Made by a program: the position numbers and the translations under genes. A stretch of 64,000 bases of DNA, taken from contig BTVY01000012.1 of assembly GCA_045863335.1 (NCBI GenBank), positions 73,008 to 137,007 on the forward strand, in the 5' to 3' direction. Shown piece by piece: positions 1 through 64,000 of the stretch. Below the pieces are notes generated by a model that saw only the letters and a program-made list of their open reading frames with translations, did not search any database and was not told where the DNA came from. Source of the stretch: Candidatus Hydrogenedentota bacterium. Its GTDB lineage: Bacteria > Hydrogenedentota > Hydrogenedentia > Hydrogenedentales > SLHB01. How positions within the stretch are numbered: the stretch's first letter is position 1; the number at the start of each line of letters is the position of its first letter.

Positions 1-12
1 CAATTGTCTCCC

Positions 13-1989
13 ATGCACGAACCTCATGCACTCATGCACGTTGTGGCCCTGTTTGGCACGGCCGTGGTTGCGGCCTGGCTGTTTCGGGTCGTGCGCGCGC
101 CGTCGATCATCGGCTATCTCGTCACCGGGATTGTGATTGGCCCCTCCGGGCTGACACTCATCCCGGAGGAGGAAGTCGCCGGCCTGGCTGAGATGGGGCT
201 GGTGCTCCTCCTGTTTACCATCGGGTTGGAACTCTCGCCCAAACCCCTCCTGCGGATGGGCAGGAGCCTGCTCATCGCGGCGGGACTGCAAATCGGGGGG
301 ACCGCGGCGCTTGCCGCCGGCATTACGAAGGTCCTGACACCTTACGACGTCGTGCCATCGTTGGTGATTGGGTTTGCCGTGGCGCTCAGCAGTACGGCGA
401 TCGTCCTGAAGCAACTTAGCGACCGCGGCGAAACCGGCACCGGCACCGGCATGATCACGACGGGAACGCTGCTCCTTCAAGACGTTATCGTAATCGCCAT
501 CATGCTGTTCCTGCCACTCCTGGCTCCCTCGGGGGACGGCGGGTGGCAAGGAGCGGCAATCCGTGGCGGCGTCGGGTTGATTGGCCTTGGGCTGGCTGCC
601 GTGTTCGGGCGCCACTTGCTTTCCTGGTTTCTGGAGAACATCGTACGCACCGGCGGACGAGAATTGGTTGCCCTGTTCGCGGTTCTAATGGCCTGCGGCG
701 GCGCCTGGCTCGCGGCCCTGGCGGGATGGTCCCCGGCGCTGGGCGCCTGTGTGGCGGGGTTGCTTCTCGCCGAACTGGACGTCCGGCATCAGCTCGTGGC
801 CGACATCATGCCCTTCCGCGATGTATTCAATGCGCTCTTCTTCGTAGCGCTCGGCATGAAGGTCAATCTGGGTTTGCCGGTCGAGCACCTGATCTGGATC
901 GGCGTGGCCATCGGCGTGATTGTGGTTGGCAAATCCATCCTCACGGCAATGGCCATCCGTATCGCCGGTTGGCCGCTCCGGCCTTCCCTCCATGCCGGAA
1001 TTGGACTTTACACGGTAAGTGAATTTGGCTATGTGCTCGGCATGGAAGCCGCAAAACTGGGCATCATTCCCGCGCAAGTGTTGGGCGCGTTCATCGTCTG
1101 CGCCGTGGGGACAATGCTCATCGGCGCGGGAATGGTGCCGCTGGCGGGCCCGCTATCCCTGCGAGCAACCCGACGGTTTGGGTCCCCTGACGGGCCGGGC
1201 GCCGCGCTCCCGGGCGAGTCCGGTACCCACCATGTCATTATCGTGGGCTACGGCATCAACGGCCAGAACCTGGCGCGCGTTCTGAGATCGACGCACATTC
1301 ATCACACGGTGATCGAAATGAACCCGCAGCTCGTCGCGGCGGCCCAGGAGACGGGCGCCGAGGTGATTGTGGGCGATGCCGAGCGCAAGTCCATTCTCGA
1401 GCATGCGGGCATCGCTCACGCCCACACACTCGTGGTGGCGATCAACGACCCCGGGTCGACGCAACGCATCGTGTCCGTGGCGCGCAATTTACGGGCCGAT
1501 CTGTTTATTCTGGCCCGTACCCGCTTTGTTTCGGAACTGGATGCCTTGTATCAGCTCGGCGCAGACCGCGTGATTCCAGAGGACTTTGAAACGTCTATCG
1601 AGATCGCGGCCCACGTGCTCAAGGAAATGGACATCCCCGACAATATCGTCGAAGCGCAGATCGCCGCCGTTCGCGCGGGCCGCTACGGCATGCTCCGTGG
1701 CAAACCCACGGACCGCGCCGCCCACGAGGAATTGATGCAGGTTCTCCAAGCCACGGTCACTCGCACGCACTACGTGACTGCCGATAGTCATGCCGTTGGC
1801 AAGACAATAGCCGAACTGAACTTGCGCGCTGTGACCGGAGCCTCCATCATTGCCGCCGTCCGCAATGGCACCCCCCTCACCAACCCGGCTCCGGACTACG
1901 TCATGCAGGCAGGAGACGTACTGGTCCTCGTAGGGGCCCACGTCCAGTTGGAAGGCGCGAAGTCGCTGCTCCAAGAGCGCGAAGCGTAG
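13..1989 (+). CDS. CPA2-family cation:proton antiporter / Kef-type K+ efflux protein with TrkA-N (RCK_N) and TrkA-C (RCK_C) domains
   Basis: Multiple TM helices with the LLLFTIGLE and ALSSTAIVLK motifs. Rossmann-like HVIIVGYGINGQ, and a C-terminal RCK_C domain (GKTIAELNLR...GDVLVLVG). ATG at 13 preferred over TTG at 4. Confidence 0.9.
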   Translation: MHEPHALMHVVALFGTAVVAAWLFRVVRAPSIIGYLVTGIVIGPSGLTLIPEEEVAGLAEMGLVLLLFTIGLELSPKPLLRMGRSLLIAAGLQIGGTAALAAGITKVLTPYDVVPSLVIGFAVALSSTAIVLKQLSDRGETGTGTGMITTGTLLLQDVIVIAIMLFLPLLAPSGDGGWQGAAIRGGVGLIGLGLAAVFGRHLLSWFLENIVRTGGRELVALFAVLMACGGAWLAALAGWSPALGACVAGLLLAELDVRHQLVADIMPFRDVFNALFFVALGMKVNLGLPVEHLIWIGVAIGVIVVGKSILTAMAIRIAGWPLRPSLHAGIGLYTVSEFGYVLGMEAAKLGIIPAQVLGAFIVCAVGTMLIGAGMVPLAGPLSLRATRRFGSPDGPGAALPGESGTHHVIIVGYGINGQNLARVLRSTHIHHTVIEMNPQLVAAAQETGAEVIVGDAERKSILEHAGIAHAHTLVVAINDPGSTQRIVSVARNLRADLFILARTRFVSELDALYQLGADRVIPEDFETSIEIAAHVLKEMDIPDNIVEAQIAAVRAGRYGMLRGKPTDRAAHEELMQVLQATVTRTHYVTADSHAVGKTIAELNLRAVTGASIIAAVRNGTPLTNPAPDYVMQAGDVLVLVGAHVQLEGAKSLLQEREA

Positions 1990-2085
1990 ACCCCGCACCG
2001 CCTCCCCAACTCCCAAGGGGCAATCCGCGTTCCAAGTTTGCTATGCTGGGGCCGGTGCGATATCGACTGTTGAGGAGCACGCCCG

Positions 2086-3228
2086 ATGGCGCAACAGACC
2101 TACGATGTAATCGTGCTTGGGCTCGGAGGCATGGGAAGCGCCGCCTTGTATCGCCTGGCCGAGTTGGGCGCGCGCGTCTGCGGGATTGAGCGGCATGGCA
2201 TTGCCCACGATCGCGGAAGTTCCCATGGCAACGCGCGGATGTTTCGAAAGGCCTATTTCGAACACCCCTCGTACATGCCGCTTCTCGAGCGCGCCCACGC
2301 CCAATGGCTGAATCTGGAAGAGGCGTCCGGTAAAGATCTCTTCGTTCCGAGCGGGCTTATTCTCTCCGGCGTTCCCGAGTCGCCGCTGATTCGAGGACTC
2401 GATGCCTGCTATGCTGCGCACGAACTTCCGCACCGCAAAATGAGCGCGGAGGAAGCAACACGGGAGTTCCCGCAGTTTGCGTTGCCCGCGGAACATGTCG
2501 TGTACCACGATCCCGAAGCCGGATACCTCCTGCCGGAAACGTGCATCGAGCAGCATGTCGCGCTGGCGCAACAGCAGGGCGCAGACCTTCTCATCCATGA
2601 AGATGCGATCGCGTGGCGATCCGATGGCGCGAGCGTTACGGTAACGACGAACCAGCGCGAGATCACCGCGTCCACTCTCGTGTTGACGGTAGGTCCGTGG
2701 GCGGCATCCACGCTGGGCGAATTGGGCGTGTCCTTTACGGTGCTTCGCAAGGTTCAGTTGTGGTACGCGCGGAACGATATGTCGGCTTATCGCACCGGGA
2801 CGATGCCGTGCTTCTACGTGGATACCGACTATGGCGGGTTCTACGGTTTTCCGGCTTTTTCAGAACTGGGTATCAAAATCGCCGAGCACACTGGGGGCGA
2901 TCCGGTGGACGACCCGGATCGACTGAACCGGGGACTCGACCCCGAAGACGAGACGAAAGTCCGGCGACTACTGGGAGAGACATTTCCCAACATAGACCTG
3001 CACCGCACCCAATTCAGCGTATGCATGTATTCGATGACGGCGGATCACCACTTTATCGTGGATAAGCATCCGCGCCACGAAAACGTCATTATTGCTGCCG
3101 GATTCTCGGGCCATGGATTCAAATTCGCTCCGGTGATTGGCGAGGTGCTCGCCGATCTTGCGGTCGACGGAACCACGATGCATCCCGTGGATCTGTTTAG
3201 ACTCGACCGATTCGCGCACGTGTTCTGA
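2086..3228 (+). CDS. solA: N-methyl-L-tryptophan oxidase / monomeric sarcosine oxidase family FAD oxidase
   Basis: GLGGMGSA FAD-binding motif, HDRGSSHG, CMY (flavinylation Cys) and GFSGHGFKFAP. RBS GAGGAG upstream. Confidence 0.88.
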   Translation: MAQQTYDVIVLGLGGMGSAALYRLAELGARVCGIERHGIAHDRGSSHGNARMFRKAYFEHPSYMPLLERAHAQWLNLEEASGKDLFVPSGLILSGVPESPLIRGLDACYAAHELPHRKMSAEEATREFPQFALPAEHVVYHDPEAGYLLPETCIEQHVALAQQQGADLLIHEDAIAWRSDGASVTVTTNQREITASTLVLTVGPWAASTLGELGVSFTVLRKVQLWYARNDMSAYRTGTMPCFYVDTDYGGFYGFPAFSELGIKIAEHTGGDPVDDPDRLNRGLDPEDETKVRRLLGETFPNIDLHRTQFSVCMYSMTADHHFIVDKHPRHENVIIAAGFSGHGFKFAPVIGEVLADLAVDGTTMHPVDLFRLDRFAHVF

Positions 3229-3303
3229 GCGTTCTGGCTCCGAACGCCGAAAAGGCAAACGCGTCGAATCCCCCAGGCGTGCAACAAAATTGGAGGAAAC
3301 GCT

Positions 3304-4185
3304 ATGCCCGACAGTGTAATCACGGATGAACAAGTGCGGTTCTTTCGCGAGAACGGCTACTTCATACTGCGAAGCGTCGTCCACGGCGAAGAGTTTTCCC
3401 GGCTGCGCAAGGCCATGGATCGCCTGACGGAGTACGGCAAGCTCGGCGTCCTGGGCGAACCGGACTTTCTCTACGAACCCGGCCCGCGCTCGGGCACGCG
3501 CGTGCTGCGACGGATCGAGTACATCCTGGACAAGACCGACGAAGCGAAGGTGCTGATGGGCCACCCCTTTATTCTGCGGTCCGTAGAGAAACTGGCGGGG
3601 AAAGATTTCATCCCCACGTGGGATTCCCTGGTTACGAAGCTTCCCAAGGAAGGCATCGAGGTCCCGTGGCATCGGGACGCGGACATGAAGTACATGGGCG
3701 ACACGCCCATCTTCAGTGTGGATTTTTACCTGGACGCCGCCGACGAAGATACGTGCCTATGGGTTCTGCCGGGAAGCCACCGCTGGAGCACGGCGGATGC
3801 GGAACGGGCCGTCGAACGTCCGGGATTTGAAACGAAGGGCGCCAAGCCCATGCTGATGCAACCCGGCGACGTGTTGTTCCACAACATTTTCCTGTTGCAC
3901 GGGTCCAAGGAAAACATTTCGAACAAGACGCGGCGTGTAGTGTACTTCGAGTTCCGGACGGCTCACATCGAAGCGGAAAAGGGTCCGCACACCCCCGAGT
4001 ACATACCGCTCAAACAACAGATACTCATGGATTGCATCGAGCGGCGGAAGGCCGCGCCGTATGTTTCGAAAGACGAAACGCCGTACACGTATGCGCCAAG
4101 TGCGCCGTGGACCGTGGAACCGGCGGCGGAGCCATTGTCATCGCACCGAGTGCCTCACGAGGATTACTGGCGCGAAGCGAAGTAG
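3304..4185 (+). CDS. phytanoyl-CoA dioxygenase (PhyH) family Fe/2OG dioxygenase
   Basis: FFRENGY, PWHRD (HxD), LWVLPGSH and PGDVLFH...LHGS motifs. RBS GGAGG. Confidence 0.88.
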   Translation: MPDSVITDEQVRFFRENGYFILRSVVHGEEFSRLRKAMDRLTEYGKLGVLGEPDFLYEPGPRSGTRVLRRIEYILDKTDEAKVLMGHPFILRSVEKLAGKDFIPTWDSLVTKLPKEGIEVPWHRDADMKYMGDTPIFSVDFYLDAADEDTCLWVLPGSHRWSTADAERAVERPGFETKGAKPMLMQPGDVLFHNIFLLHGSKENISNKTRRVVYFEFRTAHIEAEKGPHTPEYIPLKQQILMDCIERRKAAPYVSKDETPYTYAPSAPWTVEPAAEPLSSHRVPHEDYWREAK

Positions 4186-4188
4186 CGG

Positions 4189-4617
4189 CTACGCCGGCTG
4201 CGGCAGGATGTACAGCATGACGTAGATCAAGACGCCGGTGATCGACACGTACATCCACACCGGCCATACCCAGCGCGTGATTCGGGTGTGCGTGTCGAAC
4301 TTGCCTTGCGCCGCGAAATACACGGCGGCCAGAATGAAGGGCGTCATCAGCGCCGCGAGCGGCGTGTGGCTCAGCAGGATGGCGAAGTAGATCGCCCGCA
4401 TGGCGCCCTGTCCCTGATAGCGCGTGATGCCGACGGCGGTGTAGTGATAATAGAGGTAGCAGACCAGAAACGCGGCCGACGCGACGAGTGCGGCAATCAT
4501 GATCTTCTTGTGCCGCTCCCGGTCGCCCGACTTGATCGCGCGCCAACCCAGGAACAAGAGTACTGCCGCGACGCCGTTGAGCGACGCGTTGATGGTGGGA
4601 AGCAAGGGAAGACTCAT
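4189..4617 (-). CDS. DUF420 family membrane protein (cytochrome oxidase assembly-associated)
   Basis: LPTINASLN, HKKIM, YFAILLSH and WMYVSITGV motifs; 4 TM helices; follows the SCO gene. Confidence 0.88.
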   Translation of the reverse strand: MSLPLLPTINASLNGVAAVLLFLGWRAIKSGDRERHKKIMIAALVASAAFLVCYLYYHYTAVGITRYQGQGAMRAIYFAILLSHTPLAALMTPFILAAVYFAAQGKFDTHTRITRWVWPVWMYVSITGVLIYVMLYILPQPA

Positions 4618-5243
4618 CAGCCCTCGCCCCGGAGCAGCCGGTCGATGTCCTCGCCGAGCCGGTGGGCGTCCGCCTCGTCCATGCCGTCGTAATACCCGCG
4701 AATATGGCCTTTCGCATCGATGAGCACGAAGCGCTGGCTATGACCCATGGGCGTCTCCGGCACGCCGACCTTGAACCCCTCTTCGCTGGCCATGCGATTG
4801 ATCTCCTCGATGGGTCCCGTCAGAAAGTGCCACCTCGAGCTATCGATCTCGTGTGTCTTCGCGTACTCGGCAAGAACTGCCGGCGTATCGGTATCGGGAT
4901 CCGTCGAGAAGGAAACGAACTTTACACGGTCGTCGCCCGCGTACTTGTCGTGGAGGATCTTCATGTTCTTCGTCATGACCGGACACGCGCCCTGGCAGGA
5001 GGTCAGGAAGAGATCGGCCACCCAGATCTTCCCGGCAAGCTGGCTGCCCCTGAATTCGGAACCCGTCGAATCGGTGAGCGTGAAATCCGGAACGGCCCCC
5101 ACGTCGTAGAGCGAGTCGGGCTCGATTTGCACTTCCGGGGCGGCCTTTACCGCGGTTGACCGTTGAAGGAGGATGGGCGCAACGCTCAGGGCCACGAGGA
5201 TGAGAGCAAGGACAACGATGAGGGCGATTCTTCGCGAATGCAT
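4617..5243 (-). CDS. SCO1/SenC family copper chaperone
   Basis: FLTSCQGACP (CxxxC), DPDTDTP and HSQRFVLID motifs; N-terminal membrane anchor. Confidence 0.92.
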   Translation of the reverse strand: MHSRRIALIVVLALILVALSVAPILLQRSTAVKAAPEVQIEPDSLYDVGAVPDFTLTDSTGSEFRGSQLAGKIWVADLFLTSCQGACPVMTKNMKILHDKYAGDDRVKFVSFSTDPDTDTPAVLAEYAKTHEIDSSRWHFLTGPIEEINRMASEEGFKVGVPETPMGHSQRFVLIDAKGHIRGYYDGMDEADAHRLGEDIDRLLRGEG

Positions 5244-5301
5244 GATACGGTTCCCGGTACTGCTTAAAACACCATATTCGATGCCGCCTCCGAAGACGGC
5301 G

Positions 5302-6195
5302 TTACAAACTGAAGTCTATCACGATCAACATCAACAAGAGCGGAAGGTACAGCACGGACGTCTTCAACACCCGTCGCGCATCGGTCACGGACCCGCTGCG
5401 GACCAGCGGAAAACAAGACGCCAGCATGTAAAGGCCCAGCAGGACCGCCCCGACAAGGTAGAAGTAACCGGAGAGGCCAATGAACGTCGGCAACAACGAT
5501 ACGGGGATCAGCACCACCGCGAACCCCACGATCTGCCGGAAGGTGCGTTTACCGGCGGGGTCATCCACCGGCAACATCTTGAACCCGCCCTTGCGGTAGT
5601 CGTCTTTGAAAATCCACGCGATGGAGTAGAAGTGCGGCTGTTGCCACACGAACAGGATCAGAAACAAAACCCATGCGCCCGCTTCGACTTGCCCCGTCGC
5701 GGCTGTCCAACCGCCCATGGGCGGCAGCGCGCCCGGCACCGCGCCGATGAGCGTGTTCAACCAGGACACCCGCTTCATGGGGGTATAAACCAGCACGTAC
5801 AGGAACGCGGTGAGCAGCGCTAGAAACGCGGTAATCAGGTTGACCTTCCACATGAGCAGCATCACGCCGCCCAACACGAGGTACTCCCCCATCAACAGTG
5901 CGTGATTCGCCGGGACCGCGCCGGACGGGATGGGCCGGTTTCGCGTGCGATCCATGCGCGCGTCAATGTCGCGCTCGAGGAAATGATTCAGCGCGCCGGA
6001 CCCGCCGGAGACCATGGCCACGCCGATGAGCGTGTAGATGAGTCCCTGGAACGAGTCCCATCCATGAAACCCGATGCCGCCCATGAAATACCCCAAAGTG
6101 GCGGTAACCAACACCAACGACGTAATACGCGGTTTGGTGAGGTCCAGATAGGCCCCATAAGGGACAGCACGAAGTCGAACAGCTACTGCGGACAC
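5302..6195 (-). CDS. cyoE: heme o synthase (protoheme IX farnesyltransferase)
   Basis: LTKPRIT, ERDIDARMDRTRNRPIP, YTPMKR, GALPPMGGW and WQQPHF motifs. Confidence 0.95.
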   Translation of the reverse strand: MSAVAVRLRAVPYGAYLDLTKPRITSLVLVTATLGYFMGGIGFHGWDSFQGLIYTLIGVAMVSGGSGALNHFLERDIDARMDRTRNRPIPSGAVPANHALLMGEYLVLGGVMLLMWKVNLITAFLALLTAFLYVLVYTPMKRVSWLNTLIGAVPGALPPMGGWTAATGQVEAGAWVLFLILFVWQQPHFYSIAWIFKDDYRKGGFKMLPVDDPAGKRTFRQIVGFAVVLIPVSLLPTFIGLSGYFYLVGAVLLGLYMLASCFPLVRSGSVTDARRVLKTSVLYLPLLLMLIVIDFSL

Positions 6196-6411
6196 GGGGA
6201 AACGTACCTCGTCTCGTTGAACGTACAGCCAATCACGGTAGAATCCGGCCCACCAGGACAGACCGGAAGCAAGGAGTATAGCGAAAACCCGCTTCGAAAT
6301 TCGACAAACCCTTGGTCAGGCAGGAAAACACCGCCGAGTCGCGAACTATTTCACGATATGTGGTCTATTTTTGAGCGTAGATTCTGCAGCCCCGGTGCCG
6401 GTGAAAACCGG

Positions 6412-7197
6412 TCAGGGACGTGGCATGGGGACCCGTTCGCCCTTCTGGACGCGCTTTAATTGGTCCAGTAAGTCCCCCGCGTTTTCCCGGATGGACCGAT
6501 TGAAACCGGATTTAGTGTCTACGTGTGACTTGGAGACGTCACGGAGCGCGTCGATGGCTTGATCCAGCGGAGGGTACATGAAAAGGGCCACCAGTGCGCA
6601 CTGACACAAAGATTCGCGGGGTCCACCCACGTAGCCCGCGTCTGGTTCGGCGTCGACTCCGACGAAGGCGCGCGACGTTGCCTTCTTGACAAGTTCTATG
6701 TTCCTATCATTGCCCGAGAGAGCCAAATATCCAATCGCCGGCGCCACGGAATTCATGGCTTCGTCGGGAAGATCTGCGGCGGATTCGATTAAGCCACGAG
6801 CGAGTGTTTCAACGCGGACATCCTGCACACCCTTCCATGCAACGGACAAGGCGACCTGTACGACTGGCCAATTGGGTGGATCCTGCGCATACGCATCGAA
6901 AAGCGTCGTGACTATATAGGCTTCTTCATCTGGAGGACGTGGTGATTTGTGCCACGCCGCCATCGCTTGGCGCCTAACCGCGTCCGGTACAGTGAAGTCT
7001 CCCAAGTATATTGCATCATGTTCGTTCGTCGTTTCCTCGTTGAGCGCGAATAGCCTCGGATCGCTCTCCTTCAGCAACATGACTTCCGGCGTGAATTTTT
7101 GGTCGTATTGTGGGGGCGGGGTCTCGCAGTATGCCCATGCACCAATGAATATCGATGCGGCCACATAATTTAACAATTGTCGGGATCGCATTTGCAT
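6412..7197 (-). CDS. hypothetical secreted helical (HEAT-like?) protein
   Basis: 261-aa ORF with a signal-peptide-like N terminus and amphipathic helices. No recognisable catalytic motif; codon usage is atypical. Confidence 0.6.
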   Translation of the reverse strand: MQMRSRQLLNYVAASIFIGAWAYCETPPPQYDQKFTPEVMLLKESDPRLFALNEETTNEHDAIYLGDFTVPDAVRRQAMAAWHKSPRPPDEEAYIVTTLFDAYAQDPPNWPVVQVALSVAWKGVQDVRVETLARGLIESAADLPDEAMNSVAPAIGYLALSGNDRNIELVKKATSRAFVGVDAEPDAGYVGGPRESLCQCALVALFMYPPLDQAIDALRDVSKSHVDTKSGFNRSIRENAGDLLDQLKRVQKGERVPMPRP

Positions 7198-7310
7198 GGC
7201 AAGTCCCCGTTGCGCTTTGCCCGATCCAAGCGAATGTCACACGGCGCTCGAGCTTCCAGTGGTCGTCGTTCCCATTTAATCCTGTGGCGATGGCTTGAGT
7301 TCCAAAGTAA

Positions 7311-7422
7311 TCGCGCGGTCGGCGACCGCGCGAGACTTTGTAGAGAGTCTACTGGCGTGGAGCAGCGTAATTCCTTCCCGTTCCTGGGGTTCTCTGGAAT
7401 GCCGCGCTCGGCGAGCGCGGCA
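7311..7422. repeat. REP-like palindrome doublet
   Basis: TCGCGCGGTC-GGC-GACCGCGCGA (7311-7333) and TGCCGCGCTC-GGC-GAGCGCGGCA (7400-7422). Both are perfect 10-bp stems with the same 3-nt loop. Confidence 0.7.
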
Positions 7423-7458
7423 GCACGAACGACAAACAAATCACACAACAGAAGATGG

Positions 7459-7551
7459 CTATCCCGCATGGACCATCAGGTTGGCCACGAGTTTGGCGAA
7501 CTCGCCCGGGTTGGGAGGCTGATTACCTTCGGCGAGAGCCGCCTGGCCGTA
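7459..7551 (-). pseudogene. htpG: orphan duplicate of the htpG 3' end (30 codons plus stop)
   Basis: Minus strand reads YGQAALAEGNQPPNPGEFAKLVANLMVHAG*, versus YGQAALAEGNQPPNPGQFAKLVADLMVQVK* at 13396-13488. The stop is at the same position. Confidence 0.93.
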
Positions 7552-7585
7552 AGTTAATACAAGAAAATGAATTACGCACAGACAC

Positions 7586-10549
7586 TTATAATTCCCCATC
7601 TTCATCGTGTGCCATAGAATCCATTATCTCGTTCGACAGGTCGAAGTCGACGATGGTTTCATAGCCTGCGCGCAGTTCCGCTTGATAACTCAGGTGTCTT
7701 CGTTGCGCCCTCAAGAATAACGTGACATCCACTATCCCCTCGGGCAGACCTTCGATTGCATATTCGCCGGATTCTGGTACTTCCACGGTTAGTCCATCAC
7801 CATCGGGAAAACTGGCATACACGGAACAATTTTCCGGAGTGGAACCATTGACCAGTACCGTGCCGCTGACAACGGCTTCCGGCGCCAAGTTTATCTGCAC
7901 CTCGGATCGCTCGGACGGAGGGAAAAAAACGCGCGACGGCGCCCATCCCGCTGCGACAACCGTAAGCTCCACCGTCGTGTCTGTAGGCAGGACAGAGGAC
8001 TCGATCTCGAAGACACCATCCTGGGTACTCACGGCCGCCGCGCCGCTGGATGGAAATGGCATCCGGTGTGCTCCAACGTACACCTTTGCTCCGGATACGG
8101 GTCGTCCGTCGTTTCCCAGGATTTTTCCTCGCAGTGGCGGTCCAGAAGGGTCAAGGGACACAATCACCCCTTCTTTAGATTCACCGTCATGAACCGCGCC
8201 CAGTTTGACGACGGTCTGTGCGAATCCTGAAGCGCGAACGCCAAGTTGAATAAATCCCGGAGCCACAGTCATAACGAATGCCCCGTTCGGGTCCGATATC
8301 AACTGTGCTTCCGTTTCAAACGCTTGCCCTATATCTGCAACTCCACGTACAGCACACATACGAAATGCAGTAACCGGACTTCCCGTGCCGGAATCTATCA
8401 CACGGCCTGAGACCGTTGCGGGGCGTGGCAGAATGAAATCGACGCCTTCCGAACCTGCCGGAACGGTCCGGCTTTGGGAGCGGGCAAAGATCGCCGCACC
8501 CACCCCGCGTCGACTGGGGCTCGCTTCCACGGTGTAGTCTCCTGCGGGAAGCCCCCATAATTCATAGGAACCGTCTATTTCAGAACTATCTGAAACGGGA
8601 GTTCGCCGTCCGTCGACCTCGGTACGAATCGTCGCGCCCCGGACCGGGCCGCCGTCCTCGTATAACACATGCCCCCGAATGCTCAGTAAAGAATCGTCCA
8701 ACACGATTCGCAGCCCCGCCAGGTGCTCGCCAGAACCCAGGGTTATCTGCATTGCACTGGCGGTAGACCCCCAGTCACCCTGCAAAGTCCCTTTCCCGCC
8801 CACCTTCAGGTCATGCACGCCCTCGCAGAGCCCGGCAATAGTGAATGCGCCCTCCATATCCGTAAAGGTAAGAGCTTCACCGAGTAACCACGGCACGTCA
8901 CCTAATGGCTCCAGCATTACCCCTACCCGCGCGGGCCGATTGAACGAGTCGACGACCCTACCGGAAACCGCACAGTTCCGCGCGACATCAAGTGTCACGG
9001 TGACGTCCTCTTCACCGGGAGAATACGGACCATGGGGTGTGCTCGCGCGGTCCGTCGTCCAAGCCACAAGGGTGACGCTTTCGCCGGTCCCGCATCCGTA
9101 CAGGTCGAAATGCCCCTCAGAATCGCAGGCCGTTTCAAAGGTTCTTGCCGTCACCTTGGCGAAGGGCGCCGGTTCCCCGGTAGGAAGGACTACGGTACCC
9201 GAGAGCGCAAGACCAAGTTCGGGCAAGGTGAAGTCCACGCCCTCGACGGCCTGGCCTGGATTCACCCTTATCAAGCGACTTGGCCCCAGTATCGTCCACC
9301 CCAGCATGGCGTACGGATGGGGCGGGTTCATGGATATTGCATACAAGGCCGGCGCCAATCCACGCACTTCGTAGCTTCCATCCGGTGCCGCGCTCACGGC
9401 TAATCGCCCGGGGACTGTATGCGTGGGCTCGACAGGCCCCGCCCCGATGGTTGCCCCTGCAACGCCCTCACCCGTGCCCGATACGAAAACGCGACCACGC
9501 ACCACGCCACCTTCGTCAAGTCGCAGTTCCACATCGGTCACATCTTGCGAGTCAAACACCTGAAACGTGCTGTCCGTATTGACAACTATGAGGCGCAGAT
9601 CGCCGGACGCCAGCATATAGGTTCCTTCCGGCAATGCCTCGAAAGCGAACTTCCCCGCATCGTCAGCGAGTGTCTCTTCCTGCTGCGTCCCACTGACCTC
9701 TTTCGCCACGACTTTGACACCGGGAACGGGTGCGCCATCCGAGGCATGAACACAGCGACCCGAAAGCGAACCGCCTCGCAATATTGTAATTGTCACCCCG
9801 GCCGTACCAACGTCGATCGGTTCAGTCATCCGAGTCGCAAATCCCGAGGCAGAAACGCGCAAGCGCCACGCATAAGGTAGCAAGGAAGTAAGGGTGAATT
9901 GACCGTCGGTGCCAGTATCGCAAGCAAAACTCCGTTCCACGGCTGGAGGAACCGGCCAATCATTATGGACCGCAGGAGCCACATAGGCGCCGGAAATCGA
10001 GCTGCCGCTCGCGTCAACGACCGTGCCGCTTATCGAACCACCTTCGCGGAGAACCAGCATCACGACGCCAGACGCGACACCGGACTTCACCAGGACACTT
10101 TCCCAGGCGATTGCCGCATCCTTCTGCGCCACAACTACGTAAGCGCCATCCGATACCGTTCGAAAGACAAACCGGCCCGTTTCATCGCTGTGTTCGATCG
10201 GCGGCGCATCGCCGGTTTCCGGCCAGACTCCCGCCAAAATTCCATGCACGGAAGGATACAGTTGGACTTGGGAGTCGGGCACCGGCTCGCCGTACGGGTC
10301 CAGCACCCAACCGGGAACGACGCCACCAGCCCGGCTCACTGCGCTGGCCGTGGAGGGCGCAGTTGCGCGCGTGGGCACAGCGGCTTTTCTGGGGATGGGC
10401 CGCGATTGCTCGCGAACTGGCACTCTCGGCTTGGATACTTCGTCGCGGTTATTCTTTACCGGCCAGTGGCCGCTCTGGAAAAGAGCCAACACGATTGCGA
10501 GGATGCACAAGACAAGGCACCACGCCACCACCCACCATCTACTCCGCAT
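7586..10549 (-). CDS. membrane-anchored protein with tandem carboxypeptidase-regulatory-like (transthyretin-like beta-sandwich) repeats
   Basis: N-terminal TM helix followed by repeated (I/V)SGxVxDxxGxPVxGAxV...TDxxGxFxxxxLxxGxY units. RBS AGGAG before the ATG at 10549. Confidence 0.85.
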   Translation of the reverse strand: MRSRWWVVAWCLVLCILAIVLALFQSGHWPVKNNRDEVSKPRVPVREQSRPIPRKAAVPTRATAPSTASAVSRAGGVVPGWVLDPYGEPVPDSQVQLYPSVHGILAGVWPETGDAPPIEHSDETGRFVFRTVSDGAYVVVAQKDAAIAWESVLVKSGVASGVVMLVLREGGSISGTVVDASGSSISGAYVAPAVHNDWPVPPAVERSFACDTGTDGQFTLTSLLPYAWRLRVSASGFATRMTEPIDVGTAGVTITILRGGSLSGRCVHASDGAPVPGVKVVAKEVSGTQQEETLADDAGKFAFEALPEGTYMLASGDLRLIVVNTDSTFQVFDSQDVTDVELRLDEGGVVRGRVFVSGTGEGVAGATIGAGPVEPTHTVPGRLAVSAAPDGSYEVRGLAPALYAISMNPPHPYAMLGWTILGPSRLIRVNPGQAVEGVDFTLPELGLALSGTVVLPTGEPAPFAKVTARTFETACDSEGHFDLYGCGTGESVTLVAWTTDRASTPHGPYSPGEEDVTVTLDVARNCAVSGRVVDSFNRPARVGVMLEPLGDVPWLLGEALTFTDMEGAFTIAGLCEGVHDLKVGGKGTLQGDWGSTASAMQITLGSGEHLAGLRIVLDDSLLSIRGHVLYEDGGPVRGATIRTEVDGRRTPVSDSSEIDGSYELWGLPAGDYTVEASPSRRGVGAAIFARSQSRTVPAGSEGVDFILPRPATVSGRVIDSGTGSPVTAFRMCAVRGVADIGQAFETEAQLISDPNGAFVMTVAPGFIQLGVRASGFAQTVVKLGAVHDGESKEGVIVSLDPSGPPLRGKILGNDGRPVSGAKVYVGAHRMPFPSSGAAAVSTQDGVFEIESSVLPTDTTVELTVVAAGWAPSRVFFPPSERSEVQINLAPEAVVSGTVLVNGSTPENCSVYASFPDGDGLTVEVPESGEYAIEGLPEGIVDVTLFLRAQRRHLSYQAELRAGYETIVDFDLSNEIMDSMAHDEDGEL

Positions 10550-10652
10550 TTCATCAATCTCCTGGACGGCGAGCAAACTCTGGACACAAGCGGTACGTCC
10601 GACTCAGAAATGAATCGCACCAGAAGCATTGGGCATTGGTGCTTGCGCGGTG

Positions 10653-11675
10653 CTATTTCACAAACGCGTATGCCTCGACGCGCACCTCTGCTTCGGCCCC
10701 GGGTACTTCAGATAAGATCCTGAATACACCCCGCTGTGCCCCAGTGCGCCCGGGCTCCGCTCTCGCCAAGACACGCAACCGGGCAGCGTCTGACAGCCGT
10801 TCCAACTCCGACGCGAAGATCGTCGCCTCCGGATCGATCACCCTCATACCGGACAAGTCATACCCATACGGTGATGTGACTTCTATAATGTCACTACGTC
10901 GATCACCTTCCGGCAGAACACCCAGGAAGATGCGTGACTTGGAGACCTCAAATGGGTACTGGACATAGGCGCTCAGCGCAATTTGCTTTACCGGCACTTC
11001 GGAATCATTGGTCGTTACCCACAGATTTTCCGCGACCAAACCATACGCGGTGGATTCCCGCAGTTGAATCGTGAATTCTTGCGCGCCCGCGCTGCCCCCA
11101 ATTTCTCCGTAATCCACCTGGAATGCAGTCAAATGACTTACCTTCAGAATCTCAAGGACAGGTTGGCCCGGAAATCCCTCCATCGTGAAACGATGGACAC
11201 GACCTTCGCCTCTTGGAACCGTGCCGAAATCGATGCGTGACGGATGCTCCTCCTTAACAACCCCAGTGATACGAAACAAACGCGGCTCCCTCTCATTGAC
11301 CCATCGAACGCGAATCAATTCGTTAACGCGGCCGCTTCGTCCGCTGAGGTGAAGCCGAACCGGAAACGGCAAGACACCTTTCGGCTCGATGACTTCCCCT
11401 CGAATGTCTTGCGTTGCCGTGCAGCCGCAACTCGTTCCTACTTCTGCTACCTCGACGCTTAGGTCGGTGGGATTTCGAAGGAGGAATGAATGGTGTATTA
11501 CCGCGTTGGCGCGTGCAATTCCAAAGTCATACAACTCTTCTTGCGCGGACTGCGAATACGTATTGCCAGATCTCCCCATCGTAATAAGTAGGGTGCAAAG
11601 AGCGGCGCCCCCTATCGCTACCAAGCCGAATAGCTCGTACGCACGATTCCTGGACATTCGTGGTCGCAAAAACAT
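10653..11675 (-). CDS. DUF1573 domain protein (Ig-like, SCGCT motif)
   Basis: YDFG...HSFLLRN...VGTSCGCT is the DUF1573 signature, followed by further Ig-like repeats (IDFGTV, IFLGVL). N-terminal TM helix; start uncertain (11675 or 11657). Confidence 0.82.
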   Translation of the reverse strand: MFLRPRMSRNRAYELFGLVAIGGAALCTLLITMGRSGNTYSQSAQEELYDFGIARANAVIHHSFLLRNPTDLSVEVAEVGTSCGCTATQDIRGEVIEPKGVLPFPVRLHLSGRSGRVNELIRVRWVNEREPRLFRITGVVKEEHPSRIDFGTVPRGEGRVHRFTMEGFPGQPVLEILKVSHLTAFQVDYGEIGGSAGAQEFTIQLRESTAYGLVAENLWVTTNDSEVPVKQIALSAYVQYPFEVSKSRIFLGVLPEGDRRSDIIEVTSPYGYDLSGMRVIDPEATIFASELERLSDAARLRVLARAEPGRTGAQRGVFRILSEVPGAEAEVRVEAYAFVK

Positions 11676-11710
11676 GATTTGTCCCGTTTTGGAAAGGGGC
11701 GAGCTACGCC

Positions 11711-12199
11711 CTAGTTGGAACACGAGCCCAATCCGACCCAAGCCAGTTGCTCTACAAGACCGTAGTCAACCGCATTCATACACATATAAGTGTTCTCATC
11801 GGGAGAATCACAGTATTGACAGTCGGGGTGTGATTCCGGCGTTTCACACTCAATGTCGGGATTTTTCTTGCATTTATACTTTCTGGCGCAAATGTACCAG
11901 TTCTCGGGGACCTCAGGATCTGCAAGTTCGTAACCTGAGTACCCTGGGTAAGGTCTTTCGAAGGGAAGAGGAACGTTCTGTACGTCTTGGTACGCATGAA
12001 TATACGTACAAGCATACCCCAGATCACAGTTCATGTTGCATGGTGGGATTGGTACCGGGCAAGGCGCCAGATTAATTTCATAGCAGGGAACCGCGGAAGC
12101 CGACTTAGCATCGAAGATCCCCTCCAACGCGGCGGCGAAGGTGAAGATGGCTAGCCACAAGAGAAGCGGTTTGATCCAATATTTGTTCAGGCATCCCAT
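11711..12199 (-). CDS. secreted cysteine-rich protein (12 Cys in the mature part)
   Basis: GGAGG RBS, signal peptide ending ASA|VPC, and 12 Cys after the predicted cleavage site. Confidence 0.72.
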   Translation of the reverse strand: MGCLNKYWIKPLLLWLAIFTFAAALEGIFDAKSASAVPCYEINLAPCPVPIPPCNMNCDLGYACTYIHAYQDVQNVPLPFERPYPGYSGYELADPEVPENWYICARKYKCKKNPDIECETPESHPDCQYCDSPDENTYMCMNAVDYGLVEQLAWVGLGSCSN

Positions 12200-12268
12200 T
12201 ATCCTACCCTCCATAAGTGTTACTTGATCTGTGCCTTTCCCCATATGCACTCACGTAGTGTATCAAAC

Positions 12269-13279
12269 CTATTCCGTATCTTTGATCCCGCCAGCGAATT
12301 CCGAGGGCACCAATTCGTTTCCGATCACCTCCAGAACATCGATCTGGCCAACTATATCCGTGCGGAAAAAAGGTACCGCTGTCCGGCGGGGCAAACTCCT
12401 CCATGTAAATAGTTCGTCGTCCAGATGCGGGTTTAATTGTACATCCTCTACGGTGTTGAGTGAATGGCCCTCCAGGATAGCAGCGCCGTCATCGTATCGG
12501 TAGTCGGATTGCTCCCACTTCAATGGAAACCACCGGCCCGGATCGACTTCGCGCGGGACAACCGTGTACTCGAAAGATATTCTTCCCTCCTCGTCGTAAA
12601 CTTCGCCGTGCGTAACAAAATATCCTGCCAAGGGGGCCAACAGGATTGTGCAGATCTGATGGGTTTTGTGAAAGACTTTGATCTCGAAAAGCTCACGCTC
12701 GTCCTGCCTGTTTTCGATTTCGACCGTTACGTCGGCACCATTCAGCGCGGCATCATGAATCTGGGCAAGACTGTTGATACCATTCCCAAAGGCATACAAC
12801 CTGAAATCCCTTGGGTTGAACGAGTGTAAGGCTTCCCGAACGCGCTTGGATTTCAAATCAATAGCGGAGTGTTCATACATATACGCGGCGGCGCTGCGCT
12901 CATACCATTGAGCGAGGTACTGAGCGTTCAGTACTAGAATCCCATGTTCCTTGGTAATCTTCGGAGGATCCGAAACGCGTTCTTCAAAGGTCCGATCCCG
13001 CTCGATTCTTCGCCACTCTCCCTTCTCAAACTGCGTATGTTGAGTATTCCACTCTCGCGTGCCATCGGGTTCGTAGTACGTCCATATCTCGCGCATCTCG
13101 AAGGAAAGTGATCTCAAGGTGTCTTGGGCATTCTGCTGTTCTTTCACGAAGTTTCCCAGAAGTGCGGTCGCGTCTTCGCCAACAAATGTCTGGTCGCTCC
13201 ATGCTGGCAGGCCACCTAAAGCGCAAAGGAGTATTGACAATCGAGAAAACCTTAAGAAGGGAATCATGAGCCACTCCAA
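12269..13279 (-). CDS. secreted hypothetical protein, possibly LolA/LolB-like beta-sheet fold
   Basis: Signal peptide and a beta-rich pattern. The C-terminal WFPLKWE...VEDVQLNPHLDDELF resembles the 'N..l.d..F' end of LolA-like lipoprotein-sorting proteins. Confidence 0.6.
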   Translation of the reverse strand: MEWLMIPFLRFSRLSILLCALGGLPAWSDQTFVGEDATALLGNFVKEQQNAQDTLRSLSFEMREIWTYYEPDGTREWNTQHTQFEKGEWRRIERDRTFEERVSDPPKITKEHGILVLNAQYLAQWYERSAAAYMYEHSAIDLKSKRVREALHSFNPRDFRLYAFGNGINSLAQIHDAALNGADVTVEIENRQDERELFEIKVFHKTHQICTILLAPLAGYFVTHGEVYDEEGRISFEYTVVPREVDPGRWFPLKWEQSDYRYDDGAAILEGHSLNTVEDVQLNPHLDDELFTWRSLPRRTAVPFFRTDIVGQIDVLEVIGNELVPSEFAGGIKDTE

Positions 13280-13321
13280 CTCGATCCGGCCCCCACCATG
13301 GCTTCGTGATTGCTTGACCTC

Positions 13322-13350
13322 ATTGTACGCTGAACAGCATTATCTGTCAA
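13322..13350 (-). promoter_or_regulatory. sigma70-type promoter for the islet operon
   Basis: Minus strand TTGACA-gataatgctgttcagcg (17 nt)-TACAAT, about 40 nt upstream of the first islet gene. Confidence 0.75.
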
Positions 13351-13395
13351 TAGACTAAAGGGGACAGTAATGCTCCATAACAGTCATTCATTATG

Positions 13396-15342
13396 TCACT
13401 TTACCTGCACCATCAGGTCCGCCACCAGCTTCGCGAACTGGCCGGGGTTCGGCGGCTGATTGCCTTCGGCCAAGGCTGCCTGACCGTAAAGCAATTGGGC
13501 ATAATCACTTAGGCGTGTATCCGTTGGATCGGCGGTGTAGATAGTCTTTAACTTCTTCAGAATCGGGTGGTTCGGGTTTAACTCCAAGATGCGCTTGGTC
13601 TTAGGAACGTCCTGGTTCGCCGCGCGCATGAGCTGTTCCAACTGGGGGCTCATGTCGAACTGGTCGCCGACGAGGCAGGCCGCCGAACTGGTCAGACGCT
13701 TGGACAGACGGACCTCTTTGACGTGCTCGTCGAGCTTTTGCTTGAGGCATTCCAGCAGAGACTTGTGTTCTTCCTGCTTGGTCTTGAGTTCTTCCTCGGC
13801 CTTCTTCCGCTCTTCCTCGCTCCCGAGTTCGACAGTCCCTTTGCCGACGGACTGGAAGCGTTTTCCGTCGAACTCGAACATGGACTGAGTCCACAGCTCG
13901 TCGACGTTATCCGTGAGGATGAGCACCTCGTAGCCTTTGTCGCGGAATGCTTCGAGGTGCGGCGAGCTTTCGATGGCCGCGCGCGATTCGCCGGTCATGA
14001 AGTAAATGCATTCCTGGTCTTCCTTCATGCGGTCCTTGTAGGCGCGCAGGGTGGTCAACTCGGCAGAATCGTTCGTGGACGCGAACAACACAAGATCAAG
14101 GAGCGACTCGCGGTTTTCGTTGTCCTGGTAAAGCCCTTCCTTGAGCACCTGCCCGAACTCGTTCCAGAACGCGAGGTACTTGTCATTATCGGATTCGCGG
14201 AGCTTCTTGAAGGAGTCCAGGAGTTTGTTGACGACCCCTTTGCGGATGCGCTGGATCTGGCGGTTCTGCTGGAGGATCTCGCGCGAAATATTCAACGAGA
14301 GATCTTCGGAATCGACGACGCCTTTCACGAAGCGCAGATACTCCGGCAACAACTCCTTGCAGTCGTCCATGATGAAGACGCGCTTCACGTAGAGCTGAAT
14401 GCCCCGGCGGCCGTCGCGCATGTAGAGATCGAAGGGCGCGCGGGACGGGATGAAGAGGAGCATCTGGTATTCGAGCGTACCCTCAATCTTGGCGCGGATG
14501 GTTTCCAGCGGCGGCGTCCAGTCGTGGGAGACGTGTTTGTAAAACTCGTTGTATTCCTCTTCCGTAACTTCGTCCTTGTCGCGAAGCCAGATGGCCTTCA
14601 TCGAATTCAAGGTTTCGATCTCGACAACCGTTTCCTCTTTCGCGCCTTCGATGGGTTTGCCCTCGTCATCGCGCGGGACGCGGGTTCGCGTAATTTCCAT
14701 CTTGATGGGATAGGCCACGAAATCGCTGTATTTCTTGACGATCTCGCGAATCTTCCATTCCTCGGTGTAGTCGTGGAGGCCGTCTTCGGAGTCCACGGAC
14801 TTGAGGTGGAGGGTCACCGCGGTCCCGGCTTCCGGCACGTCGACTTCTTCAAGCGTATACGTCCCCTCGCCCGCGGATTCCCAGCGGACGCCCGCGGTTT
14901 CCCCGGCGTGGCGCGTGACCAGGGTGACCTTGTCGGCCACCATGAAGGACGAGTAGAACCCGACGCCGAACTGTCCGATCAGCTCCGGCGATTCGGCCTC
15001 CTTCGCCTGCTTCAGGACGGACATGAATTCGCGCGTGCCGGACTTCGCGATGGTGCCAATCAGGTCGATCACGTCCTGCCGCGTCATGCCGATCCCCGTG
15101 TCGCGCACGGTCAAGGTCCGCGCTTCGGGATCGGGCTCGATTTCGATGTAGAGTTCCGTTCCCTCGGGCATGAGGTGCGGCTCGGTCAAGGACTGAAACC
15201 GGCGACGGTCCAACGCGTCGGATGCGTTGGAGATGAGTTCCCGCAGGAAGATGTCCTTGTTCGAATAGATCGAGTGGACCATGAGATCCAGGAGTTGCCG
15301 GGCTTCCGCCTGAAACTCAAAGGTCTCTACTGTCGCGCTCAT
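13396..15342 (-). CDS. htpG: molecular chaperone HtpG (Hsp90)
   Basis: FEFQAE, YSNKDIFLRELISNASDA, DTGIGM, IGQFGVGFYS and LNISREILQ motifs. RBS GGAGG before the ATG at 15342. Confidence 0.98.
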   Translation of the reverse strand: MSATVETFEFQAEARQLLDLMVHSIYSNKDIFLRELISNASDALDRRRFQSLTEPHLMPEGTELYIEIEPDPEARTLTVRDTGIGMTRQDVIDLIGTIAKSGTREFMSVLKQAKEAESPELIGQFGVGFYSSFMVADKVTLVTRHAGETAGVRWESAGEGTYTLEEVDVPEAGTAVTLHLKSVDSEDGLHDYTEEWKIREIVKKYSDFVAYPIKMEITRTRVPRDDEGKPIEGAKEETVVEIETLNSMKAIWLRDKDEVTEEEYNEFYKHVSHDWTPPLETIRAKIEGTLEYQMLLFIPSRAPFDLYMRDGRRGIQLYVKRVFIMDDCKELLPEYLRFVKGVVDSEDLSLNISREILQQNRQIQRIRKGVVNKLLDSFKKLRESDNDKYLAFWNEFGQVLKEGLYQDNENRESLLDLVLFASTNDSAELTTLRAYKDRMKEDQECIYFMTGESRAAIESSPHLEAFRDKGYEVLILTDNVDELWTQSMFEFDGKRFQSVGKGTVELGSEEERKKAEEELKTKQEEHKSLLECLKQKLDEHVKEVRLSKRLTSSAACLVGDQFDMSPQLEQLMRAANQDVPKTKRILELNPNHPILKKLKTIYTADPTDTRLSDYAQLLYGQAALAEGNQPPNPGQFAKLVADLMVQVK

Positions 15343-15638
15343 GATTCGTATCCTCCGTTTCCTTAGACAGTTGGTATCGCGCACGCCCGAGAGCGATTTG
15401 CTGGTTGGATGGCGAGCGGCCGAATCGTCTGCCGTGCCCGATAGACAGGCCCAGACCGAGTTTCATCGACAGCCCGAAGGGCGCTATTTTAATCAATATC
15501 CGCTCGTAAGGGAAGATACCGAGGCGCCGGCCAGGTCCGTCAACCTTTGGCGCCGGTAAGGCGTTGGCGCAACAGGGATCGCCGTGTGCCGCGAGCGCGT
15601 GGTATAGTGGTGCGATGCGCCCAAACGACAGGTCCAAC

Positions 15639-16493
15639 ATGCGAAACTTGATGGTATATCTTTTCGTCGCAGCCGCGATGGCGTTGATACTGCCCGGTTG
15701 CGGACAATCCGTGCAGCCCGCGGGCGAAGTCGCGCTTGCCGCGACCAAGGAAGCGCCGCAGCCCGCACCAGACGTTGCGACGCCGGAGGCCGCCGACCCC
15801 ATCGAGTCGCTGAACGACAAACTCGAATCTCTCGGGGCGAAGGTCGTGGCGGACCCGACGGACGGTGCGGTGGAATCCGGACAGGACTACGAGTCGCTGG
15901 CAGCCGAGGTTTCTGAACTGCGCGCGGAGGTAAAGCGGTTGCAGGAAACCATCGACCTCACGATCTCCTATGTCGTGGGCGATCTGCAGGAAGAGAACCG
16001 CCGCCTTCGGGAAGAGATCGCCCGCGTCTATAGCGCAACGCCCGGCGCCGCCGACGGAAGCGGAGATATCGTGTATCTCAGTCCTGAGTCCATGGCTCCA
16101 CCGGACCCTGCTGCCGACGATTCGGCCCCGCAGCCCGCCGTCGATTTCGGCGACAAGGGTTATGCCATCGTCAAGGAATGGGGCCGTTCCCCGGAGGAAG
16201 TGTCTGCCCTCGGGAAGGGGATTCCCTCGCTCAAGGGGATGATCGGCGTGGTGCCAGCCAACCTGAGCGACGAGGGACTTTCCGAGATCGGCCGGGCCAT
16301 TCACGCCGAGTTCGATGCCTACGACAACATGGTCATCGAAGTCTTCGACAACGAGACCGCCGCCAAGGCATACGCGGAGACCAACGTCCGCTCGGCGCAG
16401 CACAACGTGTTGAGCATTCAGAAGGACGGCGCGTCCGGACGCGATCATATTCTGCTGAACCGCAACGGAGTCTCCATCGCCGTGCCGCGCTAA
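15639..16493 (+). CDS. hypothetical lipoprotein with a coiled-coil segment
   Basis: Lipobox-like ILPG-C after a hydrophobic stretch, acidic low-complexity linkers and a heptad region (LAAEVSELRAEVKRLQE). Confidence 0.7.
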   Translation: MRNLMVYLFVAAAMALILPGCGQSVQPAGEVALAATKEAPQPAPDVATPEAADPIESLNDKLESLGAKVVADPTDGAVESGQDYESLAAEVSELRAEVKRLQETIDLTISYVVGDLQEENRRLREEIARVYSATPGAADGSGDIVYLSPESMAPPDPAADDSAPQPAVDFGDKGYAIVKEWGRSPEEVSALGKGIPSLKGMIGVVPANLSDEGLSEIGRAIHAEFDAYDNMVIEVFDNETAAKAYAETNVRSAQHNVLSIQKDGASGRDHILLNRNGVSIAVPR

Positions 16494-16616
16494 GGTCACG
16501 CGGAGAACACCCCCCTAATTCCCCCTTCAAAGGGGTGCAGTTCTGAAAATACCGGTCACGCACTCCGATAATAGCAATATAGTTGTAAGGATTTGGCCAA
16601 TTTCTGTAGGCACAAT

Positions 16617-16826
16617 GGGTCGGGCTTTCAGCCCTATGGACAAAAGACGCTCCCTTTCCTGGGCCTGCGGCCCAGGCTGGTATTGAACGGGCCGTTGGCC
16701 CTCCAGAAAGTTTCCTTTTGACATGAGGGAAATGACGTTTGCGCCAACGGCGCGCTCTATACCAGCATGGGGCACCGCCCCATGAAAACGGGGATCCCTG
16801 AATATGAAGGGCTGAAAGTCCGATCC
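16617..16826. repeat. REPIN/MITE-like nested inverted-repeat element
   Basis: Outer arms GGGTCGGGCTTTCAGCCCT (16617-16635) and AGGGCTGAAAGTCCGATCC (16808-16826). Inner imperfect arms at 16658-16701 and 16741-16784, each with an internal hairpin. Confidence 0.75.
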
Positions 16827-16931
16827 ACGTTCCACCGATAGATGGGTCAGAAAACACCTTGACGCTGGGTGCATTTCGAACGGTGCTGCAAAACATCACC
16901 CCTCTTGCGCGTGATTTCCAGGGGAATCACC

Positions 16932-17456
16932 CTACTCTTCTTCCAACGTGTAAATCTCGGGGAGGTTCCGGTAGCGCTCGTCGTGGTCGAGCCCGTACCC
17001 GACGACGAACCGGTCTTCGATCGTGATGCCGATGTACTGGGCGTCTACGGGCACCACGCGCCGCGACGGTTTATCCAGCAGCACACACAACTCCAGTGAT
17101 GCGGGGTCGTGTTCGTTCAGGGTTTTCATGATCGCCGAAGTTGTACGACCGGTATCGAGGATATCCTCGATGACGAGCACCGACTTGCCCCGTAACGGTT
17201 GTTCCGGCAGCACGGGGAGCAGCACGTCGCCGAGGGAGTCGATTCCGTCGTAGCTTTTCGCGCGGATGTATTCGACCGCGAGCGGCAGGGAGATTCGTCG
17301 CATCAGATCGGATGCGAATATCGTCCCCCCTTTTAACACGACCACCATGACGAGGGTGTCGCAGTTCCGGTAACGCTCGGAAATTTCCGCAGCGAGCCGT
17401 GTCACCGCAGCCTGGATTTGGGTCTCCGCAATAAGTGGCTCGCTACTCCGGCGCAT
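16932..17456 (-). CDS. hpt: hypoxanthine phosphoribosyltransferase
   Basis: VLKGG, VLVIEDILDTGRT (PRPP-binding) and FVVGYGLD...YRNLP motifs; directly downstream of tilS. Confidence 0.95.
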   Translation of the reverse strand: MRRSSEPLIAETQIQAAVTRLAAEISERYRNCDTLVMVVVLKGGTIFASDLMRRISLPLAVEYIRAKSYDGIDSLGDVLLPVLPEQPLRGKSVLVIEDILDTGRTTSAIMKTLNEHDPASLELCVLLDKPSRRVVPVDAQYIGITIEDRFVVGYGLDHDERYRNLPEIYTLEEE

Positions 17457-18819
17457 TCAAAACCTCTACCTCCGTCAAACGTTCGGAGTGTTTTGTGACA
17501 GCGAACTCCGCTCCGATGGCATAGCCGACGACCCATGCGATGCGTCCCGCGCTCAACAGCAAGGGGATGCAGTCACGATCCATTGCGGGAACGCCCGCGT
17601 CCACGAAATAATCTTTCACCTTCTTGGTACCGCCGACGCCCATGGGCGAGAATCGGTCGCCCGGTCGGCGGAAGCGCGCCGTCACTTCGTTGCCCAGGGC
17701 CGCGGCGTCAAATACCTGGCGCGCGGGCGTACAGTACTGTGCCAAGGGTTCCTCGGGCATGCGCTCCAGAACGCGAACGCGAAAGACTGATCCAAAGGCC
17801 TTAGTCTCGCCGGGGCAGGCCAGCGCGATCTCGCGCTCGTCCGTTGCCGCATCGCCGCGCACGACATCCGTGCGGTCGCGCGCGTTTCGCAGCAAGACGC
17901 CACCGCCGAGATCAAAAGCACGGCCTACGGGGCCTTCCATCACAAAGGCCCGGGCCGCTTCGACCCGGTCGAAGGGACACTCCACGCCGAAACGCCATGC
18001 AATTGCAACAATGGCCCGGCGCTGGCACGCGACCATGCCACGAGCGAAGGCGCCGCGGTTGATCCGCCCCGCTTCGAAACAGCGATTCAGGAACTCCGCG
18101 GCGGCATCGTCCAGCAGTTCGTTCTCCGCACGCTGCACTTCCGCCAGCCGCGTGAGCGCATCGCTGAGCCGGGGGTTGTATTCCGAGGTCAGCGAAGGAA
18201 TGAGTTCGTGGCGAATCCGGTTGCGCAGATACCGGGTATCGGTGTTGGAATGATCGATGCGATGCGCGATGCCGCGCGAGTCGAGAAAGGCGACAATCTC
18301 GGCGCGGGTGCAGTCGATCAGCGGTCGAATGATTCGTGTCCTCCCGGACTTGCGCACCGGCGGAATTCCGGCGAGGCCTCCTGGCGACGTGCCCCGCAAC
18401 ACGCGCATGAGCACGGTCTCCGCTTGATCGTCGGCATGGTGGCCGGTCGCGATAAGGGCACATCCGGTTTCTTCAGCGACTTCAGACAGAAATTGGTACC
18501 GCACCCGGCGCGCATACTCCTCGAAGGACAGAGGAGATGATTCCGCCTCCGCTTCGACGGCGCGGCTTTCCGCGTGGAGTCGCACATCCAAGTGCTCGCA
18601 AAGGTCCGCGACAAACTCCGCGTCCGCGGCGCTGGCGCCTTCGCGGGTCTGGTGATCGAGATGGGCCGCCTCCACAGTGTGGCCAAGTTCGCGGAGCACA
18701 TGGAGCAGACAAACGGAATCCGCGCCTCCCGACACCGCTACGAGGATGCGGTCGCCGGGTTCCGCCATGCGGTGCGCCCGCATCGTTTCGCGCACGCGTT
18801 CGAGGAGCGAGTCGGTCAC
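17443..18819 (-). CDS. tilS: tRNA(Ile)-lysidine synthase
   Basis: AVSGGADS PP-loop, TGHHADDQAETVL, RPL and RNRIRH motifs, plus a C-terminal TilS_C domain. Confidence 0.96.
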   Translation of the reverse strand: MTDSLLERVRETMRAHRMAEPGDRILVAVSGGADSVCLLHVLRELGHTVEAAHLDHQTREGASAADAEFVADLCEHLDVRLHAESRAVEAEAESSPLSFEEYARRVRYQFLSEVAEETGCALIATGHHADDQAETVLMRVLRGTSPGGLAGIPPVRKSGRTRIIRPLIDCTRAEIVAFLDSRGIAHRIDHSNTDTRYLRNRIRHELIPSLTSEYNPRLSDALTRLAEVQRAENELLDDAAAEFLNRCFEAGRINRGAFARGMVACQRRAIVAIAWRFGVECPFDRVEAARAFVMEGPVGRAFDLGGGVLLRNARDRTDVVRGDAATDEREIALACPGETKAFGSVFRVRVLERMPEEPLAQYCTPARQVFDAAALGNEVTARFRRPGDRFSPMGVGGTKKVKDYFVDAGVPAMDRDCIPLLLSAGRIAWVVGYAIGAEFAVTKHSERLTEVEVLNAPE

Positions 18820-18840
18820 GGTTGTATCCCCCCGCGATGG

Positions 18841-19728
18841 CTATGGTGCGCCGGGGGCATTACGGAATCGTTCCTGAAGCTGCTTCCAGACCGCAAAGGA
18901 TTGCCCGAGGTTCTGACGCGGATCGCCCGGGATCAAATAGCTCTGCAAGCCGACGGGTCCCTTGTAGCCCTGATCGAGGAAGGCCTTGAGCACCGTGTAG
19001 TATTCGTCCATGTCCTCCTCCTCCAGGGGGCCGATGTCGTGGGGGCCTTCATCGCCATTGATGGACATGACGTACATCTTCGGCGTGAGCGCCTTGGCCA
19101 CTTCTTCAATCGGCCGCTGGCGGTCGCCCAGCACCTTCCAGTGGTACAGGTTGAACGAGGTGCCGAAATTGGGCCGGTCGACTTTCTCCGCGAGACGGAC
19201 GGTGTCTTCCGGCGTTTCCACCCACAAATTGATATGCGGGTACGGCGCAACCTTTACACCATACGGCGCGGCCATGTCGGCGATCTCCTGAAAGATGGGC
19301 ACCGCCAACTCGTCGCCCGCGGGATCGGAGGGTTTGAATTGCTTGCTGTGCGTGTTGCACCAGAGGATTGTGCCGTGGTCTTTCAGCAAGGGCAACGCTT
19401 CTGCGAGGCCGGGGTTGTAGGGCTCTTCGCCCGGATCGATGCGCACGGCGAAATAGCTCGTGTAGAGCTTCAGCCCGTGCTTGTCCAGTACCGCGAGGGT
19501 TTCGGCGAGATTATCGAGTTCCCGATTGTCGAATCCGTCCAAGCCGATGTCCGCGAGGATCTGGACCTGCTCCGCGATGGACTCCGGCCCGTCGACCTCC
19601 ATGCTGTTCTTGTAAGCGAAGAGCGGATTATCGAGCGCATCCGCGAACGTCGGTTCCGCCATGAATAGCACCCCCACCAGAACAAGGCATGCACGTTTCA
19701 GCATTGGGCCTTTTGTGAGTCTGCTCAT
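18841..19728 (-). CDS. secreted sugar phosphate isomerase/epimerase-like (xylose isomerase-like TIM barrel) protein
   Basis: VAPYPH, NFGTSFNLYHW, MSING and YKGPVGLQSY motifs; signal peptide; RBS GAGG before 19728. Confidence 0.72.
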   Translation of the reverse strand: MSRLTKGPMLKRACLVLVGVLFMAEPTFADALDNPLFAYKNSMEVDGPESIAEQVQILADIGLDGFDNRELDNLAETLAVLDKHGLKLYTSYFAVRIDPGEEPYNPGLAEALPLLKDHGTILWCNTHSKQFKPSDPAGDELAVPIFQEIADMAAPYGVKVAPYPHINLWVETPEDTVRLAEKVDRPNFGTSFNLYHWKVLGDRQRPIEEVAKALTPKMYVMSINGDEGPHDIGPLEEEDMDEYYTVLKAFLDQGYKGPVGLQSYLIPGDPRQNLGQSFAVWKQLQERFRNAPGAP

Positions 19729-19869
19729 TTGTAATCCCTCGTTCATTCGGGCTATCACCAGATGGAGAATCGTGCGTGCCGTCCGGCGTATGATGGCGCA
19801 TACGCTTTTGCTCCAGAATCGAGCGTAGTCGAATGAATCCAAGCGTTCAAGCGAGAGGGAGAAGTTCAC

Positions 19870-21801
19870 ATGACCGTGATCCGGCACATCGTACCATTCC
19901 TGTCAATCGCCGCCTGCGCGTTTGTCGCCCATGCTGACCTTCGGGTCACCGCCGTCGAGACGCCCGAAGGATGGACCGCGGTCGTACACGACGGAGAGCA
20001 GATCGTGTTTGATTCGGCGGAGAGCGCGACGCATCTCACCGCCACGATCGCGACGGAGGACGGTCCGGTTACCCGCGCAGTTTCGTTCGCCACGTACTCC
20101 GAGCAGGACCACACGTTCTCCGACGGCGTAGTGCCCGATCTCAGCATCAAAGAAAGCTACCGTTTTCTCGCGCCGGGGCTCATCGAGCGCACCGTTACCG
20201 TGCAGGCACATGCCGACATGCGCTATTTCCTGGATTTCGGCTGGCGCGTGAACGTAAACGGCGACTTCCATTCCTTCACGGGAAAAGAGGAAGTGTCTGC
20301 CTCGTACAGTCCCGGGTGCTCCGGGCCCGAGTTCGGCGGCGGCTCCTTGCAGACCTTTCCCTTCCTCGGATGCCTTTTAGGAGACACGCTGTACGGCATC
20401 ATCGGCGATACGCCGGGTCATTGGGAGAATCGTTCGTTCATGGCCTTTGACCTCGAAAGGCGCGCGTTCTCTCTGGCAAACGGGGACGGATCGGCGAGCC
20501 GCGTGATTTCCATTCCTCGAGAATTGGATGCCACGACGGTCTACCGGGCCGAATTCGACGGCTGGCAGCACATTGAGGCCGGCGAGGTGCAGTCCTTTAC
20601 CACCTGGATTCTTGCGTCGCCCGCCCAGTCGCACTACGACGTGCAACTGGCGGCCCATCTCGCACTCGCAAATGCGAAGGGATTCAACGCATCAGGTCTG
20701 GAAGCCATCCTTCGGAACACCTCGTATTTGCTCCTGCGCCGGAATTTGCTGCGGCCGGAAAGCGATTACATCTTCATATCCGGCGTGGGCTACGGGTGGA
20801 AACAGTGGGTCACCGACGGGTTCTACATGAGCCGGGGTCTCAACGATCCCATGTACGACACGGCGGCCCAGGCGGCGGTCTTTTACGACCGCATCAGTTA
20901 CGAAGACAACGCGCAGTATTACCTCATCTGGTCGGCGCTGGCGAAACGGGCGGGCGGCGATATCGACATGCGCACCGTCGAACGCGCGTATCACTTCATG
21001 CGGAACCATGAAGTCGACGGCCTTTTCTATCCGCCCCGCCTCAAACCCGATATCGACTGGATGAAAACCTACCATGACATGCTGCCTTACGACGACGATG
21101 ACGCGCCCTCTTCCAACCAGGGATTCCATTGCGGCGCGCTCATGGCGGCCCGGGAACTGGGCTTCCCCGTTACGGACGAAGACATCGAGAAAGCGAAGGC
21201 CGGATACCGCCGCATGTTCAACGCCGAAGGCGGCTACATGGCCACGAGCCTCAAGCAGCAGGACCACATCGGCCAGGATTCGCTGTACGGCGAAGTGCTC
21301 ACGTACGCGGTGTTCGGCGAGAAACTGTTGCCGGACGACATCGTGAAGAAGCACATCGAGACGACGATGCGGATTCAGACGCCCTACGGCATGCGCGTGA
21401 TTTCCGAGGCAAATGGAGACTTACTGCCCGACCACACGGGGGTCTACGTCTACGGTGGGTCCTGGTTCCTCAACGATGCTTGCGTCTACCTCGACGGTCT
21501 CATTCACGGTATGGACCCGGACTGGATCGACGAAAAGCTGCTCTGGCGGCTCGAACGCGAGCTCGACGTCATGCCCGCGTTTCACGAATCCATCAGTACG
21601 GTCGATGGCCATCCCCACGGCCATCACCTCTATTCCTGGAACTCGGGATTCTGGTGGCTGCGCCACGAAGTGCGTAAACACCTCGGTATGGAAGGAGCCG
21701 ATCCACTGTCCGCCGCGCTGGACGAGAAACTCGGAATCGAGGCCGTGGATGGTATGCTGATGCTCGATCCGGCAATGTCGGGAAAGCGGCCGAATTGGTA
21801 G
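19870..21801 (+). CDS. secreted hypothetical protein, possible (alpha/alpha)6-barrel glycoside hydrolase-like
   Basis: Signal peptide, beta-rich N half and helical C half with WVTDGF, YGMRV, YVYGGSWFLND and FHE motifs reminiscent of six-hairpin glycosidases. Confidence 0.55.
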   Translation: MTVIRHIVPFLSIAACAFVAHADLRVTAVETPEGWTAVVHDGEQIVFDSAESATHLTATIATEDGPVTRAVSFATYSEQDHTFSDGVVPDLSIKESYRFLAPGLIERTVTVQAHADMRYFLDFGWRVNVNGDFHSFTGKEEVSASYSPGCSGPEFGGGSLQTFPFLGCLLGDTLYGIIGDTPGHWENRSFMAFDLERRAFSLANGDGSASRVISIPRELDATTVYRAEFDGWQHIEAGEVQSFTTWILASPAQSHYDVQLAAHLALANAKGFNASGLEAILRNTSYLLLRRNLLRPESDYIFISGVGYGWKQWVTDGFYMSRGLNDPMYDTAAQAAVFYDRISYEDNAQYYLIWSALAKRAGGDIDMRTVERAYHFMRNHEVDGLFYPPRLKPDIDWMKTYHDMLPYDDDDAPSSNQGFHCGALMAARELGFPVTDEDIEKAKAGYRRMFNAEGGYMATSLKQQDHIGQDSLYGEVLTYAVFGEKLLPDDIVKKHIETTMRIQTPYGMRVISEANGDLLPDHTGVYVYGGSWFLNDACVYLDGLIHGMDPDWIDEKLLWRLERELDVMPAFHESISTVDGHPHGHHLYSWNSGFWWLRHEVRKHLGMEGADPLSAALDEKLGIEAVDGMLMLDPAMSGKRPNW

Positions 21802-21828
21802 TTTCGGGTAAATCCCTTTTGGAGACAA

Positions 21829-22611
21829 ATGGTCATGACGTACAACCATCGAATACCGCTCCTCCTTGTTCTGGTCTCCTTCAGTCTCGTGGCATCCATC
21901 GCGTCAGTGTCGGAAGACGCGCCCGAATACGTCGTGAAGCCGACGAGCACCGCACCCGAACTGGCCGGCCGCTGGGACAGTCCCGTGTGGGAGCAGGCGA
22001 ATACGCTCGAAGTGACGCACTTCTTCCCCGCGGAACAGCACCCCGGCGTGAGCGATCACAAGCCTGAAACGAAGGCGCGGGTACTTTATGACGACAAGGG
22101 GCTTTATATTCATTTTCTCGTCCACGACCAGTACGTGCGCTGCATCGAAACGGAGTACCACGGAAAGGTATGGGAAGACGCGGCCGTCGAGTTCTTCGTA
22201 CAACCCAAGGCAGACCGCGGCTACTTCAATTTCGAGATCAACTGCGGCGGAACGATGCTGCTGTCGTACCACGAGAACCCCGACTACACCGGGCCCTCGC
22301 TGCGGGAAGGCGGAAGCGTGCCCTGGGAACTCGCGAAGGAAGTGACCATTTATCATTCCATGCCGGAAACCGTCGAACCGGAAATCACGGAACCGGTGAC
22401 GTGGCACATCGAGTTCCTCATTTCGTTCGCGCTCTTCGAGGAATACCTCGGACCCTTGGGCGAGTTGCCCGGCCAGGAATGGCGCGCCAACTTCTACAAG
22501 ATCGCCACCAACAATTCCCACAACCACTACGGCGCCTGGTCGCCAATCCTCGAAGGCGCGAGTTTTCATGCGCCGCAGTTTTTCGGCGTATTGAAGTTCG
22601 GGGAAGAGTAG
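21829..22611 (+). CDS. carbohydrate-binding family 9-like (DOMON-like) protein
   Basis: ARVLYDDKGLY, VWEDAAVEFF, YFNFEIN, WRANFYK and FHAPQFFG motifs. Confidence 0.85.
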   Translation: MVMTYNHRIPLLLVLVSFSLVASIASVSEDAPEYVVKPTSTAPELAGRWDSPVWEQANTLEVTHFFPAEQHPGVSDHKPETKARVLYDDKGLYIHFLVHDQYVRCIETEYHGKVWEDAAVEFFVQPKADRGYFNFEINCGGTMLLSYHENPDYTGPSLREGGSVPWELAKEVTIYHSMPETVEPEITEPVTWHIEFLISFALFEEYLGPLGELPGQEWRANFYKIATNNSHNHYGAWSPILEGASFHAPQFFGVLKFGEE

Positions 22612-22661
22612 AAACAAGCAGGTCCGCAGATGAGCAATTCTTTCGTCGCACCTCCGGGCGT

Positions 22662-23135
22662 TTACGACGCTTCGTCACCCACGTTCCGCACCATATTGAA
22701 ACGGCGGAAGAGGACGCCGTCGTAGTCGACTTCGTCCATACGATCCACGGTGAAGCCGTGACGTTCGAACACGGCTTTGGAGAGGAAACTCGCCTCCGTG
22801 TGGAACCGCCGGATGCCGCGCTTCTCGGCCTGGTTCATCACGTGCCGCAGCAGTTGCGAGGCGTACCCCATGCGATTGAATTCGGGGTGCACATAGAGGG
22901 ACGCAATATGCCCGTCGCCGTCGAAACCGCAAAACGCGACGGGGATATCTTCGACAGTCACCGCATACGTTTCCGGGCCGAAGACGAACTGCCGGAACTT
23001 CTCTGTTTGGGCGGGAAAAGCTGACCACGCCTCGACCTGCTCGGGAGAGTAGATGGCCGTGGCGGTCCGGCGGACCGCCTCGGTGTAGATCTCAACGAGA
23101 CGAGGATAATCGCTCTCCCGCACCCGGCGAATCAT
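22662..23135 (-). CDS. GNAT family N-acetyltransferase (YafP-like)
   Basis: YSPEQVEAW, LYVHPEFNRMGYAS and EASFLSKAVFERHGF motifs. Confidence 0.9.
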   Translation of the reverse strand: MIRRVRESDYPRLVEIYTEAVRRTATAIYSPEQVEAWSAFPAQTEKFRQFVFGPETYAVTVEDIPVAFCGFDGDGHIASLYVHPEFNRMGYASQLLRHVMNQAEKRGIRRFHTEASFLSKAVFERHGFTVDRMDEVDYDGVLFRRFNMVRNVGDEAS

Positions 23136-23169
23136 GACAAGTCAATTCCGCAGATTGGGCAGTCGCACG

Positions 23170-24462
23170 TTACTCGATCATGGCGATGGGTTGCGTCCAC
23201 GCCGTTTCGAAATCGCCCTCGCGGAAGGGGTTCTTCTTCAGCTTGGACGACACGATCTTGGCGCGCACGTACAGCTCCGCGCCCGTAAACCGGTATACCG
23301 CCGGAGACTTGTCGGTTTCCAACAGTACTTCGCCCACTTCATCGCTGTAGACGTGCGTCGCGCGGATGATGTTGCCGTCTTCGTCCTTCACGGGTTCGCC
23401 GTGCAAGTCCGCTCCTTTGCGGGTGCCAATGAACTGCGTCGTATAGGTCACGCCCGGTTCCGGCAGGATCTCGATGGTGAACTGGCCGTTCTCCACGCGG
23501 ATGCTGCTGAGTGTGACACCGGAGGTTGAGTAAGAATGACCCTGCTTCAACGCGCCGATCAGCGACTCCGCCGTCAGGTCTTCTGCCAACACCATGATCC
23601 AGCCGCGCCCGGGGATCGACTGGCCCGGCCCTTCGTAGAACCAACTGTGCGCGTCGTCTGTGGCGACCGCATACATGGGTTTCGGCGTATCGCCTTCGTT
23701 GAGACGGAGGGAAAGGATGATATCCCACAACCGGTCCGTCGCGGGGATATGTTTCTCGGGATCGCCCCAGTTTCGCACGCCGCCGTGGCCGTTGTAGACC
23801 TCGAAGAAGCGTTCGCCGCCCACGGCGACAATCTCCTCGGCGGTGACGGTGGAGTCCCAGTTCGGGTGATTGATGTGGACAAGAATAGGCACGCCGTGTT
23901 CGTGCGCATGCGCATCGATAAGATCCAGGTTCTTCTGCAAGGTGCCCGTGACACTGTCGTCATTGATGGGTGTGATGACGCCGCGCGTGTTGACGGCATT
24001 GATGTGAACCGCCTTCTTCGCGGTGACCTCTTCGCCGGGAATGACGAGGAACTCGCCCGGCTCCTCGAAACGCTCCTGCAGTTCGGACAAGGTCTTCAGG
24101 CGCATCATGAGCGTTCCATCGCGTTCTTCCACAACAACCCAATCCTCACCGAACTCCTCGCGCAACGCATCGACCTTTTCCATCGGGAGCCGTTTCTTCT
24201 CGTCGTCGATGGGCATCCATTTTTCGCCCACCTGAAGGATGTTATGGTCACTGACGCAGATGAAGTCGTAGCCGTGATTCAAATAGAAATTTACGGCGAC
24301 CTCCGGCGCGGCGTCACCGTCGCTCCAAAGCGTGTGGAAGTGGGTGACGCCCTTGAACCACTGTTTGCCGTTGCCCTCCTGCAGGGTTACGTCGCCGAAG
24401 GCAAACGGAGCAATCGTGAAAATGGCGCATAGAAGCGGCCAGGCAAAGTCATGTCGTCGCAT
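23170..24462 (-). CDS. secreted PHP-domain metallophosphoesterase (CehA/McbA-like)
   Basis: WFKGVTHFHTLWSDG, SDHN, GEE, INHPN, EVYNG and ATDDAH metal-ligand motifs. RBS GGAG before 24462. Confidence 0.82.
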   Translation of the reverse strand: MRRHDFAWPLLCAIFTIAPFAFGDVTLQEGNGKQWFKGVTHFHTLWSDGDAAPEVAVNFYLNHGYDFICVSDHNILQVGEKWMPIDDEKKRLPMEKVDALREEFGEDWVVVEERDGTLMMRLKTLSELQERFEEPGEFLVIPGEEVTAKKAVHINAVNTRGVITPINDDSVTGTLQKNLDLIDAHAHEHGVPILVHINHPNWDSTVTAEEIVAVGGERFFEVYNGHGGVRNWGDPEKHIPATDRLWDIILSLRLNEGDTPKPMYAVATDDAHSWFYEGPGQSIPGRGWIMVLAEDLTAESLIGALKQGHSYSTSGVTLSSIRVENGQFTIEILPEPGVTYTTQFIGTRKGADLHGEPVKDEDGNIIRATHVYSDEVGEVLLETDKSPAVYRFTGAELYVRAKIVSSKLKKNPFREGDFETAWTQPIAMIE

Positions 24463-24570
24463 CGGTGAATCTCCCGGTTTCTTGCGGCTGCGCGCGGACG
24501 CCATAGGCGTCGCATTTGTTTCGTGATAGTAAGCGCCTCTTACCCGAGTTGCAAGAACGCTGGCTCAGGA

Positions 24571-26268
24571 TTACCAGGGCCCCGCACCCTGATGGTCAAC
24601 GCTTATCGGATGAGATAGTTCGCCGTACAGCGTGTCGATATAGGCCAGCTTCCGCTCCGGCGACTTGCCGTCTCCAATGGGAAAGACGCAGAAGGCGCTC
24701 TTTTCGCCGTAGTAGGTGTCGGCGTTCAAGATCACTGGATGATCCGGCACGTAGTCGCCCCAGGGATACACAAGCGACCGGCTCCAGTAACGGAAGTTCC
24801 ACCCGTAGTCCGCGATGATCGTCGCCGTGGACGCGATCGCCGGCGGCCATGCGCCGCGCGTGCCGGCGTGCTGTTTCAAGCGAATGCTGGCCAGGCCGAT
24901 GCCGTTCTCCTCGCGCGTGAGACATACGTAGGGCGCCTCGGCTGCCACGATGTTCACGATACCGGGGGTCAACCCTTCCCCCTGCACCATGGGCCGGTAG
25001 TCGATCTCGCCGTTCTGCCGCCGCCATCCCGCGTGATCCACTTCGGTGGACGGCATGAACACGACCTCCTCGTTGCGGAGCGCGTTCACGACGAGATCTT
25101 CGCGGATGTCGATGGTCGATTCCACCAGCACGTAGGGCGTCTTCGCGAAGAAGTGGTAGGTGACATTCACATCCACTTCCGTGGCTTCCGGCAAATGCCC
25201 CCAGCGCCGCCACGCGACCGCCACCGGACCCTGCTGCATCACGCGCTTGGGCGGCGGGTTCCAACCCTTCGTATGCGTCCACGGCCGATTCTTCACCCAC
25301 ACGTCGGGATTGTAGTGCAGCGTGTAGCCCGGCTTCTCCGGAAAGCCGAAGGTTCGTTTCTCGCCAACGCCGAACTGTTTCGATCGGAAACCGTTGATGC
25401 TCTGATTCTGCGGGTCGAGTTGGACCTCGTAAAATTCATTCTCGATCCACGTTGCCCCGTCGTCCCGCTGGCTCACCTTGAGATCGGATTCGTAAGACGG
25501 CGCTTCGGCCTCGTCATTGCCATACGCGACGATGTAGTACGACTTGCCGTTCGCCGGCACGTCGACCAGGATCGCCGCCTGGCAGGTCGTATACGTAGAC
25601 TCCTGCTTCGGCGTATCGAAACGCCGCTTCTCGTAGAACACCTGGCTCGGAATCTCGCGCGTTGCGCCCGTCTTCAGATCGTACGCCGCGACGCGCAATT
25701 CCTTGGTCCACGACTGCACGCGCTCGGCCTCATCGGAAATGAACATCATGTACGGAGCCTGCTTCCGTTCGATGCCGAAATCGTCGCGCAACACGAGCAC
25801 GCGATGTTCTGCCCATCCGGCAAAGGGGAATCCCTGCCCGGTGGGCGCAGTTTCCTCGATCTCGACCTTAACGACCTCTTCCGTGTCCAGCCGCTTCCCT
25901 TCGAGCGCGATCGTGACGGTCTCCCCCGCCACCCATGGACACCGCACGTTGAACGCCGCCTCCTTGCCCGCGGGCACGGTCCCGTTCGCGGGCCGATCCA
26001 CGCGCCCGTCCGGTTCCCACTGCGTTAACTGGCCGTCCACATAGGCAACGAATACTTCCGTGTTCCCGCCGGCCACAGCGGCATCGATCTTGTACTCAAA
26101 TTCGACGGGCGCAAGCTCCACGCGCGCATGATAGAACCGGGTCTCGTCGGTGGGCGGGTGAAACCGGATAGCAGTAGCCACCGGGTTTTGCGCCGCCGCT
26201 TGAAGGGCAATGAACGAAAGTAGAACGCCACATAACGCCAGGGTAGGCAGGCATCGCAGGTTGTTCAT
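24571..26268 (-). CDS. secreted hypothetical protein (beta-sandwich / galactose-mutarotase-like C-terminal domain)
   Basis: 565-aa ORF with a signal peptide and host-like codon usage. IENEFYEVQLD and GPVAV patterns resemble supersandwich domains. Confidence 0.6.
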   Translation of the reverse strand: MNNLRCLPTLALCGVLLSFIALQAAAQNPVATAIRFHPPTDETRFYHARVELAPVEFEYKIDAAVAGGNTEVFVAYVDGQLTQWEPDGRVDRPANGTVPAGKEAAFNVRCPWVAGETVTIALEGKRLDTEEVVKVEIEETAPTGQGFPFAGWAEHRVLVLRDDFGIERKQAPYMMFISDEAERVQSWTKELRVAAYDLKTGATREIPSQVFYEKRRFDTPKQESTYTTCQAAILVDVPANGKSYYIVAYGNDEAEAPSYESDLKVSQRDDGATWIENEFYEVQLDPQNQSINGFRSKQFGVGEKRTFGFPEKPGYTLHYNPDVWVKNRPWTHTKGWNPPPKRVMQQGPVAVAWRRWGHLPEATEVDVNVTYHFFAKTPYVLVESTIDIREDLVVNALRNEEVVFMPSTEVDHAGWRRQNGEIDYRPMVQGEGLTPGIVNIVAAEAPYVCLTREENGIGLASIRLKQHAGTRGAWPPAIASTATIIADYGWNFRYWSRSLVYPWGDYVPDHPVILNADTYYGEKSAFCVFPIGDGKSPERKLAYIDTLYGELSHPISVDHQGAGPW

Positions 26269-26499
26269 AGTTTACCTCGCAACTCGGGTCGATTGCATGG
26301 GCTCCGGAATTGGTATCGTAACACGCCGAACCGAAATTCACGAGTGACGAATCCCAATCCGCCAATAAATTGCGGAGTCATTGCGATGGCCCGCGCGTCG
26401 CCTCGTGGATTGGCATACGGCTTGCCGATGGGTACACTGTCCAAAACGGGCCAGTCGTCAGTGCCTCGGCACAACTCAATTCTTGGAGGAAATCGATCC

Positions 26500-27483
26500 A
26501 TGCATTCGACGTTTACAGTACTCAGCCTTGTCGCGGCGGGCCTTATGTTCGCGGCTACGACCTACGCACAACCGACGGAGCCCACCTATGGCGAACGCCT
26601 TGGATGGGGGCCGGACCAACGGATTCTGATCTTCCATAACGACGACGCGGGCATGTCCCATGAGAGCAACCTGGGCACCATCGAGGGGTTCGAGAAGGGT
26701 CTTCTCACCTCGTGCAGCACGATGATGCCTTGTTCCTGGGTGCCGGAATGGGCGGACTATTTGAAGGAACACCCGGAGATCGACAACGGTCTGCACCTGA
26801 CATTGACGTCGGAGTGGAATCACTACCGATGGGGACCAGTCGCGGGCCGTGACGCGGTGCCGGGACTGGTCGATGCGCAAGGCTACATGCACCGCGGCGT
26901 GGTGGAGACGATATCCAATGCCAGCGCCGATGAAGTCGAAAAGGAAATCCGCGCCCAGATCGCGTTGGCGGAAAAGCTGGGCATGCCCATTACCCATCTC
27001 GATTCCCACATGGGTACCTTGTTCTACTCGCCGGAGTTCTTTGAGCGCTACGTGAAAATCGGCGTCGAGAAACAGATTCCCATCATGATCATGGACCCGA
27101 AGAACCTGGAAGGAGCGAACCGGGGCGCGGCAGAAGCGGCCAACCTGGCGCAGGCCGTTCAACTCGCGTGGGACGGCGGACTGCCGGTGCTCGACCATCT
27201 TATGACGTCCACCGCGGACACGAGCGATCCCAACGAGATGATCGATGCGCTAATTCAGAATCTGCGCAATCTCAAACCCGGCATCACGCAGATTATTCTG
27301 CACGGTACCCGCCCCGGCCAGAACTTCGGTGCCATTTCCAGTTCCGGCGGCAAGCGCGAGGCCGAACTCGAAATGGTTCTCAGCGATCGGGTCAAGCAGG
27401 TCATTGAGGAGGAAGGCATCGTTCTAACTACGTACAAGGAACTGATGGCCCGCCGGCAGCGGGTCGCGGCCGGAACGAACTAA
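26500..27483 (+). CDS. YdjC/ChbG/HpnK family carbohydrate deacetylase
   Basis: IFHNDDAGM, GLHLTLTSEW and THLDSHMG motifs; signal peptide; RBS GGAGGA before 26500. Confidence 0.88.
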   Translation: MHSTFTVLSLVAAGLMFAATTYAQPTEPTYGERLGWGPDQRILIFHNDDAGMSHESNLGTIEGFEKGLLTSCSTMMPCSWVPEWADYLKEHPEIDNGLHLTLTSEWNHYRWGPVAGRDAVPGLVDAQGYMHRGVVETISNASADEVEKEIRAQIALAEKLGMPITHLDSHMGTLFYSPEFFERYVKIGVEKQIPIMIMDPKNLEGANRGAAEAANLAQAVQLAWDGGLPVLDHLMTSTADTSDPNEMIDALIQNLRNLKPGITQIILHGTRPGQNFGAISSSGGKREAELEMVLSDRVKQVIEEEGIVLTTYKELMARRQRVAAGTN

Positions 27484-27525
27484 CTGGACCGCTCGGGGAA
27501 ACGTCAACAACGGGGAAGGGTTGCC

Positions 27526-28416
27526 ATGAATCGACGGACATTCTTGAAAACCAGCGCGATCCTGGCGGCCGCAGGGACGGGGACTACGTCTCGTGCGTCC
27601 GCCCAAACCACCGCTACGGGCCCTGGTGGACTCACCAGCATTTCGTACAACGTTCTCGCGTGCCGAGGCTACCCGGAGACGGACGATAACCGGGAACGCC
27701 TCGTCCGCGCGCGGGAGGCCATGACCACGCGATTCGCCCTGGAATTGGGCCTGTACCTGCCGGACATCGTGACCTTCCAGGAATCACCCGACGAGGCCAC
27801 CGTGGCCGCCATCGCCGAAGCGATGAACATGCATTACGCGTATTTTCCCGGCGGCTGGCCCGGTAACGACGACTGGCCCGGCGGATTTCCTGGGACCATC
27901 ATGTCGCGTTTTCCCATCGTGGAGAAGGAGAATTGCCCGCTCGCGGAGGGGGCTCGTCCAGACGATTTGTTTACCCGCCACTGGTGCAACGCCATCCTGG
28001 AGACCGGCCAGGGCCGGCTCCCGGTCTTCAGCGCGCATCTGCACCCCAGCGATGCCGCCGTTCGGGAACGGGAGGTGACGGAAATCCTGAAGGTCTTGCG
28101 GCCTCATCTCGACGGGGGCGCGGCGTTTCTCTTCCAGGGCGATCTGAACCACGCGCCCGACGGACCCGAATATGCGCGGTGGGTTGAGGCAGGGTTGTCA
28201 GACACGTTCGCCGCGAAAGGCAGCGGAGTGGATGTCTCCGTTCCCAGCACCGAACCACAAAAGCGCATCGATTTTATCTGGGCCCATGGGGCTTTGGCGG
28301 ACAGGCTCGAAGAGGCGCGCATTCTGTTCGAGGGACAGTTCCGGACCAATCCCGAGGACCCGAAATCGTTCGCCCTCAGCGATCACATTCCAGTACTGGC
28401 GCGATTTGGCATTTAG
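27526..28416 (+). CDS. Tat-exported endonuclease/exonuclease/phosphatase family protein
   Basis: MNRRTFLK Tat motif; SYNV, FQE, GDLN, RIDFI and SDHIPV motifs. Confidence 0.9.
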   Translation: MNRRTFLKTSAILAAAGTGTTSRASAQTTATGPGGLTSISYNVLACRGYPETDDNRERLVRAREAMTTRFALELGLYLPDIVTFQESPDEATVAAIAEAMNMHYAYFPGGWPGNDDWPGGFPGTIMSRFPIVEKENCPLAEGARPDDLFTRHWCNAILETGQGRLPVFSAHLHPSDAAVREREVTEILKVLRPHLDGGAAFLFQGDLNHAPDGPEYARWVEAGLSDTFAAKGSGVDVSVPSTEPQKRIDFIWAHGALADRLEEARILFEGQFRTNPEDPKSFALSDHIPVLARFGI

Positions 28417-28601
28417 TCCGCCGTAAGATAGGCCGTCACGTAGCGATCCGCGCGACGCGGACCCTGCGCTCTTCGCGAACACGCGTTGCAACGGCGCACA
28501 ACCTTGATTTCCGAGAGGACATCGGCCGGTTGATGATCCCGTGAATGGCCGTCGAACGGTGTGAAATGAATGACGCGGCGGGAGTTGGCCGGACGCAATG
28601 G

Positions 28602-28637
28602 AAAAGCCCCAGCGGATGGCTCGCAATCCACTGGGGC
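28602..28637 (-). terminator. intrinsic terminator downstream of tRNA-Met
   Basis: Minus strand GCCCCAGTGGAT-N8-ATCCGCTGGGGC followed by TTTT. Confidence 0.7.
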
Positions 28638-28650
28638 GATTTGTTTTACA

Positions 28651-28727
28651 TGGTGCCGGTGCACGGATTCGAACCGCGGACACGTGGATTATGATTCCAC
28701 TGCTCTAACCAGCTGAGCTACACCGGC
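28651..28727 (-). tRNA. tRNA-Met (CAT), probably elongator
   Basis: Cloverleaf with a GCCGGTG/CACCGGC acceptor stem, GTGGA-ATCATAA-TCCAC anticodon arm, GGTTCGAATCC T-arm and encoded CCA. G1-C72 is paired and there is no GGG/CCC anticodon stem, so it is not the initiator. Confidence 0.93.
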
Positions 28728-28838
28728 ATCGGGAAACGAAGGCGTAGCGTAGCATAGGAACGTCGCCTAATTCCACTTTCATGCGCAGGTCGCGGCGGCG
28801 GGGAACGCCGTTTTTGGGGACAGAGCCGCAGGTGCTTC

Positions 28839-28945
28839 TTATGGACGGTATGGACGATATGGACTGGAAATCTGGCGCCTTGACGTAGGCGCAGGCCCCT
28901 TTCGGTGTCCGTCAGTCCATCCCATATCGTCCATCCCGTCCATAA
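28839..28945. repeat. inverted repeat built from 9-bp ATGGAC-type tandem units
   Basis: TTATGGACGGTATGGACGATATGG (28839-28862) pairs 23/24 with 28922-28945. Inner hairpin GCGCCT-N6-AGGCGC. Confidence 0.8.
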
Positions 28946-29006
28946 AGCCAAGCCCTTCCGGCCGTCTGGTATACTCCAGTGGAAGGTATTTTGCGAGGTT
29001 CTTCCC

Positions 29007-29384
29007 ATGATCGTTCATCGCTGCGACGGGTGCGGCAAGGAAATGCGCAAGGGCGATCTGCGTTACACGGTCAAGATCGATGTGCGGGCCGCCTACGACA
29101 AGATGGAGATCAGCCTGGCCGACTTGGTCCGCGATCATCGTGCCGAGATCCTGGCGCTTATCGAGCGAATGGAGAAGAAAGATCCAAAGGACCTCGAGGA
29201 ATCGGTCTACAAGGCATTCAGCCTGGACCTGTGTCCGCTGTGTCAGCGGGCCTACATTCGCGATCCGTTGCGGTTTCATCCCGAGATGGGTGAAACGGAT
29301 ATGGAAATCGACATCGATGGTTTTCTTCGCTCGCTGGGAGTGAACCGCAAAGCGGGTGACGACGAAGACGAATTGCCCGAGTGA
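29007..29384 (+). CDS. hypothetical Zn-ribbon protein (CxxC...CxxC)
   Basis: CDGC near the N terminus and DLCPLC later. GAGG RBS before the ATG at 29007. Confidence 0.78.
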   Translation: MIVHRCDGCGKEMRKGDLRYTVKIDVRAAYDKMEISLADLVRDHRAEILALIERMEKKDPKDLEESVYKAFSLDLCPLCQRAYIRDPLRFHPEMGETDMEIDIDGFLRSLGVNRKAGDDEDELPE

Positions 29385-29393
29385 GGCCTTGGC

Positions 29394-29537
29394 TCACGGT
29401 TGGGTCTTCTTGGTTTCGGCGTCTTTCTTGGAGTCCGGCGCGTCCCCCGTTTCCCGTGTATCGTCACGGAGTGCGATAATCGCCCACAGCACGAGCGTAA
29501 CCACCATCAACGCCATGAAGAGGTAATACGACCACAT
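29394..29537 (-). CDS. small single-pass membrane protein (47 aa)
   Basis: MWSYYLFMALMVVTLVLWAIIAL plus a charged tail; AAGGGGAG RBS upstream. Confidence 0.55.
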   Translation of the reverse strand: MWSYYLFMALMVVTLVLWAIIALRDDTRETGDAPDSKKDAETKKTQP

Positions 29538-29650
29538 GCACGATTGCTCCCCTTGCCTTGTTCCAGCGCGAAACCAGCGATGCGAGTTGGCATGATACCA
29601 CCCGGCGTCGCGCAATCGCCAAATCGCGAGCAGTGCTGTAAAACGAGATC

Positions 29651-30496
29651 TTGTCCGTGATCTATCCGCGAGATGACCAGAAGCACGAACATGTCGCCGA
29701 GCACTATGACGACCTCAGCAAATGGTACCTGGAGATCTGGGGCGAGCACGTTCATCACGGCCTCTGGGAAACCGGCGGCGAGAGCGCGGAGCTGGCAGTC
29801 CAGCAACTGACCCAGTTGATCGCGCGGGAAACCGGGATTACGAAAGATTCGGTCGTGGTGGATATCGGCTGCGGCTACGGTGGCACGGCCCGGATCCTGG
29901 CAAACGGATTCGGCGCGCAAGTGACCGGCTACACCCTTTCCCAAGCGCAATACGATTACGCCGTCGCCCGAACGAATGGAAGTGCCAATCCGCGGTACCG
30001 GCTTCAGAATTGGTTCGACAACGAACTTCCGGACGGATCCGTAGACGTCGCGATTTCCATCGAAAGTTCGGAACACATGGAGGACAAACCGCGGTTTTTC
30101 GCCGAAGTTAACCGGGTCCTGAAACCGGGCGGCCGATTCGGCGTCTATGCCTGGCTCGCGCGAAACAAACCGTCGCCACGGCAGGTGGACTGGTTGCTCG
30201 AACCCATCTGCCGGGAAGGCCGCCTGCCCAGCATGGGCGACGAAGAAGACTACCGGAAGATGATGTGGGAATCCGGATTTGAGGACATTACCTTCCGGGA
30301 TCTCAGCCGGAACGTTCGCAAGACCTGGCCCATCATCGTGGGCCGCATGGCGAAACGCCTCACGCACGACCGGGAAGCCTGGCGCTTCTTGTTCCATGGC
30401 CCGAACCGCGTGTTCGGGATTACCATCTTCCGCATCTGGGCCGCCTATTATCTCGGGGCTATGCGGTACGGACTATTCACCTGCGCGAAACCATGA
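29651..30496 (+). CDS. class I SAM-dependent methyltransferase (tocopherol/sterol MT-like)
   Basis: WGEHVHHGLW, VDIGCGYGG, SIESSEH and RVLKPGG motifs. Confidence 0.88.
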   Translation: MSVIYPRDDQKHEHVAEHYDDLSKWYLEIWGEHVHHGLWETGGESAELAVQQLTQLIARETGITKDSVVVDIGCGYGGTARILANGFGAQVTGYTLSQAQYDYAVARTNGSANPRYRLQNWFDNELPDGSVDVAISIESSEHMEDKPRFFAEVNRVLKPGGRFGVYAWLARNKPSPRQVDWLLEPICREGRLPSMGDEEDYRKMMWESGFEDITFRDLSRNVRKTWPIIVGRMAKRLTHDREAWRFLFHGPNRVFGITIFRIWAAYYLGAMRYGLFTCAKP

Positions 30497-30540
30497 TAGG
30501 CTGAAGGCCGGTTCAACCGCATCAGTTCAGGAGAGCGCCC

Positions 30541-31395
30541 ATGGCCATCGTTGAAGATATCCGGTCTGAAATCGACGGGGAACTGAAGTTGTGTCCCGAA
30601 CGCGTGACGCTCGGAAGTGTGGGGATTAGCCGCTTTATCCTCGGGGCCAATCCGTTCGGCGGCTACGCCCACCAGACCCGCGAACGGGACGAGGAGATGC
30701 GCGACTGGTATACCATGGAACGCGTCAAGGAGTGTTACCGGCTGGCGGAAGAGGCAGGCGTCACCACGCATCTGGGCCGCGCCGACGAATTTATCCTGCG
30801 CGCCTTGCGCGAGCATCGAAACGAAGGCGGATCGCTGCTATGGATCGCTCAGACCTGTCCGGGAGTCGGTTCGATTCAACACGGCGTGACGAACGCGATC
30901 CATGGGCGCGCCCGGTGCTGCTTCATTCACGGCGGCGAGATGGACTATCGCGTCGCCAATGGAGAAACGAAAGAGGTTTCCGAAGCGGTCGTGATGATCA
31001 AAGACCACGGCATGGCCGTGGGGACTGCCGGCCACCGGACGGAAACGATCCGGTGGGCCGCTGACCATCTTGACCTGGATTTCTTTATGACCAGCTACTA
31101 CAACCCCGACGACCGCACGCGCCAAGCCCATCGCAATTACGAGGATGAAGAGTACTACGGCGCCGAACATCGCGAGGCCATGTGCGCGCTTATCCAGGAA
31201 CTGCCCGCGCCCGCGATCCACTACAAGGTCATGGCTGCGGGACGCAACGATCCGCGGGAGGCATTCGAGTACGTGGCGGACGCTTACCGTCCCGGCGACG
31301 CCGTATGCGTCGGGATATTTACCAAGGAAGGCCGCAACATGATTCAAGAGGACGTCGACCTGCTCGAATCGGCCCTGCGCGCGCGCGGAAAGTAG
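30541..31395 (+). CDS. aldo/keto-reductase-like TIM-barrel hypothetical protein
   Basis: ISRFILGANPF, HGG, GTAGH, YKVMAAGR and VCVG motifs. Confidence 0.65.
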   Translation: MAIVEDIRSEIDGELKLCPERVTLGSVGISRFILGANPFGGYAHQTRERDEEMRDWYTMERVKECYRLAEEAGVTTHLGRADEFILRALREHRNEGGSLLWIAQTCPGVGSIQHGVTNAIHGRARCCFIHGGEMDYRVANGETKEVSEAVVMIKDHGMAVGTAGHRTETIRWAADHLDLDFFMTSYYNPDDRTRQAHRNYEDEEYYGAEHREAMCALIQELPAPAIHYKVMAAGRNDPREAFEYVADAYRPGDAVCVGIFTKEGRNMIQEDVDLLESALRARGK

Positions 31396-31398
31396 CCG

Positions 31399-34300
31399 CT
31401 ACCGCTCCAGTGCTTTCCGGACGACGTCGTACAGCGTCGCGGCCAGATAGGGCTTCTGGAGAAAACCGGCAACGCCGTCCTCATGGAATCGCTGTGCCGC
31501 TTCGGATTCGCTAAAGCCGCTCGTAAGAACGATAGGGATGTCGTTGCGGATCGCCCGCAAGGCGCGCAACGTGTCCAGAGAACTCATGCGCGGCATGGTC
31601 ATATCTAGCAGTACAAGCCGAATGGTATTCGCGGTCCGGCTGAAAACCTCCACCGCCTCCTGCCCGTCGCGGGACGGAATCGGCAAGAACCCCGCCCGCG
31701 TTAACAGCTTATTCACCAGTTCGAGCACTTGAGGTTCGTCCTCCACCACAAGGATAGAACCTGAACCCACATAACGCGCTGGAGCTCTATCATCCGGCTC
31801 CGGGAGGCGGGGCGATTGGGCCGACGCCGGAATGTGCACCGTAAACGTCGTTCCCTTGCCTTGCGTGGACCGGACGTCAATTGCCCCGCGATGGCCGCGA
31901 ACGATTCCAAGAACCGCCGCCATTCCGAGACCCCGTCCTGTGAACTTCGTCGTAAAGAACGGGTCGAACATGCGCGCCATGGTCTCGCCGTCCATCCCGC
32001 AACCGGTGTCGGAAATCGCGATCGAGACATACGTGCCGGAGGGCAGTTCCTCGCCCAAATAGTTCGTGCTAAGCGCCGCTTCGTTCATGTACTGCGCGGA
32101 CGTCCGAATAACGATATCGCCTTCTGCATCGCCGATGGATTCCGAAGCATTGGTGATTAGATTCATAATGATCTGACGCAGCTGCGTAACGTCGACTTCC
32201 ACCGCGGGCAATGCGTCCGCGAAATTGTAGTGGAGCGCGACCCGCTTCGAAACGGACACGGATAAGAGATGAGCCATCTCGCGGACCACTCCGTTCAAAT
32301 CGATCGGTTGAACTACAAAGTGCCCCTTCCCCGAGTACGCGAGCATCTGCCTGCACAGTTCGGCCGCCCGCTGCGCGGAAGTGACGATTGCGTCCAGATA
32401 CTCGCGCTCAGCGCCATCGGCCTGCCGCTCCATAATCGCCAGGTCCGCATTGCCGAGGATGCCCACGAGCAAGTTGTTGAAATCATGCGCGATACCTCCG
32501 GCAAGCACGCCCAGGCTCTCGAGCTTCTGGGCATGAAGGATTTGTGCCTCGAGCTTCCGGCGCTCCTCTTCGATAGTGTGGCGGTGGGTGATATCCAGGT
32601 GGGTGCCCACCGCCCGGAGGGGTTCCCCATCGGCGTCGCGCTCAAAGACGCGGCCCCGATTCAACACCCAGATGTGGCTTCCTGCTTTCGTCTGCAAACG
32701 GTACTCGGCTTCGAAGCGGGGCGTCCTTCCCTGCAGATGGTCGCGCATGGCCCCGGTCGCCGCTCGCACATCGTCGGGATGAATACGGGAGCGCATCACA
32801 TAGCCCGCGGGGAGCAGTTCGTTCGGTGCAAATCCAAGCATCTCGATGAAACGGTCGTTCACGGTGAGCCGATCGTTCGTCAAATCCCAGTCCCACAACC
32901 CAAGATCGGCGCCGCGCAACGCCAGTTCAAATCGTTCCTCGCTGTCGCGGAGCGCCTCTTCCGACCCCTTGCGCTCTGTAATGTCAGACAACATCCCGAT
33001 GCTTCCGACCACGACGCCTTCGTCGTCCTGGATCTCCACCGACGCATCCGTGATCCACCGTTCCGATCCGTTCTTCGCGCGGACACGATTGTCGCTGCGC
33101 CAGTACTTGAACTCACCCGCCCGCGTTCGCGCGACGGCCTCTCCATAGGGCAGCCCTTTCATTTCGCCCAATGTCCGCACTTCCAACTGAATCGACTCCC
33201 ACTTTCCGGTCGTGAGTTCGGCAGGCGTGTACCCGGTCAGCCGCTCGATCTCCGGGCCCATGAAGAGAAACGCATCCTTGCCGTCGGAATAGTCACGCAC
33301 ATACGGCACCGCGTCGGAAGCGGCAATGGCCCTCCGGTACAGATTCTCAGTCTTTTCCTGTGCGCGCCGAGCCAATTCCTTTTCGGTCGAGTCGTGCGCC
33401 ACCATGACGCAGTGCGTAATGCGCTTTTCCACCTCCACGTAGGGGATGTACTCGAACCGGAAATAGCGGCGCCCGAGCCCGGCCGTTTCGTACCAGCCCT
33501 CCGTGACTTCCGATCGCCCCTCGAAACAGCGCGACAAGTACTCGCGGATGGTAAACTCGTAGGGCGTTTCTCCCCAGATGCGCGCGACCGGTTGCCCGAT
33601 AATCGCGCTTCGATCCAGACCGTGTACGCGGCAGAACGCATCGTTAACCGCCTCGTATCGGTACTCCCGGTCAACCAGAGCCATCTGTTCGCCGAGTGCG
33701 TTCGCGATAAACTCGGACCGCCGCCACATATCATGGGCTTTCTTGTGGTCCGTTACCGCGGCCCCCAGCGACAGCCCCGTCAACGCCAGCGCGAGCAGAA
33801 ACAGTTGCATCTCCGCCACGTCCGCCCGGTACCCTTGAGCCACAATCGCGCCAGCCGTTAAGCAGGCAATGAGCAACACCGCCGCCGCACTTCCCCGGTT
33901 TCCCAAGCGGAGGGCGGCCCAAATCAACGGGATGAACGTCAGGTACAACCGGCTGCCCGAGGGATCGGTGCGCTCGTCCAGCGCGATCCAAAGCGAAAAC
34001 ATAAGCACCGCCACCCAGGCCGCGATTTCGAGAACGTGGCGTTGGTTCCAGGACCCCATGCTCAACTGCAACCCACGCCGGCCAGAACCTGCAACCCCGC
34101 CGGCTGCGTCCGGGTCCACAGGGCAAAGCAATCGAATCACAAGAAACAGGGCAGGCGCCAGGGTGAAAATCCCCACGACATCGCCCAGGGCAAAGTCCCG
34201 GGCTGTCACCAGGTATGCCCCGCGGCCAACTGCGCCGGTGCAATAGAGGTACGTTGCAAACGCGAATCCCGCCGCGATCGATGCCGGAGCAATCGTCATG

Positions 34301-34680
34301 ACGAACCAGGCCGCGTCGCGCAATCGGGCCAGGTCGGTTTGGATGCGCGCACCGTGGCGCAACCACGCAGCCGCCGTGCAATACAACGAGACGGAGGCGA
34401 AGGAAAGCACCAGCGGACCAAGATGGAGTGGTCCGGGAGGAAAGTCCCAGACGAGGTAATTGCACACGGCGATCGTGACAAACGCCGCAACCGCGTACCG
34501 AAGCCCGAACGCCACGAACAACACGACAGTGAGTGCAACGGGCGGATACCACGGTACAACGCCTTGCGGGGATTGGATAGTCCGAGTCGCCGCGTCCAAC
34601 GGTATGAACGCCGACACATACAGCAGTACGACGAGTGCGTGCTTCTGCATTTCGCTCAACCTGGTCAGGGTCATTCCCAT
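31399..34680 (-). CDS. hybrid sensor histidine kinase (MASE1 - 3xPAS - HisKA - HATPase - REC)
   Basis: Multi-TM MASE1-like N terminus, PAS/PAC repeats, LAGGIAHDFNNLL, DPFFTTKFTGRGLG and a receiver domain (LLDMTMP). Start uncertain. Confidence 0.92.
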   Translation of the reverse strand: MGMTLTRLSEMQKHALVVLLYVSAFIPLDAATRTIQSPQGVVPWYPPVALTVVLFVAFGLRYAVAAFVTIAVCNYLVWDFPPGPLHLGPLVLSFASVSLYCTAAAWLRHGARIQTDLARLRDAAWFVMTIAPASIAAGFAFATYLYCTGAVGRGAYLVTARDFALGDVVGIFTLAPALFLVIRLLCPVDPDAAGGVAGSGRRGLQLSMGSWNQRHVLEIAAWVAVLMFSLWIALDERTDPSGSRLYLTFIPLIWAALRLGNRGSAAAVLLIACLTAGAIVAQGYRADVAEMQLFLLALALTGLSLGAAVTDHKKAHDMWRRSEFIANALGEQMALVDREYRYEAVNDAFCRVHGLDRSAIIGQPVARIWGETPYEFTIREYLSRCFEGRSEVTEGWYETAGLGRRYFRFEYIPYVEVEKRITHCVMVAHDSTEKELARRAQEKTENLYRRAIAASDAVPYVRDYSDGKDAFLFMGPEIERLTGYTPAELTTGKWESIQLEVRTLGEMKGLPYGEAVARTRAGEFKYWRSDNRVRAKNGSERWITDASVEIQDDEGVVVGSIGMLSDITERKGSEEALRDSEERFELALRGADLGLWDWDLTNDRLTVNDRFIEMLGFAPNELLPAGYVMRSRIHPDDVRAATGAMRDHLQGRTPRFEAEYRLQTKAGSHIWVLNRGRVFERDADGEPLRAVGTHLDITHRHTIEEERRKLEAQILHAQKLESLGVLAGGIAHDFNNLLVGILGNADLAIMERQADGAEREYLDAIVTSAQRAAELCRQMLAYSGKGHFVVQPIDLNGVVREMAHLLSVSVSKRVALHYNFADALPAVEVDVTQLRQIIMNLITNASESIGDAEGDIVIRTSAQYMNEAALSTNYLGEELPSGTYVSIAISDTGCGMDGETMARMFDPFFTTKFTGRGLGMAAVLGIVRGHRGAIDVRSTQGKGTTFTVHIPASAQSPRLPEPDDRAPARYVGSGSILVVEDEPQVLELVNKLLTRAGFLPIPSRDGQEAVEVFSRTANTIRLVLLDMTMPRMSSLDTLRALRAIRNDIPIVLTSGFSESEAAQRFHEDGVAGFLQKPYLAATLYDVVRKALER

Positions 34681-35117
34681 GGCACAGCGTATCCCAAAGC
34701 GGCACATTGAGGGCCGGCCGCCTGCATGCAGCCCCACCCCGGCACGTGCGTCAACCCCGCCGTCACGTATGGGTCCACGGCAACACCGTCGAGTGTCGTG
34801 ACGACGCGTTGCACCGCCCACCGCAACAGCCCATCTAAAACATTATAAAACAATGTCTTAGATTCGTCTACCCCTCCAGCGATCTTGAGACCGGCATCGC
34901 GTGTTCTCATGCATCAGGCTCAGAATTCCGACGTGGTGGAAGGCCGGAGAGGTCGCTCAGCGGTAATGTATAGCAGCTCCCGCGTACCGCGGAACTGGTG
35001 TGCTTCTTAGTACAAATCGGTGGTTTTCAGTCTGGCCCGGCAGAGAAATCCGGTGCTAGCGGGCTTCAGCCACGGGCTGATTGGCCATGCTGCCGCTAAC
35101 CCGCTGGGATGCTTGTC

Positions 35118-35147
35118 TTGACAGGTTGTGGAATTCCGGAATATAAT
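35118..35147 (+). promoter_or_regulatory. consensus sigma70 promoter of the DtxR-feo operon
   Basis: TTGACA (35118-35123), 18-nt spacer, TATAAT (35142-35147). Confidence 0.8.
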
Positions 35148-35160
35148 TCATGTAACATAA

Positions 35161-35176
35161 GTTTGCTATACTAAAC
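35161..35176. promoter_or_regulatory. putative DtxR/MntR-family operator
   Basis: Imperfect palindrome GTTTGCTATACTAAAC (12/16 self-complementary) between the promoter and the regulator start codon. Confidence 0.55.
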
Positions 35177-35190
35177 AAAGAGACAACACC

Positions 35191-35775
35191 ATGAGCAAAC
35201 CGATCAACGATTCGACATACTGGCGTGATTTCGAAAAAAACGACATCACCCATTCTGCCGCCCATTATCTTATGGCTATCGATGCGTTGCGCGGCGAATT
35301 CGGATACGCGCGCGTGACCGACGTGGCGGAAATGCTCGAAGTTTCGCGCGGTGCAGCATCCATGTCGATTTCTCAACTGAAAAAACGCGGCTGGGTCGCG
35401 GAGGACCCCCATCGTTTTCTGCTGTTAACGGACGAAGGCCATCAGATGGCCGTCCTTGTAGAGCAGAATTTCCGCATCTTGTCCAAGTTCTTCGAGGAAG
35501 TCCTCGGCGTATCGCCGGAGACCGCACTGTCCGACGCGTGCAAGATGGAGCATCTCATGAGCTTGGAGACGGGCAGACGCCTCGTCTGGCTGATGCGGTA
35601 CATTCTAAGCGACGAATCCCGAGCGGCGAAGATTCATGATGTCATGTCCCGATTCCGGCCCGGCTGTGAATCGGTCGATCACTGCCCCCTCTGCGATGGA
35701 GGGGAATGCCTGACCCCGCTCGGTGAAGACTGCGAGTACCACAAGGGCGCGCAGGGAAAGGCCAAGAAATCTTGA
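35191..35775 (+). CDS. DtxR/MntR family metal-dependent repressor with a Cys-rich C terminus
   Basis: HYLMAI, ARVTDVAEMLEVSRGAAS HTH, LTDEG and DACKMEH motifs; tail CESVDHCPLCDGGEC...C. Confidence 0.9.
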   Translation: MSKPINDSTYWRDFEKNDITHSAAHYLMAIDALRGEFGYARVTDVAEMLEVSRGAASMSISQLKKRGWVAEDPHRFLLLTDEGHQMAVLVEQNFRILSKFFEEVLGVSPETALSDACKMEHLMSLETGRRLVWLMRYILSDESRAAKIHDVMSRFRPGCESVDHCPLCDGGECLTPLGEDCEYHKGAQGKAKKS

Positions 35776-35812
35776 TATTTCATAGCGTGCTCGGGCACCC
35801 TATCAGGATCCG

Positions 35813-36169
35813 TTGCCGGCCTTCCGGCAGCATGAACGACCGTTCGAGAACGACCGGATTTTGGGGGAATTGGTAGTGGGAGATAGTTTGGATGTCTTTG
35901 AACTCCCGCTGAACGAATGTGAAGCGGGTGAAGAAGGGATTGTCGTTGCGCTCGACACGGATGCCGGCTTGGCATCCCGTCTCCGCGAGTTGGGGCTCGT
36001 GCCCGGTGCGGTAATTCGTATCGCGCGAACGGGATCCCCAATGATTGTGGAGGTCGGCAATTCCCGGTTCTGTCTGCGGGGCGAAGAGGCCTCGCGTGTA
36101 GTCGTACGGATTGCGCTGGGCCCGGGTGCAATTCCCGCCATGGCGGGGGTCGAATTCAGTCTCGAGTAA
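35813..36169 (+). CDS. feoA: FeoA family protein
   Basis: RLRELGLVPG...GSPMIVEV...LRGEEA SH3-like FeoA motif. The true start is probably downstream of 35813. Confidence 0.8.
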   Translation: MPAFRQHERPFENDRILGELVVGDSLDVFELPLNECEAGEEGIVVALDTDAGLASRLRELGLVPGAVIRIARTGSPMIVEVGNSRFCLRGEEASRVVVRIALGPGAIPAMAGVEFSLE

Positions 36170-36218
36170 ACGTGTGCCGGCGGCATACTGACTGCCGTTG
36201 CGCGCCTATGGGTGGGCC

Positions 36219-36443
36219 ATGCGAATCCTGAGTCAACTCAAGCCCGGCGAGTCCGGGACCATCACCGCGCTTCATGGGGACGGGGCCATTCACCAGCGCC
36301 TGCTGGAAATGGGCGTCATCGAAGGCATCCCCGTCGAGGTCGTACGCATCGCGCCTTTCGGCGATCCCATCGAGATCCGTATCCAGGGTTATCATTTATC
36401 CCTCCGGAAAACGGAAGCCGCGTTCGTTGAATTAGACGCATAA
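36219..36443 (+). CDS. feoA: FeoA family protein
   Basis: RLLEMG...APFGDPIEIRIQGYHLSLRKTEA motif. Confidence 0.92.
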   Translation: MRILSQLKPGESGTITALHGDGAIHQRLLEMGVIEGIPVEVVRIAPFGDPIEIRIQGYHLSLRKTEAAFVELDA

Positions 36444-36454
36444 CGAATTCTGAA

Positions 36455-38689
36455 ATGGAAACTACCGCACACACGATATCGAGTTCCCCCCGGTCGATAG
36501 CCATTGCCGTCGTTGGCAATCCGAATGTCGGCAAAACGACGTTGTTTAACGCGCTCACGGGACTCACACAAATCACCGGCAATTACCCCGGCGTTACCGT
36601 CGAGCGCAAAGTCGGTCAACTCCGGTTGAACGGCACCACCGCGAACCTGGTCGACTTGCCCGGAACCTACAGTCTTGCGGCACGGTCCCCCGACGAGATG
36701 ATCGTGGCCGACGTACTCCTGGGTCAGCAAAAGGGCGAACAACCCATTGACGCAATCCTGGCCGTGGTGGACGCGACCAACCTCGAGCGCAATCTGTATC
36801 TCGTCTCGCAGCTCCGGGAACTGGGCAAGCCGCTCGTTGTCGCGCTCAACATGTGCGATCTCGCGGCCAAGCAGCATATCGAAATTGACGCCGAGAAAGT
36901 TGCTGCCGAACTCGGCGCTAAGGTCGTCCCCGTCTGCGCCTACCGTCGCGAAGGAATTGACACGCTCAAGAAGGTGCTGCAGGAGGCAATAACCGGCTCG
37001 AACCTTTCCCTGCCGCAAGGCCCTGAGTTTCCGTCGACACTGGTGCAGGAACTGGACGCGTTGAAAGCCAAGCTGGACGAGCACGGGGCCGAGTTGGGCA
37101 AGGTATTCCACTTCACCGAAGTGCTCCGGCTCCTTGTCGACCGGGACGGATATGCTGAGCAGCGGCTTGCCGGCAGCTTGGGCAGAGGAGTGGACGATCT
37201 CCTCGACGAACACCGCAAACGCGCCGCACCCAATGGTTCGCTCGCCGCGCTCGAAGCCCGCAGCCGTTACGCATGGATTCGGGGGGTTGTCGCGGCCGGC
37301 GTTCGCAAACCGGCCACGCGCAACCTGACGTTCTCGGATAGACTGGACAGTATAGTCACGCACCGCGTGTGGGGCACCCTGGTTTTTGCGATTATCATGG
37401 CGACAGGTTTCCAGGCGATCTTTGCCTGGGCCGGTCCGTTGATGGATGCCATTGATGCGGCGTGTACGGGACTGGGCGCCCTGGCCGGAAGTGTTCTGCC
37501 CGAAGGCCCGCTACAAAGTCTCGTCGTCGATGGAATCTTCGCGGGCGTGGGCGCCGTGCTCGTCTTCATTCCCCAGATCCTGATCCTCATGTTGTTCATT
37601 GCCATCCTCGAAGATTGCGGTTACATGGCCCGTGCCGCATTTCTCATGGACCGGCTGCTCAGCCGCTGCGGACTGTCCGGCCAGTCATTCATCCCCATGC
37701 TCTCGAGCTTCGCCTGTGCGATTCCGGGCATCATGGCCACGCGCACCATCTCCAATCGCCGGGACCGATTGACCACGATTCTTGTCGCACCGCTGATGAG
37801 TTGTTCGGCCCGTCTCCCCGTCTACACCCTGATGATTGCCGCGTTCATTCCCGCGGAGCGGTATCTGGGCGGGGTCTTTGGCCTCCAGGGCCTAACCCTG
37901 TTCGCCATGTACAGCCTGGGCATCGTGGTCGCCATCCCCGTCGCATGGGGTTTGAAGCGAACTCTGCTGCGCGGCGCGACTCCGCCCTTTCTCCTGGAGC
38001 TGCCCACATACAAGATGCCTCACTGGCGTACCGTCGGCCGGAAGGTCTACAACCAGGGCAAGGAATTCGTCTGGCGCGCGGGTACCATCATCTTCGCCAT
38101 TACCGTCGTTGTCTGGGCGCTAGCCTACTTCCCGCGATCGGAGGAAATCGCGCAGCAATTCGAAACGGAACGGAATGCCGTCGAAACCGGCGAACTGGCT
38201 CCAGAAGTTCGCGAGGCCCGGCTCGCCGAGATCCAGTCGCAAGAAAGCGGCGCACACTTGCAGAATAGCTTCTTCGCTCGCATGGGGCATGCGATCGAAC
38301 CGGTCGTGCGACCCCTGGGTTGGGATTGGCGAATCGGTATGGCGACCATTGCATCCTTCCCCGCGCGCGAAGTGGTCGTCGCGACGTTAGGCACCACGTT
38401 CTTCCTCGGCGGCGACGTGGATGAATCCTCTCCCGAACTTACGGAAGTGCTGCGTCGCGCCGAGCGGGCCGATGGGACCCGCCTGTTCACCATCCCGGTT
38501 GCATTGTCCATCATGGTGTTCTTCGCCCTCTGTTGTCAGTGCGGCGCAACCCTCGCCGTCATACGCCGGGAAACCGGGTCCATCCGCTGGCCCATCTTCG
38601 CCTTCGGTTACATGACCTTCCTTGCCTACGCCGGCGCCTTCGCAGTCTATCAACTCACCACCGCGTTGGGTTGGGGGGCTACCCTATGA
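36455..38689 (+). CDS. feoB: ferrous iron transporter B
   Basis: GNPNVGKT, NYPGVTVE, DLPG, NMCD, GYMARAAF and MSCSARLP motifs. Confidence 0.97.
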   Translation: METTAHTISSSPRSIAIAVVGNPNVGKTTLFNALTGLTQITGNYPGVTVERKVGQLRLNGTTANLVDLPGTYSLAARSPDEMIVADVLLGQQKGEQPIDAILAVVDATNLERNLYLVSQLRELGKPLVVALNMCDLAAKQHIEIDAEKVAAELGAKVVPVCAYRREGIDTLKKVLQEAITGSNLSLPQGPEFPSTLVQELDALKAKLDEHGAELGKVFHFTEVLRLLVDRDGYAEQRLAGSLGRGVDDLLDEHRKRAAPNGSLAALEARSRYAWIRGVVAAGVRKPATRNLTFSDRLDSIVTHRVWGTLVFAIIMATGFQAIFAWAGPLMDAIDAACTGLGALAGSVLPEGPLQSLVVDGIFAGVGAVLVFIPQILILMLFIAILEDCGYMARAAFLMDRLLSRCGLSGQSFIPMLSSFACAIPGIMATRTISNRRDRLTTILVAPLMSCSARLPVYTLMIAAFIPAERYLGGVFGLQGLTLFAMYSLGIVVAIPVAWGLKRTLLRGATPPFLLELPTYKMPHWRTVGRKVYNQGKEFVWRAGTIIFAITVVVWALAYFPRSEEIAQQFETERNAVETGELAPEVREARLAEIQSQESGAHLQNSFFARMGHAIEPVVRPLGWDWRIGMATIASFPAREVVVATLGTTFFLGGDVDESSPELTEVLRRAERADGTRLFTIPVALSIMVFFALCCQCGATLAVIRRETGSIRWPIFAFGYMTFLAYAGAFAVYQLTTALGWGATL

Positions 38690-38823
38690 CGTTTCAATGG
38701 TTCATTGTGGGGGGTATCGTGGCTGGGTGCGTCGCCTACCTTCTCCGTCTCACGTGGCGTACGCTTCATGGCCGCGCGACTTCCTGCGGCTGCAGCGACT
38801 GCCCCTCGCAACGCAAATCGTAG
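38686..38823 (+). CDS. FeoB-associated Cys-rich small membrane protein (45 aa)
   Basis: ATGA overlap with the feoB stop; one TM helix followed by SCGCSDC. Confidence 0.75.
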   Translation: MTFQWFIVGGIVAGCVAYLLRLTWRTLHGRATSCGCSDCPSQRKS

Positions 38824-38879
38824 TTGCCGACAGGTTCGGCAAAGCGTTGATGCTACCGACGCGGGACGATATTCAGGTG

Positions 38880-38914
38880 GCGAAGGCTGCGCATATCCGC
38901 ATCCTTCGCACTTT
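38880..38914 (+). terminator. possible terminator of the feo operon
   Basis: GCGAAGG-C-TGCG...CGCA-T-CCTTCGC hairpin followed by ACTTT. Confidence 0.45.
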
Positions 38915-39099
38915 ATACGACTATTGCAGTTTGGCCTGCTTATCAGCAATGAATTCCTTCCTAGACGTGGATGTTCTCTCGCTTCTGCTGTTCTTAACGG
39001 CGAAGCGCCCATCAGAATACCGTATCGCTGTCAGGCTCAGATACTCCGCTGCCGCGTGTAACACTTTGAATCGACTCGACAAAGGACCAACGAAAGGCG

Positions 39100-39129
39100 T
39101 TGACATGTCGCCACTGGTCGCGTTAGGAT
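39100..39129 (+). promoter_or_regulatory. putative sigma70 promoter of the pseudopilin cluster
   Basis: TTGACA-N18-TAGGAT. Confidence 0.5.
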
Positions 39130-39284
39130 AAGCACCAGATGGGGAGTCGGTCCGGGTGACCGAAGGGAAACCGGATAAGCGGAACTGGGCAAAACGATAC
39201 ACGAAAAATTTATCGTATTGCTTAGTATTTACCCAAGCACACCGGATTCTGCACCGGTATCGCGATCAGAAGGGGAGCGGCCAA

Positions 39285-39809
39285 GTGGTGGAAACCTGTT
39301 ATGCGCGAAGTCGAGGCGGGGGTCGTTGGGCATCTGGCTTTACGCTGATCGAAGTCTTGGTCGCCCTCGCGGTCTTGAGTGTAGCTGCCTCGGTGTTCAT
39401 TTCTCTTTTTTCCAACTGTGTCGCTCTTGGACAGCGGGATCGGTCACGGCAAGTAGCTTACTCCATCGCGCAACAGCGCTTGACCGAGATCGCGGTTGCG
39501 CCGGAATCCTACGCCTGGCCGGCATCAGAATCGCTGGCATCGGGCGAGCTGATGGAGGTCGCCGCTCCCGCTGAAACGACGGCGATATCCTCCCAAACGC
39601 CTGTGGCTTTGCCCACGTACCCAGCTGCGGACAGACGAGAGCGGTCGTTCCACGAGAGATTTTCCTCGCAGCTTTATGCCCGTGGCCTGGGCGATGGCAG
39701 CGGTATGGGCGAGGTCACCGCAGTCGTCAGGTGGCAGAGCGAAGGCAGGGATCAATCAGTCAGCCTCACGACCCTCATGCCAATCCCGGCGACAGGAGGC
39801 AACTCATGA
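39285..39809 (+). CDS. prepilin-type (GspI/PilV-like) minor pseudopilin
   Basis: G|FTLIEVLVAL class III signal; AGGGGAG RBS before the GTG at 39285. Confidence 0.85.
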   Translation: MVETCYARSRGGGRWASGFTLIEVLVALAVLSVAASVFISLFSNCVALGQRDRSRQVAYSIAQQRLTEIAVAPESYAWPASESLASGELMEVAAPAETTAISSQTPVALPTYPAADRRERSFHERFSSQLYARGLGDGSGMGEVTAVVRWQSEGRDQSVSLTTLMPIPATGGNS

Positions 39810-40435
39810 AGCCACGGCATGTGAATCCCTCCGGCTTCACGATTCTAGAACTGTTGGTCGTCCTCGCCATCATGGCCGTGGTCACCGGCATCGGTTCCGT
39901 TGCTTTCGTGAAAATCACGGGACACTGGAACGGGCTTCGTCTTCGGACGGAGATGGATCGAAGTTGCGAGAATATCTTCGCGAGCATCCAACAGGATCTG
40001 AATTCCGTAATCCCTGCCTCGCTGACCCCGGTTCCGTTGACGGGGAAAGCCGATGCTGTGACAATGCCCGAGTTTTTTGGCATTCCTTTGGCCGACGATA
40101 CGCTGTCTATTCCCGTTCTCGCGCCGAATCAGGAGGGACGGCAGACTCCCGTTTTGGCCACGTATTCCGTGACGCGAGACGATTCCGGCGCCCCCCTGCT
40201 GGTTCGCGGCCAGCGTCCCGTAGATGCAGGTGAAGACGCCGAGTCCGCGATTACACTTGCCCGGGGGGTTCTTCAGTTTCGTGTGGAGTACGCAGACGGC
40301 GGAAAGTGGGTTGAGGGATGGACCAGTTCGTCGCTGCCTGCGGCGATCCGCGTCAGTTTGAACCTGGCGGTACCGGGCGATCCGCTCCGCGAACAGGTTT
40401 CCCGCGTCCAGGTCTTTCCGGTGCAAGTCCAGTGA
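39806..40435 (+). CDS. prepilin-type (GspJ-like) minor pseudopilin
   Basis: G|FTILELLVVL and C-terminal W..W....LPAAIRVSL; ATGA overlap with the upstream gene. Confidence 0.85.
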   Translation: MKPRHVNPSGFTILELLVVLAIMAVVTGIGSVAFVKITGHWNGLRLRTEMDRSCENIFASIQQDLNSVIPASLTPVPLTGKADAVTMPEFFGIPLADDTLSIPVLAPNQEGRQTPVLATYSVTRDDSGAPLLVRGQRPVDAGEDAESAITLARGVLQFRVEYADGGKWVEGWTSSSLPAAIRVSLNLAVPGDPLREQVSRVQVFPVQVQ

Positions 40436-40443
40436 GGAACGTC

Positions 40444-41466
40444 ATGACGCTATCGAAGACGAGACGCAACGACGAAGGTGCCGCTCTGATTACGGTCCTG
40501 GGCCTGCTGGTCGTGTTCATGATGTTGGGCACCGCCTGGGTCGGGTACATGATGGTCGAACACCAGGAGACCGATTGGAACGTCAACGGACTCCACGCCA
40601 CCCACGCGGCTCAAGGCGGCATCAATGCCGGTATCGCCGCCGTACAATCGGCAATTGCCGAAGGGACGTCTCCCAAACTGAATGATCGGATCGAGCTCGA
40701 GATTCCTGTGTACCGGGAGAATACCGCTGACACCGGCGTGCCGGCCGCATCGGACCGGCGCGTTTGCCGCGTAAGCGTGCGGTTAATGGACGAGGCTGCT
40801 CGCGTCAATATCAATCACGCGCCACCGAACGTATTGCGCGAGATCCTTCAAGTCGATGGGGAGAAGGCCCGGCAGATTCGCAGCAGCCTTCCGCGTACCG
40901 AAGAAGCCGCGGGCGAAGGAGATGAAGTGCGGCGGTGGTTCAGCAGCGTCGACGAATTGGTGACGCGCGGCTTTCTGGCGCCCGAAGCGCTCTCGGAAGA
41001 CATGGCCGGCATGTTGACGGTATACACTGTGCCGGATCCGGCGAATGCCCACGGGTACATGAACGTGAATACGGCGCCGGCTCGGGTACTTCAGGCGCTT
41101 CTCAATATCACGCCTGAAACCGCGACCCAAGTTGCGAATGCGCGGCCTTTTGGCGACGTCACGGAACTAAGCGCGGCGGCCGGTAAAGACCCCGCCGCGT
41201 TCAACGTACGGCCCGCGCCCGACGCGCTCAACACGCTGCCTCCGGAATTGAGCTTCTCGTCGCGGTGCTACCGGATCCTGAGCACTGCGGAACTCGTCGA
41301 CACGCAAGCGGCCGATGCGAGCGTCCCCGTGGCTACGGTGACGATCGAAGCAGTTGCGTGCGTGGACGATCAAGGCAATACCCGTATCATGTACTGGAAC
41401 GAGTCAGCCGGGCGCGATTCCGCGGAACCCAGCGAGGAACCAGAGCCCGAGGCTCCAGCGGCCTAG
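40444..41466 (+). CDS. GspK/PilX-like pseudopilin with helix-hairpin-helix domains
   Basis: G|AALITVL (no Glu5), DEAARVNINHA and MNVNTAPARVLQAL motifs. Confidence 0.85.
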   Translation: MTLSKTRRNDEGAALITVLGLLVVFMMLGTAWVGYMMVEHQETDWNVNGLHATHAAQGGINAGIAAVQSAIAEGTSPKLNDRIELEIPVYRENTADTGVPAASDRRVCRVSVRLMDEAARVNINHAPPNVLREILQVDGEKARQIRSSLPRTEEAAGEGDEVRRWFSSVDELVTRGFLAPEALSEDMAGMLTVYTVPDPANAHGYMNVNTAPARVLQALLNITPETATQVANARPFGDVTELSAAAGKDPAAFNVRPAPDALNTLPPELSFSSRCYRILSTAELVDTQAADASVPVATVTIEAVACVDDQGNTRIMYWNESAGRDSAEPSEEPEPEAPAA

Positions 41467-41499
41467 GCGAGCGTTAGACCCAAGGGAGGATTACTGATC

Positions 41500-42762
41500 A
41501 TGGCCACGAAAGGCGATAAGCCTGCGGCAGGCGGCATCAAACGGGTACCCCGCGGCACCAAGAAGGCGGGGGGCCGCAAATCGACAGCGAAAGCCACCTT
41601 CGATCTGGATGAGGCCGCCGAATCCGCCGAGGCGGCTCCCGTAGCTTCGCGCTCATTCACGAGCAGCGGGTTTTTCGCGACCGGCTTGGGCCCGATCCCG
41701 GAACGGGACATCACCGACGTGTTGCGCCAATTGATTATGCTCCTTGATGCGGGCACGCCCTTGCTCAAATCGCTCCAGATTCTCGCGCAGCGCAGTGAAC
41801 GGGCCCGGGTCCGCGCCTTGCTCGCCGACATCGGCAGTTTCGTGGAAAACGGCAATGCCCTGTGGCAGGCCTTTGAACGGCATCCCAACCAGTTCGATCC
41901 GGTATTTGTGAACCTCGTCAAAGCCAGCGAAGCGAGCGGTACCTTGACCACCGTGCTCAAACGCCTGATCGCCTACCGCGAACGCCGGGACATGCTGAAA
42001 CGGCGCATGCGCGGGGCATTGTGGTACCCCGTGGTACTGGTCGCGGTTTGCGCGCTCGTCCTCTTGCTTATCGCCAAGGTGGTTATTCCGCAGTTCCAGG
42101 AAATCTTCGCCAAACTCGATATCGCGGACAAGCTGCCCTGGTATACCACGACCCTGATTTCGACCGTCGAGACCCTGAGTTCGTGGCAAATCGTCGTGCC
42201 GGTGCTGGTCGCCCTGGTGGCCATCGTCGTCGTCTACAAAATCGTGGTGCGAGTCAGCCCCTTGTGGCGCATACGGGCGGACCGCTGGAAGATGCGTATC
42301 CCGCGCATAGGCCACTCTATCGTGCGCAAGCGCGCCGTCGTGGATTTCACCCGCTCGCTCTCCCTGCTCCTGCGCAGCGGCCTTTCCATGATGGTTACGC
42401 TCGATCTCGTTCGAAACGTAATCCACAATAAGGCGATGGCCCATTCGCTTCAGGCGGTCCGCGACAGCGTGGAACGGGGCGAGGGAATCGAAGAACCCAT
42501 GCGCGACGCGAAGGGCATCTTCCCGCCGGTCGTCGTAGACATGCTGGTCACGGGTGAAGAATCGGGACAATTGGACGATATTGCCGAACATATCGCCGAA
42601 ACCTACGAAGAAGAGCTGAACATCACCATCGGTACGTTGGGGGAAATGCTCCAACCCATTCTGACCATTATTATCGGTCTCGTGGTCATGGTGCTCTTCC
42701 TGGCCCTGTTCGTGCCCATGATTACGATGTTGAACGAGATCGGAAACAGCGCGGGGACCTAA
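41500..42762 (+). CDS. type II secretion system F / PilC inner-membrane platform protein
   Basis: RQLIMLLDAGTPL, ASEASGTL, YPVV and GEESGQLD motifs; two T2SSF repeats. Confidence 0.92.
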   Translation: MATKGDKPAAGGIKRVPRGTKKAGGRKSTAKATFDLDEAAESAEAAPVASRSFTSSGFFATGLGPIPERDITDVLRQLIMLLDAGTPLLKSLQILAQRSERARVRALLADIGSFVENGNALWQAFERHPNQFDPVFVNLVKASEASGTLTTVLKRLIAYRERRDMLKRRMRGALWYPVVLVAVCALVLLLIAKVVIPQFQEIFAKLDIADKLPWYTTTLISTVETLSSWQIVVPVLVALVAIVVVYKIVVRVSPLWRIRADRWKMRIPRIGHSIVRKRAVVDFTRSLSLLLRSGLSMMVTLDLVRNVIHNKAMAHSLQAVRDSVERGEGIEEPMRDAKGIFPPVVVDMLVTGEESGQLDDIAEHIAETYEEELNITIGTLGEMLQPILTIIIGLVVMVLFLALFVPMITMLNEIGNSAGT

Positions 42763-42788
42763 GAACTCGTCTCCGTGTATGACGGTCC

Positions 42789-42826
42789 CCGGGGGGCGTT
42801 GCGTTGCAGCGCCCCCCGGTTCTTTT
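42789..42826 (+). terminator. intrinsic terminator
   Basis: CCGGGGGGCGTTGC-GTT-GCAGCGCCCCCCGG followed by TTCTTTT. Confidence 0.8.
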
Positions 42827-42917
42827 GGTATCCTGCCGTCCTTCGGTAACGCGCCAGGGGGTCCGTTCCAGACGCCCCCCCGTTGCCTGTGGCGCTTCAA
42901 GCAGGAGGGACTGATCC

Positions 42918-44438
42918 GTGACGATTGCGCAACTTCTCGATGAACGGGCGCGCGAACTGGGCGACAAAACATATCTCATGTGCGAGGGCGAGGAATTGAC
43001 CTACGCCCAGGTCAACGAGAACGCGCGGCGCGTGGCGGGCAACTTGGCCGCCCGGGGCATCGGCAAAGACGCCAAGATCGTACTGCTGATGGGAAACTGC
43101 GTGGAGTTCGTATCCGTCTTCCTCGGCGCAGGACGGATCGGCGCCGTGGTCGTTCCCGTGAATCCCATGTTAAAGCCCGCGGAACTGGCGCACATCGTCA
43201 ACAACTCCGACGCGGAGACCATCATCACCATTCCCGAGTTTGCACCCCTCCTCCAACAGGCGGGCGCGCTGTTTCCCCGCGTTACTCGTTTTTTTGTCGT
43301 CGGCGGAACCTGTGAAGGCGCGGAGCCATTCGATGTACTGATGAAACCCGTCTCCGGCGACGATACGTTCGCCGCCGATGCGACGGACGATGCCGCGCTC
43401 ATCTATACGTCCGGCACCACCGGCCAGCCCAAAGGCGTCATTCTGACCCACCGCAACTACCTGGCGAACGCGCGCATGCTGGTGCATGTGATTGCCATGG
43501 GTCCCACAGACCGCTTTCTACTGGTGTTGCCGCTATTCCACGTCAACGCCCAGGTCGTCTCGATCCTCGCCCCGCTCATGGCCCGCGCGGACGTGGTCAT
43601 CATGAAGAAGTTCAATCCGTTCGGAATCCTCCCGGCCATCGAAGCCTACCGGACGACGATCATGAGCGCAGTGCCGACCATCTACAACATCATCTGCCGC
43701 TTGATGCGCGCCGAACCGCGCGACATCAGTTCCATGCGCCTCTTCGCCTCGGGCGCGGCGCCCTTGCCCGAACACACCTACCTGGAGACCCAGGCAGTAC
43801 TCCAGAAACCTCTGGTCATGGGATACGGCCTCACGGAAGCCACGTGCGCCAGCGCCGCGGCGGACGAAAGAGATCCGATCAAATGGAATTCGGTCGGACC
43901 TCCGTTGCGCTACACCAGCATCCGCATCGTCGATGAGAACGGCGCGGATGTCCCTTACGGCGAGGTAGGCGAGATCCTGGTCGCCGGCCCGACCGTTATG
44001 AAGGGCTACTACAAGGACCCCGACGCCACCCGCGAAGTCCTGCAGAACGGCTGGCTGAAGACCGGCGACTTGGGCCGGTTCGATGAAGACGGCTATCTCT
44101 ACATTGTTGGCCGGCTAAAAGACTTGATCATCCGTGGCGGCCAGAACATCTATCCCACCGAGGTCGAGAATGTGTTGTCGACCTACCCCGGTGTCGAGGA
44201 GTGCGCGGTGGTGGGCGTCGACGATGCGCAATGGGGACAGGAAGTTCTCGCCACTATCAAGGTTGTCGACGGACAATCCATCGACCCCGTTACCGTGATG
44301 GACTATTGCCGGGAGCGCATGGCGTCCTATAAGTGTCCCCGGATCGTTCGCTTTGTGGCCGAGCATCCGAAGACTGCAACCGGCAAGATCAAAAAGGCGG
44401 AAATCGCGGAGGCATTCGCGACGGGAGCGCTATCTTGA
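42918..44438 (+). CDS. long-chain acyl-CoA synthetase / AMP-binding enzyme
   Basis: YTSGTTGQPKG, GYGLTE, TGDLG, GRLKDLIIRGG and PKTATGK motifs. Confidence 0.93.
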   Translation: MTIAQLLDERARELGDKTYLMCEGEELTYAQVNENARRVAGNLAARGIGKDAKIVLLMGNCVEFVSVFLGAGRIGAVVVPVNPMLKPAELAHIVNNSDAETIITIPEFAPLLQQAGALFPRVTRFFVVGGTCEGAEPFDVLMKPVSGDDTFAADATDDAALIYTSGTTGQPKGVILTHRNYLANARMLVHVIAMGPTDRFLLVLPLFHVNAQVVSILAPLMARADVVIMKKFNPFGILPAIEAYRTTIMSAVPTIYNIICRLMRAEPRDISSMRLFASGAAPLPEHTYLETQAVLQKPLVMGYGLTEATCASAAADERDPIKWNSVGPPLRYTSIRIVDENGADVPYGEVGEILVAGPTVMKGYYKDPDATREVLQNGWLKTGDLGRFDEDGYLYIVGRLKDLIIRGGQNIYPTEVENVLSTYPGVEECAVVGVDDAQWGQEVLATIKVVDGQSIDPVTVMDYCRERMASYKCPRIVRFVAEHPKTATGKIKKAEIAEAFATGALS

Positions 44439-44493
44439 CGGAAAGGGACTTCGGCGCAACCGGGTGCTGCCGTATTCGGGAAGTATTTTGATC

Positions 44494-44529
44494 AATAAGA
44501 ATGCCGCCCCCTCAATCGAGGGGGCGGCA
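44494..44529 (-). terminator. intrinsic terminator, possibly bidirectional
   Basis: TGCCGCCCCCTC-AATC-GAGGGGGCGGCA 12-bp stem between convergent genes, with a T-rich tail on the minus strand. Confidence 0.8.
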
Positions 44530-44555
44530 GCGTTGTTCAAGACGGGGTCGTGTTT

Positions 44556-46187
44556 CTACTGCTGCGGAGCCGGACGCGCGCCCGGCGCCCCTCCCGTGGC
44601 AGCTTGGCTCTTCTGAAGCTCCTCGTACTGCACCTTGGCCCGTTCCGCGTCCTCGACCTTGCTGCGCGCCTCTTCGATGAGCTTTTGCTTCTGTTCCGCA
44701 TCCGGGCCTTCTTGATCCGGCACGACGTTCAGCACGGTCTCCACACCGGTATACCGGCTCATGGCTTCCTCGAATTTCTTGTCTTCAACCAGCCGGTCGC
44801 CTTCATCAATCATGTCCTGGGCCTGGTCCAACACGCGCCGAATGATTCGGCTAATCATTCGATTGGCGGTATCAATGTTGTCTTTGGCCGCCTGGGCCTG
44901 TTCCGAGAACTCAGGCGTGACCAACTCCAGCACCAAGATGGCTTGTTCGTACTTCGCCAAAGCATCTTCGTTCTGCTCGGTGGCAAAGCTTGCTTCGGCT
45001 TCGCGCAAGACCGCCTCGCCTTTCGCAACCGTTTGGATCGCCATTTGCTGGCGTTCGTTCCGCTCGGTAATCGCAACCTGCGTCTCGTTGATCAGATTCG
45101 CCGCTTCCTCGTCGGCACGATTGTATTCCAACGCGCGGGTAAAGGCATTCAGCGCCAACTGCAGGGTCTCGCTGGGCGCGTCCGGCTCGGACGCCTTGTC
45201 AAATAATTCCTTGCCCTGATCGAGATAGTGATTCGCCAGCTTGCCCAGGATGCGCTTGCGGTGAGGCCCGTTCATCGCCAGCGACGCGTCCCACTCTTGC
45301 ACCGCACGTTCGCGGGCCTCTTGAGTTCCAAACTCGTAAAACGCATCGCCAATCCGCTCATAGACACTCTGGTCGGTCGAATGCAGCTCCGACAGTCTGC
45401 GGTATGCCTTCTCCGCTTCGAGCAGATTCTTCTTTTCCGTCAGAAGATATTCGATCTCGCTGACAACATATGACACGACCGACTTGCCCGACGGGTCCAT
45501 GTCGCTGGCGTCACCTTCCGAGCGAAGCACGGTGTACCAGCAGTCCGCCACGGCGACCACGGCATTCTCGAAGAACGCCTGCCCGCCCTGCGTCATGAAC
45601 CCTTCATAGCCCCGGCCGATCTGGTAGTCCGCTAGAATCAAGGTCTTCGCATCATCGAAAAACTGCTGCTTCTCGCGGAAGTACAGCGTTGGATTTCGGA
45701 CGTACTCAAGATGCTTCGGGCGGGAAGTCATGTGATAGCTCTTCAAATGACCGTCGATGTCCTCGCTGATTTGCTCCAGCAACCGCTGGCTCTGGGCGTC
45801 GTACTCGAAGGAGTATGGCAACATGACGTCCGACACCAGTCCGGCAAGGACGCCCATCCGATAGCTGAAATAGCTGCCTACGCCGTACTGACGCACTTCC
45901 CGCAGGACCTGGATTTCCGTGCCCACCGCGTTGATCGCTTCCATGCGCGAGCCTAAAGGAATCCCTGCCAGCTCGCTTCGGTAGTTTACCGCCCCTCGCA
46001 ACACGTCGGACTCATAACTGATGTCGGCGCTTTTGAAAGGATTGTTGTAGAGTTGGCTCAGCACCTGAAAGGCCGTGGCCACTATGGACTTCTGCGCCGT
46101 GGGGCCCCAAGCCCCCGCTTCGGTGGCGACAAGCCCCAAACTCATTCCGGCTACGATGATGAATCTTGACAGAAACCTGCACGTCAT
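44556..46187 (-). CDS. secreted protein: S1/P1 nuclease-phospholipase C-like N-terminal domain (degenerate) plus TPR-like helical C-terminal domain
   Basis: Signal peptide AGA|WGPTAQ, MGVLAGLVSDVMLPY and TPR-like YERIGDAFY and AFTRALEY segments. Confidence 0.65.
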   Translation of the reverse strand: MTCRFLSRFIIVAGMSLGLVATEAGAWGPTAQKSIVATAFQVLSQLYNNPFKSADISYESDVLRGAVNYRSELAGIPLGSRMEAINAVGTEIQVLREVRQYGVGSYFSYRMGVLAGLVSDVMLPYSFEYDAQSQRLLEQISEDIDGHLKSYHMTSRPKHLEYVRNPTLYFREKQQFFDDAKTLILADYQIGRGYEGFMTQGGQAFFENAVVAVADCWYTVLRSEGDASDMDPSGKSVVSYVVSEIEYLLTEKKNLLEAEKAYRRLSELHSTDQSVYERIGDAFYEFGTQEARERAVQEWDASLAMNGPHRKRILGKLANHYLDQGKELFDKASEPDAPSETLQLALNAFTRALEYNRADEEAANLINETQVAITERNERQQMAIQTVAKGEAVLREAEASFATEQNEDALAKYEQAILVLELVTPEFSEQAQAAKDNIDTANRMISRIIRRVLDQAQDMIDEGDRLVEDKKFEEAMSRYTGVETVLNVVPDQEGPDAEQKQKLIEEARSKVEDAERAKVQYEELQKSQAATGGAPGARPAPQQ

Positions 46188-46860
46188 GGTCTACCTCGTT
46201 CGTTTCGGGCTCATCACCCAAGCGCGACTGCGGTTTTGTTTCGTTCCAGCCCCTCGTGCGCGACCACTGCCACGCTCTACGAAGGGGTATTCCCCGAATC
46301 ACGATGGCCCCGGCCGCACTTCCACCGGACTCATCCAACTCAACGCAAGAAACCCCGATCTGACGGAACCCGGGCCGACTTCGCGATCGCTCACAACTGC
46401 GTGCCAGCGCCTGCCAAGTTTCTACCCGCCAGTCGATAGGAGAATATCATACCCCATCTGCTGCCTTGAATTCCTGTGCCACGGCCTGCGCCCGCGCCGT
46501 AGCCGGCAATGCCTCGGCCGTGGGGAAAACGTCCCGCTGCCCCGCCGTCGGCCACCCCGTTACCGCGCGTACTCTGGTGCGCTCCCGTTCCCCGAATCCG
46601 CAATTCTCGCACGTACACCCTGTCCGGCCGGGCTTCCCCGTGTTCCCGTGTAAATACGGTCACACTGGCGAGTCCGAATTGCGCTCGGCTGTGCGCGACA
46701 GAAACCCGGGCTAACCCTCTGCCAAACAGTAGCATATGCATCCCGGGCCGTCAACAATGCCTGTCGACCGGCAGCCAATGGAAATGCGCGGAATTCGGAC
46801 CCAGTGGGCCAAATCCCGCGCAGTGTTACAGCCTACCGGCATGGACTACAGCCCTTCCGG

Positions 46861-47958
46861 CTAGAATGTTGTGATGTTCAACCCGTCATACAGCGGATCG
46901 CTTGGGTAATACCAGAACCGCGGTTCGTAAGGCGTGCCCGGAAGGCGGTTTCCGCACCAAGGCGGCACGTTTAGCAGCGGCCAGTTATCATAGACGTTCG
47001 CCTGGAGGAACAACACGAAGTCCTGCGTGTACGGTAACTCGACCCGGAAGAAGTCGTTCTCGTATTTCTTGGCTTCCACGTGGCCATCGAGGTACAGGAC
47101 ATTTCCGCCGCTTGGCTCGTGGTTCATGATAATTCGCCCGTTCTCCGTAAACGAGTCGAACATGACCGGAATCTGAGAATCGGCGACGGAGCTGTTGGCG
47201 GGGTTGTTGATGTCGGTAATAAACAGGCGGCCCGCACCGATTCGCGTGCGATAAAAAGTGTTTCCGCCGCCAGGGCCATGCCCGCCCGGAACGCTGAGAT
47301 CGCGATTCATGAAATTGGTTTCTGCGAGCCACATCCGCCGGTAAATCTCGTCAAAGAGAAACAGGCCCTGCTCCTCCGTCACAACAGAGTACGGCAAGTA
47401 CGTGTACATCTGGCTTGTCATACATTCCCAGTCGGTCCGCAAGCCCAGTAGCCGTACACGACTCCAGAACTCCGGATCGCCATCGAGCGGGTCCGAGGAA
47501 ACGCCGTTGAAGAATTGCGGCGTGATGTGCTCCGGCGAAAACGTTTCGTCCTGGTACCAACGATCCCTGTCGCTGGGAGTGTGGGCACCCAGGCCCGACG
47601 GGCACACCAGCACGCGGACATCAGTCAGATAATCCGGAAAAATGGACTTCGCGTCCATGATGAAATTGTTGCGTACCATCTGCATGGGATAGTTGAAGGT
47701 CGGATTCGGCGGAATGTACTGCGCCTCGCCCCAGAAATGGTTCGGCGCTCCCGGAGGGTATGAATCCGAACTCTCGTTGGCGTACATCATGAACGCCAAA
47801 CCCATCTGCTTGAGATTGTTCTGGCAGCTCGCCTTGCGTGCCGCTTCGCGCGCACGCGCCAGAACCGGCAGCAGAAGTGCCGCGAGGATACCGATGATGC
47901 TGATAACGACGAGCAGTTCGATCAGCGTGAAACCTCGTGAATACCGCTTGCGCTTCAT
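46861..47958 (-). CDS. DUF1559 prepilin-type protein with C-terminal H-X9-DG motif
   Basis: G|[38 protein letters not shown] and [16 protein letters not shown] motifs. Confidence 0.92.
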
Positions 47959-48194
47959 AGCAATCGCCCCTTCCTGATATGTCGTGTCGAGGCGGACAGC
48001 GCGCCCCACACGTTTCGCACCGCAAGGCAACCTACGGCCAGAACCGCTTCTTGTGTTCATCCTCAGCCTATCACTGGGACGCAACGCTGTCAACGGTTTT
48101 CCAGGATGGTACAAGGTGCCTGAAGCACTGAGCTTACCAGCAAACGAAATGTTGACCGTGTTTGCCGCAATATGATAGCATTCCGCTTCGCGGT

Positions 48195-48271
48195 GGGCGA
48201 CTAGCTCAGGTGGTTAGAGCGCCGTCTTCACACGGCGGAGGTCGCTGGTTCGAGCCCAGCGTCGCCCACCA
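48195..48271 (+). tRNA. tRNA-Val (CAC)
   Basis: GGGCGAC/GTCGCCC acceptor stem, CCGTC-TTCACAC-GGCGG anticodon arm, GGTTCGAGCCC T-arm and encoded CCA. Confidence 0.95.
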
Positions 48272-48344
48272 TCTAAACAACCTCACACAAATAACTTACA
48301 CCACCGCAACGCATACCCATCTGAAGCATCTCCCCGATAAGGGG

Positions 48345-48707
48345 TCACCCTCCTTCGGGCGCATCATCCGGCTCGCTTCGTGGAATTGCATCGAAACTAC
48401 GAATCCGCTTCCGGGTCTGCTCGGAAAAACTTTCGAGATCGGCGTCCGTCAACAGGCCCATCCTTCGCATGATGATAAGTTGGATCTCCGCCGTCGAACG
48501 CCGGAAGTCGTCGAAGGCGTTTGCCAACTCGCCGTCGCGCTCCTCGATCAACTTGGACACGCGGAGATACCGCTCATGCGCAGTCCCGTCGGTCGATGTA
48601 ACTGCGACGGCAATCTCTTCGAGCACGCGCGCACAGAACCGCTCGAGCAGTTCCGCATGCACGAGCTTGAATTGACGCCAGTCACGTTCCGGTATTTGTG
48701 TTGACAT
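48345..48707 (-). CDS. conserved hypothetical helical protein
   Basis: IPERDWRQFK...LERFCARVL...HERYL...FDDFRRS...FSEQT resembles a small widespread protein family, recalled rather than searched. Confidence 0.7.
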   Translation of the reverse strand: MSTQIPERDWRQFKLVHAELLERFCARVLEEIAVAVTSTDGTAHERYLRVSKLIEERDGELANAFDDFRRSTAEIQLIIMRRMGLLTDADLESFSEQTRKRIRSFDAIPRSEPDDAPEGG

Positions 48708-48942
48708 TATCGCACCCGTTTGTTGAAGAGCCGACGGTACACCGTCCCCCAGCAATCCCGTTGTTCGGCGCGGTCAGTGTTCTTCGATTTCTTGGGAAAC
48801 CTGGCCGACACGAGGTACACCCCGATACCGAGTTTGAGCGACGCCTTAACACTCGCGAGCACTTTGTGACGGAGAAATGCTCGCGGTTTCAAGAGAACTG
48901 ATTGACAATAATCCAACATCGCGTTCGGCCGGCCGTACTTGC

Positions 48943-50067
48943 TCACCACCGCCCGCAAAACGCGTCAAACAACGCATCCAACTCCTCCGGCGTCAACCCG
49001 CCGCCGGGGACGATGCAGAGTCCTTCGGGTTTGAGCGCCGCGCTGAATTCGAGGACTTCATGCGCCGGGACGAAGACATAAAGGGATCGGCCGCGTTCCT
49101 GGATCTTCTTGAACATGGGGATCCAGGCCAGCGCGGACGGCGAGCCTTCGCCGGGGGTGAACTGGATAGCCTGGATGTCGGGCACTTCGAGCAGGGCGTC
49201 GATGTGGCGGGCGGCGCCGGGACCGTCAAGATGAAAGACCGCCCCGCCGATGGCGGCGGATTGGCGCGCGATGTCGGGGAGGCAAATGCTGTTGAACTGC
49301 TCCGGGCCGATGAGGAAGTTGAAGTCGCAGGCGGGCACGTAATACGGCCGGTTCGACCAGATTTCGAGCCAGTGAATGAGCCCCGCCCCATGGCCGAGCG
49401 CGATCCGGTATAGCGTCGTGAATGCCTCGTGCCACGCGGGATAGATGGCGTCGATCGCATCGCGGACGATCTCCGGACGCGTGATGGCGTCGAGACAGAG
49501 CCCCGATGAGCCTCGCAGGTTCAACAGCACGTCGGCGGACGCGCCGAGGTCCGGCGTGCAGACGAGATAGCGCCCGGCCGCATCCTGCGCGGTCAGGTCA
49601 GTCAGATCCCGTAGCGTTTTCCACCAAGGGTTCGATTCGTCGAGTTGCCAGTCCGGCGCGTTCGACCAATCGTCATCGATGAAGGCGTGGGTCCACGCCG
49701 TGTCCGCACCGAATTCCAGCTTGCCGCCCAGCATCGCGCCGAGAAACACAGGGCCAAAATCCGTACGGATGTAGGGAAGTTTATCGCCCACGCGGTGAAT
49801 CTGGCGCAGGTCTTCCAGCTTCGCTTCGAGCCACGCGGACGGTTCGGACAAGAGATCCAACCGGCGCGTGATAGGCCGCCCCGGGTTGCCGTTCGCCGCG
49901 CCGAGAAAAAGCGGGCGGTCGATTGCGTCGTGATTCCACCACGCTTCAAATCGTTCCGCAATGCGCGGGAAATCTTCGCAGAACTCTATCGGCTGCGATG
50001 CGATGCCTTCCAAACCCTGTGCCCACGCGGAAAGCTCGTCAAGTGGATCATGCGCCATCGTATTCAT
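48943..50067 (-). CDS. uroporphyrinogen decarboxylase / cobalamin methyltransferase (MtaA/CmuA)-like TIM-barrel protein
   Basis: RFEAWW...DRP, CDF, FHLDGPGA and IQFTPGEG motifs; GGGGGAG RBS. Confidence 0.72.
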   Translation of the reverse strand: MNTMAHDPLDELSAWAQGLEGIASQPIEFCEDFPRIAERFEAWWNHDAIDRPLFLGAANGNPGRPITRRLDLLSEPSAWLEAKLEDLRQIHRVGDKLPYIRTDFGPVFLGAMLGGKLEFGADTAWTHAFIDDDWSNAPDWQLDESNPWWKTLRDLTDLTAQDAAGRYLVCTPDLGASADVLLNLRGSSGLCLDAITRPEIVRDAIDAIYPAWHEAFTTLYRIALGHGAGLIHWLEIWSNRPYYVPACDFNFLIGPEQFNSICLPDIARQSAAIGGAVFHLDGPGAARHIDALLEVPDIQAIQFTPGEGSPSALAWIPMFKKIQERGRSLYVFVPAHEVLEFSAALKPEGLCIVPGGGLTPEELDALFDAFCGRW

Positions 50068-50281
50068 GAAACTCCCCCCATATGCCCCAAGAGTCAGCCC
50101 CCTCAAACTCTTTCAGGCTCTCCCCATGGTGTTGTATCGGCGTCCGGAGAGTCAATTTCAACGCGCGAACCCACGCAAATGCTTGCGACGTGTTTTGATT
50201 GGGACCACGATGCCATGATAAGGAATCAGGGACAGGAGCGCGCCCACGGCTCGCGCGAACTGGAACGGAGGGAAAGTTGGC

Positions 50282-51622
50282 ATGTCTTACGGACGTCTGC
50301 TCATCGTGAATGGTGTCGTTCTCCTTGCCGCGTTTGCAGGCGCGCGCGGATTCGCGCAACCCCCGGCGGTACGCGTCGTCGTCGAAGAGGACGTCTATTC
50401 CTTCACCCCGCCCGATAACGGGTCCAGCCCCATGTGGAGTTTCGGATGCACCACCATCGCCCGGCTCGGCGACCGGGTCGTCGTCAGCGAGATGGAGACC
50501 GGCGAAGGCGTCCCGCGCCTGTGCAACACCAAGTGGAAACTGGCGGAACGTTCGGAGGAAGGCTGGGAAGTCTTCGCGGAAGCCGACGGGTACCGCCAGC
50601 GGGAACCTTGCGTGTTGGCGACCTTGTCCGACACCGAGATTTTCTTGAATGTGAATGATTCCATCATGCCGCCGGGCACGGAGTACGGCCCCTGCGAGCC
50701 GCACTTGCTTGCTTTCGACATCAATAACGTCGCGGAACCGCGCAAGCTGATGCCGGAATGGGCGGGTGAAACCTATTTCACGGACCACTCCTATCGCGGG
50801 TTCGCGGCCGACCGGGCAAACCGGGAATTGCTCATGCTCAACATCAACGCCAAAACCAGCACGGAACATTGGGCATTGCTGACGGCCGCAGGCGAAACCC
50901 TGGCAAACGGCGGCATCGATTTTCCCATTCGCGCCTGTTATCCCCAGGTCGCGCTGAAAGACCGCGCGGGATACGTACTCGCCATCGGCGATATCGTGGA
51001 GCCCAATGAAGAATGGCGCAACTACAAGTTCGAGCAGACGCAGCAGAAGTGGGACTACGTGTTCCGTATTCTCTACTTCACTTCGACGCCGGACCTCACG
51101 AAACAGGATTTCGGTGAGCCCATCGAGATTGCGAACGTCGACAAGACCGGCGGCCACATCTCCAACCAGGATCTGTGGATTAGTCCCGACGGTGAAGCGT
51201 ACATCATGTACACCGAGCGCGAAGTCGCGTCCGCACTCATCCGCGATAAGTTCGTGCCGGACGGATCGCTCGTCAGTTCGCTGCACCTGGCCATCGTGAA
51301 AGACGGAGAAGTCGTGCAGCGCAAGGTGCTCGTCGAGGGCACGGAGTCGGTCCAACCCGGCCACGCGCGCTTCCAAGTCACGCCCGACGGAAAGGTTTAC
51401 GCCTTGCTCCATATCAACGGCGCCGAACACCCGAACCAGCTCATGCAAATCTATCCCCTGCTCGACGATCCGCCCACCGCGCCCGTGCCGTTCAAGACCC
51501 CCTTCGGTTCCTACCTGCTCGCCACCGTACGCGCCGGAAACGAGCCATCGAATATCATCGATGTCTTCGGCCACCAGTCATCCGGCACGACGTTGTCGTA
51601 CGCGCAGGTGGTGATTGAGTAA
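50282..51622 (+). CDS. secreted hypothetical protein (BNR/sialidase-like beta-propeller?)
   Basis: Signal peptide, beta-rich sequence, NGSSPMW and CYPQV segments; host-like codon usage. Confidence 0.6.
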   Translation: MSYGRLLIVNGVVLLAAFAGARGFAQPPAVRVVVEEDVYSFTPPDNGSSPMWSFGCTTIARLGDRVVVSEMETGEGVPRLCNTKWKLAERSEEGWEVFAEADGYRQREPCVLATLSDTEIFLNVNDSIMPPGTEYGPCEPHLLAFDINNVAEPRKLMPEWAGETYFTDHSYRGFAADRANRELLMLNINAKTSTEHWALLTAAGETLANGGIDFPIRACYPQVALKDRAGYVLAIGDIVEPNEEWRNYKFEQTQQKWDYVFRILYFTSTPDLTKQDFGEPIEIANVDKTGGHISNQDLWISPDGEAYIMYTEREVASALIRDKFVPDGSLVSSLHLAIVKDGEVVQRKVLVEGTESVQPGHARFQVTPDGKVYALLHINGAEHPNQLMQIYPLLDDPPTAPVPFKTPFGSYLLATVRAGNEPSNIIDVFGHQSSGTTLSYAQVVIE

Positions 51623-51643
51623 ACATCTACGAATTGATCGCCC

Positions 51644-51854
51644 TATGGAGTGCGGCCGCTTGCGGCTGCTTTGTATTCGGGGCGTGCGGAGCCCTTAGAT
51701 TGTCCCGAAGCGAGACTTTTTCTAGATCGTCGTTCAAACAGACTGGCTCGTCTGAACCCGATCGATGTCGCGCTTCATCAAACCCAGACTTCTACGTTCT
51801 TAGGTCTCCATGTTCTGTTTGGTACAAAGCAGCCGCAAGCGGCCGCACTCCATA
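51644..51854. repeat. REPIN-like element with perfect 32-bp inverted arms
   Basis: TATGGAGTGCGGCCGCTTGCGGCTGCTTTGTA (51644-51675) is the exact reverse complement of 51823-51854; lies between convergent genes. Confidence 0.9.
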
Positions 51855-51902
51855 CGGCGCCGCGTTTGCGACAGCCAATCGACGCCCCCTTTTCGAATCC
51901 CC

Positions 51903-52973
51903 CTACACGTCCTCCCCGCAGGCTCTTAGCACGGTCCGTTGCACCTGGTAGTCGTGTTCCTTGGAGTAGGCGAACTCGGCGCTGCCTTTGACGCAGGCAG
52001 CGAGATCGGCGAGGTCGCGGGCGTGGCGGGGCAGGTCGGGCAGCTCGATGTCGTTCCACCCCTTCTCGTAGCCGCCGGCCGCCTCGCTGAGGTACATGCG
52101 GATTTTCGGCGGCTCGATGGGTTCGAGGATGATCTTGCCTTTGGGACCGACGATCTTGAAGCGGCGCGTCGGAAAGGCTGCGGGTTCCAGCGCGGCCACT
52201 TCCACCGCGGCCATGGCGTTCTCGTACTCGAGAACCGCGAGGCAGTTGTCGGCGAGCCCTTCTTCGGTCGGCGCGTCGTGCCGCAGGAAGGGCGTGACCT
52301 TCTGCGGCGGGCCCATGATGACGCAGATCATGTCGATGAGATGGCAACCCAGTTCCAGCATGATGCCGCCGGGGTGAATTGCCATCTGCGCCCGGCGTTC
52401 CGGCGGCAATCCCGTGCACATGCTGGCCTGGATGCTGTAAATGTCGCCAAGCCACCCTTCGTTCACCGCTTGCCGAATGAGATCAAAGCCTGGGTTGTAG
52501 CGGTACATGTAGCCCATTTGGACGATGAGGTTTTTCGCTTCCGCCGCGTCGAGCAGGGCTTTCCACTCTGTGAGCGAGGTCCCGGGCGGCTTGTCGATGT
52601 GGAGGTGTTTGCCCGCGTCGATGGCCACGCGTCCGTACTGCAGCAGGCGCGTCACGCCCGTCTCCACGACGATGACCTGGATCGTCCGATCGTTCAGCAA
52701 CACGTCTTCCGTCACCCAAGGCAATCCTTGCAGGATCGGCGCATCTTTCTTCGCCTCGCGGATGGCATCGTCTGGTTCGCAGATTCCGACCAATTCGAAG
52801 TCGTCGGATTTGAGAATCTCTTCCAACACGTCCAGGGCATGGGCATGATCGATCCCGATCATGCCGCATCGAACGGTGACTCGTGCGCTGGGAGCGGCAG
52901 CGGCCGAACCGGCAAGGCCCACCGCCGCGGATGCAGCCAGGCTCGATTGGAGAAACGTACGTCGGTCAATCAT
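51903..52973 (-). CDS. Tat-exported Gfo/Idh/MocA oxidoreductase
   Basis: MIDRRTFL Tat motif; GKHLHIDKP, QMGYMYRY and ELGCHLID motifs. Confidence 0.9.
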   Translation of the reverse strand: MIDRRTFLQSSLAASAAVGLAGSAAAAPSARVTVRCGMIGIDHAHALDVLEEILKSDDFELVGICEPDDAIREAKKDAPILQGLPWVTEDVLLNDRTIQVIVVETGVTRLLQYGRVAIDAGKHLHIDKPPGTSLTEWKALLDAAEAKNLIVQMGYMYRYNPGFDLIRQAVNEGWLGDIYSIQASMCTGLPPERRAQMAIHPGGIMLELGCHLIDMICVIMGPPQKVTPFLRHDAPTEEGLADNCLAVLEYENAMAAVEVAALEPAAFPTRRFKIVGPKGKIILEPIEPPKIRMYLSEAAGGYEKGWNDIELPDLPRHARDLADLAACVKGSAEFAYSKEHDYQVQRTVLRACGEDV

Positions 52974-52989
52974 GTTCGCTTTCCCTCCT

Positions 52990-54321
52990 TTACACCACAT
53001 CCGGCACGGCCCAGGATTCCCGGTATTCGCGTTTCACCAACGCATTGGCCTCGGCATCGTCCGCGAAAGCCTCCGTGTCGGGATCGATGGTCAGCGTCCG
53101 CCCCACACGATACGCCACGTTGCCGTAGTGCGTGAGCAAGGTTGAGTAGTGTCCTTCCTCGATGTCCGCGTTCGGCCGTTCGCGCGAGCGCATGCAGTCA
53201 ACGAAATTAGCGATGTGATGCTCGTTGGCGGGCGCAAAGCGTCCCGGCTGGATCTTGACGGACTGGCCGTCCGCATCGAAGACTTGCCAGCCGCCGCCCA
53301 TGCGCCCGAGGAACATGAAATCTTTGGTGCCGTAGATGTCCACGCGTGTCCCGCTGAAGGGCCAATTCGGCAACTGATCCGTCTCCCGCAGTTCGAACGG
53401 AGTCTTCTTCATATAGGGCGCCCACAACGTCTGTTCCAGGACCATTGTCAGCCCGTCGAACGTCCAGTTGATGGATTGCGTGTCCGGCGTTTCGCGCCCG
53501 TCGTCGAGCACATACAGGCCACCGGTGGAACTGACCGACTTCGGCAAGGTGCGCCCCGTCATCCACCGCGCGATGTCGGTCTGGTGGACGCCGTCGTTGC
53601 ACACGTCGCCGCCGCCGTAGCGCCAAAACCAGTGCCAGTGGTAATGGAAGTGGTTCTCATTGAAGGGCCGCTCCGGCGCGGGACCCAGCCACATATCGTA
53701 GTCTACGCCTTCCGGCACGGGCGCGTCAGCATGTTGTTCCAGCGGATCGCGCAGCTTGCTGTTCATGATGCGGACGAAGTGGATGTCACCCAGCGCGCCG
53801 GACTGAACGTACTCCAGCGCCATGCGGATATATTCGGCACTGCGGTTTTGCGTGCCGACCTGGACGACACGCTCATACTTCCGCGCCGCTTCCACCATCT
53901 TCCGGCTTTCCCAGATGCTTTGCGACGTGGGCTTTTCGACGTAGACGTCTTTGCCTGCTTGACAGGCCATAACCGTCGCGGGGGCGTGCCAGTGGTCCGG
54001 CGTCGCGATGGCAATCGCATCCACCTCGGGGTCGTCAAGGATGCGGCGAAAATCCTGCACGCACTGCGGACGCTGGCCATTGATTTCCTCGATAAACTCC
54101 ACGCGGCTCGGGAACAAACGGCTGTCGGGATCCGCGAAGTAGCGGATCTCCACATCGTCTCGACGGGCAAACTGTTCGGCCAGATCCATGCCGCGGTCAT
54201 GAATCCCCATGACTCCGACCACAATGCGGTCGTTGGCGCCTGCCGCGTTAACGGATATGCCCGCCGCTACCGCCGCCGAGGCGGCCGCCGTCTTCCCCAG
54301 AAATGCTCGCCGGCTCAACAT
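52990..54321 (-). CDS. Tat-exported Gfo/Idh/MocA oxidoreductase
   Basis: MLSRRAFL Tat motif; ATPDHWH, GKDVYVEKP, QVGTQNRS and WLGPAP motifs. Confidence 0.92.
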   Translation of the reverse strand: MLSRRAFLGKTAAASAAVAAGISVNAAGANDRIVVGVMGIHDRGMDLAEQFARRDDVEIRYFADPDSRLFPSRVEFIEEINGQRPQCVQDFRRILDDPEVDAIAIATPDHWHAPATVMACQAGKDVYVEKPTSQSIWESRKMVEAARKYERVVQVGTQNRSAEYIRMALEYVQSGALGDIHFVRIMNSKLRDPLEQHADAPVPEGVDYDMWLGPAPERPFNENHFHYHWHWFWRYGGGDVCNDGVHQTDIARWMTGRTLPKSVSSTGGLYVLDDGRETPDTQSINWTFDGLTMVLEQTLWAPYMKKTPFELRETDQLPNWPFSGTRVDIYGTKDFMFLGRMGGGWQVFDADGQSVKIQPGRFAPANEHHIANFVDCMRSRERPNADIEEGHYSTLLTHYGNVAYRVGRTLTIDPDTEAFADDAEANALVKREYRESWAVPDVV

Positions 54322-54364
54322 CTGATCTCCTCCCGTTTGAATTCCTTTTGCCTAACAGATTGGC

Positions 54365-55192
54365 TCATCGATCCTTTTCCCAGCCAACTTCGCCTTTTTC
54401 GCGCTCCCACCATTGCCAATCCTTCGAAGTGAGGGGCTCACCTTCTGATATACGTTTCCCATTTTCATGCACGGAGACCACCAGCTTGTCCGTGGCTCCG
54501 TGCGCTTTCGCACCGCATACATATATATATGACAGCTCCAGCGGCGACGCGTTCATTATGGCGCACAGCGCGAATCGAGCCTGAACGTTGTCAAGAGACA
54601 CTGATACAACGCTCTCTTGTGTCAGCGCATCCGGCGGATTAAAGCCTTGATCGATGCAAGCCAACGTAACAAGTAAACTGTATTCAGTCGCATCAGCTCT
54701 GTTGACTTCGATGCCAAGTGCTTTAAGAGCCTCCCAAGTTGAAACTTCCTTTACGTGGAGTGAAACCTGCACATCGAGGTTAGTCAATATCTCCTCTTTG
54801 TTCACCTTTCTCGGGACAATACAGGTATTGCCCAGTATATTCTGGACCTCAAGCAACCCTCTGCTAAGTTCTATGAGTTCATCCAGGCAATGCGCGAGCG
54901 ATTCGTTCTTCTGAACGGCGTGCTTGACCGCGAACGGCAATTCCTCAACGGTGCTGGGTGTCGAGCGGCCGTACGTCGGATGTATCTCGAGGTTTACCGG
55001 GGCATCGAAGGCTCGAAGGGCGTTGTCGACAACGGCGGAGAGACTTGTCTCAAGTTCGGGATCACCGCTCGGCTCGAGCGCGCGGACCTCTTCCAATGCC
55101 GTTGTTGGTGGCACGGCGCTTGCCGCCATACACACGGCCAGAATCCCCAATACGCGAAACGCACAATGGTGACTCACGTTGTGGGTTTTCAT
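54365..55192 (-). CDS. secreted hypothetical protein with STN-like repeats (atypical codon usage)
   Basis: Signal peptide, two similar segments (LDVQVSLHVKEVSTWEAL and VSVSLDNVQARFAL), AT-rich codons. Confidence 0.6.
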   Translation of the reverse strand: MKTHNVSHHCAFRVLGILAVCMAASAVPPTTALEEVRALEPSGDPELETSLSAVVDNALRAFDAPVNLEIHPTYGRSTPSTVEELPFAVKHAVQKNESLAHCLDELIELSRGLLEVQNILGNTCIVPRKVNKEEILTNLDVQVSLHVKEVSTWEALKALGIEVNRADATEYSLLVTLACIDQGFNPPDALTQESVVSVSLDNVQARFALCAIMNASPLELSYIYVCGAKAHGATDKLVVSVHENGKRISEGEPLTSKDWQWWEREKGEVGWEKDR

Positions 55193-55381
55193 TCCTTAGC
55201 TCCTTCCCAATTCAGGTGTTACGGTTCAGCTTCTGAAGAATATGCTGAATTACGATCGTTTCCCCCGAGGAATCTTCATCGCCCTATAGGGTATTATACG
55301 AGCAATTCCTGCACAGATGATCAATTCATTCTCGCATCACATCGGCCAAAAGCCGATTCTTAAACCTGTTGGAAAGATATC

Positions 55382-56575
55382 ATGCACAATACTTTTCTTC
55401 GCGCTTTTGGTCTCATTCCCGCACTCCTCGCGCTTCATCTCACGGCCTTTGCCGATACGGTCTATCTCAATAACGGCGACCGCATTTCGGGGGCTGTTTC
55501 CGGTATTACGGCGTCCGCCATTAGAATCACGACAGACTATGCGGGCGACCTGGAGGTTCAGCGCGCGGCGGTTTTCGCCCTGGACACAGACGGCAGTTTC
55601 GCCGTGCAACTGGAGGACGGAACGACGGTTGAAGGCCCTCTTACGCTGCAAGGCGGCACGCCCGGGGTCGAAACTGACGCCGGCTTCCAGCCCGCATCCA
55701 TAAGCGGACTCGTCGTCACGGTCGAGCCGGAGACTGCTGAAGAAGAAAAGCCGTCCATCTGGTCCGGATTTGTGGAGTCGGGTTTGACGGTGCGCTCCGG
55801 AAACACGGACACCATCGATTTCTCGCTCAAGTCCAGCGCGGAACGGGCGGGCGAGTGGACCAAGCTCACGCTGACCCTTGGAGCCGATTACGGCGAGGCC
55901 GAATCGATTATCAATACGCGCCGCTACAAGGGCGAGGCGAAGTGGGAAGGCTATCTTACGGAGCGGTTCTATTTGCTCGGATTGACTTCGGCGGAACAAG
56001 ACGACGGCCGCAAGCTGGACCTGCGGGCGACCGTGGGCGCCGGTGCGGGATACATCTTCATTGAAAACGAGACGCGGCTTCTCAGCCTGGAGGCCGGTGT
56101 CGAGCACACGTGGGAACGTTGGAATCCCTTCACGCCACAGGAGCGCACCGACACGCGCAATCGCATCCGGAACAACGCATACGAGCGGCTCGCCGCGTTC
56201 GCCGGCGAGATCGACGGCGAGGGCGGCCTGGACCCGAGCCGCTGGAACGAGTTGCGCCTGATCTTTCTCGACATTCGCGAGCCGTTGCGCAACTACGAAA
56301 CGCGGGAAAACGATTTCTTCGGCGTGCGTATTACCGGCGAATTCACGCAGCGATTGTTCAAGGACAGTACGCTTTCGGAAAAAGTAGTCGTCTTGCCTAA
56401 CCTGGAAGATTTCGGCGAGTACCGTCTCATCAACGAACTTGCCTTCACGACGCCGCTCACCAAAGCACTGAGCCTGCGCGCCAGCTTGGAAAGTGAGTAC
56501 GACAGCCTCGCCGAAGACAGCGACGTGGAAGCCTGGAATCACATGCTGAAGACGGGACTAAGGTATGAGTTTTAG
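55382..56575 (+). CDS. DUF481 family outer-membrane beta-barrel protein
   Basis: AFA|DTVYLNNGDRISG N-terminal domain, SGNTD, GAGAGY and terminal GLRYEF beta-signal. Confidence 0.85.
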   Translation: MHNTFLRAFGLIPALLALHLTAFADTVYLNNGDRISGAVSGITASAIRITTDYAGDLEVQRAAVFALDTDGSFAVQLEDGTTVEGPLTLQGGTPGVETDAGFQPASISGLVVTVEPETAEEEKPSIWSGFVESGLTVRSGNTDTIDFSLKSSAERAGEWTKLTLTLGADYGEAESIINTRRYKGEAKWEGYLTERFYLLGLTSAEQDDGRKLDLRATVGAGAGYIFIENETRLLSLEAGVEHTWERWNPFTPQERTDTRNRIRNNAYERLAAFAGEIDGEGGLDPSRWNELRLIFLDIREPLRNYETRENDFFGVRITGEFTQRLFKDSTLSEKVVVLPNLEDFGEYRLINELAFTTPLTKALSLRASLESEYDSLAEDSDVEAWNHMLKTGLRYEF

Positions 56576-56658
56576 TGGGTGGTGATCAGAGCGGATCAAG
56601 GGACAACAAAGACAAACGGAAACCTGAGATTCTCGCCAATCAGACAAGATTCCCGGCA

Positions 56659-56694
56659 GGTCCTATTGGTCCCATACGTCCTATAGGCCCTATC
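56659..56694. repeat. 4 x 9-bp degenerate tandem repeat
   Basis: GGTCCTATT GGTCCCATA CGTCCTATA GGCCCTATC between convergent genes. Confidence 0.7.
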
Positions 56695-56699
56695 CAGCC

Positions 56700-58139
56700 T
56701 CACGCGATCAACTCGGGCACCAGATTCCCGAACACATCCGTCAGCCGGAAGTCGCGTCCTTTGAAGCGATACGTCAACTTCGTGTGTTCGAGCCCGAGCA
56801 GGTGCAGGATCGTCGCCTGGATGTCGTGGACGTGCACGGGGCGCTCCGCAACGTTGAAACCCAACTCGTCCGTGGCGCCAATCGTCTGCCCGGGGCGAAC
56901 GCCGCCGCCCGCCATCCACATGGTAAACGCCTGGGGATGATGATCCCGGCCCATGCTGCGCCCGAGGGCCGCGCTTGACTCGACCATGGGCGTGCGCCCG
57001 AACTCGCCGCCCCAGACCACGAGCGTTTCCTCGAGCATGCCGCGTTGTTTCAGATCTTTCAGCAGCGCCGCGCAGGCCTGATCGGTTTCTTTGCACTTGG
57101 CTTTCAAGCCGCCCTCAACGTCGCTGTGGTGATCCCAACTGCCGTGATAGCAGTTCACGAACCGGACGCCCCGTTCGATGAGCCTCCGCGCCAGCAGACA
57201 GTTGTTCGCGAAGGACGCTTTCCCCGGTTCCGCGCCGTACATGGCGAGGGTCTCGGGACTTTCCTGAGCGATGTCCATCAACTCCGGCGCGCTCGTCTGC
57301 ATGCGATACGCCATCTCATAGGAATTGATGCGCGTGGCGATCTCGGGATCGTTCTGAATGCCAAGCTGGTGCTGGTTGAGCTTTCCGATGAGATCGATGG
57401 TGTCGCGCTGAATCGCTTCCGTGATCCCCGGCGGATTGGACACGTTCAACACGGCGTCGCCTTCGCTGCGGAAGGGCACGCCCTGGTACACCGTCGGCAT
57501 GAATCCGCAACCCCAATTGTTCGCGCCGCCGCTGGACCCCTGCCCGCTGTTCAGCACAACGAAGCCGGGCAAATCTTCCGCGTCGCTCCCGAGTCCGTAG
57601 GTCACCCAGGACCCCATGCTGGGGCGTCCAAGCTGAGGCGATCCTGTGTTCATGAAGATCTGTGCGGGCGCATGGTTGAACTGGTTGGTGTGAACCGAGC
57701 GGATGATGGCGAGGTCGTCGACGATTTCCGCGAGGTGCGGCAGCATCTCCGAGATCTCCGCGCCGGACTGGCCGTGTTGCGCAAAGTTGAACCGGGACGC
57801 CATCAAGGCCGCGTCGCGTTGGATAAAGGCGTAGCGCTGGTCCTTCACGATCTCTTCCGGGATCGGCTTGCCGTCGTACTGCTTGAGCACGGGCTTGTTG
57901 TCGAAGAGATCCAACTGGCTCGGCGCACCGGCCATGAAGAGGTAGATGACATGTTTCGCCTTGCCGGCGAAATGCGAGGGGCGCGGCGCGAGGGGGTTCT
58001 CGAAGGTGGTCGCGGTCGCGCCCGCAGCCCGGCACAGCATGGATGCCAAGGCAATCTTGCCGACGCCGATGCCGCACTCCTGGAAGAAGTGCCGCCGCGT
58101 CATGCCGCGCAATCGCTCGTCTTTCGTTCTTGCGTCCAT
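56700..58139 (-). CDS. DUF1501 family protein (Tat-like signal)
   Basis: [54 protein letters not shown] and GRDHHP motifs. Confidence 0.93.
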
Positions 58140-58147
58140 ACTTCGTT

Positions 58148-61100
58148 TCATCCTCGCGTGATGGCTTCGTCGGTATTCAGGATCGCGCGGCACACCAAGG
58201 TCCAGGCCGCGAGTTCAATCCGCGAATCGGTCTCTTGCTCCGCAGCGAATATCGCTTCGGGATTCGCTCCGCCAAGCTGAAGCCGGAAACGTTGCCGCGT
58301 GTAAAACGAATCGACCCACGCCAACTCTTGCTCATCGGGCGGCCGCGACACGACCAGCATAAACGCGTGCGCGATACGCGCGTTCGTATTCGGCGGCGCT
58401 TCGTCCAGCACGCGCTCCGCCAGGGCCTTCGCGGCGGCCATGAGTTCCGTGTCGTTCAACATGGTCAGAGCCTGCAAGGGCGTATTCGATTCTACCCGCC
58501 GCACACAGGCCGTGTCGCGCGCGGCGGCATCGAACACCATGGCCGTCGGATACGGTAACGTTCGTTTCCAGTAGGTATACAACCCGCGCCGGTACCGGTC
58601 CGCCCCTTCGGCCACGTTCCAGGGATCGCCGGGATAGACGAGCGACAGCGCGCCATCCGGCAGGGGCGGTTTCACACTGGGCCCGCCAATTGCCGGATTC
58701 AGCAGTTCGCTCGACGCCAACGCGATATCGCGCACGATCTCCGCGTCCACGCGGAATCGCGCGCCGCGAGCCAACCATTCGTTGTCGGGATCGGCGGCGA
58801 TCAATTTCGGCGTTGTGCGCGAGGTTTGGCGGTACGTGGCGGAGGTCACGATCATCCGGACCAAGTCCTTGGTATCCCATCCGCGCCGCATAAACTCCAC
58901 GGCCATCCAATCCAGCAACTCCGGATGGCTGGGGGTATCGCCGCGCAACCCGAAATCCTCCGGCGTATTCACAATGCCGCGGCCAAACAGCATCTGCCAC
59001 AATCGGTTCACCGCGACGCGCGCGGTCAGGGGATTCTCCTCGGACACCAGCCACCGCGCGAACGCCAACCGGTTCTTCGGCGCGCCCGGTTCGAGTTCGT
59101 GCAGCACGGCCGGCGCCGCGGGCGTTACTTCCTCGCGGGGCGACAGGAATTCACCGCGATGATGAATCCGGGTAACGCGCGGGTCTTCCCGCTCTTCCAG
59201 CACCATGGTCCGCGGGAAATTCGGCATGGATGCCCGCAGGGCGTCGATCTTCTCGTGCTCACCATGCAACTCCGGAGCGATGGACAGGTAGTACTTCGTC
59301 AACGCGACGCGTTGGGCGTCGTTGCGTTGCTCACCCGGCGTCATGAGAATCGCTTCGATGTTCGCGGGCACGCCCGACGCCTGCACGGGAAGCGGATCGT
59401 TCGTCACGGACACGCGGAACCGCCCCAGCGTGTGCTGGTGCACGTAGAACTGATCGAGCTTCAGCTTCAGCAGCGTTCCGTCGTCGTACCCCACCGGCGC
59501 GGCGAACTCGAAGACGGCGGCATGAGGCTTCCCTTCCCCATCCTTGATGGACCACCCCGTATCGAGCTTTCCATCCAGCGCCATCGCGGCCGTACGATTC
59601 GGGGCCGCGAAATCCTCGGTCGGATTCTGCAGCGCGATGGATTCCACGGCCTGCGGGTCCAGCCAAGGCGCCGCCTCCGCCGCGATCTCGCTGAGTAGGA
59701 AATCGCCGCCCGCAGACATGATGACGCCGCGTCCCGGTCCGCCGTTCGGCAAACTTGGATGCGGCAACACTTCAATGCGGATCGCCGTGATGTTATTCAG
59801 GTCGGTTCGGTACTGAACCTCGTAGGTATCCGTGTTTGGGATATCCCCCTTGAGCAGGAGCGAATCGTCGTCCAACCGCTCGAAGGTCGCATGATTCGCG
59901 GACACGTATTCGACCGGCTCCGCGACGGACCATTCCGCCGACTTCGCCGCTACCTCGTCTTCCCACGCCTGCATCTTCCGCGCGAGATGCTGCGCGCGCC
60001 GTTCATCGTCCGGCAGGTCGGACTCCGGCAGGTAGTCCCGCACCGCGCTGATGCGGAATCGGCCCAGCGTGTGCTTCGCGCCGTGGTTTTGGACCAGGCG
60101 CAGTTCCAGTTGCGACGGCTCAGTCGCGTGCAGTGGCTCGGCAAGCCAGAGCGTCAACGTAGCGCCTTCTCCCGCAGCGCCCAACGCCCAACCGGTCTTC
60201 TCATTTCCGTCCACCGCATGCTCGGCGGGATACTTGTCCTGGGAGCGCGTCGCTTCCGCGCGGGGAAGTTTGATCGGGATTGCTTCGCCGTCTTGGGGCT
60301 TCAGAAACGCTTGGACTTCGGAGAGAACGAGGTTTCCGTTGTCCGCGCGGCCGGGGCCTTTCTGCGGCAGGCTGTCCGCGGTCGCCAGTTCGATCTGAAG
60401 GGCGTCAACGGGGTCCGCGCCGAGATCGAAAGCGAGGGTGTACGTATCGCGCTCGGCTGGTTCGCCACCGGCGAGCACGAACCCGTCTTCATCCGCCTCC
60501 AGCGTGGCGCCGCTTTCCGCGTGCAACACCGCGGGCATGAGAACGCGTTCCTCGTGAACGCGATCGTCCACGGGAAATTGGTTCGGCAAGTCCGCTATCA
60601 GCGCCGCGATCTCCGCTTCGATGGCTTCCCGTTTTTTCGCGACCGCCGCATCGTGAAGCTCCATATCCACGTCGTCGGTATTGTTCAGGAAGGCGTAAAA
60701 CTGGAAGTACTCGCGCTGCGTGACGGGGTCGTACTTGTGCGTGTGGCACTGCGCGCAGGCCATCGTCAAGCCAAGGAATACCGTGCCGACGGTGTTCGTC
60801 CGGTCGACCATCGCTTCGTAACGGTATTCTTCGACGTCGATGCCGCCCTCTTCATTGATCATGGAGTTGCGCAGGAACCCTGTCGCGACACGCTGGTCCT
60901 CCGTCGCGTTGGGCAGCAGGTCGCCCGCGATTTGCTCCACGACGAACCGGTCGTACGGCATGTTCTCGTTAAACGCGTCAATGACCCAGTCGCGATAGGG
61001 CCAGATGGATCGGGGACGATCTTTCTCAAACCCGTTGGTGTCCGCATACCGCGCCGCATCGAGCCAGCGAATCGCCATCCGCTCGCCGAAGTGGGGCGAA

Positions 61101-61786
61101 GCCAGCAGGCGATCAACCAGCCGCTCGTACGCATCCGAACCCGTATCGTTCACGAAGGACTCGACCTCCTCCGGCGTGGGCGGCAGTCCGGTGAGGTCCA
61201 GCGAAAGACGGCGAATCAGCGTGTAGCGGTCCGCCTCCGGCGACGGCGCCAATCCCTGCGCCTGCATGGCGGCGAGCGTGAACGCATCGATGGGATTCTG
61301 AGCCCAATCGGTACCGCTGGTCTCGGGCAAGGCCGGTTGCGCGGGCTTCTGGAACGCCCAATGATCGGAGCCTTCGAGCGGTTCTTGCGCGGCTGATTCG
61401 GTATCCCCCCAGGACACGCCCTCCTCGATCCACGTGCGTAAGAGCGAAATGGTCTCTTCCGGCAACGGATCGCCTTTGGGTGGCATGCGCTCCGCTTCGT
61501 CGTCCGACGTAATCCGCCGAATCAGTTCGCTCGCGGCCGTATCGCCTGGTTGTACCGCCGGACCGGAATCACCCCCGAGTTGAGCGTCAGCGAGAGACTC
61601 GAGACTCAGACCGCCCTTCCGCTTGTCGCTCGAATGGCAGGCGTAACACCGCTCTTCCAAGATAGGCGCAATCTGCGATTCGAAGTCGACCTCGGCCGAC
61701 GCGGCAGTCACGATTCCCCCCGCAATCACCATCAACGCCATAAGGGCGCACAGGATACGCGCAATCTTCCCTGAAGTGTGCTTCAC
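58148..61786 (-). CDS. planctomycete cytochrome c + DUF1549 + DUF1553 (PSD1/PSCyt) protein with two inserted discoidin-like domains
   Basis: CYACH and CAQCH heme motifs, [33 protein letters not shown] and NTPLQAL. GTG start at 61786. Confidence 0.93.
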
Positions 61787-61966
61787 TGTTAGACCACCTT
61801 GCAGTTGAGGACTGACCCGTCCACCATACCAAATTGCGGCCATTCCGCACACACCTTGGCGCACCCGCAATTTACTCAGTTTTCGAGGCTTGGGACTTTG
61901 CGCCCGGATCGTCTACAATTGCCCCAACGGCTGCTGTTCTTTACCCATACCCAGGATGTCCACGCG

Positions 61967-62890
61967 GTGCAATCCGACGCTACAATCAATACCCGCGAAC
62001 CTGCGCGTGTCGTTGCGATCGTCCTCAATCGAAACCGGAGCGATCTGCTTGCGGCATGTCTGCAAAAGCTGCGGTGCCAGACCATCCCGTTGTCAGCCGT
62101 AATCCTCGTGGATGACGCCTCAACGGACGATTCCGTCGAGGGTGCCCGAAGCTTCTGGCCAGGCATTCATGTAGTCGCGCTTGAGGAGCCGTCCGGTGTC
62201 ATTGCGGCGCGCAACGCGGGGCTCGAGTTTGCCCAGTCCGAGTTGAATTTCGACTATGTGTGCTATCTCGACAACGATGCGTTCCTGGAACCGTCCGCAC
62301 TGGAAGAGATGGTTGCGGCCGCGCGCGCGGATGCGGAAGTCGGAATGGTGACGCCCAAGGCATACCAGTCCATCCACGAGCGCCGGCTGGCGTGTGCCGG
62401 CGGGATGACGGCGAACTTTGGCATGGGATTGTTCCGGGATACCGGATCCGGGGAGTTGGATCGCGGTCAGTTCGACGAACCGCGGGACGTGGTTGCCTGC
62501 CCCGGATTCACGTTCCTCGTGCGTAAGGAGGTCGTGCTACGTGTGGGACCTTTCGACAACGGTCTGCGCCATTACGGTTGGGAGGATGTAGACTACTCGC
62601 TGCGTGTGCGAAAGGCGGGTTTTCGGTTGCGCTATGCGCCGCAGGCCGTGGTCGAGCACAAGGGCGGTCACGCCGGTCGTGGCATCGTCGCGGCCTACGA
62701 ACGCGCGAAGCTCCGGAATCTGTTTGTCCTCATGCACCGGCATGCAAGCGCATTCCAATGGTTGTGTTTTCTAGGCGTACTTCCGCTTCGTTGTGCCTAT
62801 GTTGCCGCTCGACTTGCCGGGCATGCCATGGCGCGCCGGCTGGTCATGCCGCAACGGCGACGGAGCGGCGTGCGAGCCGACTCAATGTGA
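61967..62890 (+). CDS. glycosyltransferase family 2
   Basis: VDDASTDDS, ARNAG, YLDND and WEDVDYSLR motifs. Start uncertain. Confidence 0.9.
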   Translation: MQSDATINTREPARVVAIVLNRNRSDLLAACLQKLRCQTIPLSAVILVDDASTDDSVEGARSFWPGIHVVALEEPSGVIAARNAGLEFAQSELNFDYVCYLDNDAFLEPSALEEMVAAARADAEVGMVTPKAYQSIHERRLACAGGMTANFGMGLFRDTGSGELDRGQFDEPRDVVACPGFTFLVRKEVVLRVGPFDNGLRHYGWEDVDYSLRVRKAGFRLRYAPQAVVEHKGGHAGRGIVAAYERAKLRNLFVLMHRHASAFQWLCFLGVLPLRCAYVAARLAGHAMARRLVMPQRRRSGVRADSM

Positions 62891-62901
62891 AGGAGGATTC
62901 A

Positions 62902-64000
62902 ATGCCGACCAACGAAGAACAGGGCCGTGGCCGCGTCGTCATGATCGGCGTGGATACGGCGCGTCCGGATCAGATCGATCGGTTTTGCAGCGATGGCACC
63001 ATGCCCGCACTCCAGCAATTGCGGCAACGGGGCGCCTGGGGTCCGCTCGAATCGGTGTCGAACTACTCCAGCGGCGCCATCTGGCCCTCGTTGGTAACGG
63101 GCCATCTGCCGCACCGTCATGGTCAGTATTTCACCCACATGCAACTCAAGAACGGCACCTATCACATCGTCAAGCGGTACGCGGACGACTTGAAAGGATC
63201 GCCATTCTGGGATGCCGCCACGGCACAAGGCCGCCGCGTCGCCATTGTTGATGTCCCCCAAACCCGGCCCGCGGAGAACTTCCATGGCGTCCACGTCACC
63301 GGATGGGGCGGCGAGTTCCCAGGCTGGCCGCCGGACAGTTGGCCGAAGGATTTGATGGCCGAACTTTACGGGACGATTGGCAAGCATCCCATCGTGCATG
63401 GCGATCCGCGCATCTTCATCAAACCCACGACGCGCGAACAGTACCGCGCGGTGACCACGGCGTTGCTCGACGGTATGGAGAGAAAGCGGCAACTGCTGAA
63501 TTACCTGATGGAGAAAGAGCCATGGGACCTGTTTCTCACGGTCTTGCCGGAAACCCATTGGGCCATGCACGTGCTCTGTCACCTCCTGGAACCGGACCAT
63601 CCCGATCACCAGTCCGAGTTTGACGACGAGTTCGGTGACTTCTTCGCGCGCCTTTTCGCGAAACAGGACGAGGTTATCGCGGACCTCGTCGAACGCGCGC
63701 CCGACGCCAACTTTATTGTGTTCTCAGGTTCCGGCATGCGGCCGAATTACACCGGAAGCCACTTATTACCGCAGGTCGTTGCAAAGTTGGGGCTCGGACC
63801 GAACGGTGCGACGGCGTCGAGATCCGCTGACCGCGCTCCCAATTCGAAAGGCTGGGCCTACTACCGCATCCGGAAACTCCAGGACACCTTTGGGATGCCG
63901 CTCATCAACACGGTGAAGCACTGGGTCCCCGAACGCACCTGGGACGGGTGCAGTTCTGTGAGTACCGCTTCATGCGGCGTTTTCCAATTGCTTGATATGT
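62902..64000 (+). CDS. alkaline phosphatase superfamily / nucleotide pyrophosphatase-phosphodiesterase (partial; probably interrupted near 63946)
   Basis: Not in the supplied ORF track because it is open to the window end. AGGAGG RBS; MPTNEEQGRGRVVMIGVDTA...MPALQQL...WPSLVTG...HG...FW...DVP motifs. Confidence 0.82.
   Translation, partial: MPTNEEQGRGRVVMIGVDTARPDQIDRFCSDGTMPALQQLRQRGAWGPLESVSNYSSGAIWPSLVTGHLPHRHGQYFTHMQLKNGTYHIVKRYADDLKGSPFWDAATAQGRRVAIVDVPQTRPAENFHGVHVTGWGGEFPGWPPDSWPKDLMAELYGTIGKHPIVHGDPRIFIKPTTREQYRAVTTALLDGMERKRQLLNYLMEKEPWDLFLTVLPETHWAMHVLCHLLEPDHPDHQSEFDDEFGDFFARLFAKQDEVIADLVERAPDANFIVFSGSGMRPNYTGSHLLPQVVAKLGLGPNGATASRSADRAPNSKGWAYYRIRKLQDTFGMPLINTVKHWVPERTWDGCSSVSTASCGVFQLLDM

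What the first reader, a model, noticed from the sequence alone, without database searches (positions are those of the whole stretch)
7459..13488. Integrase-free cassette bracketed by two synonymously diverged copies of the htpG 3' end
Seen: 7459-7551 (minus strand) encodes YGQAALAEGNQPPNPGEFAKLVANLMVHAG*, a copy of the last 30 codons plus stop of htpG (13396-13488). Over the first 27 codons the copies match at 25/27 aa but only 65/81 nt, and 14 of the 16 differences are synonymous. Both therefore evolved as functional HtpG tails in different lineages, rather than arising by recent duplication. The 5.84 kb between them is accessory DNA. Known: islands that integrate into CDS ends (guaA, rlmH/orfX) restore the gene with their own copy of the end and displace the original. 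Inference: htpG is an integration site here, the incoming DNA supplied a replacement C terminus, and 7459-7551 is the displaced native tail. No recombinase is encoded, so the element is a satellite mobilised in trans, a decayed island, or was acquired by homology-anchored recombination. I am not aware of htpG as a described att site.
Basis: partly seen in the sequence, partly recalled or inferred. Interest (0 to 1): 0.85.

Follow-up and report, generated by a model that had tools for sequence, protein, structure and literature searches.

The report
Displaced htpG tail beside imported operon
A four-gene cell-envelope operon was added right behind the chaperone gene htpG together with a foreign copy of the gene's last 30 codons, leaving the original gene end behind as an orphan; it is a real recombination scar without an integrase, of a kind that has been described before.

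Summary
The two htpG tails (7459-7551 and 13396-13488, minus strand) match at 65/81 nt and 25/27 aa, and 14 of 16 differences are synonymous. Three congeners have the empty site, with htpG directly followed by ctaB. Their tails end ...MVHA[N/G/E]* like the orphan, not ...MVQVK*. Independent assemblies bridge both junctions. So the orphan is the displaced native tail, and the attached tail arrived with the 5.84-kb cassette.

The att-site/satellite reading is not supported. There is no recombinase in the cassette and none on the contig. The cassette ends are single-copy. A second htpG case in the phylum (G046, toxin-antitoxin cargo) has its junction 77 codons from the stop. No orphan was found in 70 metagenome htpG loci. 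The foreign tract seems to start about 100 nt upstream of the repeat.

The same genome holds three more recombinase-free insertions that duplicate a gene tail. The best reading is homology-anchored acquisition from a related donor, followed by spread through homologous recombination. This matches the published "insertion with long target duplication". This scan has also noted similar scars on other DNA.

The parts
13396..15384 (-). htpG (662-aa ORF counted from the first GTG; the true start is probably a little downstream)
   Evidence: PF00183 HSP90 at E 8.9e-144, plus HATPase_c. Orthologues were found in 26 of 41 related genomes.
13396..13488 (-). Attached replacement tail (last 30 codons plus stop, ...ADLMVQVK*), of foreign origin
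   Evidence: It is 65/81 nt identical to the orphan, whereas the two lineages' orphans are 86/93 identical to each other. The QVK* ending occurs in 0 of 20 other htpG tails.
13489..13606 (-). Probable upstream continuation of the foreign tract inside htpG, with a homologous crossover near 13591-13606
   Evidence: G000 vs G005 is 55/68 identical in 13539-13606, against 930/995 in 13607-14601. Here G000 reads ILKKLKTIY, whereas G005, G004 and G001 read ILE[KR]L[ED][AS][IL]Y. This rests on one comparator only, whose contig ends at 13538.
13322..13350 (-). Sigma-70-like promoter of the cassette (TTGACA, 17 nt spacer, TACAAT)
   Evidence: It is the best consensus match in 7200-13600 (11 of 12 positions). 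It lies between the htpG stop and the first cassette gene. It is a consensus match only.
12269..13279 (-). Cassette gene 1 (336 aa), with a signal peptide and possibly a LolA-like fold
   Evidence: No Pfam or NCBIfam hit. The Atlas gives TP_0789-like / lipoprotein-sorting clusters at 0.89 and structural TM 0.5-0.6, which is a lead only. GC is 49-52% against about 55-64% in the flanks.
11711..12250 (-). Cassette gene 2 (179 aa), a Cys-rich secreted protein
   Evidence: ORF and sequence are. No family hit. No paralogue in the genome.
10653..11741 (-). Cassette gene 3 (362 aa), a membrane-anchored DUF1573 protein
   Evidence: PF07610 at E 3.2e-11. A paralogue with 31% identity lies at G000:C4:162910-163821.
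7586..10576 (-). Cassette gene 4 (996 aa), with an N-terminal anchor and repeated CarboxypepD_reg beta-sandwich domains
   Evidence: PF13620 at E 1e-58 in 6 stretches. Paralogues lie on 11 other contigs.
7552..7585 (-). 34-nt spacer ending in the non-homologous joint (...ATTAAC|TTACGG...)
   Evidence: The sequence is single-copy in the genome.
7459..7551 (-). Orphan: the displaced native htpG tail (...ANLMVHAG*)
   Evidence: G000 and G003 differ here at 7 sites, all synonymous (P = 4.7e-5), whereas 7538-14601 has 2 mismatches.
7398..7430 (-). GC-rich palindromic hairpin downstream of the orphan. It is the old htpG terminator region and belongs to a dispersed REP-like family.
   Evidence: It is homologous to the sequence behind the htpG stop in G004. 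Other copies lie on several contigs.
5302..6195 (-). ctaB/cyoE (heme o synthase), the ancestral downstream neighbour of htpG
   Evidence: TIGR01473 at 293 bits, against a cut-off of 210. It lies directly behind htpG in G001, G002 and G004.

Best explanation
The cassette was acquired without a recombinase, through homology-anchored recombination. A DNA fragment came from a related, unsampled Hydrogenedentota lineage in which this four-gene envelope operon lay directly behind htpG.

On its left side the fragment recombined homologously inside htpG, at about 13591-13606. On its right side its non-homologous end was joined 30 codons before the recipient's stop, at TTACGG. HtpG now ends in the donor's tail. 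The operon is read from its own promoter and ends at the old htpG terminator. The recipient's own last 30 codons remain as an orphan.

The block was later passed between related lineages by ordinary homologous recombination. In that step the htpG body served as one homology arm, and the orphan tail marked the border of homology on the other side.

Shown: the insertion itself, which tail is native, the absence of a recombinase, and recent sharing between lineages.
Inferred: the crossover position, the illegitimate joint, and the route of DNA entry.
For: 1. Empty sites exist and the orphan is native.
2. Both tails evolved under purifying selection in separate lineages: 14 of 16 differences are synonymous, and the G000 and G003 orphans differ at 7 of 7 synonymous sites.
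3. No recombinase was found. The four ORFs have no such domain. None of the 6 PF00589 matches and none of the 2 PF00239 matches lies on contig C12. No tRNA lies nearer than 28651 and there is no Rfam match. The cassette ends are single-copy and have no terminal inverted repeats.
4. The foreign tract extends upstream of the repeat: 55/68 against 930/995 identity to G005.
5. htpG is a recombination mosaic. The patch 14602-14695 is 69/94 identical to G003 and G005, which are 92/94 identical to each other. A block from 7538 to 15808 has 2 mismatches outside that patch region, while the flanks are about 94% identical. Identity to G003 elsewhere in the window ranges from 87 to 99%.
6. The junction is not site-specific. 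G046 has a 231-nt duplicate (77 codons) around a DUF433/DUF5615 pair.
7. The same scar occurs at three other loci in G000:
- TamB plus 6.86 kb plus a 173-nt duplicate, with an empty site in G005.
- A PhoD-like gene plus a ParE/antitoxin pair plus a 96-nt duplicate, with an empty site in G003 and a gene-TA arrangement without an orphan in G004.
- An SDR gene plus a 109-nt duplicate.

8. There is experimental precedent. In E. coli, 56 of 60 recombinants from DNA sharing one homologous end carried 109-950-bp duplications of the gene end, and 4 of 60 were HFIR events (PMC3240628, passages read).
Against: - The left boundary of the foreign tract rests on one comparator (G005) and 68 nt. Other divergent patches exist in the gene, so the adjacency could be chance.
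- Classical HFIR usually deletes recipient DNA rather than duplicating it (PMC3240628 introduction).
- No donor-like arrangement (htpG followed by this operon) was found in 135 genomes of the phylum. The best homologue of gene 1 is 35% identical.
- The donor sequence at the joint is unknown, so microhomology cannot be assessed.
- The same genome does hold a recombinase-driven, tail-carrying composite element in comM. A recombinase acting in trans therefore cannot be excluded.
Confidence: 0.5

Rival explanations
1. Site-specific integration. The cassette is a satellite or a decayed island whose attP carried a replacement htpG end. It was integrated at a TTACGG core by a tyrosine or serine recombinase that is encoded elsewhere or has since been lost.
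For: The architecture equals that of e14 in icd, with the icdC pseudogene (PMC13626634, passages). The replacement tail restores the gene. The native tail is kept to the base. The genome encodes about 3 non-Xer-like PF00589 proteins and 2 large serine recombinases. Its comM is split at codon ~380 by a ~72-kb composite element in which comM 3' copies recur at the same codon.
Against: No recombinase lies in the cassette or on the contig. The shared boundary word is only 6 nt and the longest identical run is 10 nt. Foreign sequence appears to start about 100 nt upstream of the supposed core. The other htpG case uses another position. No orphan was found in 70 metagenome htpG loci, and none in the other htpG-bearing genomes of the phylum. 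The cargo consists of ordinary envelope genes.
Confidence: 0.22
2. Campbell-type single crossover. A fragment holding only the donor's last ~93 nt of htpG plus the operon was circularised. It then integrated by one homologous crossover within the tail, which duplicated that segment.
For: This route gave 56 of 60 recombinants in E. coli, with duplications of 109-950 bp (PMC3240628). It explains direct repeats of variable length at the TamB, PhoD-like and SDR loci (90-99% identical).
Against: The two htpG tails share at most 10 identical bases in a row at 80% identity, which is poor substrate for RecA. The route predicts native sequence upstream of the repeat, which is not what one search suggests. 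It also predicts reciprocal hybrid tails, and no sign of these was seen.
Confidence: 0.15
3. The arrangement is ancestral to the genus, and G001, G002 and G004 lost the cassette by deletion between the repeats.
For: A deletion between the repeats would leave a single tail, as is seen in those genomes.
Against: The orphans of G000 and G003 differ only synonymously (7 of 7), so they were coding until recently. The cassette is 99.97% identical between lineages whose flanks differ by about 6%. Genes 1-2 have low GC. No congener has orthologues elsewhere.
Confidence: 0.03
4. A true target duplication (staggered cut and fill-in) followed by divergence of the copies, or an assembly chimera of two strains.
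For: The direct repeats flank the insert exactly.
Against: A non-coding copy would accumulate mostly non-synonymous changes, yet 14 of 16 are synonymous (P = 1.8e-7). Both junctions are bridged in G003 and in contigs of runs X2 and X3 from other studies.
Confidence: 0.02

Closest known systems
Insertion with long target duplication (Nobusato et al. 2000, recalled; Furuta, Abe & Kobayashi 2010, PMC2853133, passages read)
   Same: The insert is under 20 kb and is absent from a related genome. It is flanked by direct repeats longer than 30 bp that align to a single-copy target. It carries no mobility genes. The mechanism is unknown, and most cases come from naturally competent species.
   Different: The published cases are restriction-modification genes with near-identical repeats (for example 417/423). 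Here the cargo is an envelope operon. The repeats are two alleles (80% identical, differences synonymous), so one copy came with the donor DNA rather than being copied from the target.
e14 (and phage 21, recalled) in E. coli icd, with the icdC pseudogene (PMC13626634, passages read)
   Same: The incoming DNA supplies a functional replacement 3' end. The native 3' end is left as a pseudogene at the far side of the insert.
   Different: e14 encodes its own site-specific recombination system and excises on SOS induction. Here there is no recombinase, no evidence of excision, and no defined core.
Homology-facilitated illegitimate recombination, and single crossover of recircularised DNA (PMC3240628, passages read; de Vries & Wackernagel 2002 and Prudhomme et al. 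2002 are cited there and were not held)
   Same: There is one homologous anchor and one non-homologous joint. Gene-end duplications of 109-950 bp have been seen experimentally.
   Different: Those are laboratory events with selected markers. Classical HFIR deletes recipient DNA. Here the event is natural, between species-level relatives, and produced a duplication.
C-terminal displacement arrays at Rhs, CDI and T6SS effector-immunity loci (PMC5361080, passages read; Jackson et al. 2009 cited there)
   Same: A new 3' end plus cargo is inserted and the old 3' end is shifted downstream as an orphan. HFIR has been proposed as the mechanism, followed by spread through homologous recombination.
   Different: Those tails are variable toxin domains under diversifying selection. 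Here a housekeeping chaperone receives a nearly synonymous tail of no evident selective value.

Membership tests
Integrase-driven island or prophage with 3'-end replacement (e14/icd type) | A recombinase gene in or beside the element | tested here: not met
   Pfam on all four cassette ORFs and on ORFs across 1-21.8 kb. 0 of 6 PF00589 matches and 0 of 2 PF00239 matches lie on contig C12.
Integrase-driven island or prophage with 3'-end replacement (e14/icd type) | An element-borne replacement of the gene end, with the native end displaced | tested here: met
Integrase-driven island or prophage with 3'-end replacement (e14/icd type) | An identical core at both junctions, with native sequence up to the core | tested here: inconclusive
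   Only TTACGG is shared at the boundary, and the longest identical run is 10 nt. Sequence upstream of the boundary looks foreign, but this rests on one comparator.
Integrase-driven island or prophage with 3'-end replacement (e14/icd type) | The same site reused by other cargo or in other hosts | tested here: not met
   The junction in G046 is 77 codons from the stop, against 30 here. 0 of 70 metagenome loci hold an orphan. Of the 73 genomes with a match among 135 searched, only G000, G003 and G046 hold one.
Integrase-driven island or prophage with 3'-end replacement (e14/icd type) | Excision or a circular form | not testable with these tools
   The runs laid were contigs only. No joint skipping 7552-13488 was listed, which says nothing about rare forms.
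Insertion with long target duplication | An insert under 20 kb, absent from a related genome, flanked by direct repeats over 30 bp that match a single-copy target | tested here: met
   The insert is 5844 nt and the repeats are 93 nt. G001, G002 and G004 each have a single copy.
Insertion with long target duplication | No mobility genes and no repeated element ends | tested here: met
Insertion with long target duplication | Repeats nearly identical to each other (a true duplication of the target) | tested here: not met
   65/81 identical, with synonymous differences. These are two alleles.
Homology-facilitated illegitimate recombination | A donor tract entering through a homologous anchor next to the insert | tested here: inconclusive
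   55/68 against 930/995 identity to G005 just upstream of the repeat. Single comparator.
Homology-facilitated illegitimate recombination | A non-homologous joint with 0-10 bp microhomology at the other end | not testable with these tools
   The donor sequence beyond the joint is unknown. No donor was found.
Homology-facilitated illegitimate recombination | DNA-uptake and processing genes in the host | tested here: met
   ComEC, two DprA and ComM homologues are present. This is weak evidence, because the control genomes match in 10-11 of 14.
Rhs/CDI/T6SS C-terminal displacement | A polymorphic toxin gene with a variable C-terminal domain and an immunity gene | tested here: not met
   The gene is HSP90-family htpG. 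The tails are 25/27 identical in protein. The cargo has no toxin or immunity domains.

The most novel reading that the evidence does not exclude
Gene-end-anchored cassette capture may be a general, recombinase-independent route of gene gain in this phylum, and more widely to judge from the scan's other notes. In this reading, donor DNA enters through homology in a conserved gene and brings that gene's own end plus whatever lay behind it. The displaced orphan tail then serves as a portable second homology arm. This lets the whole block hop between species by ordinary recombination, as the 8.3-kb near-identical block shared by two species-level lineages suggests.
Probability: 0.3. Interest if true: 0.65.

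Novelty: new member of a known kind. Interest (0 to 1): 0.4.

Why it matters
This is a clean natural example of how accessory genes can be added next to an essential or conserved gene without any mobile-element machinery.

The synonymous divergence of the two tails shows that the apparent "target duplication" is really donor allele plus recipient allele. That constrains the unexplained mechanism behind the published "insertions with long target duplication".

With four such loci in one genome and empty sites in sister genomes, the lineage could serve for a systematic survey. Practically, orphan gene tails of this type should not be taken as evidence for integrase att sites or satellites.

Tried and rejected
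- Donor search. The search for related loci with cassette gene 1 gave only the same cassette in one named MAG record and nothing in metagenome contigs. In the phylum the best homologue is 35% identical and none lies beside htpG.
- Closer empty-site relative. The htpG contig of G005 ends 50 nt before the repeat. The second metagenome scan returned only HtpGs with 69% identity or less.
- Excision or empty-site forms. Read laying on four runs gave contigs only. No joint skipping the cassette was listed. The joints 5759->12121 and 10837->15125 have sides of 21-22 nt and were disregarded as spurious.
- Synteny behind htpG in the genus of G046. None was found, so no empty site could be shown there.
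- comM. I first took it for a second integrase-free example. I rejected that reading. The native comM 5' part lies at C4:8820-9887 next to a large serine recombinase. The distal orphan is the native 3' part, 98-99% identical to the comM of G003 and G005.
- Genome-wide scan. It is crude. Many hits were CRISPR repeats, low-complexity sequence or tandem paralogues. Only the loci checked by hand are used.
- The partial hits in G064, G038 and G055 are contig-end fragments, not orphans.
- Literature on htpG as an att site. One search for htpG + attB + integrase + genomic island returned a single paper that is unrelated by its title. I did not read it.
Full report
**What is there.** The window is G000:C12:73008-137007, from a 6.75-Mb, 105-contig genome. 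The title of a public record that holds the same cassette names Candidatus Hydrogenedentota. On the minus strand the order is:
- htpG (13396-15384; PF00183, E 8.9e-144).
- A 116-nt spacer with the best sigma-70-like match of the region (TTACAA... that is, TTGACA-17-TACAAT at 13350-13322).
- Four genes: 336 aa with no family; 179 aa, Cys-rich, with no family; 362 aa with DUF1573; and 996 aa with six CarboxypepD_reg stretches.
- A 34-nt spacer.
- The orphan htpG tail (7459-7551).
- A GC-rich hairpin (about 7398-7430).
- A 261-aa ORF.
- ctaB, encoding heme o synthase (5302-6195; TIGR01473 at 293 bits), followed by SCO1 and DUF420 genes.

- Over the first 27 codons the tails match at 65/81 nt and 25/27 aa, with 14 synonymous and 2 non-synonymous differences.
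- About 24% of random changes would be synonymous, so P = 1.8e-7.
- Identity falls to chance outside the repeat (14/30 upstream, 18/100 downstream).
- The pair is the largest direct repeat between 6000 and 14000.

**It is an insertion, and the orphan is the native tail.** HtpG was found in 26 of 41 related genomes.
- In three genomes of the same genus (G001, G002, G004), htpG is directly followed by ctaB, at about 200-270 nt.
- Their tails end ...ADLMVHAN*...HAG* and ...HAE*. The orphan ends ...HAG*. The attached tail ends ...QVK*, an ending seen in 0 of the 20 other htpG tails read.
- The hairpin behind the orphan is homologous to the sequence behind the htpG stop of G004. This hairpin also belongs to a dispersed family, so it is weaker evidence.
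- G003, another species-level genome of the genus, has the same cassette and orphan.
- The mismatch map between G000 and G003 is telling. There are 7 mismatches in the 93-nt orphan and only 2 in 7538-14601. There are 37 mismatches in 14602-14875 and none in 14876-15808. Beyond those limits, and in ctaB, divergence is about 6%.
- All 7 orphan differences are synonymous (P = 4.7e-5). Both orphans share E17 and N24. So the orphans were working tails in their own lineages until recently, while the cassette block is recent and shared.

**It is not an assembly artefact.** Contigs of runs from two other studies bridge the orphan/cassette junction (X2 record 5, 7477-12817; X3 record 11, 7472-9825). 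They also bridge the cassette/htpG junction (X2 record 6, 12801-13978). These contigs are of the G003 type. Run X4 holds the G000 type.

**No recombinase and no element ends.**
- The four ORFs have no recombinase domain, and neither do the ORFs scanned across 1-21.8 kb.
- The genome has 6 PF00589 and 2 PF00239 matches, none of them on contig C12.
- The nearest tRNA is at 28651, and there is no Rfam match in 5000-17000.
- The spacers at both cassette ends are single-copy, and no terminal inverted repeats stand out.
- The longest identical run between the two tails is 10 nt.

**Where the foreign DNA starts.** The closest comparator with a different history is G005, whose HtpG is 96% identical at the protein level. 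Its contig ends at window position 13538.
- G000 and G005 are 930/995 identical in 13607-14601 but only 55/68 identical in 13539-13606.
- In that short stretch G000 reads ILKKLKTIY. G005, G004 and G001 read ILE[KR]L[ED][AS][IL]Y.
- So the foreign tract seems to begin about 100 nt upstream of the duplicated segment. That fits a homologous crossover inside htpG. It does not fit a crossover at a TTACGG core.
- This rests on one comparator and 68 nt.
- A second divergent patch (14602-14695; G000 is 69/94 to G003 and to G005, which are 92/94 to each other) shows that such patches occur elsewhere in the gene. Identity to G003 across the rest of the window ranges from 87 to 99%. The lineages therefore recombine.

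**Is htpG a recurrent site?** I searched 135 genomes of the phylum with the last 100 residues, and 73 had a match.
- Extra partial hits that are true orphans occur only in G000, G003 and G046. The hits in G004, G064, G038 and G055 are frameshift or contig-end pieces.
- In G046 a 231-nt copy (77 codons, 201/228 identical, 21 synonymous against 6 other differences, P = 7e-9) lies behind a DUF433/DUF5615 toxin-antitoxin pair. That pair is inserted directly after htpG. This case differs in junction, in cargo and in family.
- Of 80 metagenome htpG loci, 70 have at least 300 nt of downstream sequence, and none holds an orphan.
- One literature search for htpG as an att site found nothing relevant by title.

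**The same scar occurs elsewhere in this genome.** I ran a crude scan of 4733 ORFs. It looked for copies of the last or first 45 residues within 40 kb.
- For genes of at least 200 aa, it gave 13 genes with a C-terminal orphan downstream against 5 upstream, and 9 genes with an N-terminal orphan upstream against 3 downstream.
- Loci checked by hand:
  - TamB, then 6.86 kb (Rrf2 regulator, porin O/P, sulfate-transporter-like genes), then a 173-nt duplicate (99.4% identical). G005 has the empty site and G003 has the cargo at 100% identity.
  - A PhoD-like gene, then an Unstab_antitox/ParE pair, then a 96-nt duplicate (90.6%). G003 has an empty site whose downstream sequence continues from the orphan. 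G004 has the gene followed by the toxin-antitoxin pair (84% identical) and no orphan, which is a donor-like arrangement.
  - An SDR gene, then a 111-aa ORF, then a 109-nt duplicate. G005 probably has the empty site.
- None of these cargos shows a recombinase in the ORFs I read. Only part of them was scanned with Pfam.

**comM is a counter-example.** Its native 5' part (C4:8820-9887) sits next to a large serine recombinase. Its native 3' part is the distal orphan (98-99% identical to the comM of G003 and G005). About 72 kb of composite element lie between the two parts. So recombinase-driven, tail-carrying elements also exist in this genome.

**Mechanism.** Taken together, the evidence best fits homology-anchored acquisition from a related donor. 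That means one homologous crossover in htpG and one non-homologous joint 30 codons before the recipient's stop. The block then passed between lineages by homologous recombination, with the orphan marking the border of homology.
- A Campbell-type single crossover of a recircularised fragment is the nearest variant. It is the commonest outcome in the E. coli experiment: 56 of 60 recombinants had 109-950-bp duplications, and 4 of 60 were HFIR events (PMC3240628, passages).
- That variant fits the near-identical repeats at the other loci better than it fits the htpG tails.
- Uptake and processing genes (ComEC, DprA x2, ComM) are present, but that is not diagnostic.
I did not test it.

**What the cargo is.** All four products have N-terminal signal or anchor segments.
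- Gene 1 may have a LolA-like fold, which is an Atlas lead only.
- A paralogous trio (homologues of genes 4, 1 and 3, at 22-31% identity) lies at G000:C4:158656-163821.
- The cassette is therefore a member of a recurrent envelope module. Its function is unknown beyond that.

**Comparison with the literature.**
- The architecture equals that of e14 in icd/icdC, apart from the missing recombinase (PMC13626634).
- It meets the operational criteria of "insertion with long target duplication", apart from the cargo type and the near-identity of the repeats (PMC2853133).
- It parallels the C-terminal displacement proposed for T6SS and Rhs loci (PMC5361080).
- This scan has noted similar integrase-less displaced tails on other DNA, in a CPBP gene, pheT, gyrB, dnaB and lepA. 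One of those notes gave me the Furuta/Nobusato lead.

I therefore file this as a new member of a known kind. Its useful added point is that the two repeats are donor and recipient alleles.

Noticed in passing
window 6357-7457: A 1101-nt segment starts one base after the orphan's stop codon. It holds the hairpins and a 261-aa ORF (6412-7197, no family). In G003 and in a contig of run X2 it is replaced by 37-38 nt. Homologues of the ORF (67% nt identity) lie elsewhere in G001 and G002. This is a second variable segment at the same spot.
   Followed up: partly
window 14602-14695: A 94-nt patch inside htpG where G000 is 69/94 identical to G003 and to G005, which are 92/94 identical to each other. 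It is a short import from a divergent relative.
   Followed up: partly
L068 (G046:C11:108000-124000), locus coordinates 11128-12061: A second htpG tail duplication in another family of the phylum. A DUF433/DUF5615 toxin-antitoxin pair is bracketed by 231-nt copies of the htpG end. The orphan carries 4 non-synonymous changes at conserved positions.
   Followed up: yes
G000:C37:18085-25253; G000:C39:28746-29614; G000:C42:25876-26559: Three more cassettes in the same genome are bracketed by duplicates of the upstream gene's end. The genes are TamB (6.86 kb of cargo), a PhoD-like gene (ParE toxin-antitoxin pair) and an SDR gene (111-aa ORF). Empty sites occur in G005, G003 and probably G005, respectively.
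   Followed up: partly
G000:C4:8820-81995: comM is split at about codon 380 by a composite insert of ~72 kb. The insert holds two large serine recombinase genes, a complete foreign comM (67% identical to congeners), a 2187-aa RHS/Peptidase_C39 protein, and two comM 3' copies that start at the same codon. The distal copy is the native end.
   Followed up: partly
window 7398-7430 and 16500-16535; many contigs of G000, G003, G005: Short GC-rich palindromic (REP-like) repeats of about 30 nt are dispersed through the genomes of the genus.
   Followed up: no
window about 16574-16903 (G000:C12:89581-89910): A copy of a ~330-nt dispersed repeat that has at least 8 copies of roughly 180 nt or more in G000. 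It sits where the G000 and G003 alignments break (16492 to 16929 in G000 against 126 nt in G003). It may be a MITE-like insertion.
   Followed up: no
window about 47771-47938 and 53840-54060: Two further dispersed repeats (about 165 and 200 nt) have dozens of 70-80% identical copies in G003 and G005.
   Followed up: no
G000:C3 about 75900-78850: The translation repeats periodically, about every 67 nt, which looks like a CRISPR array. It was seen only as noise in the tail scan.
   Followed up: no
L038 (G004:C23), htpG: htpG of G004 is matched in four pieces in different frames, with one in-frame TGA. This means either frameshifts or assembly errors.
   Followed up: no
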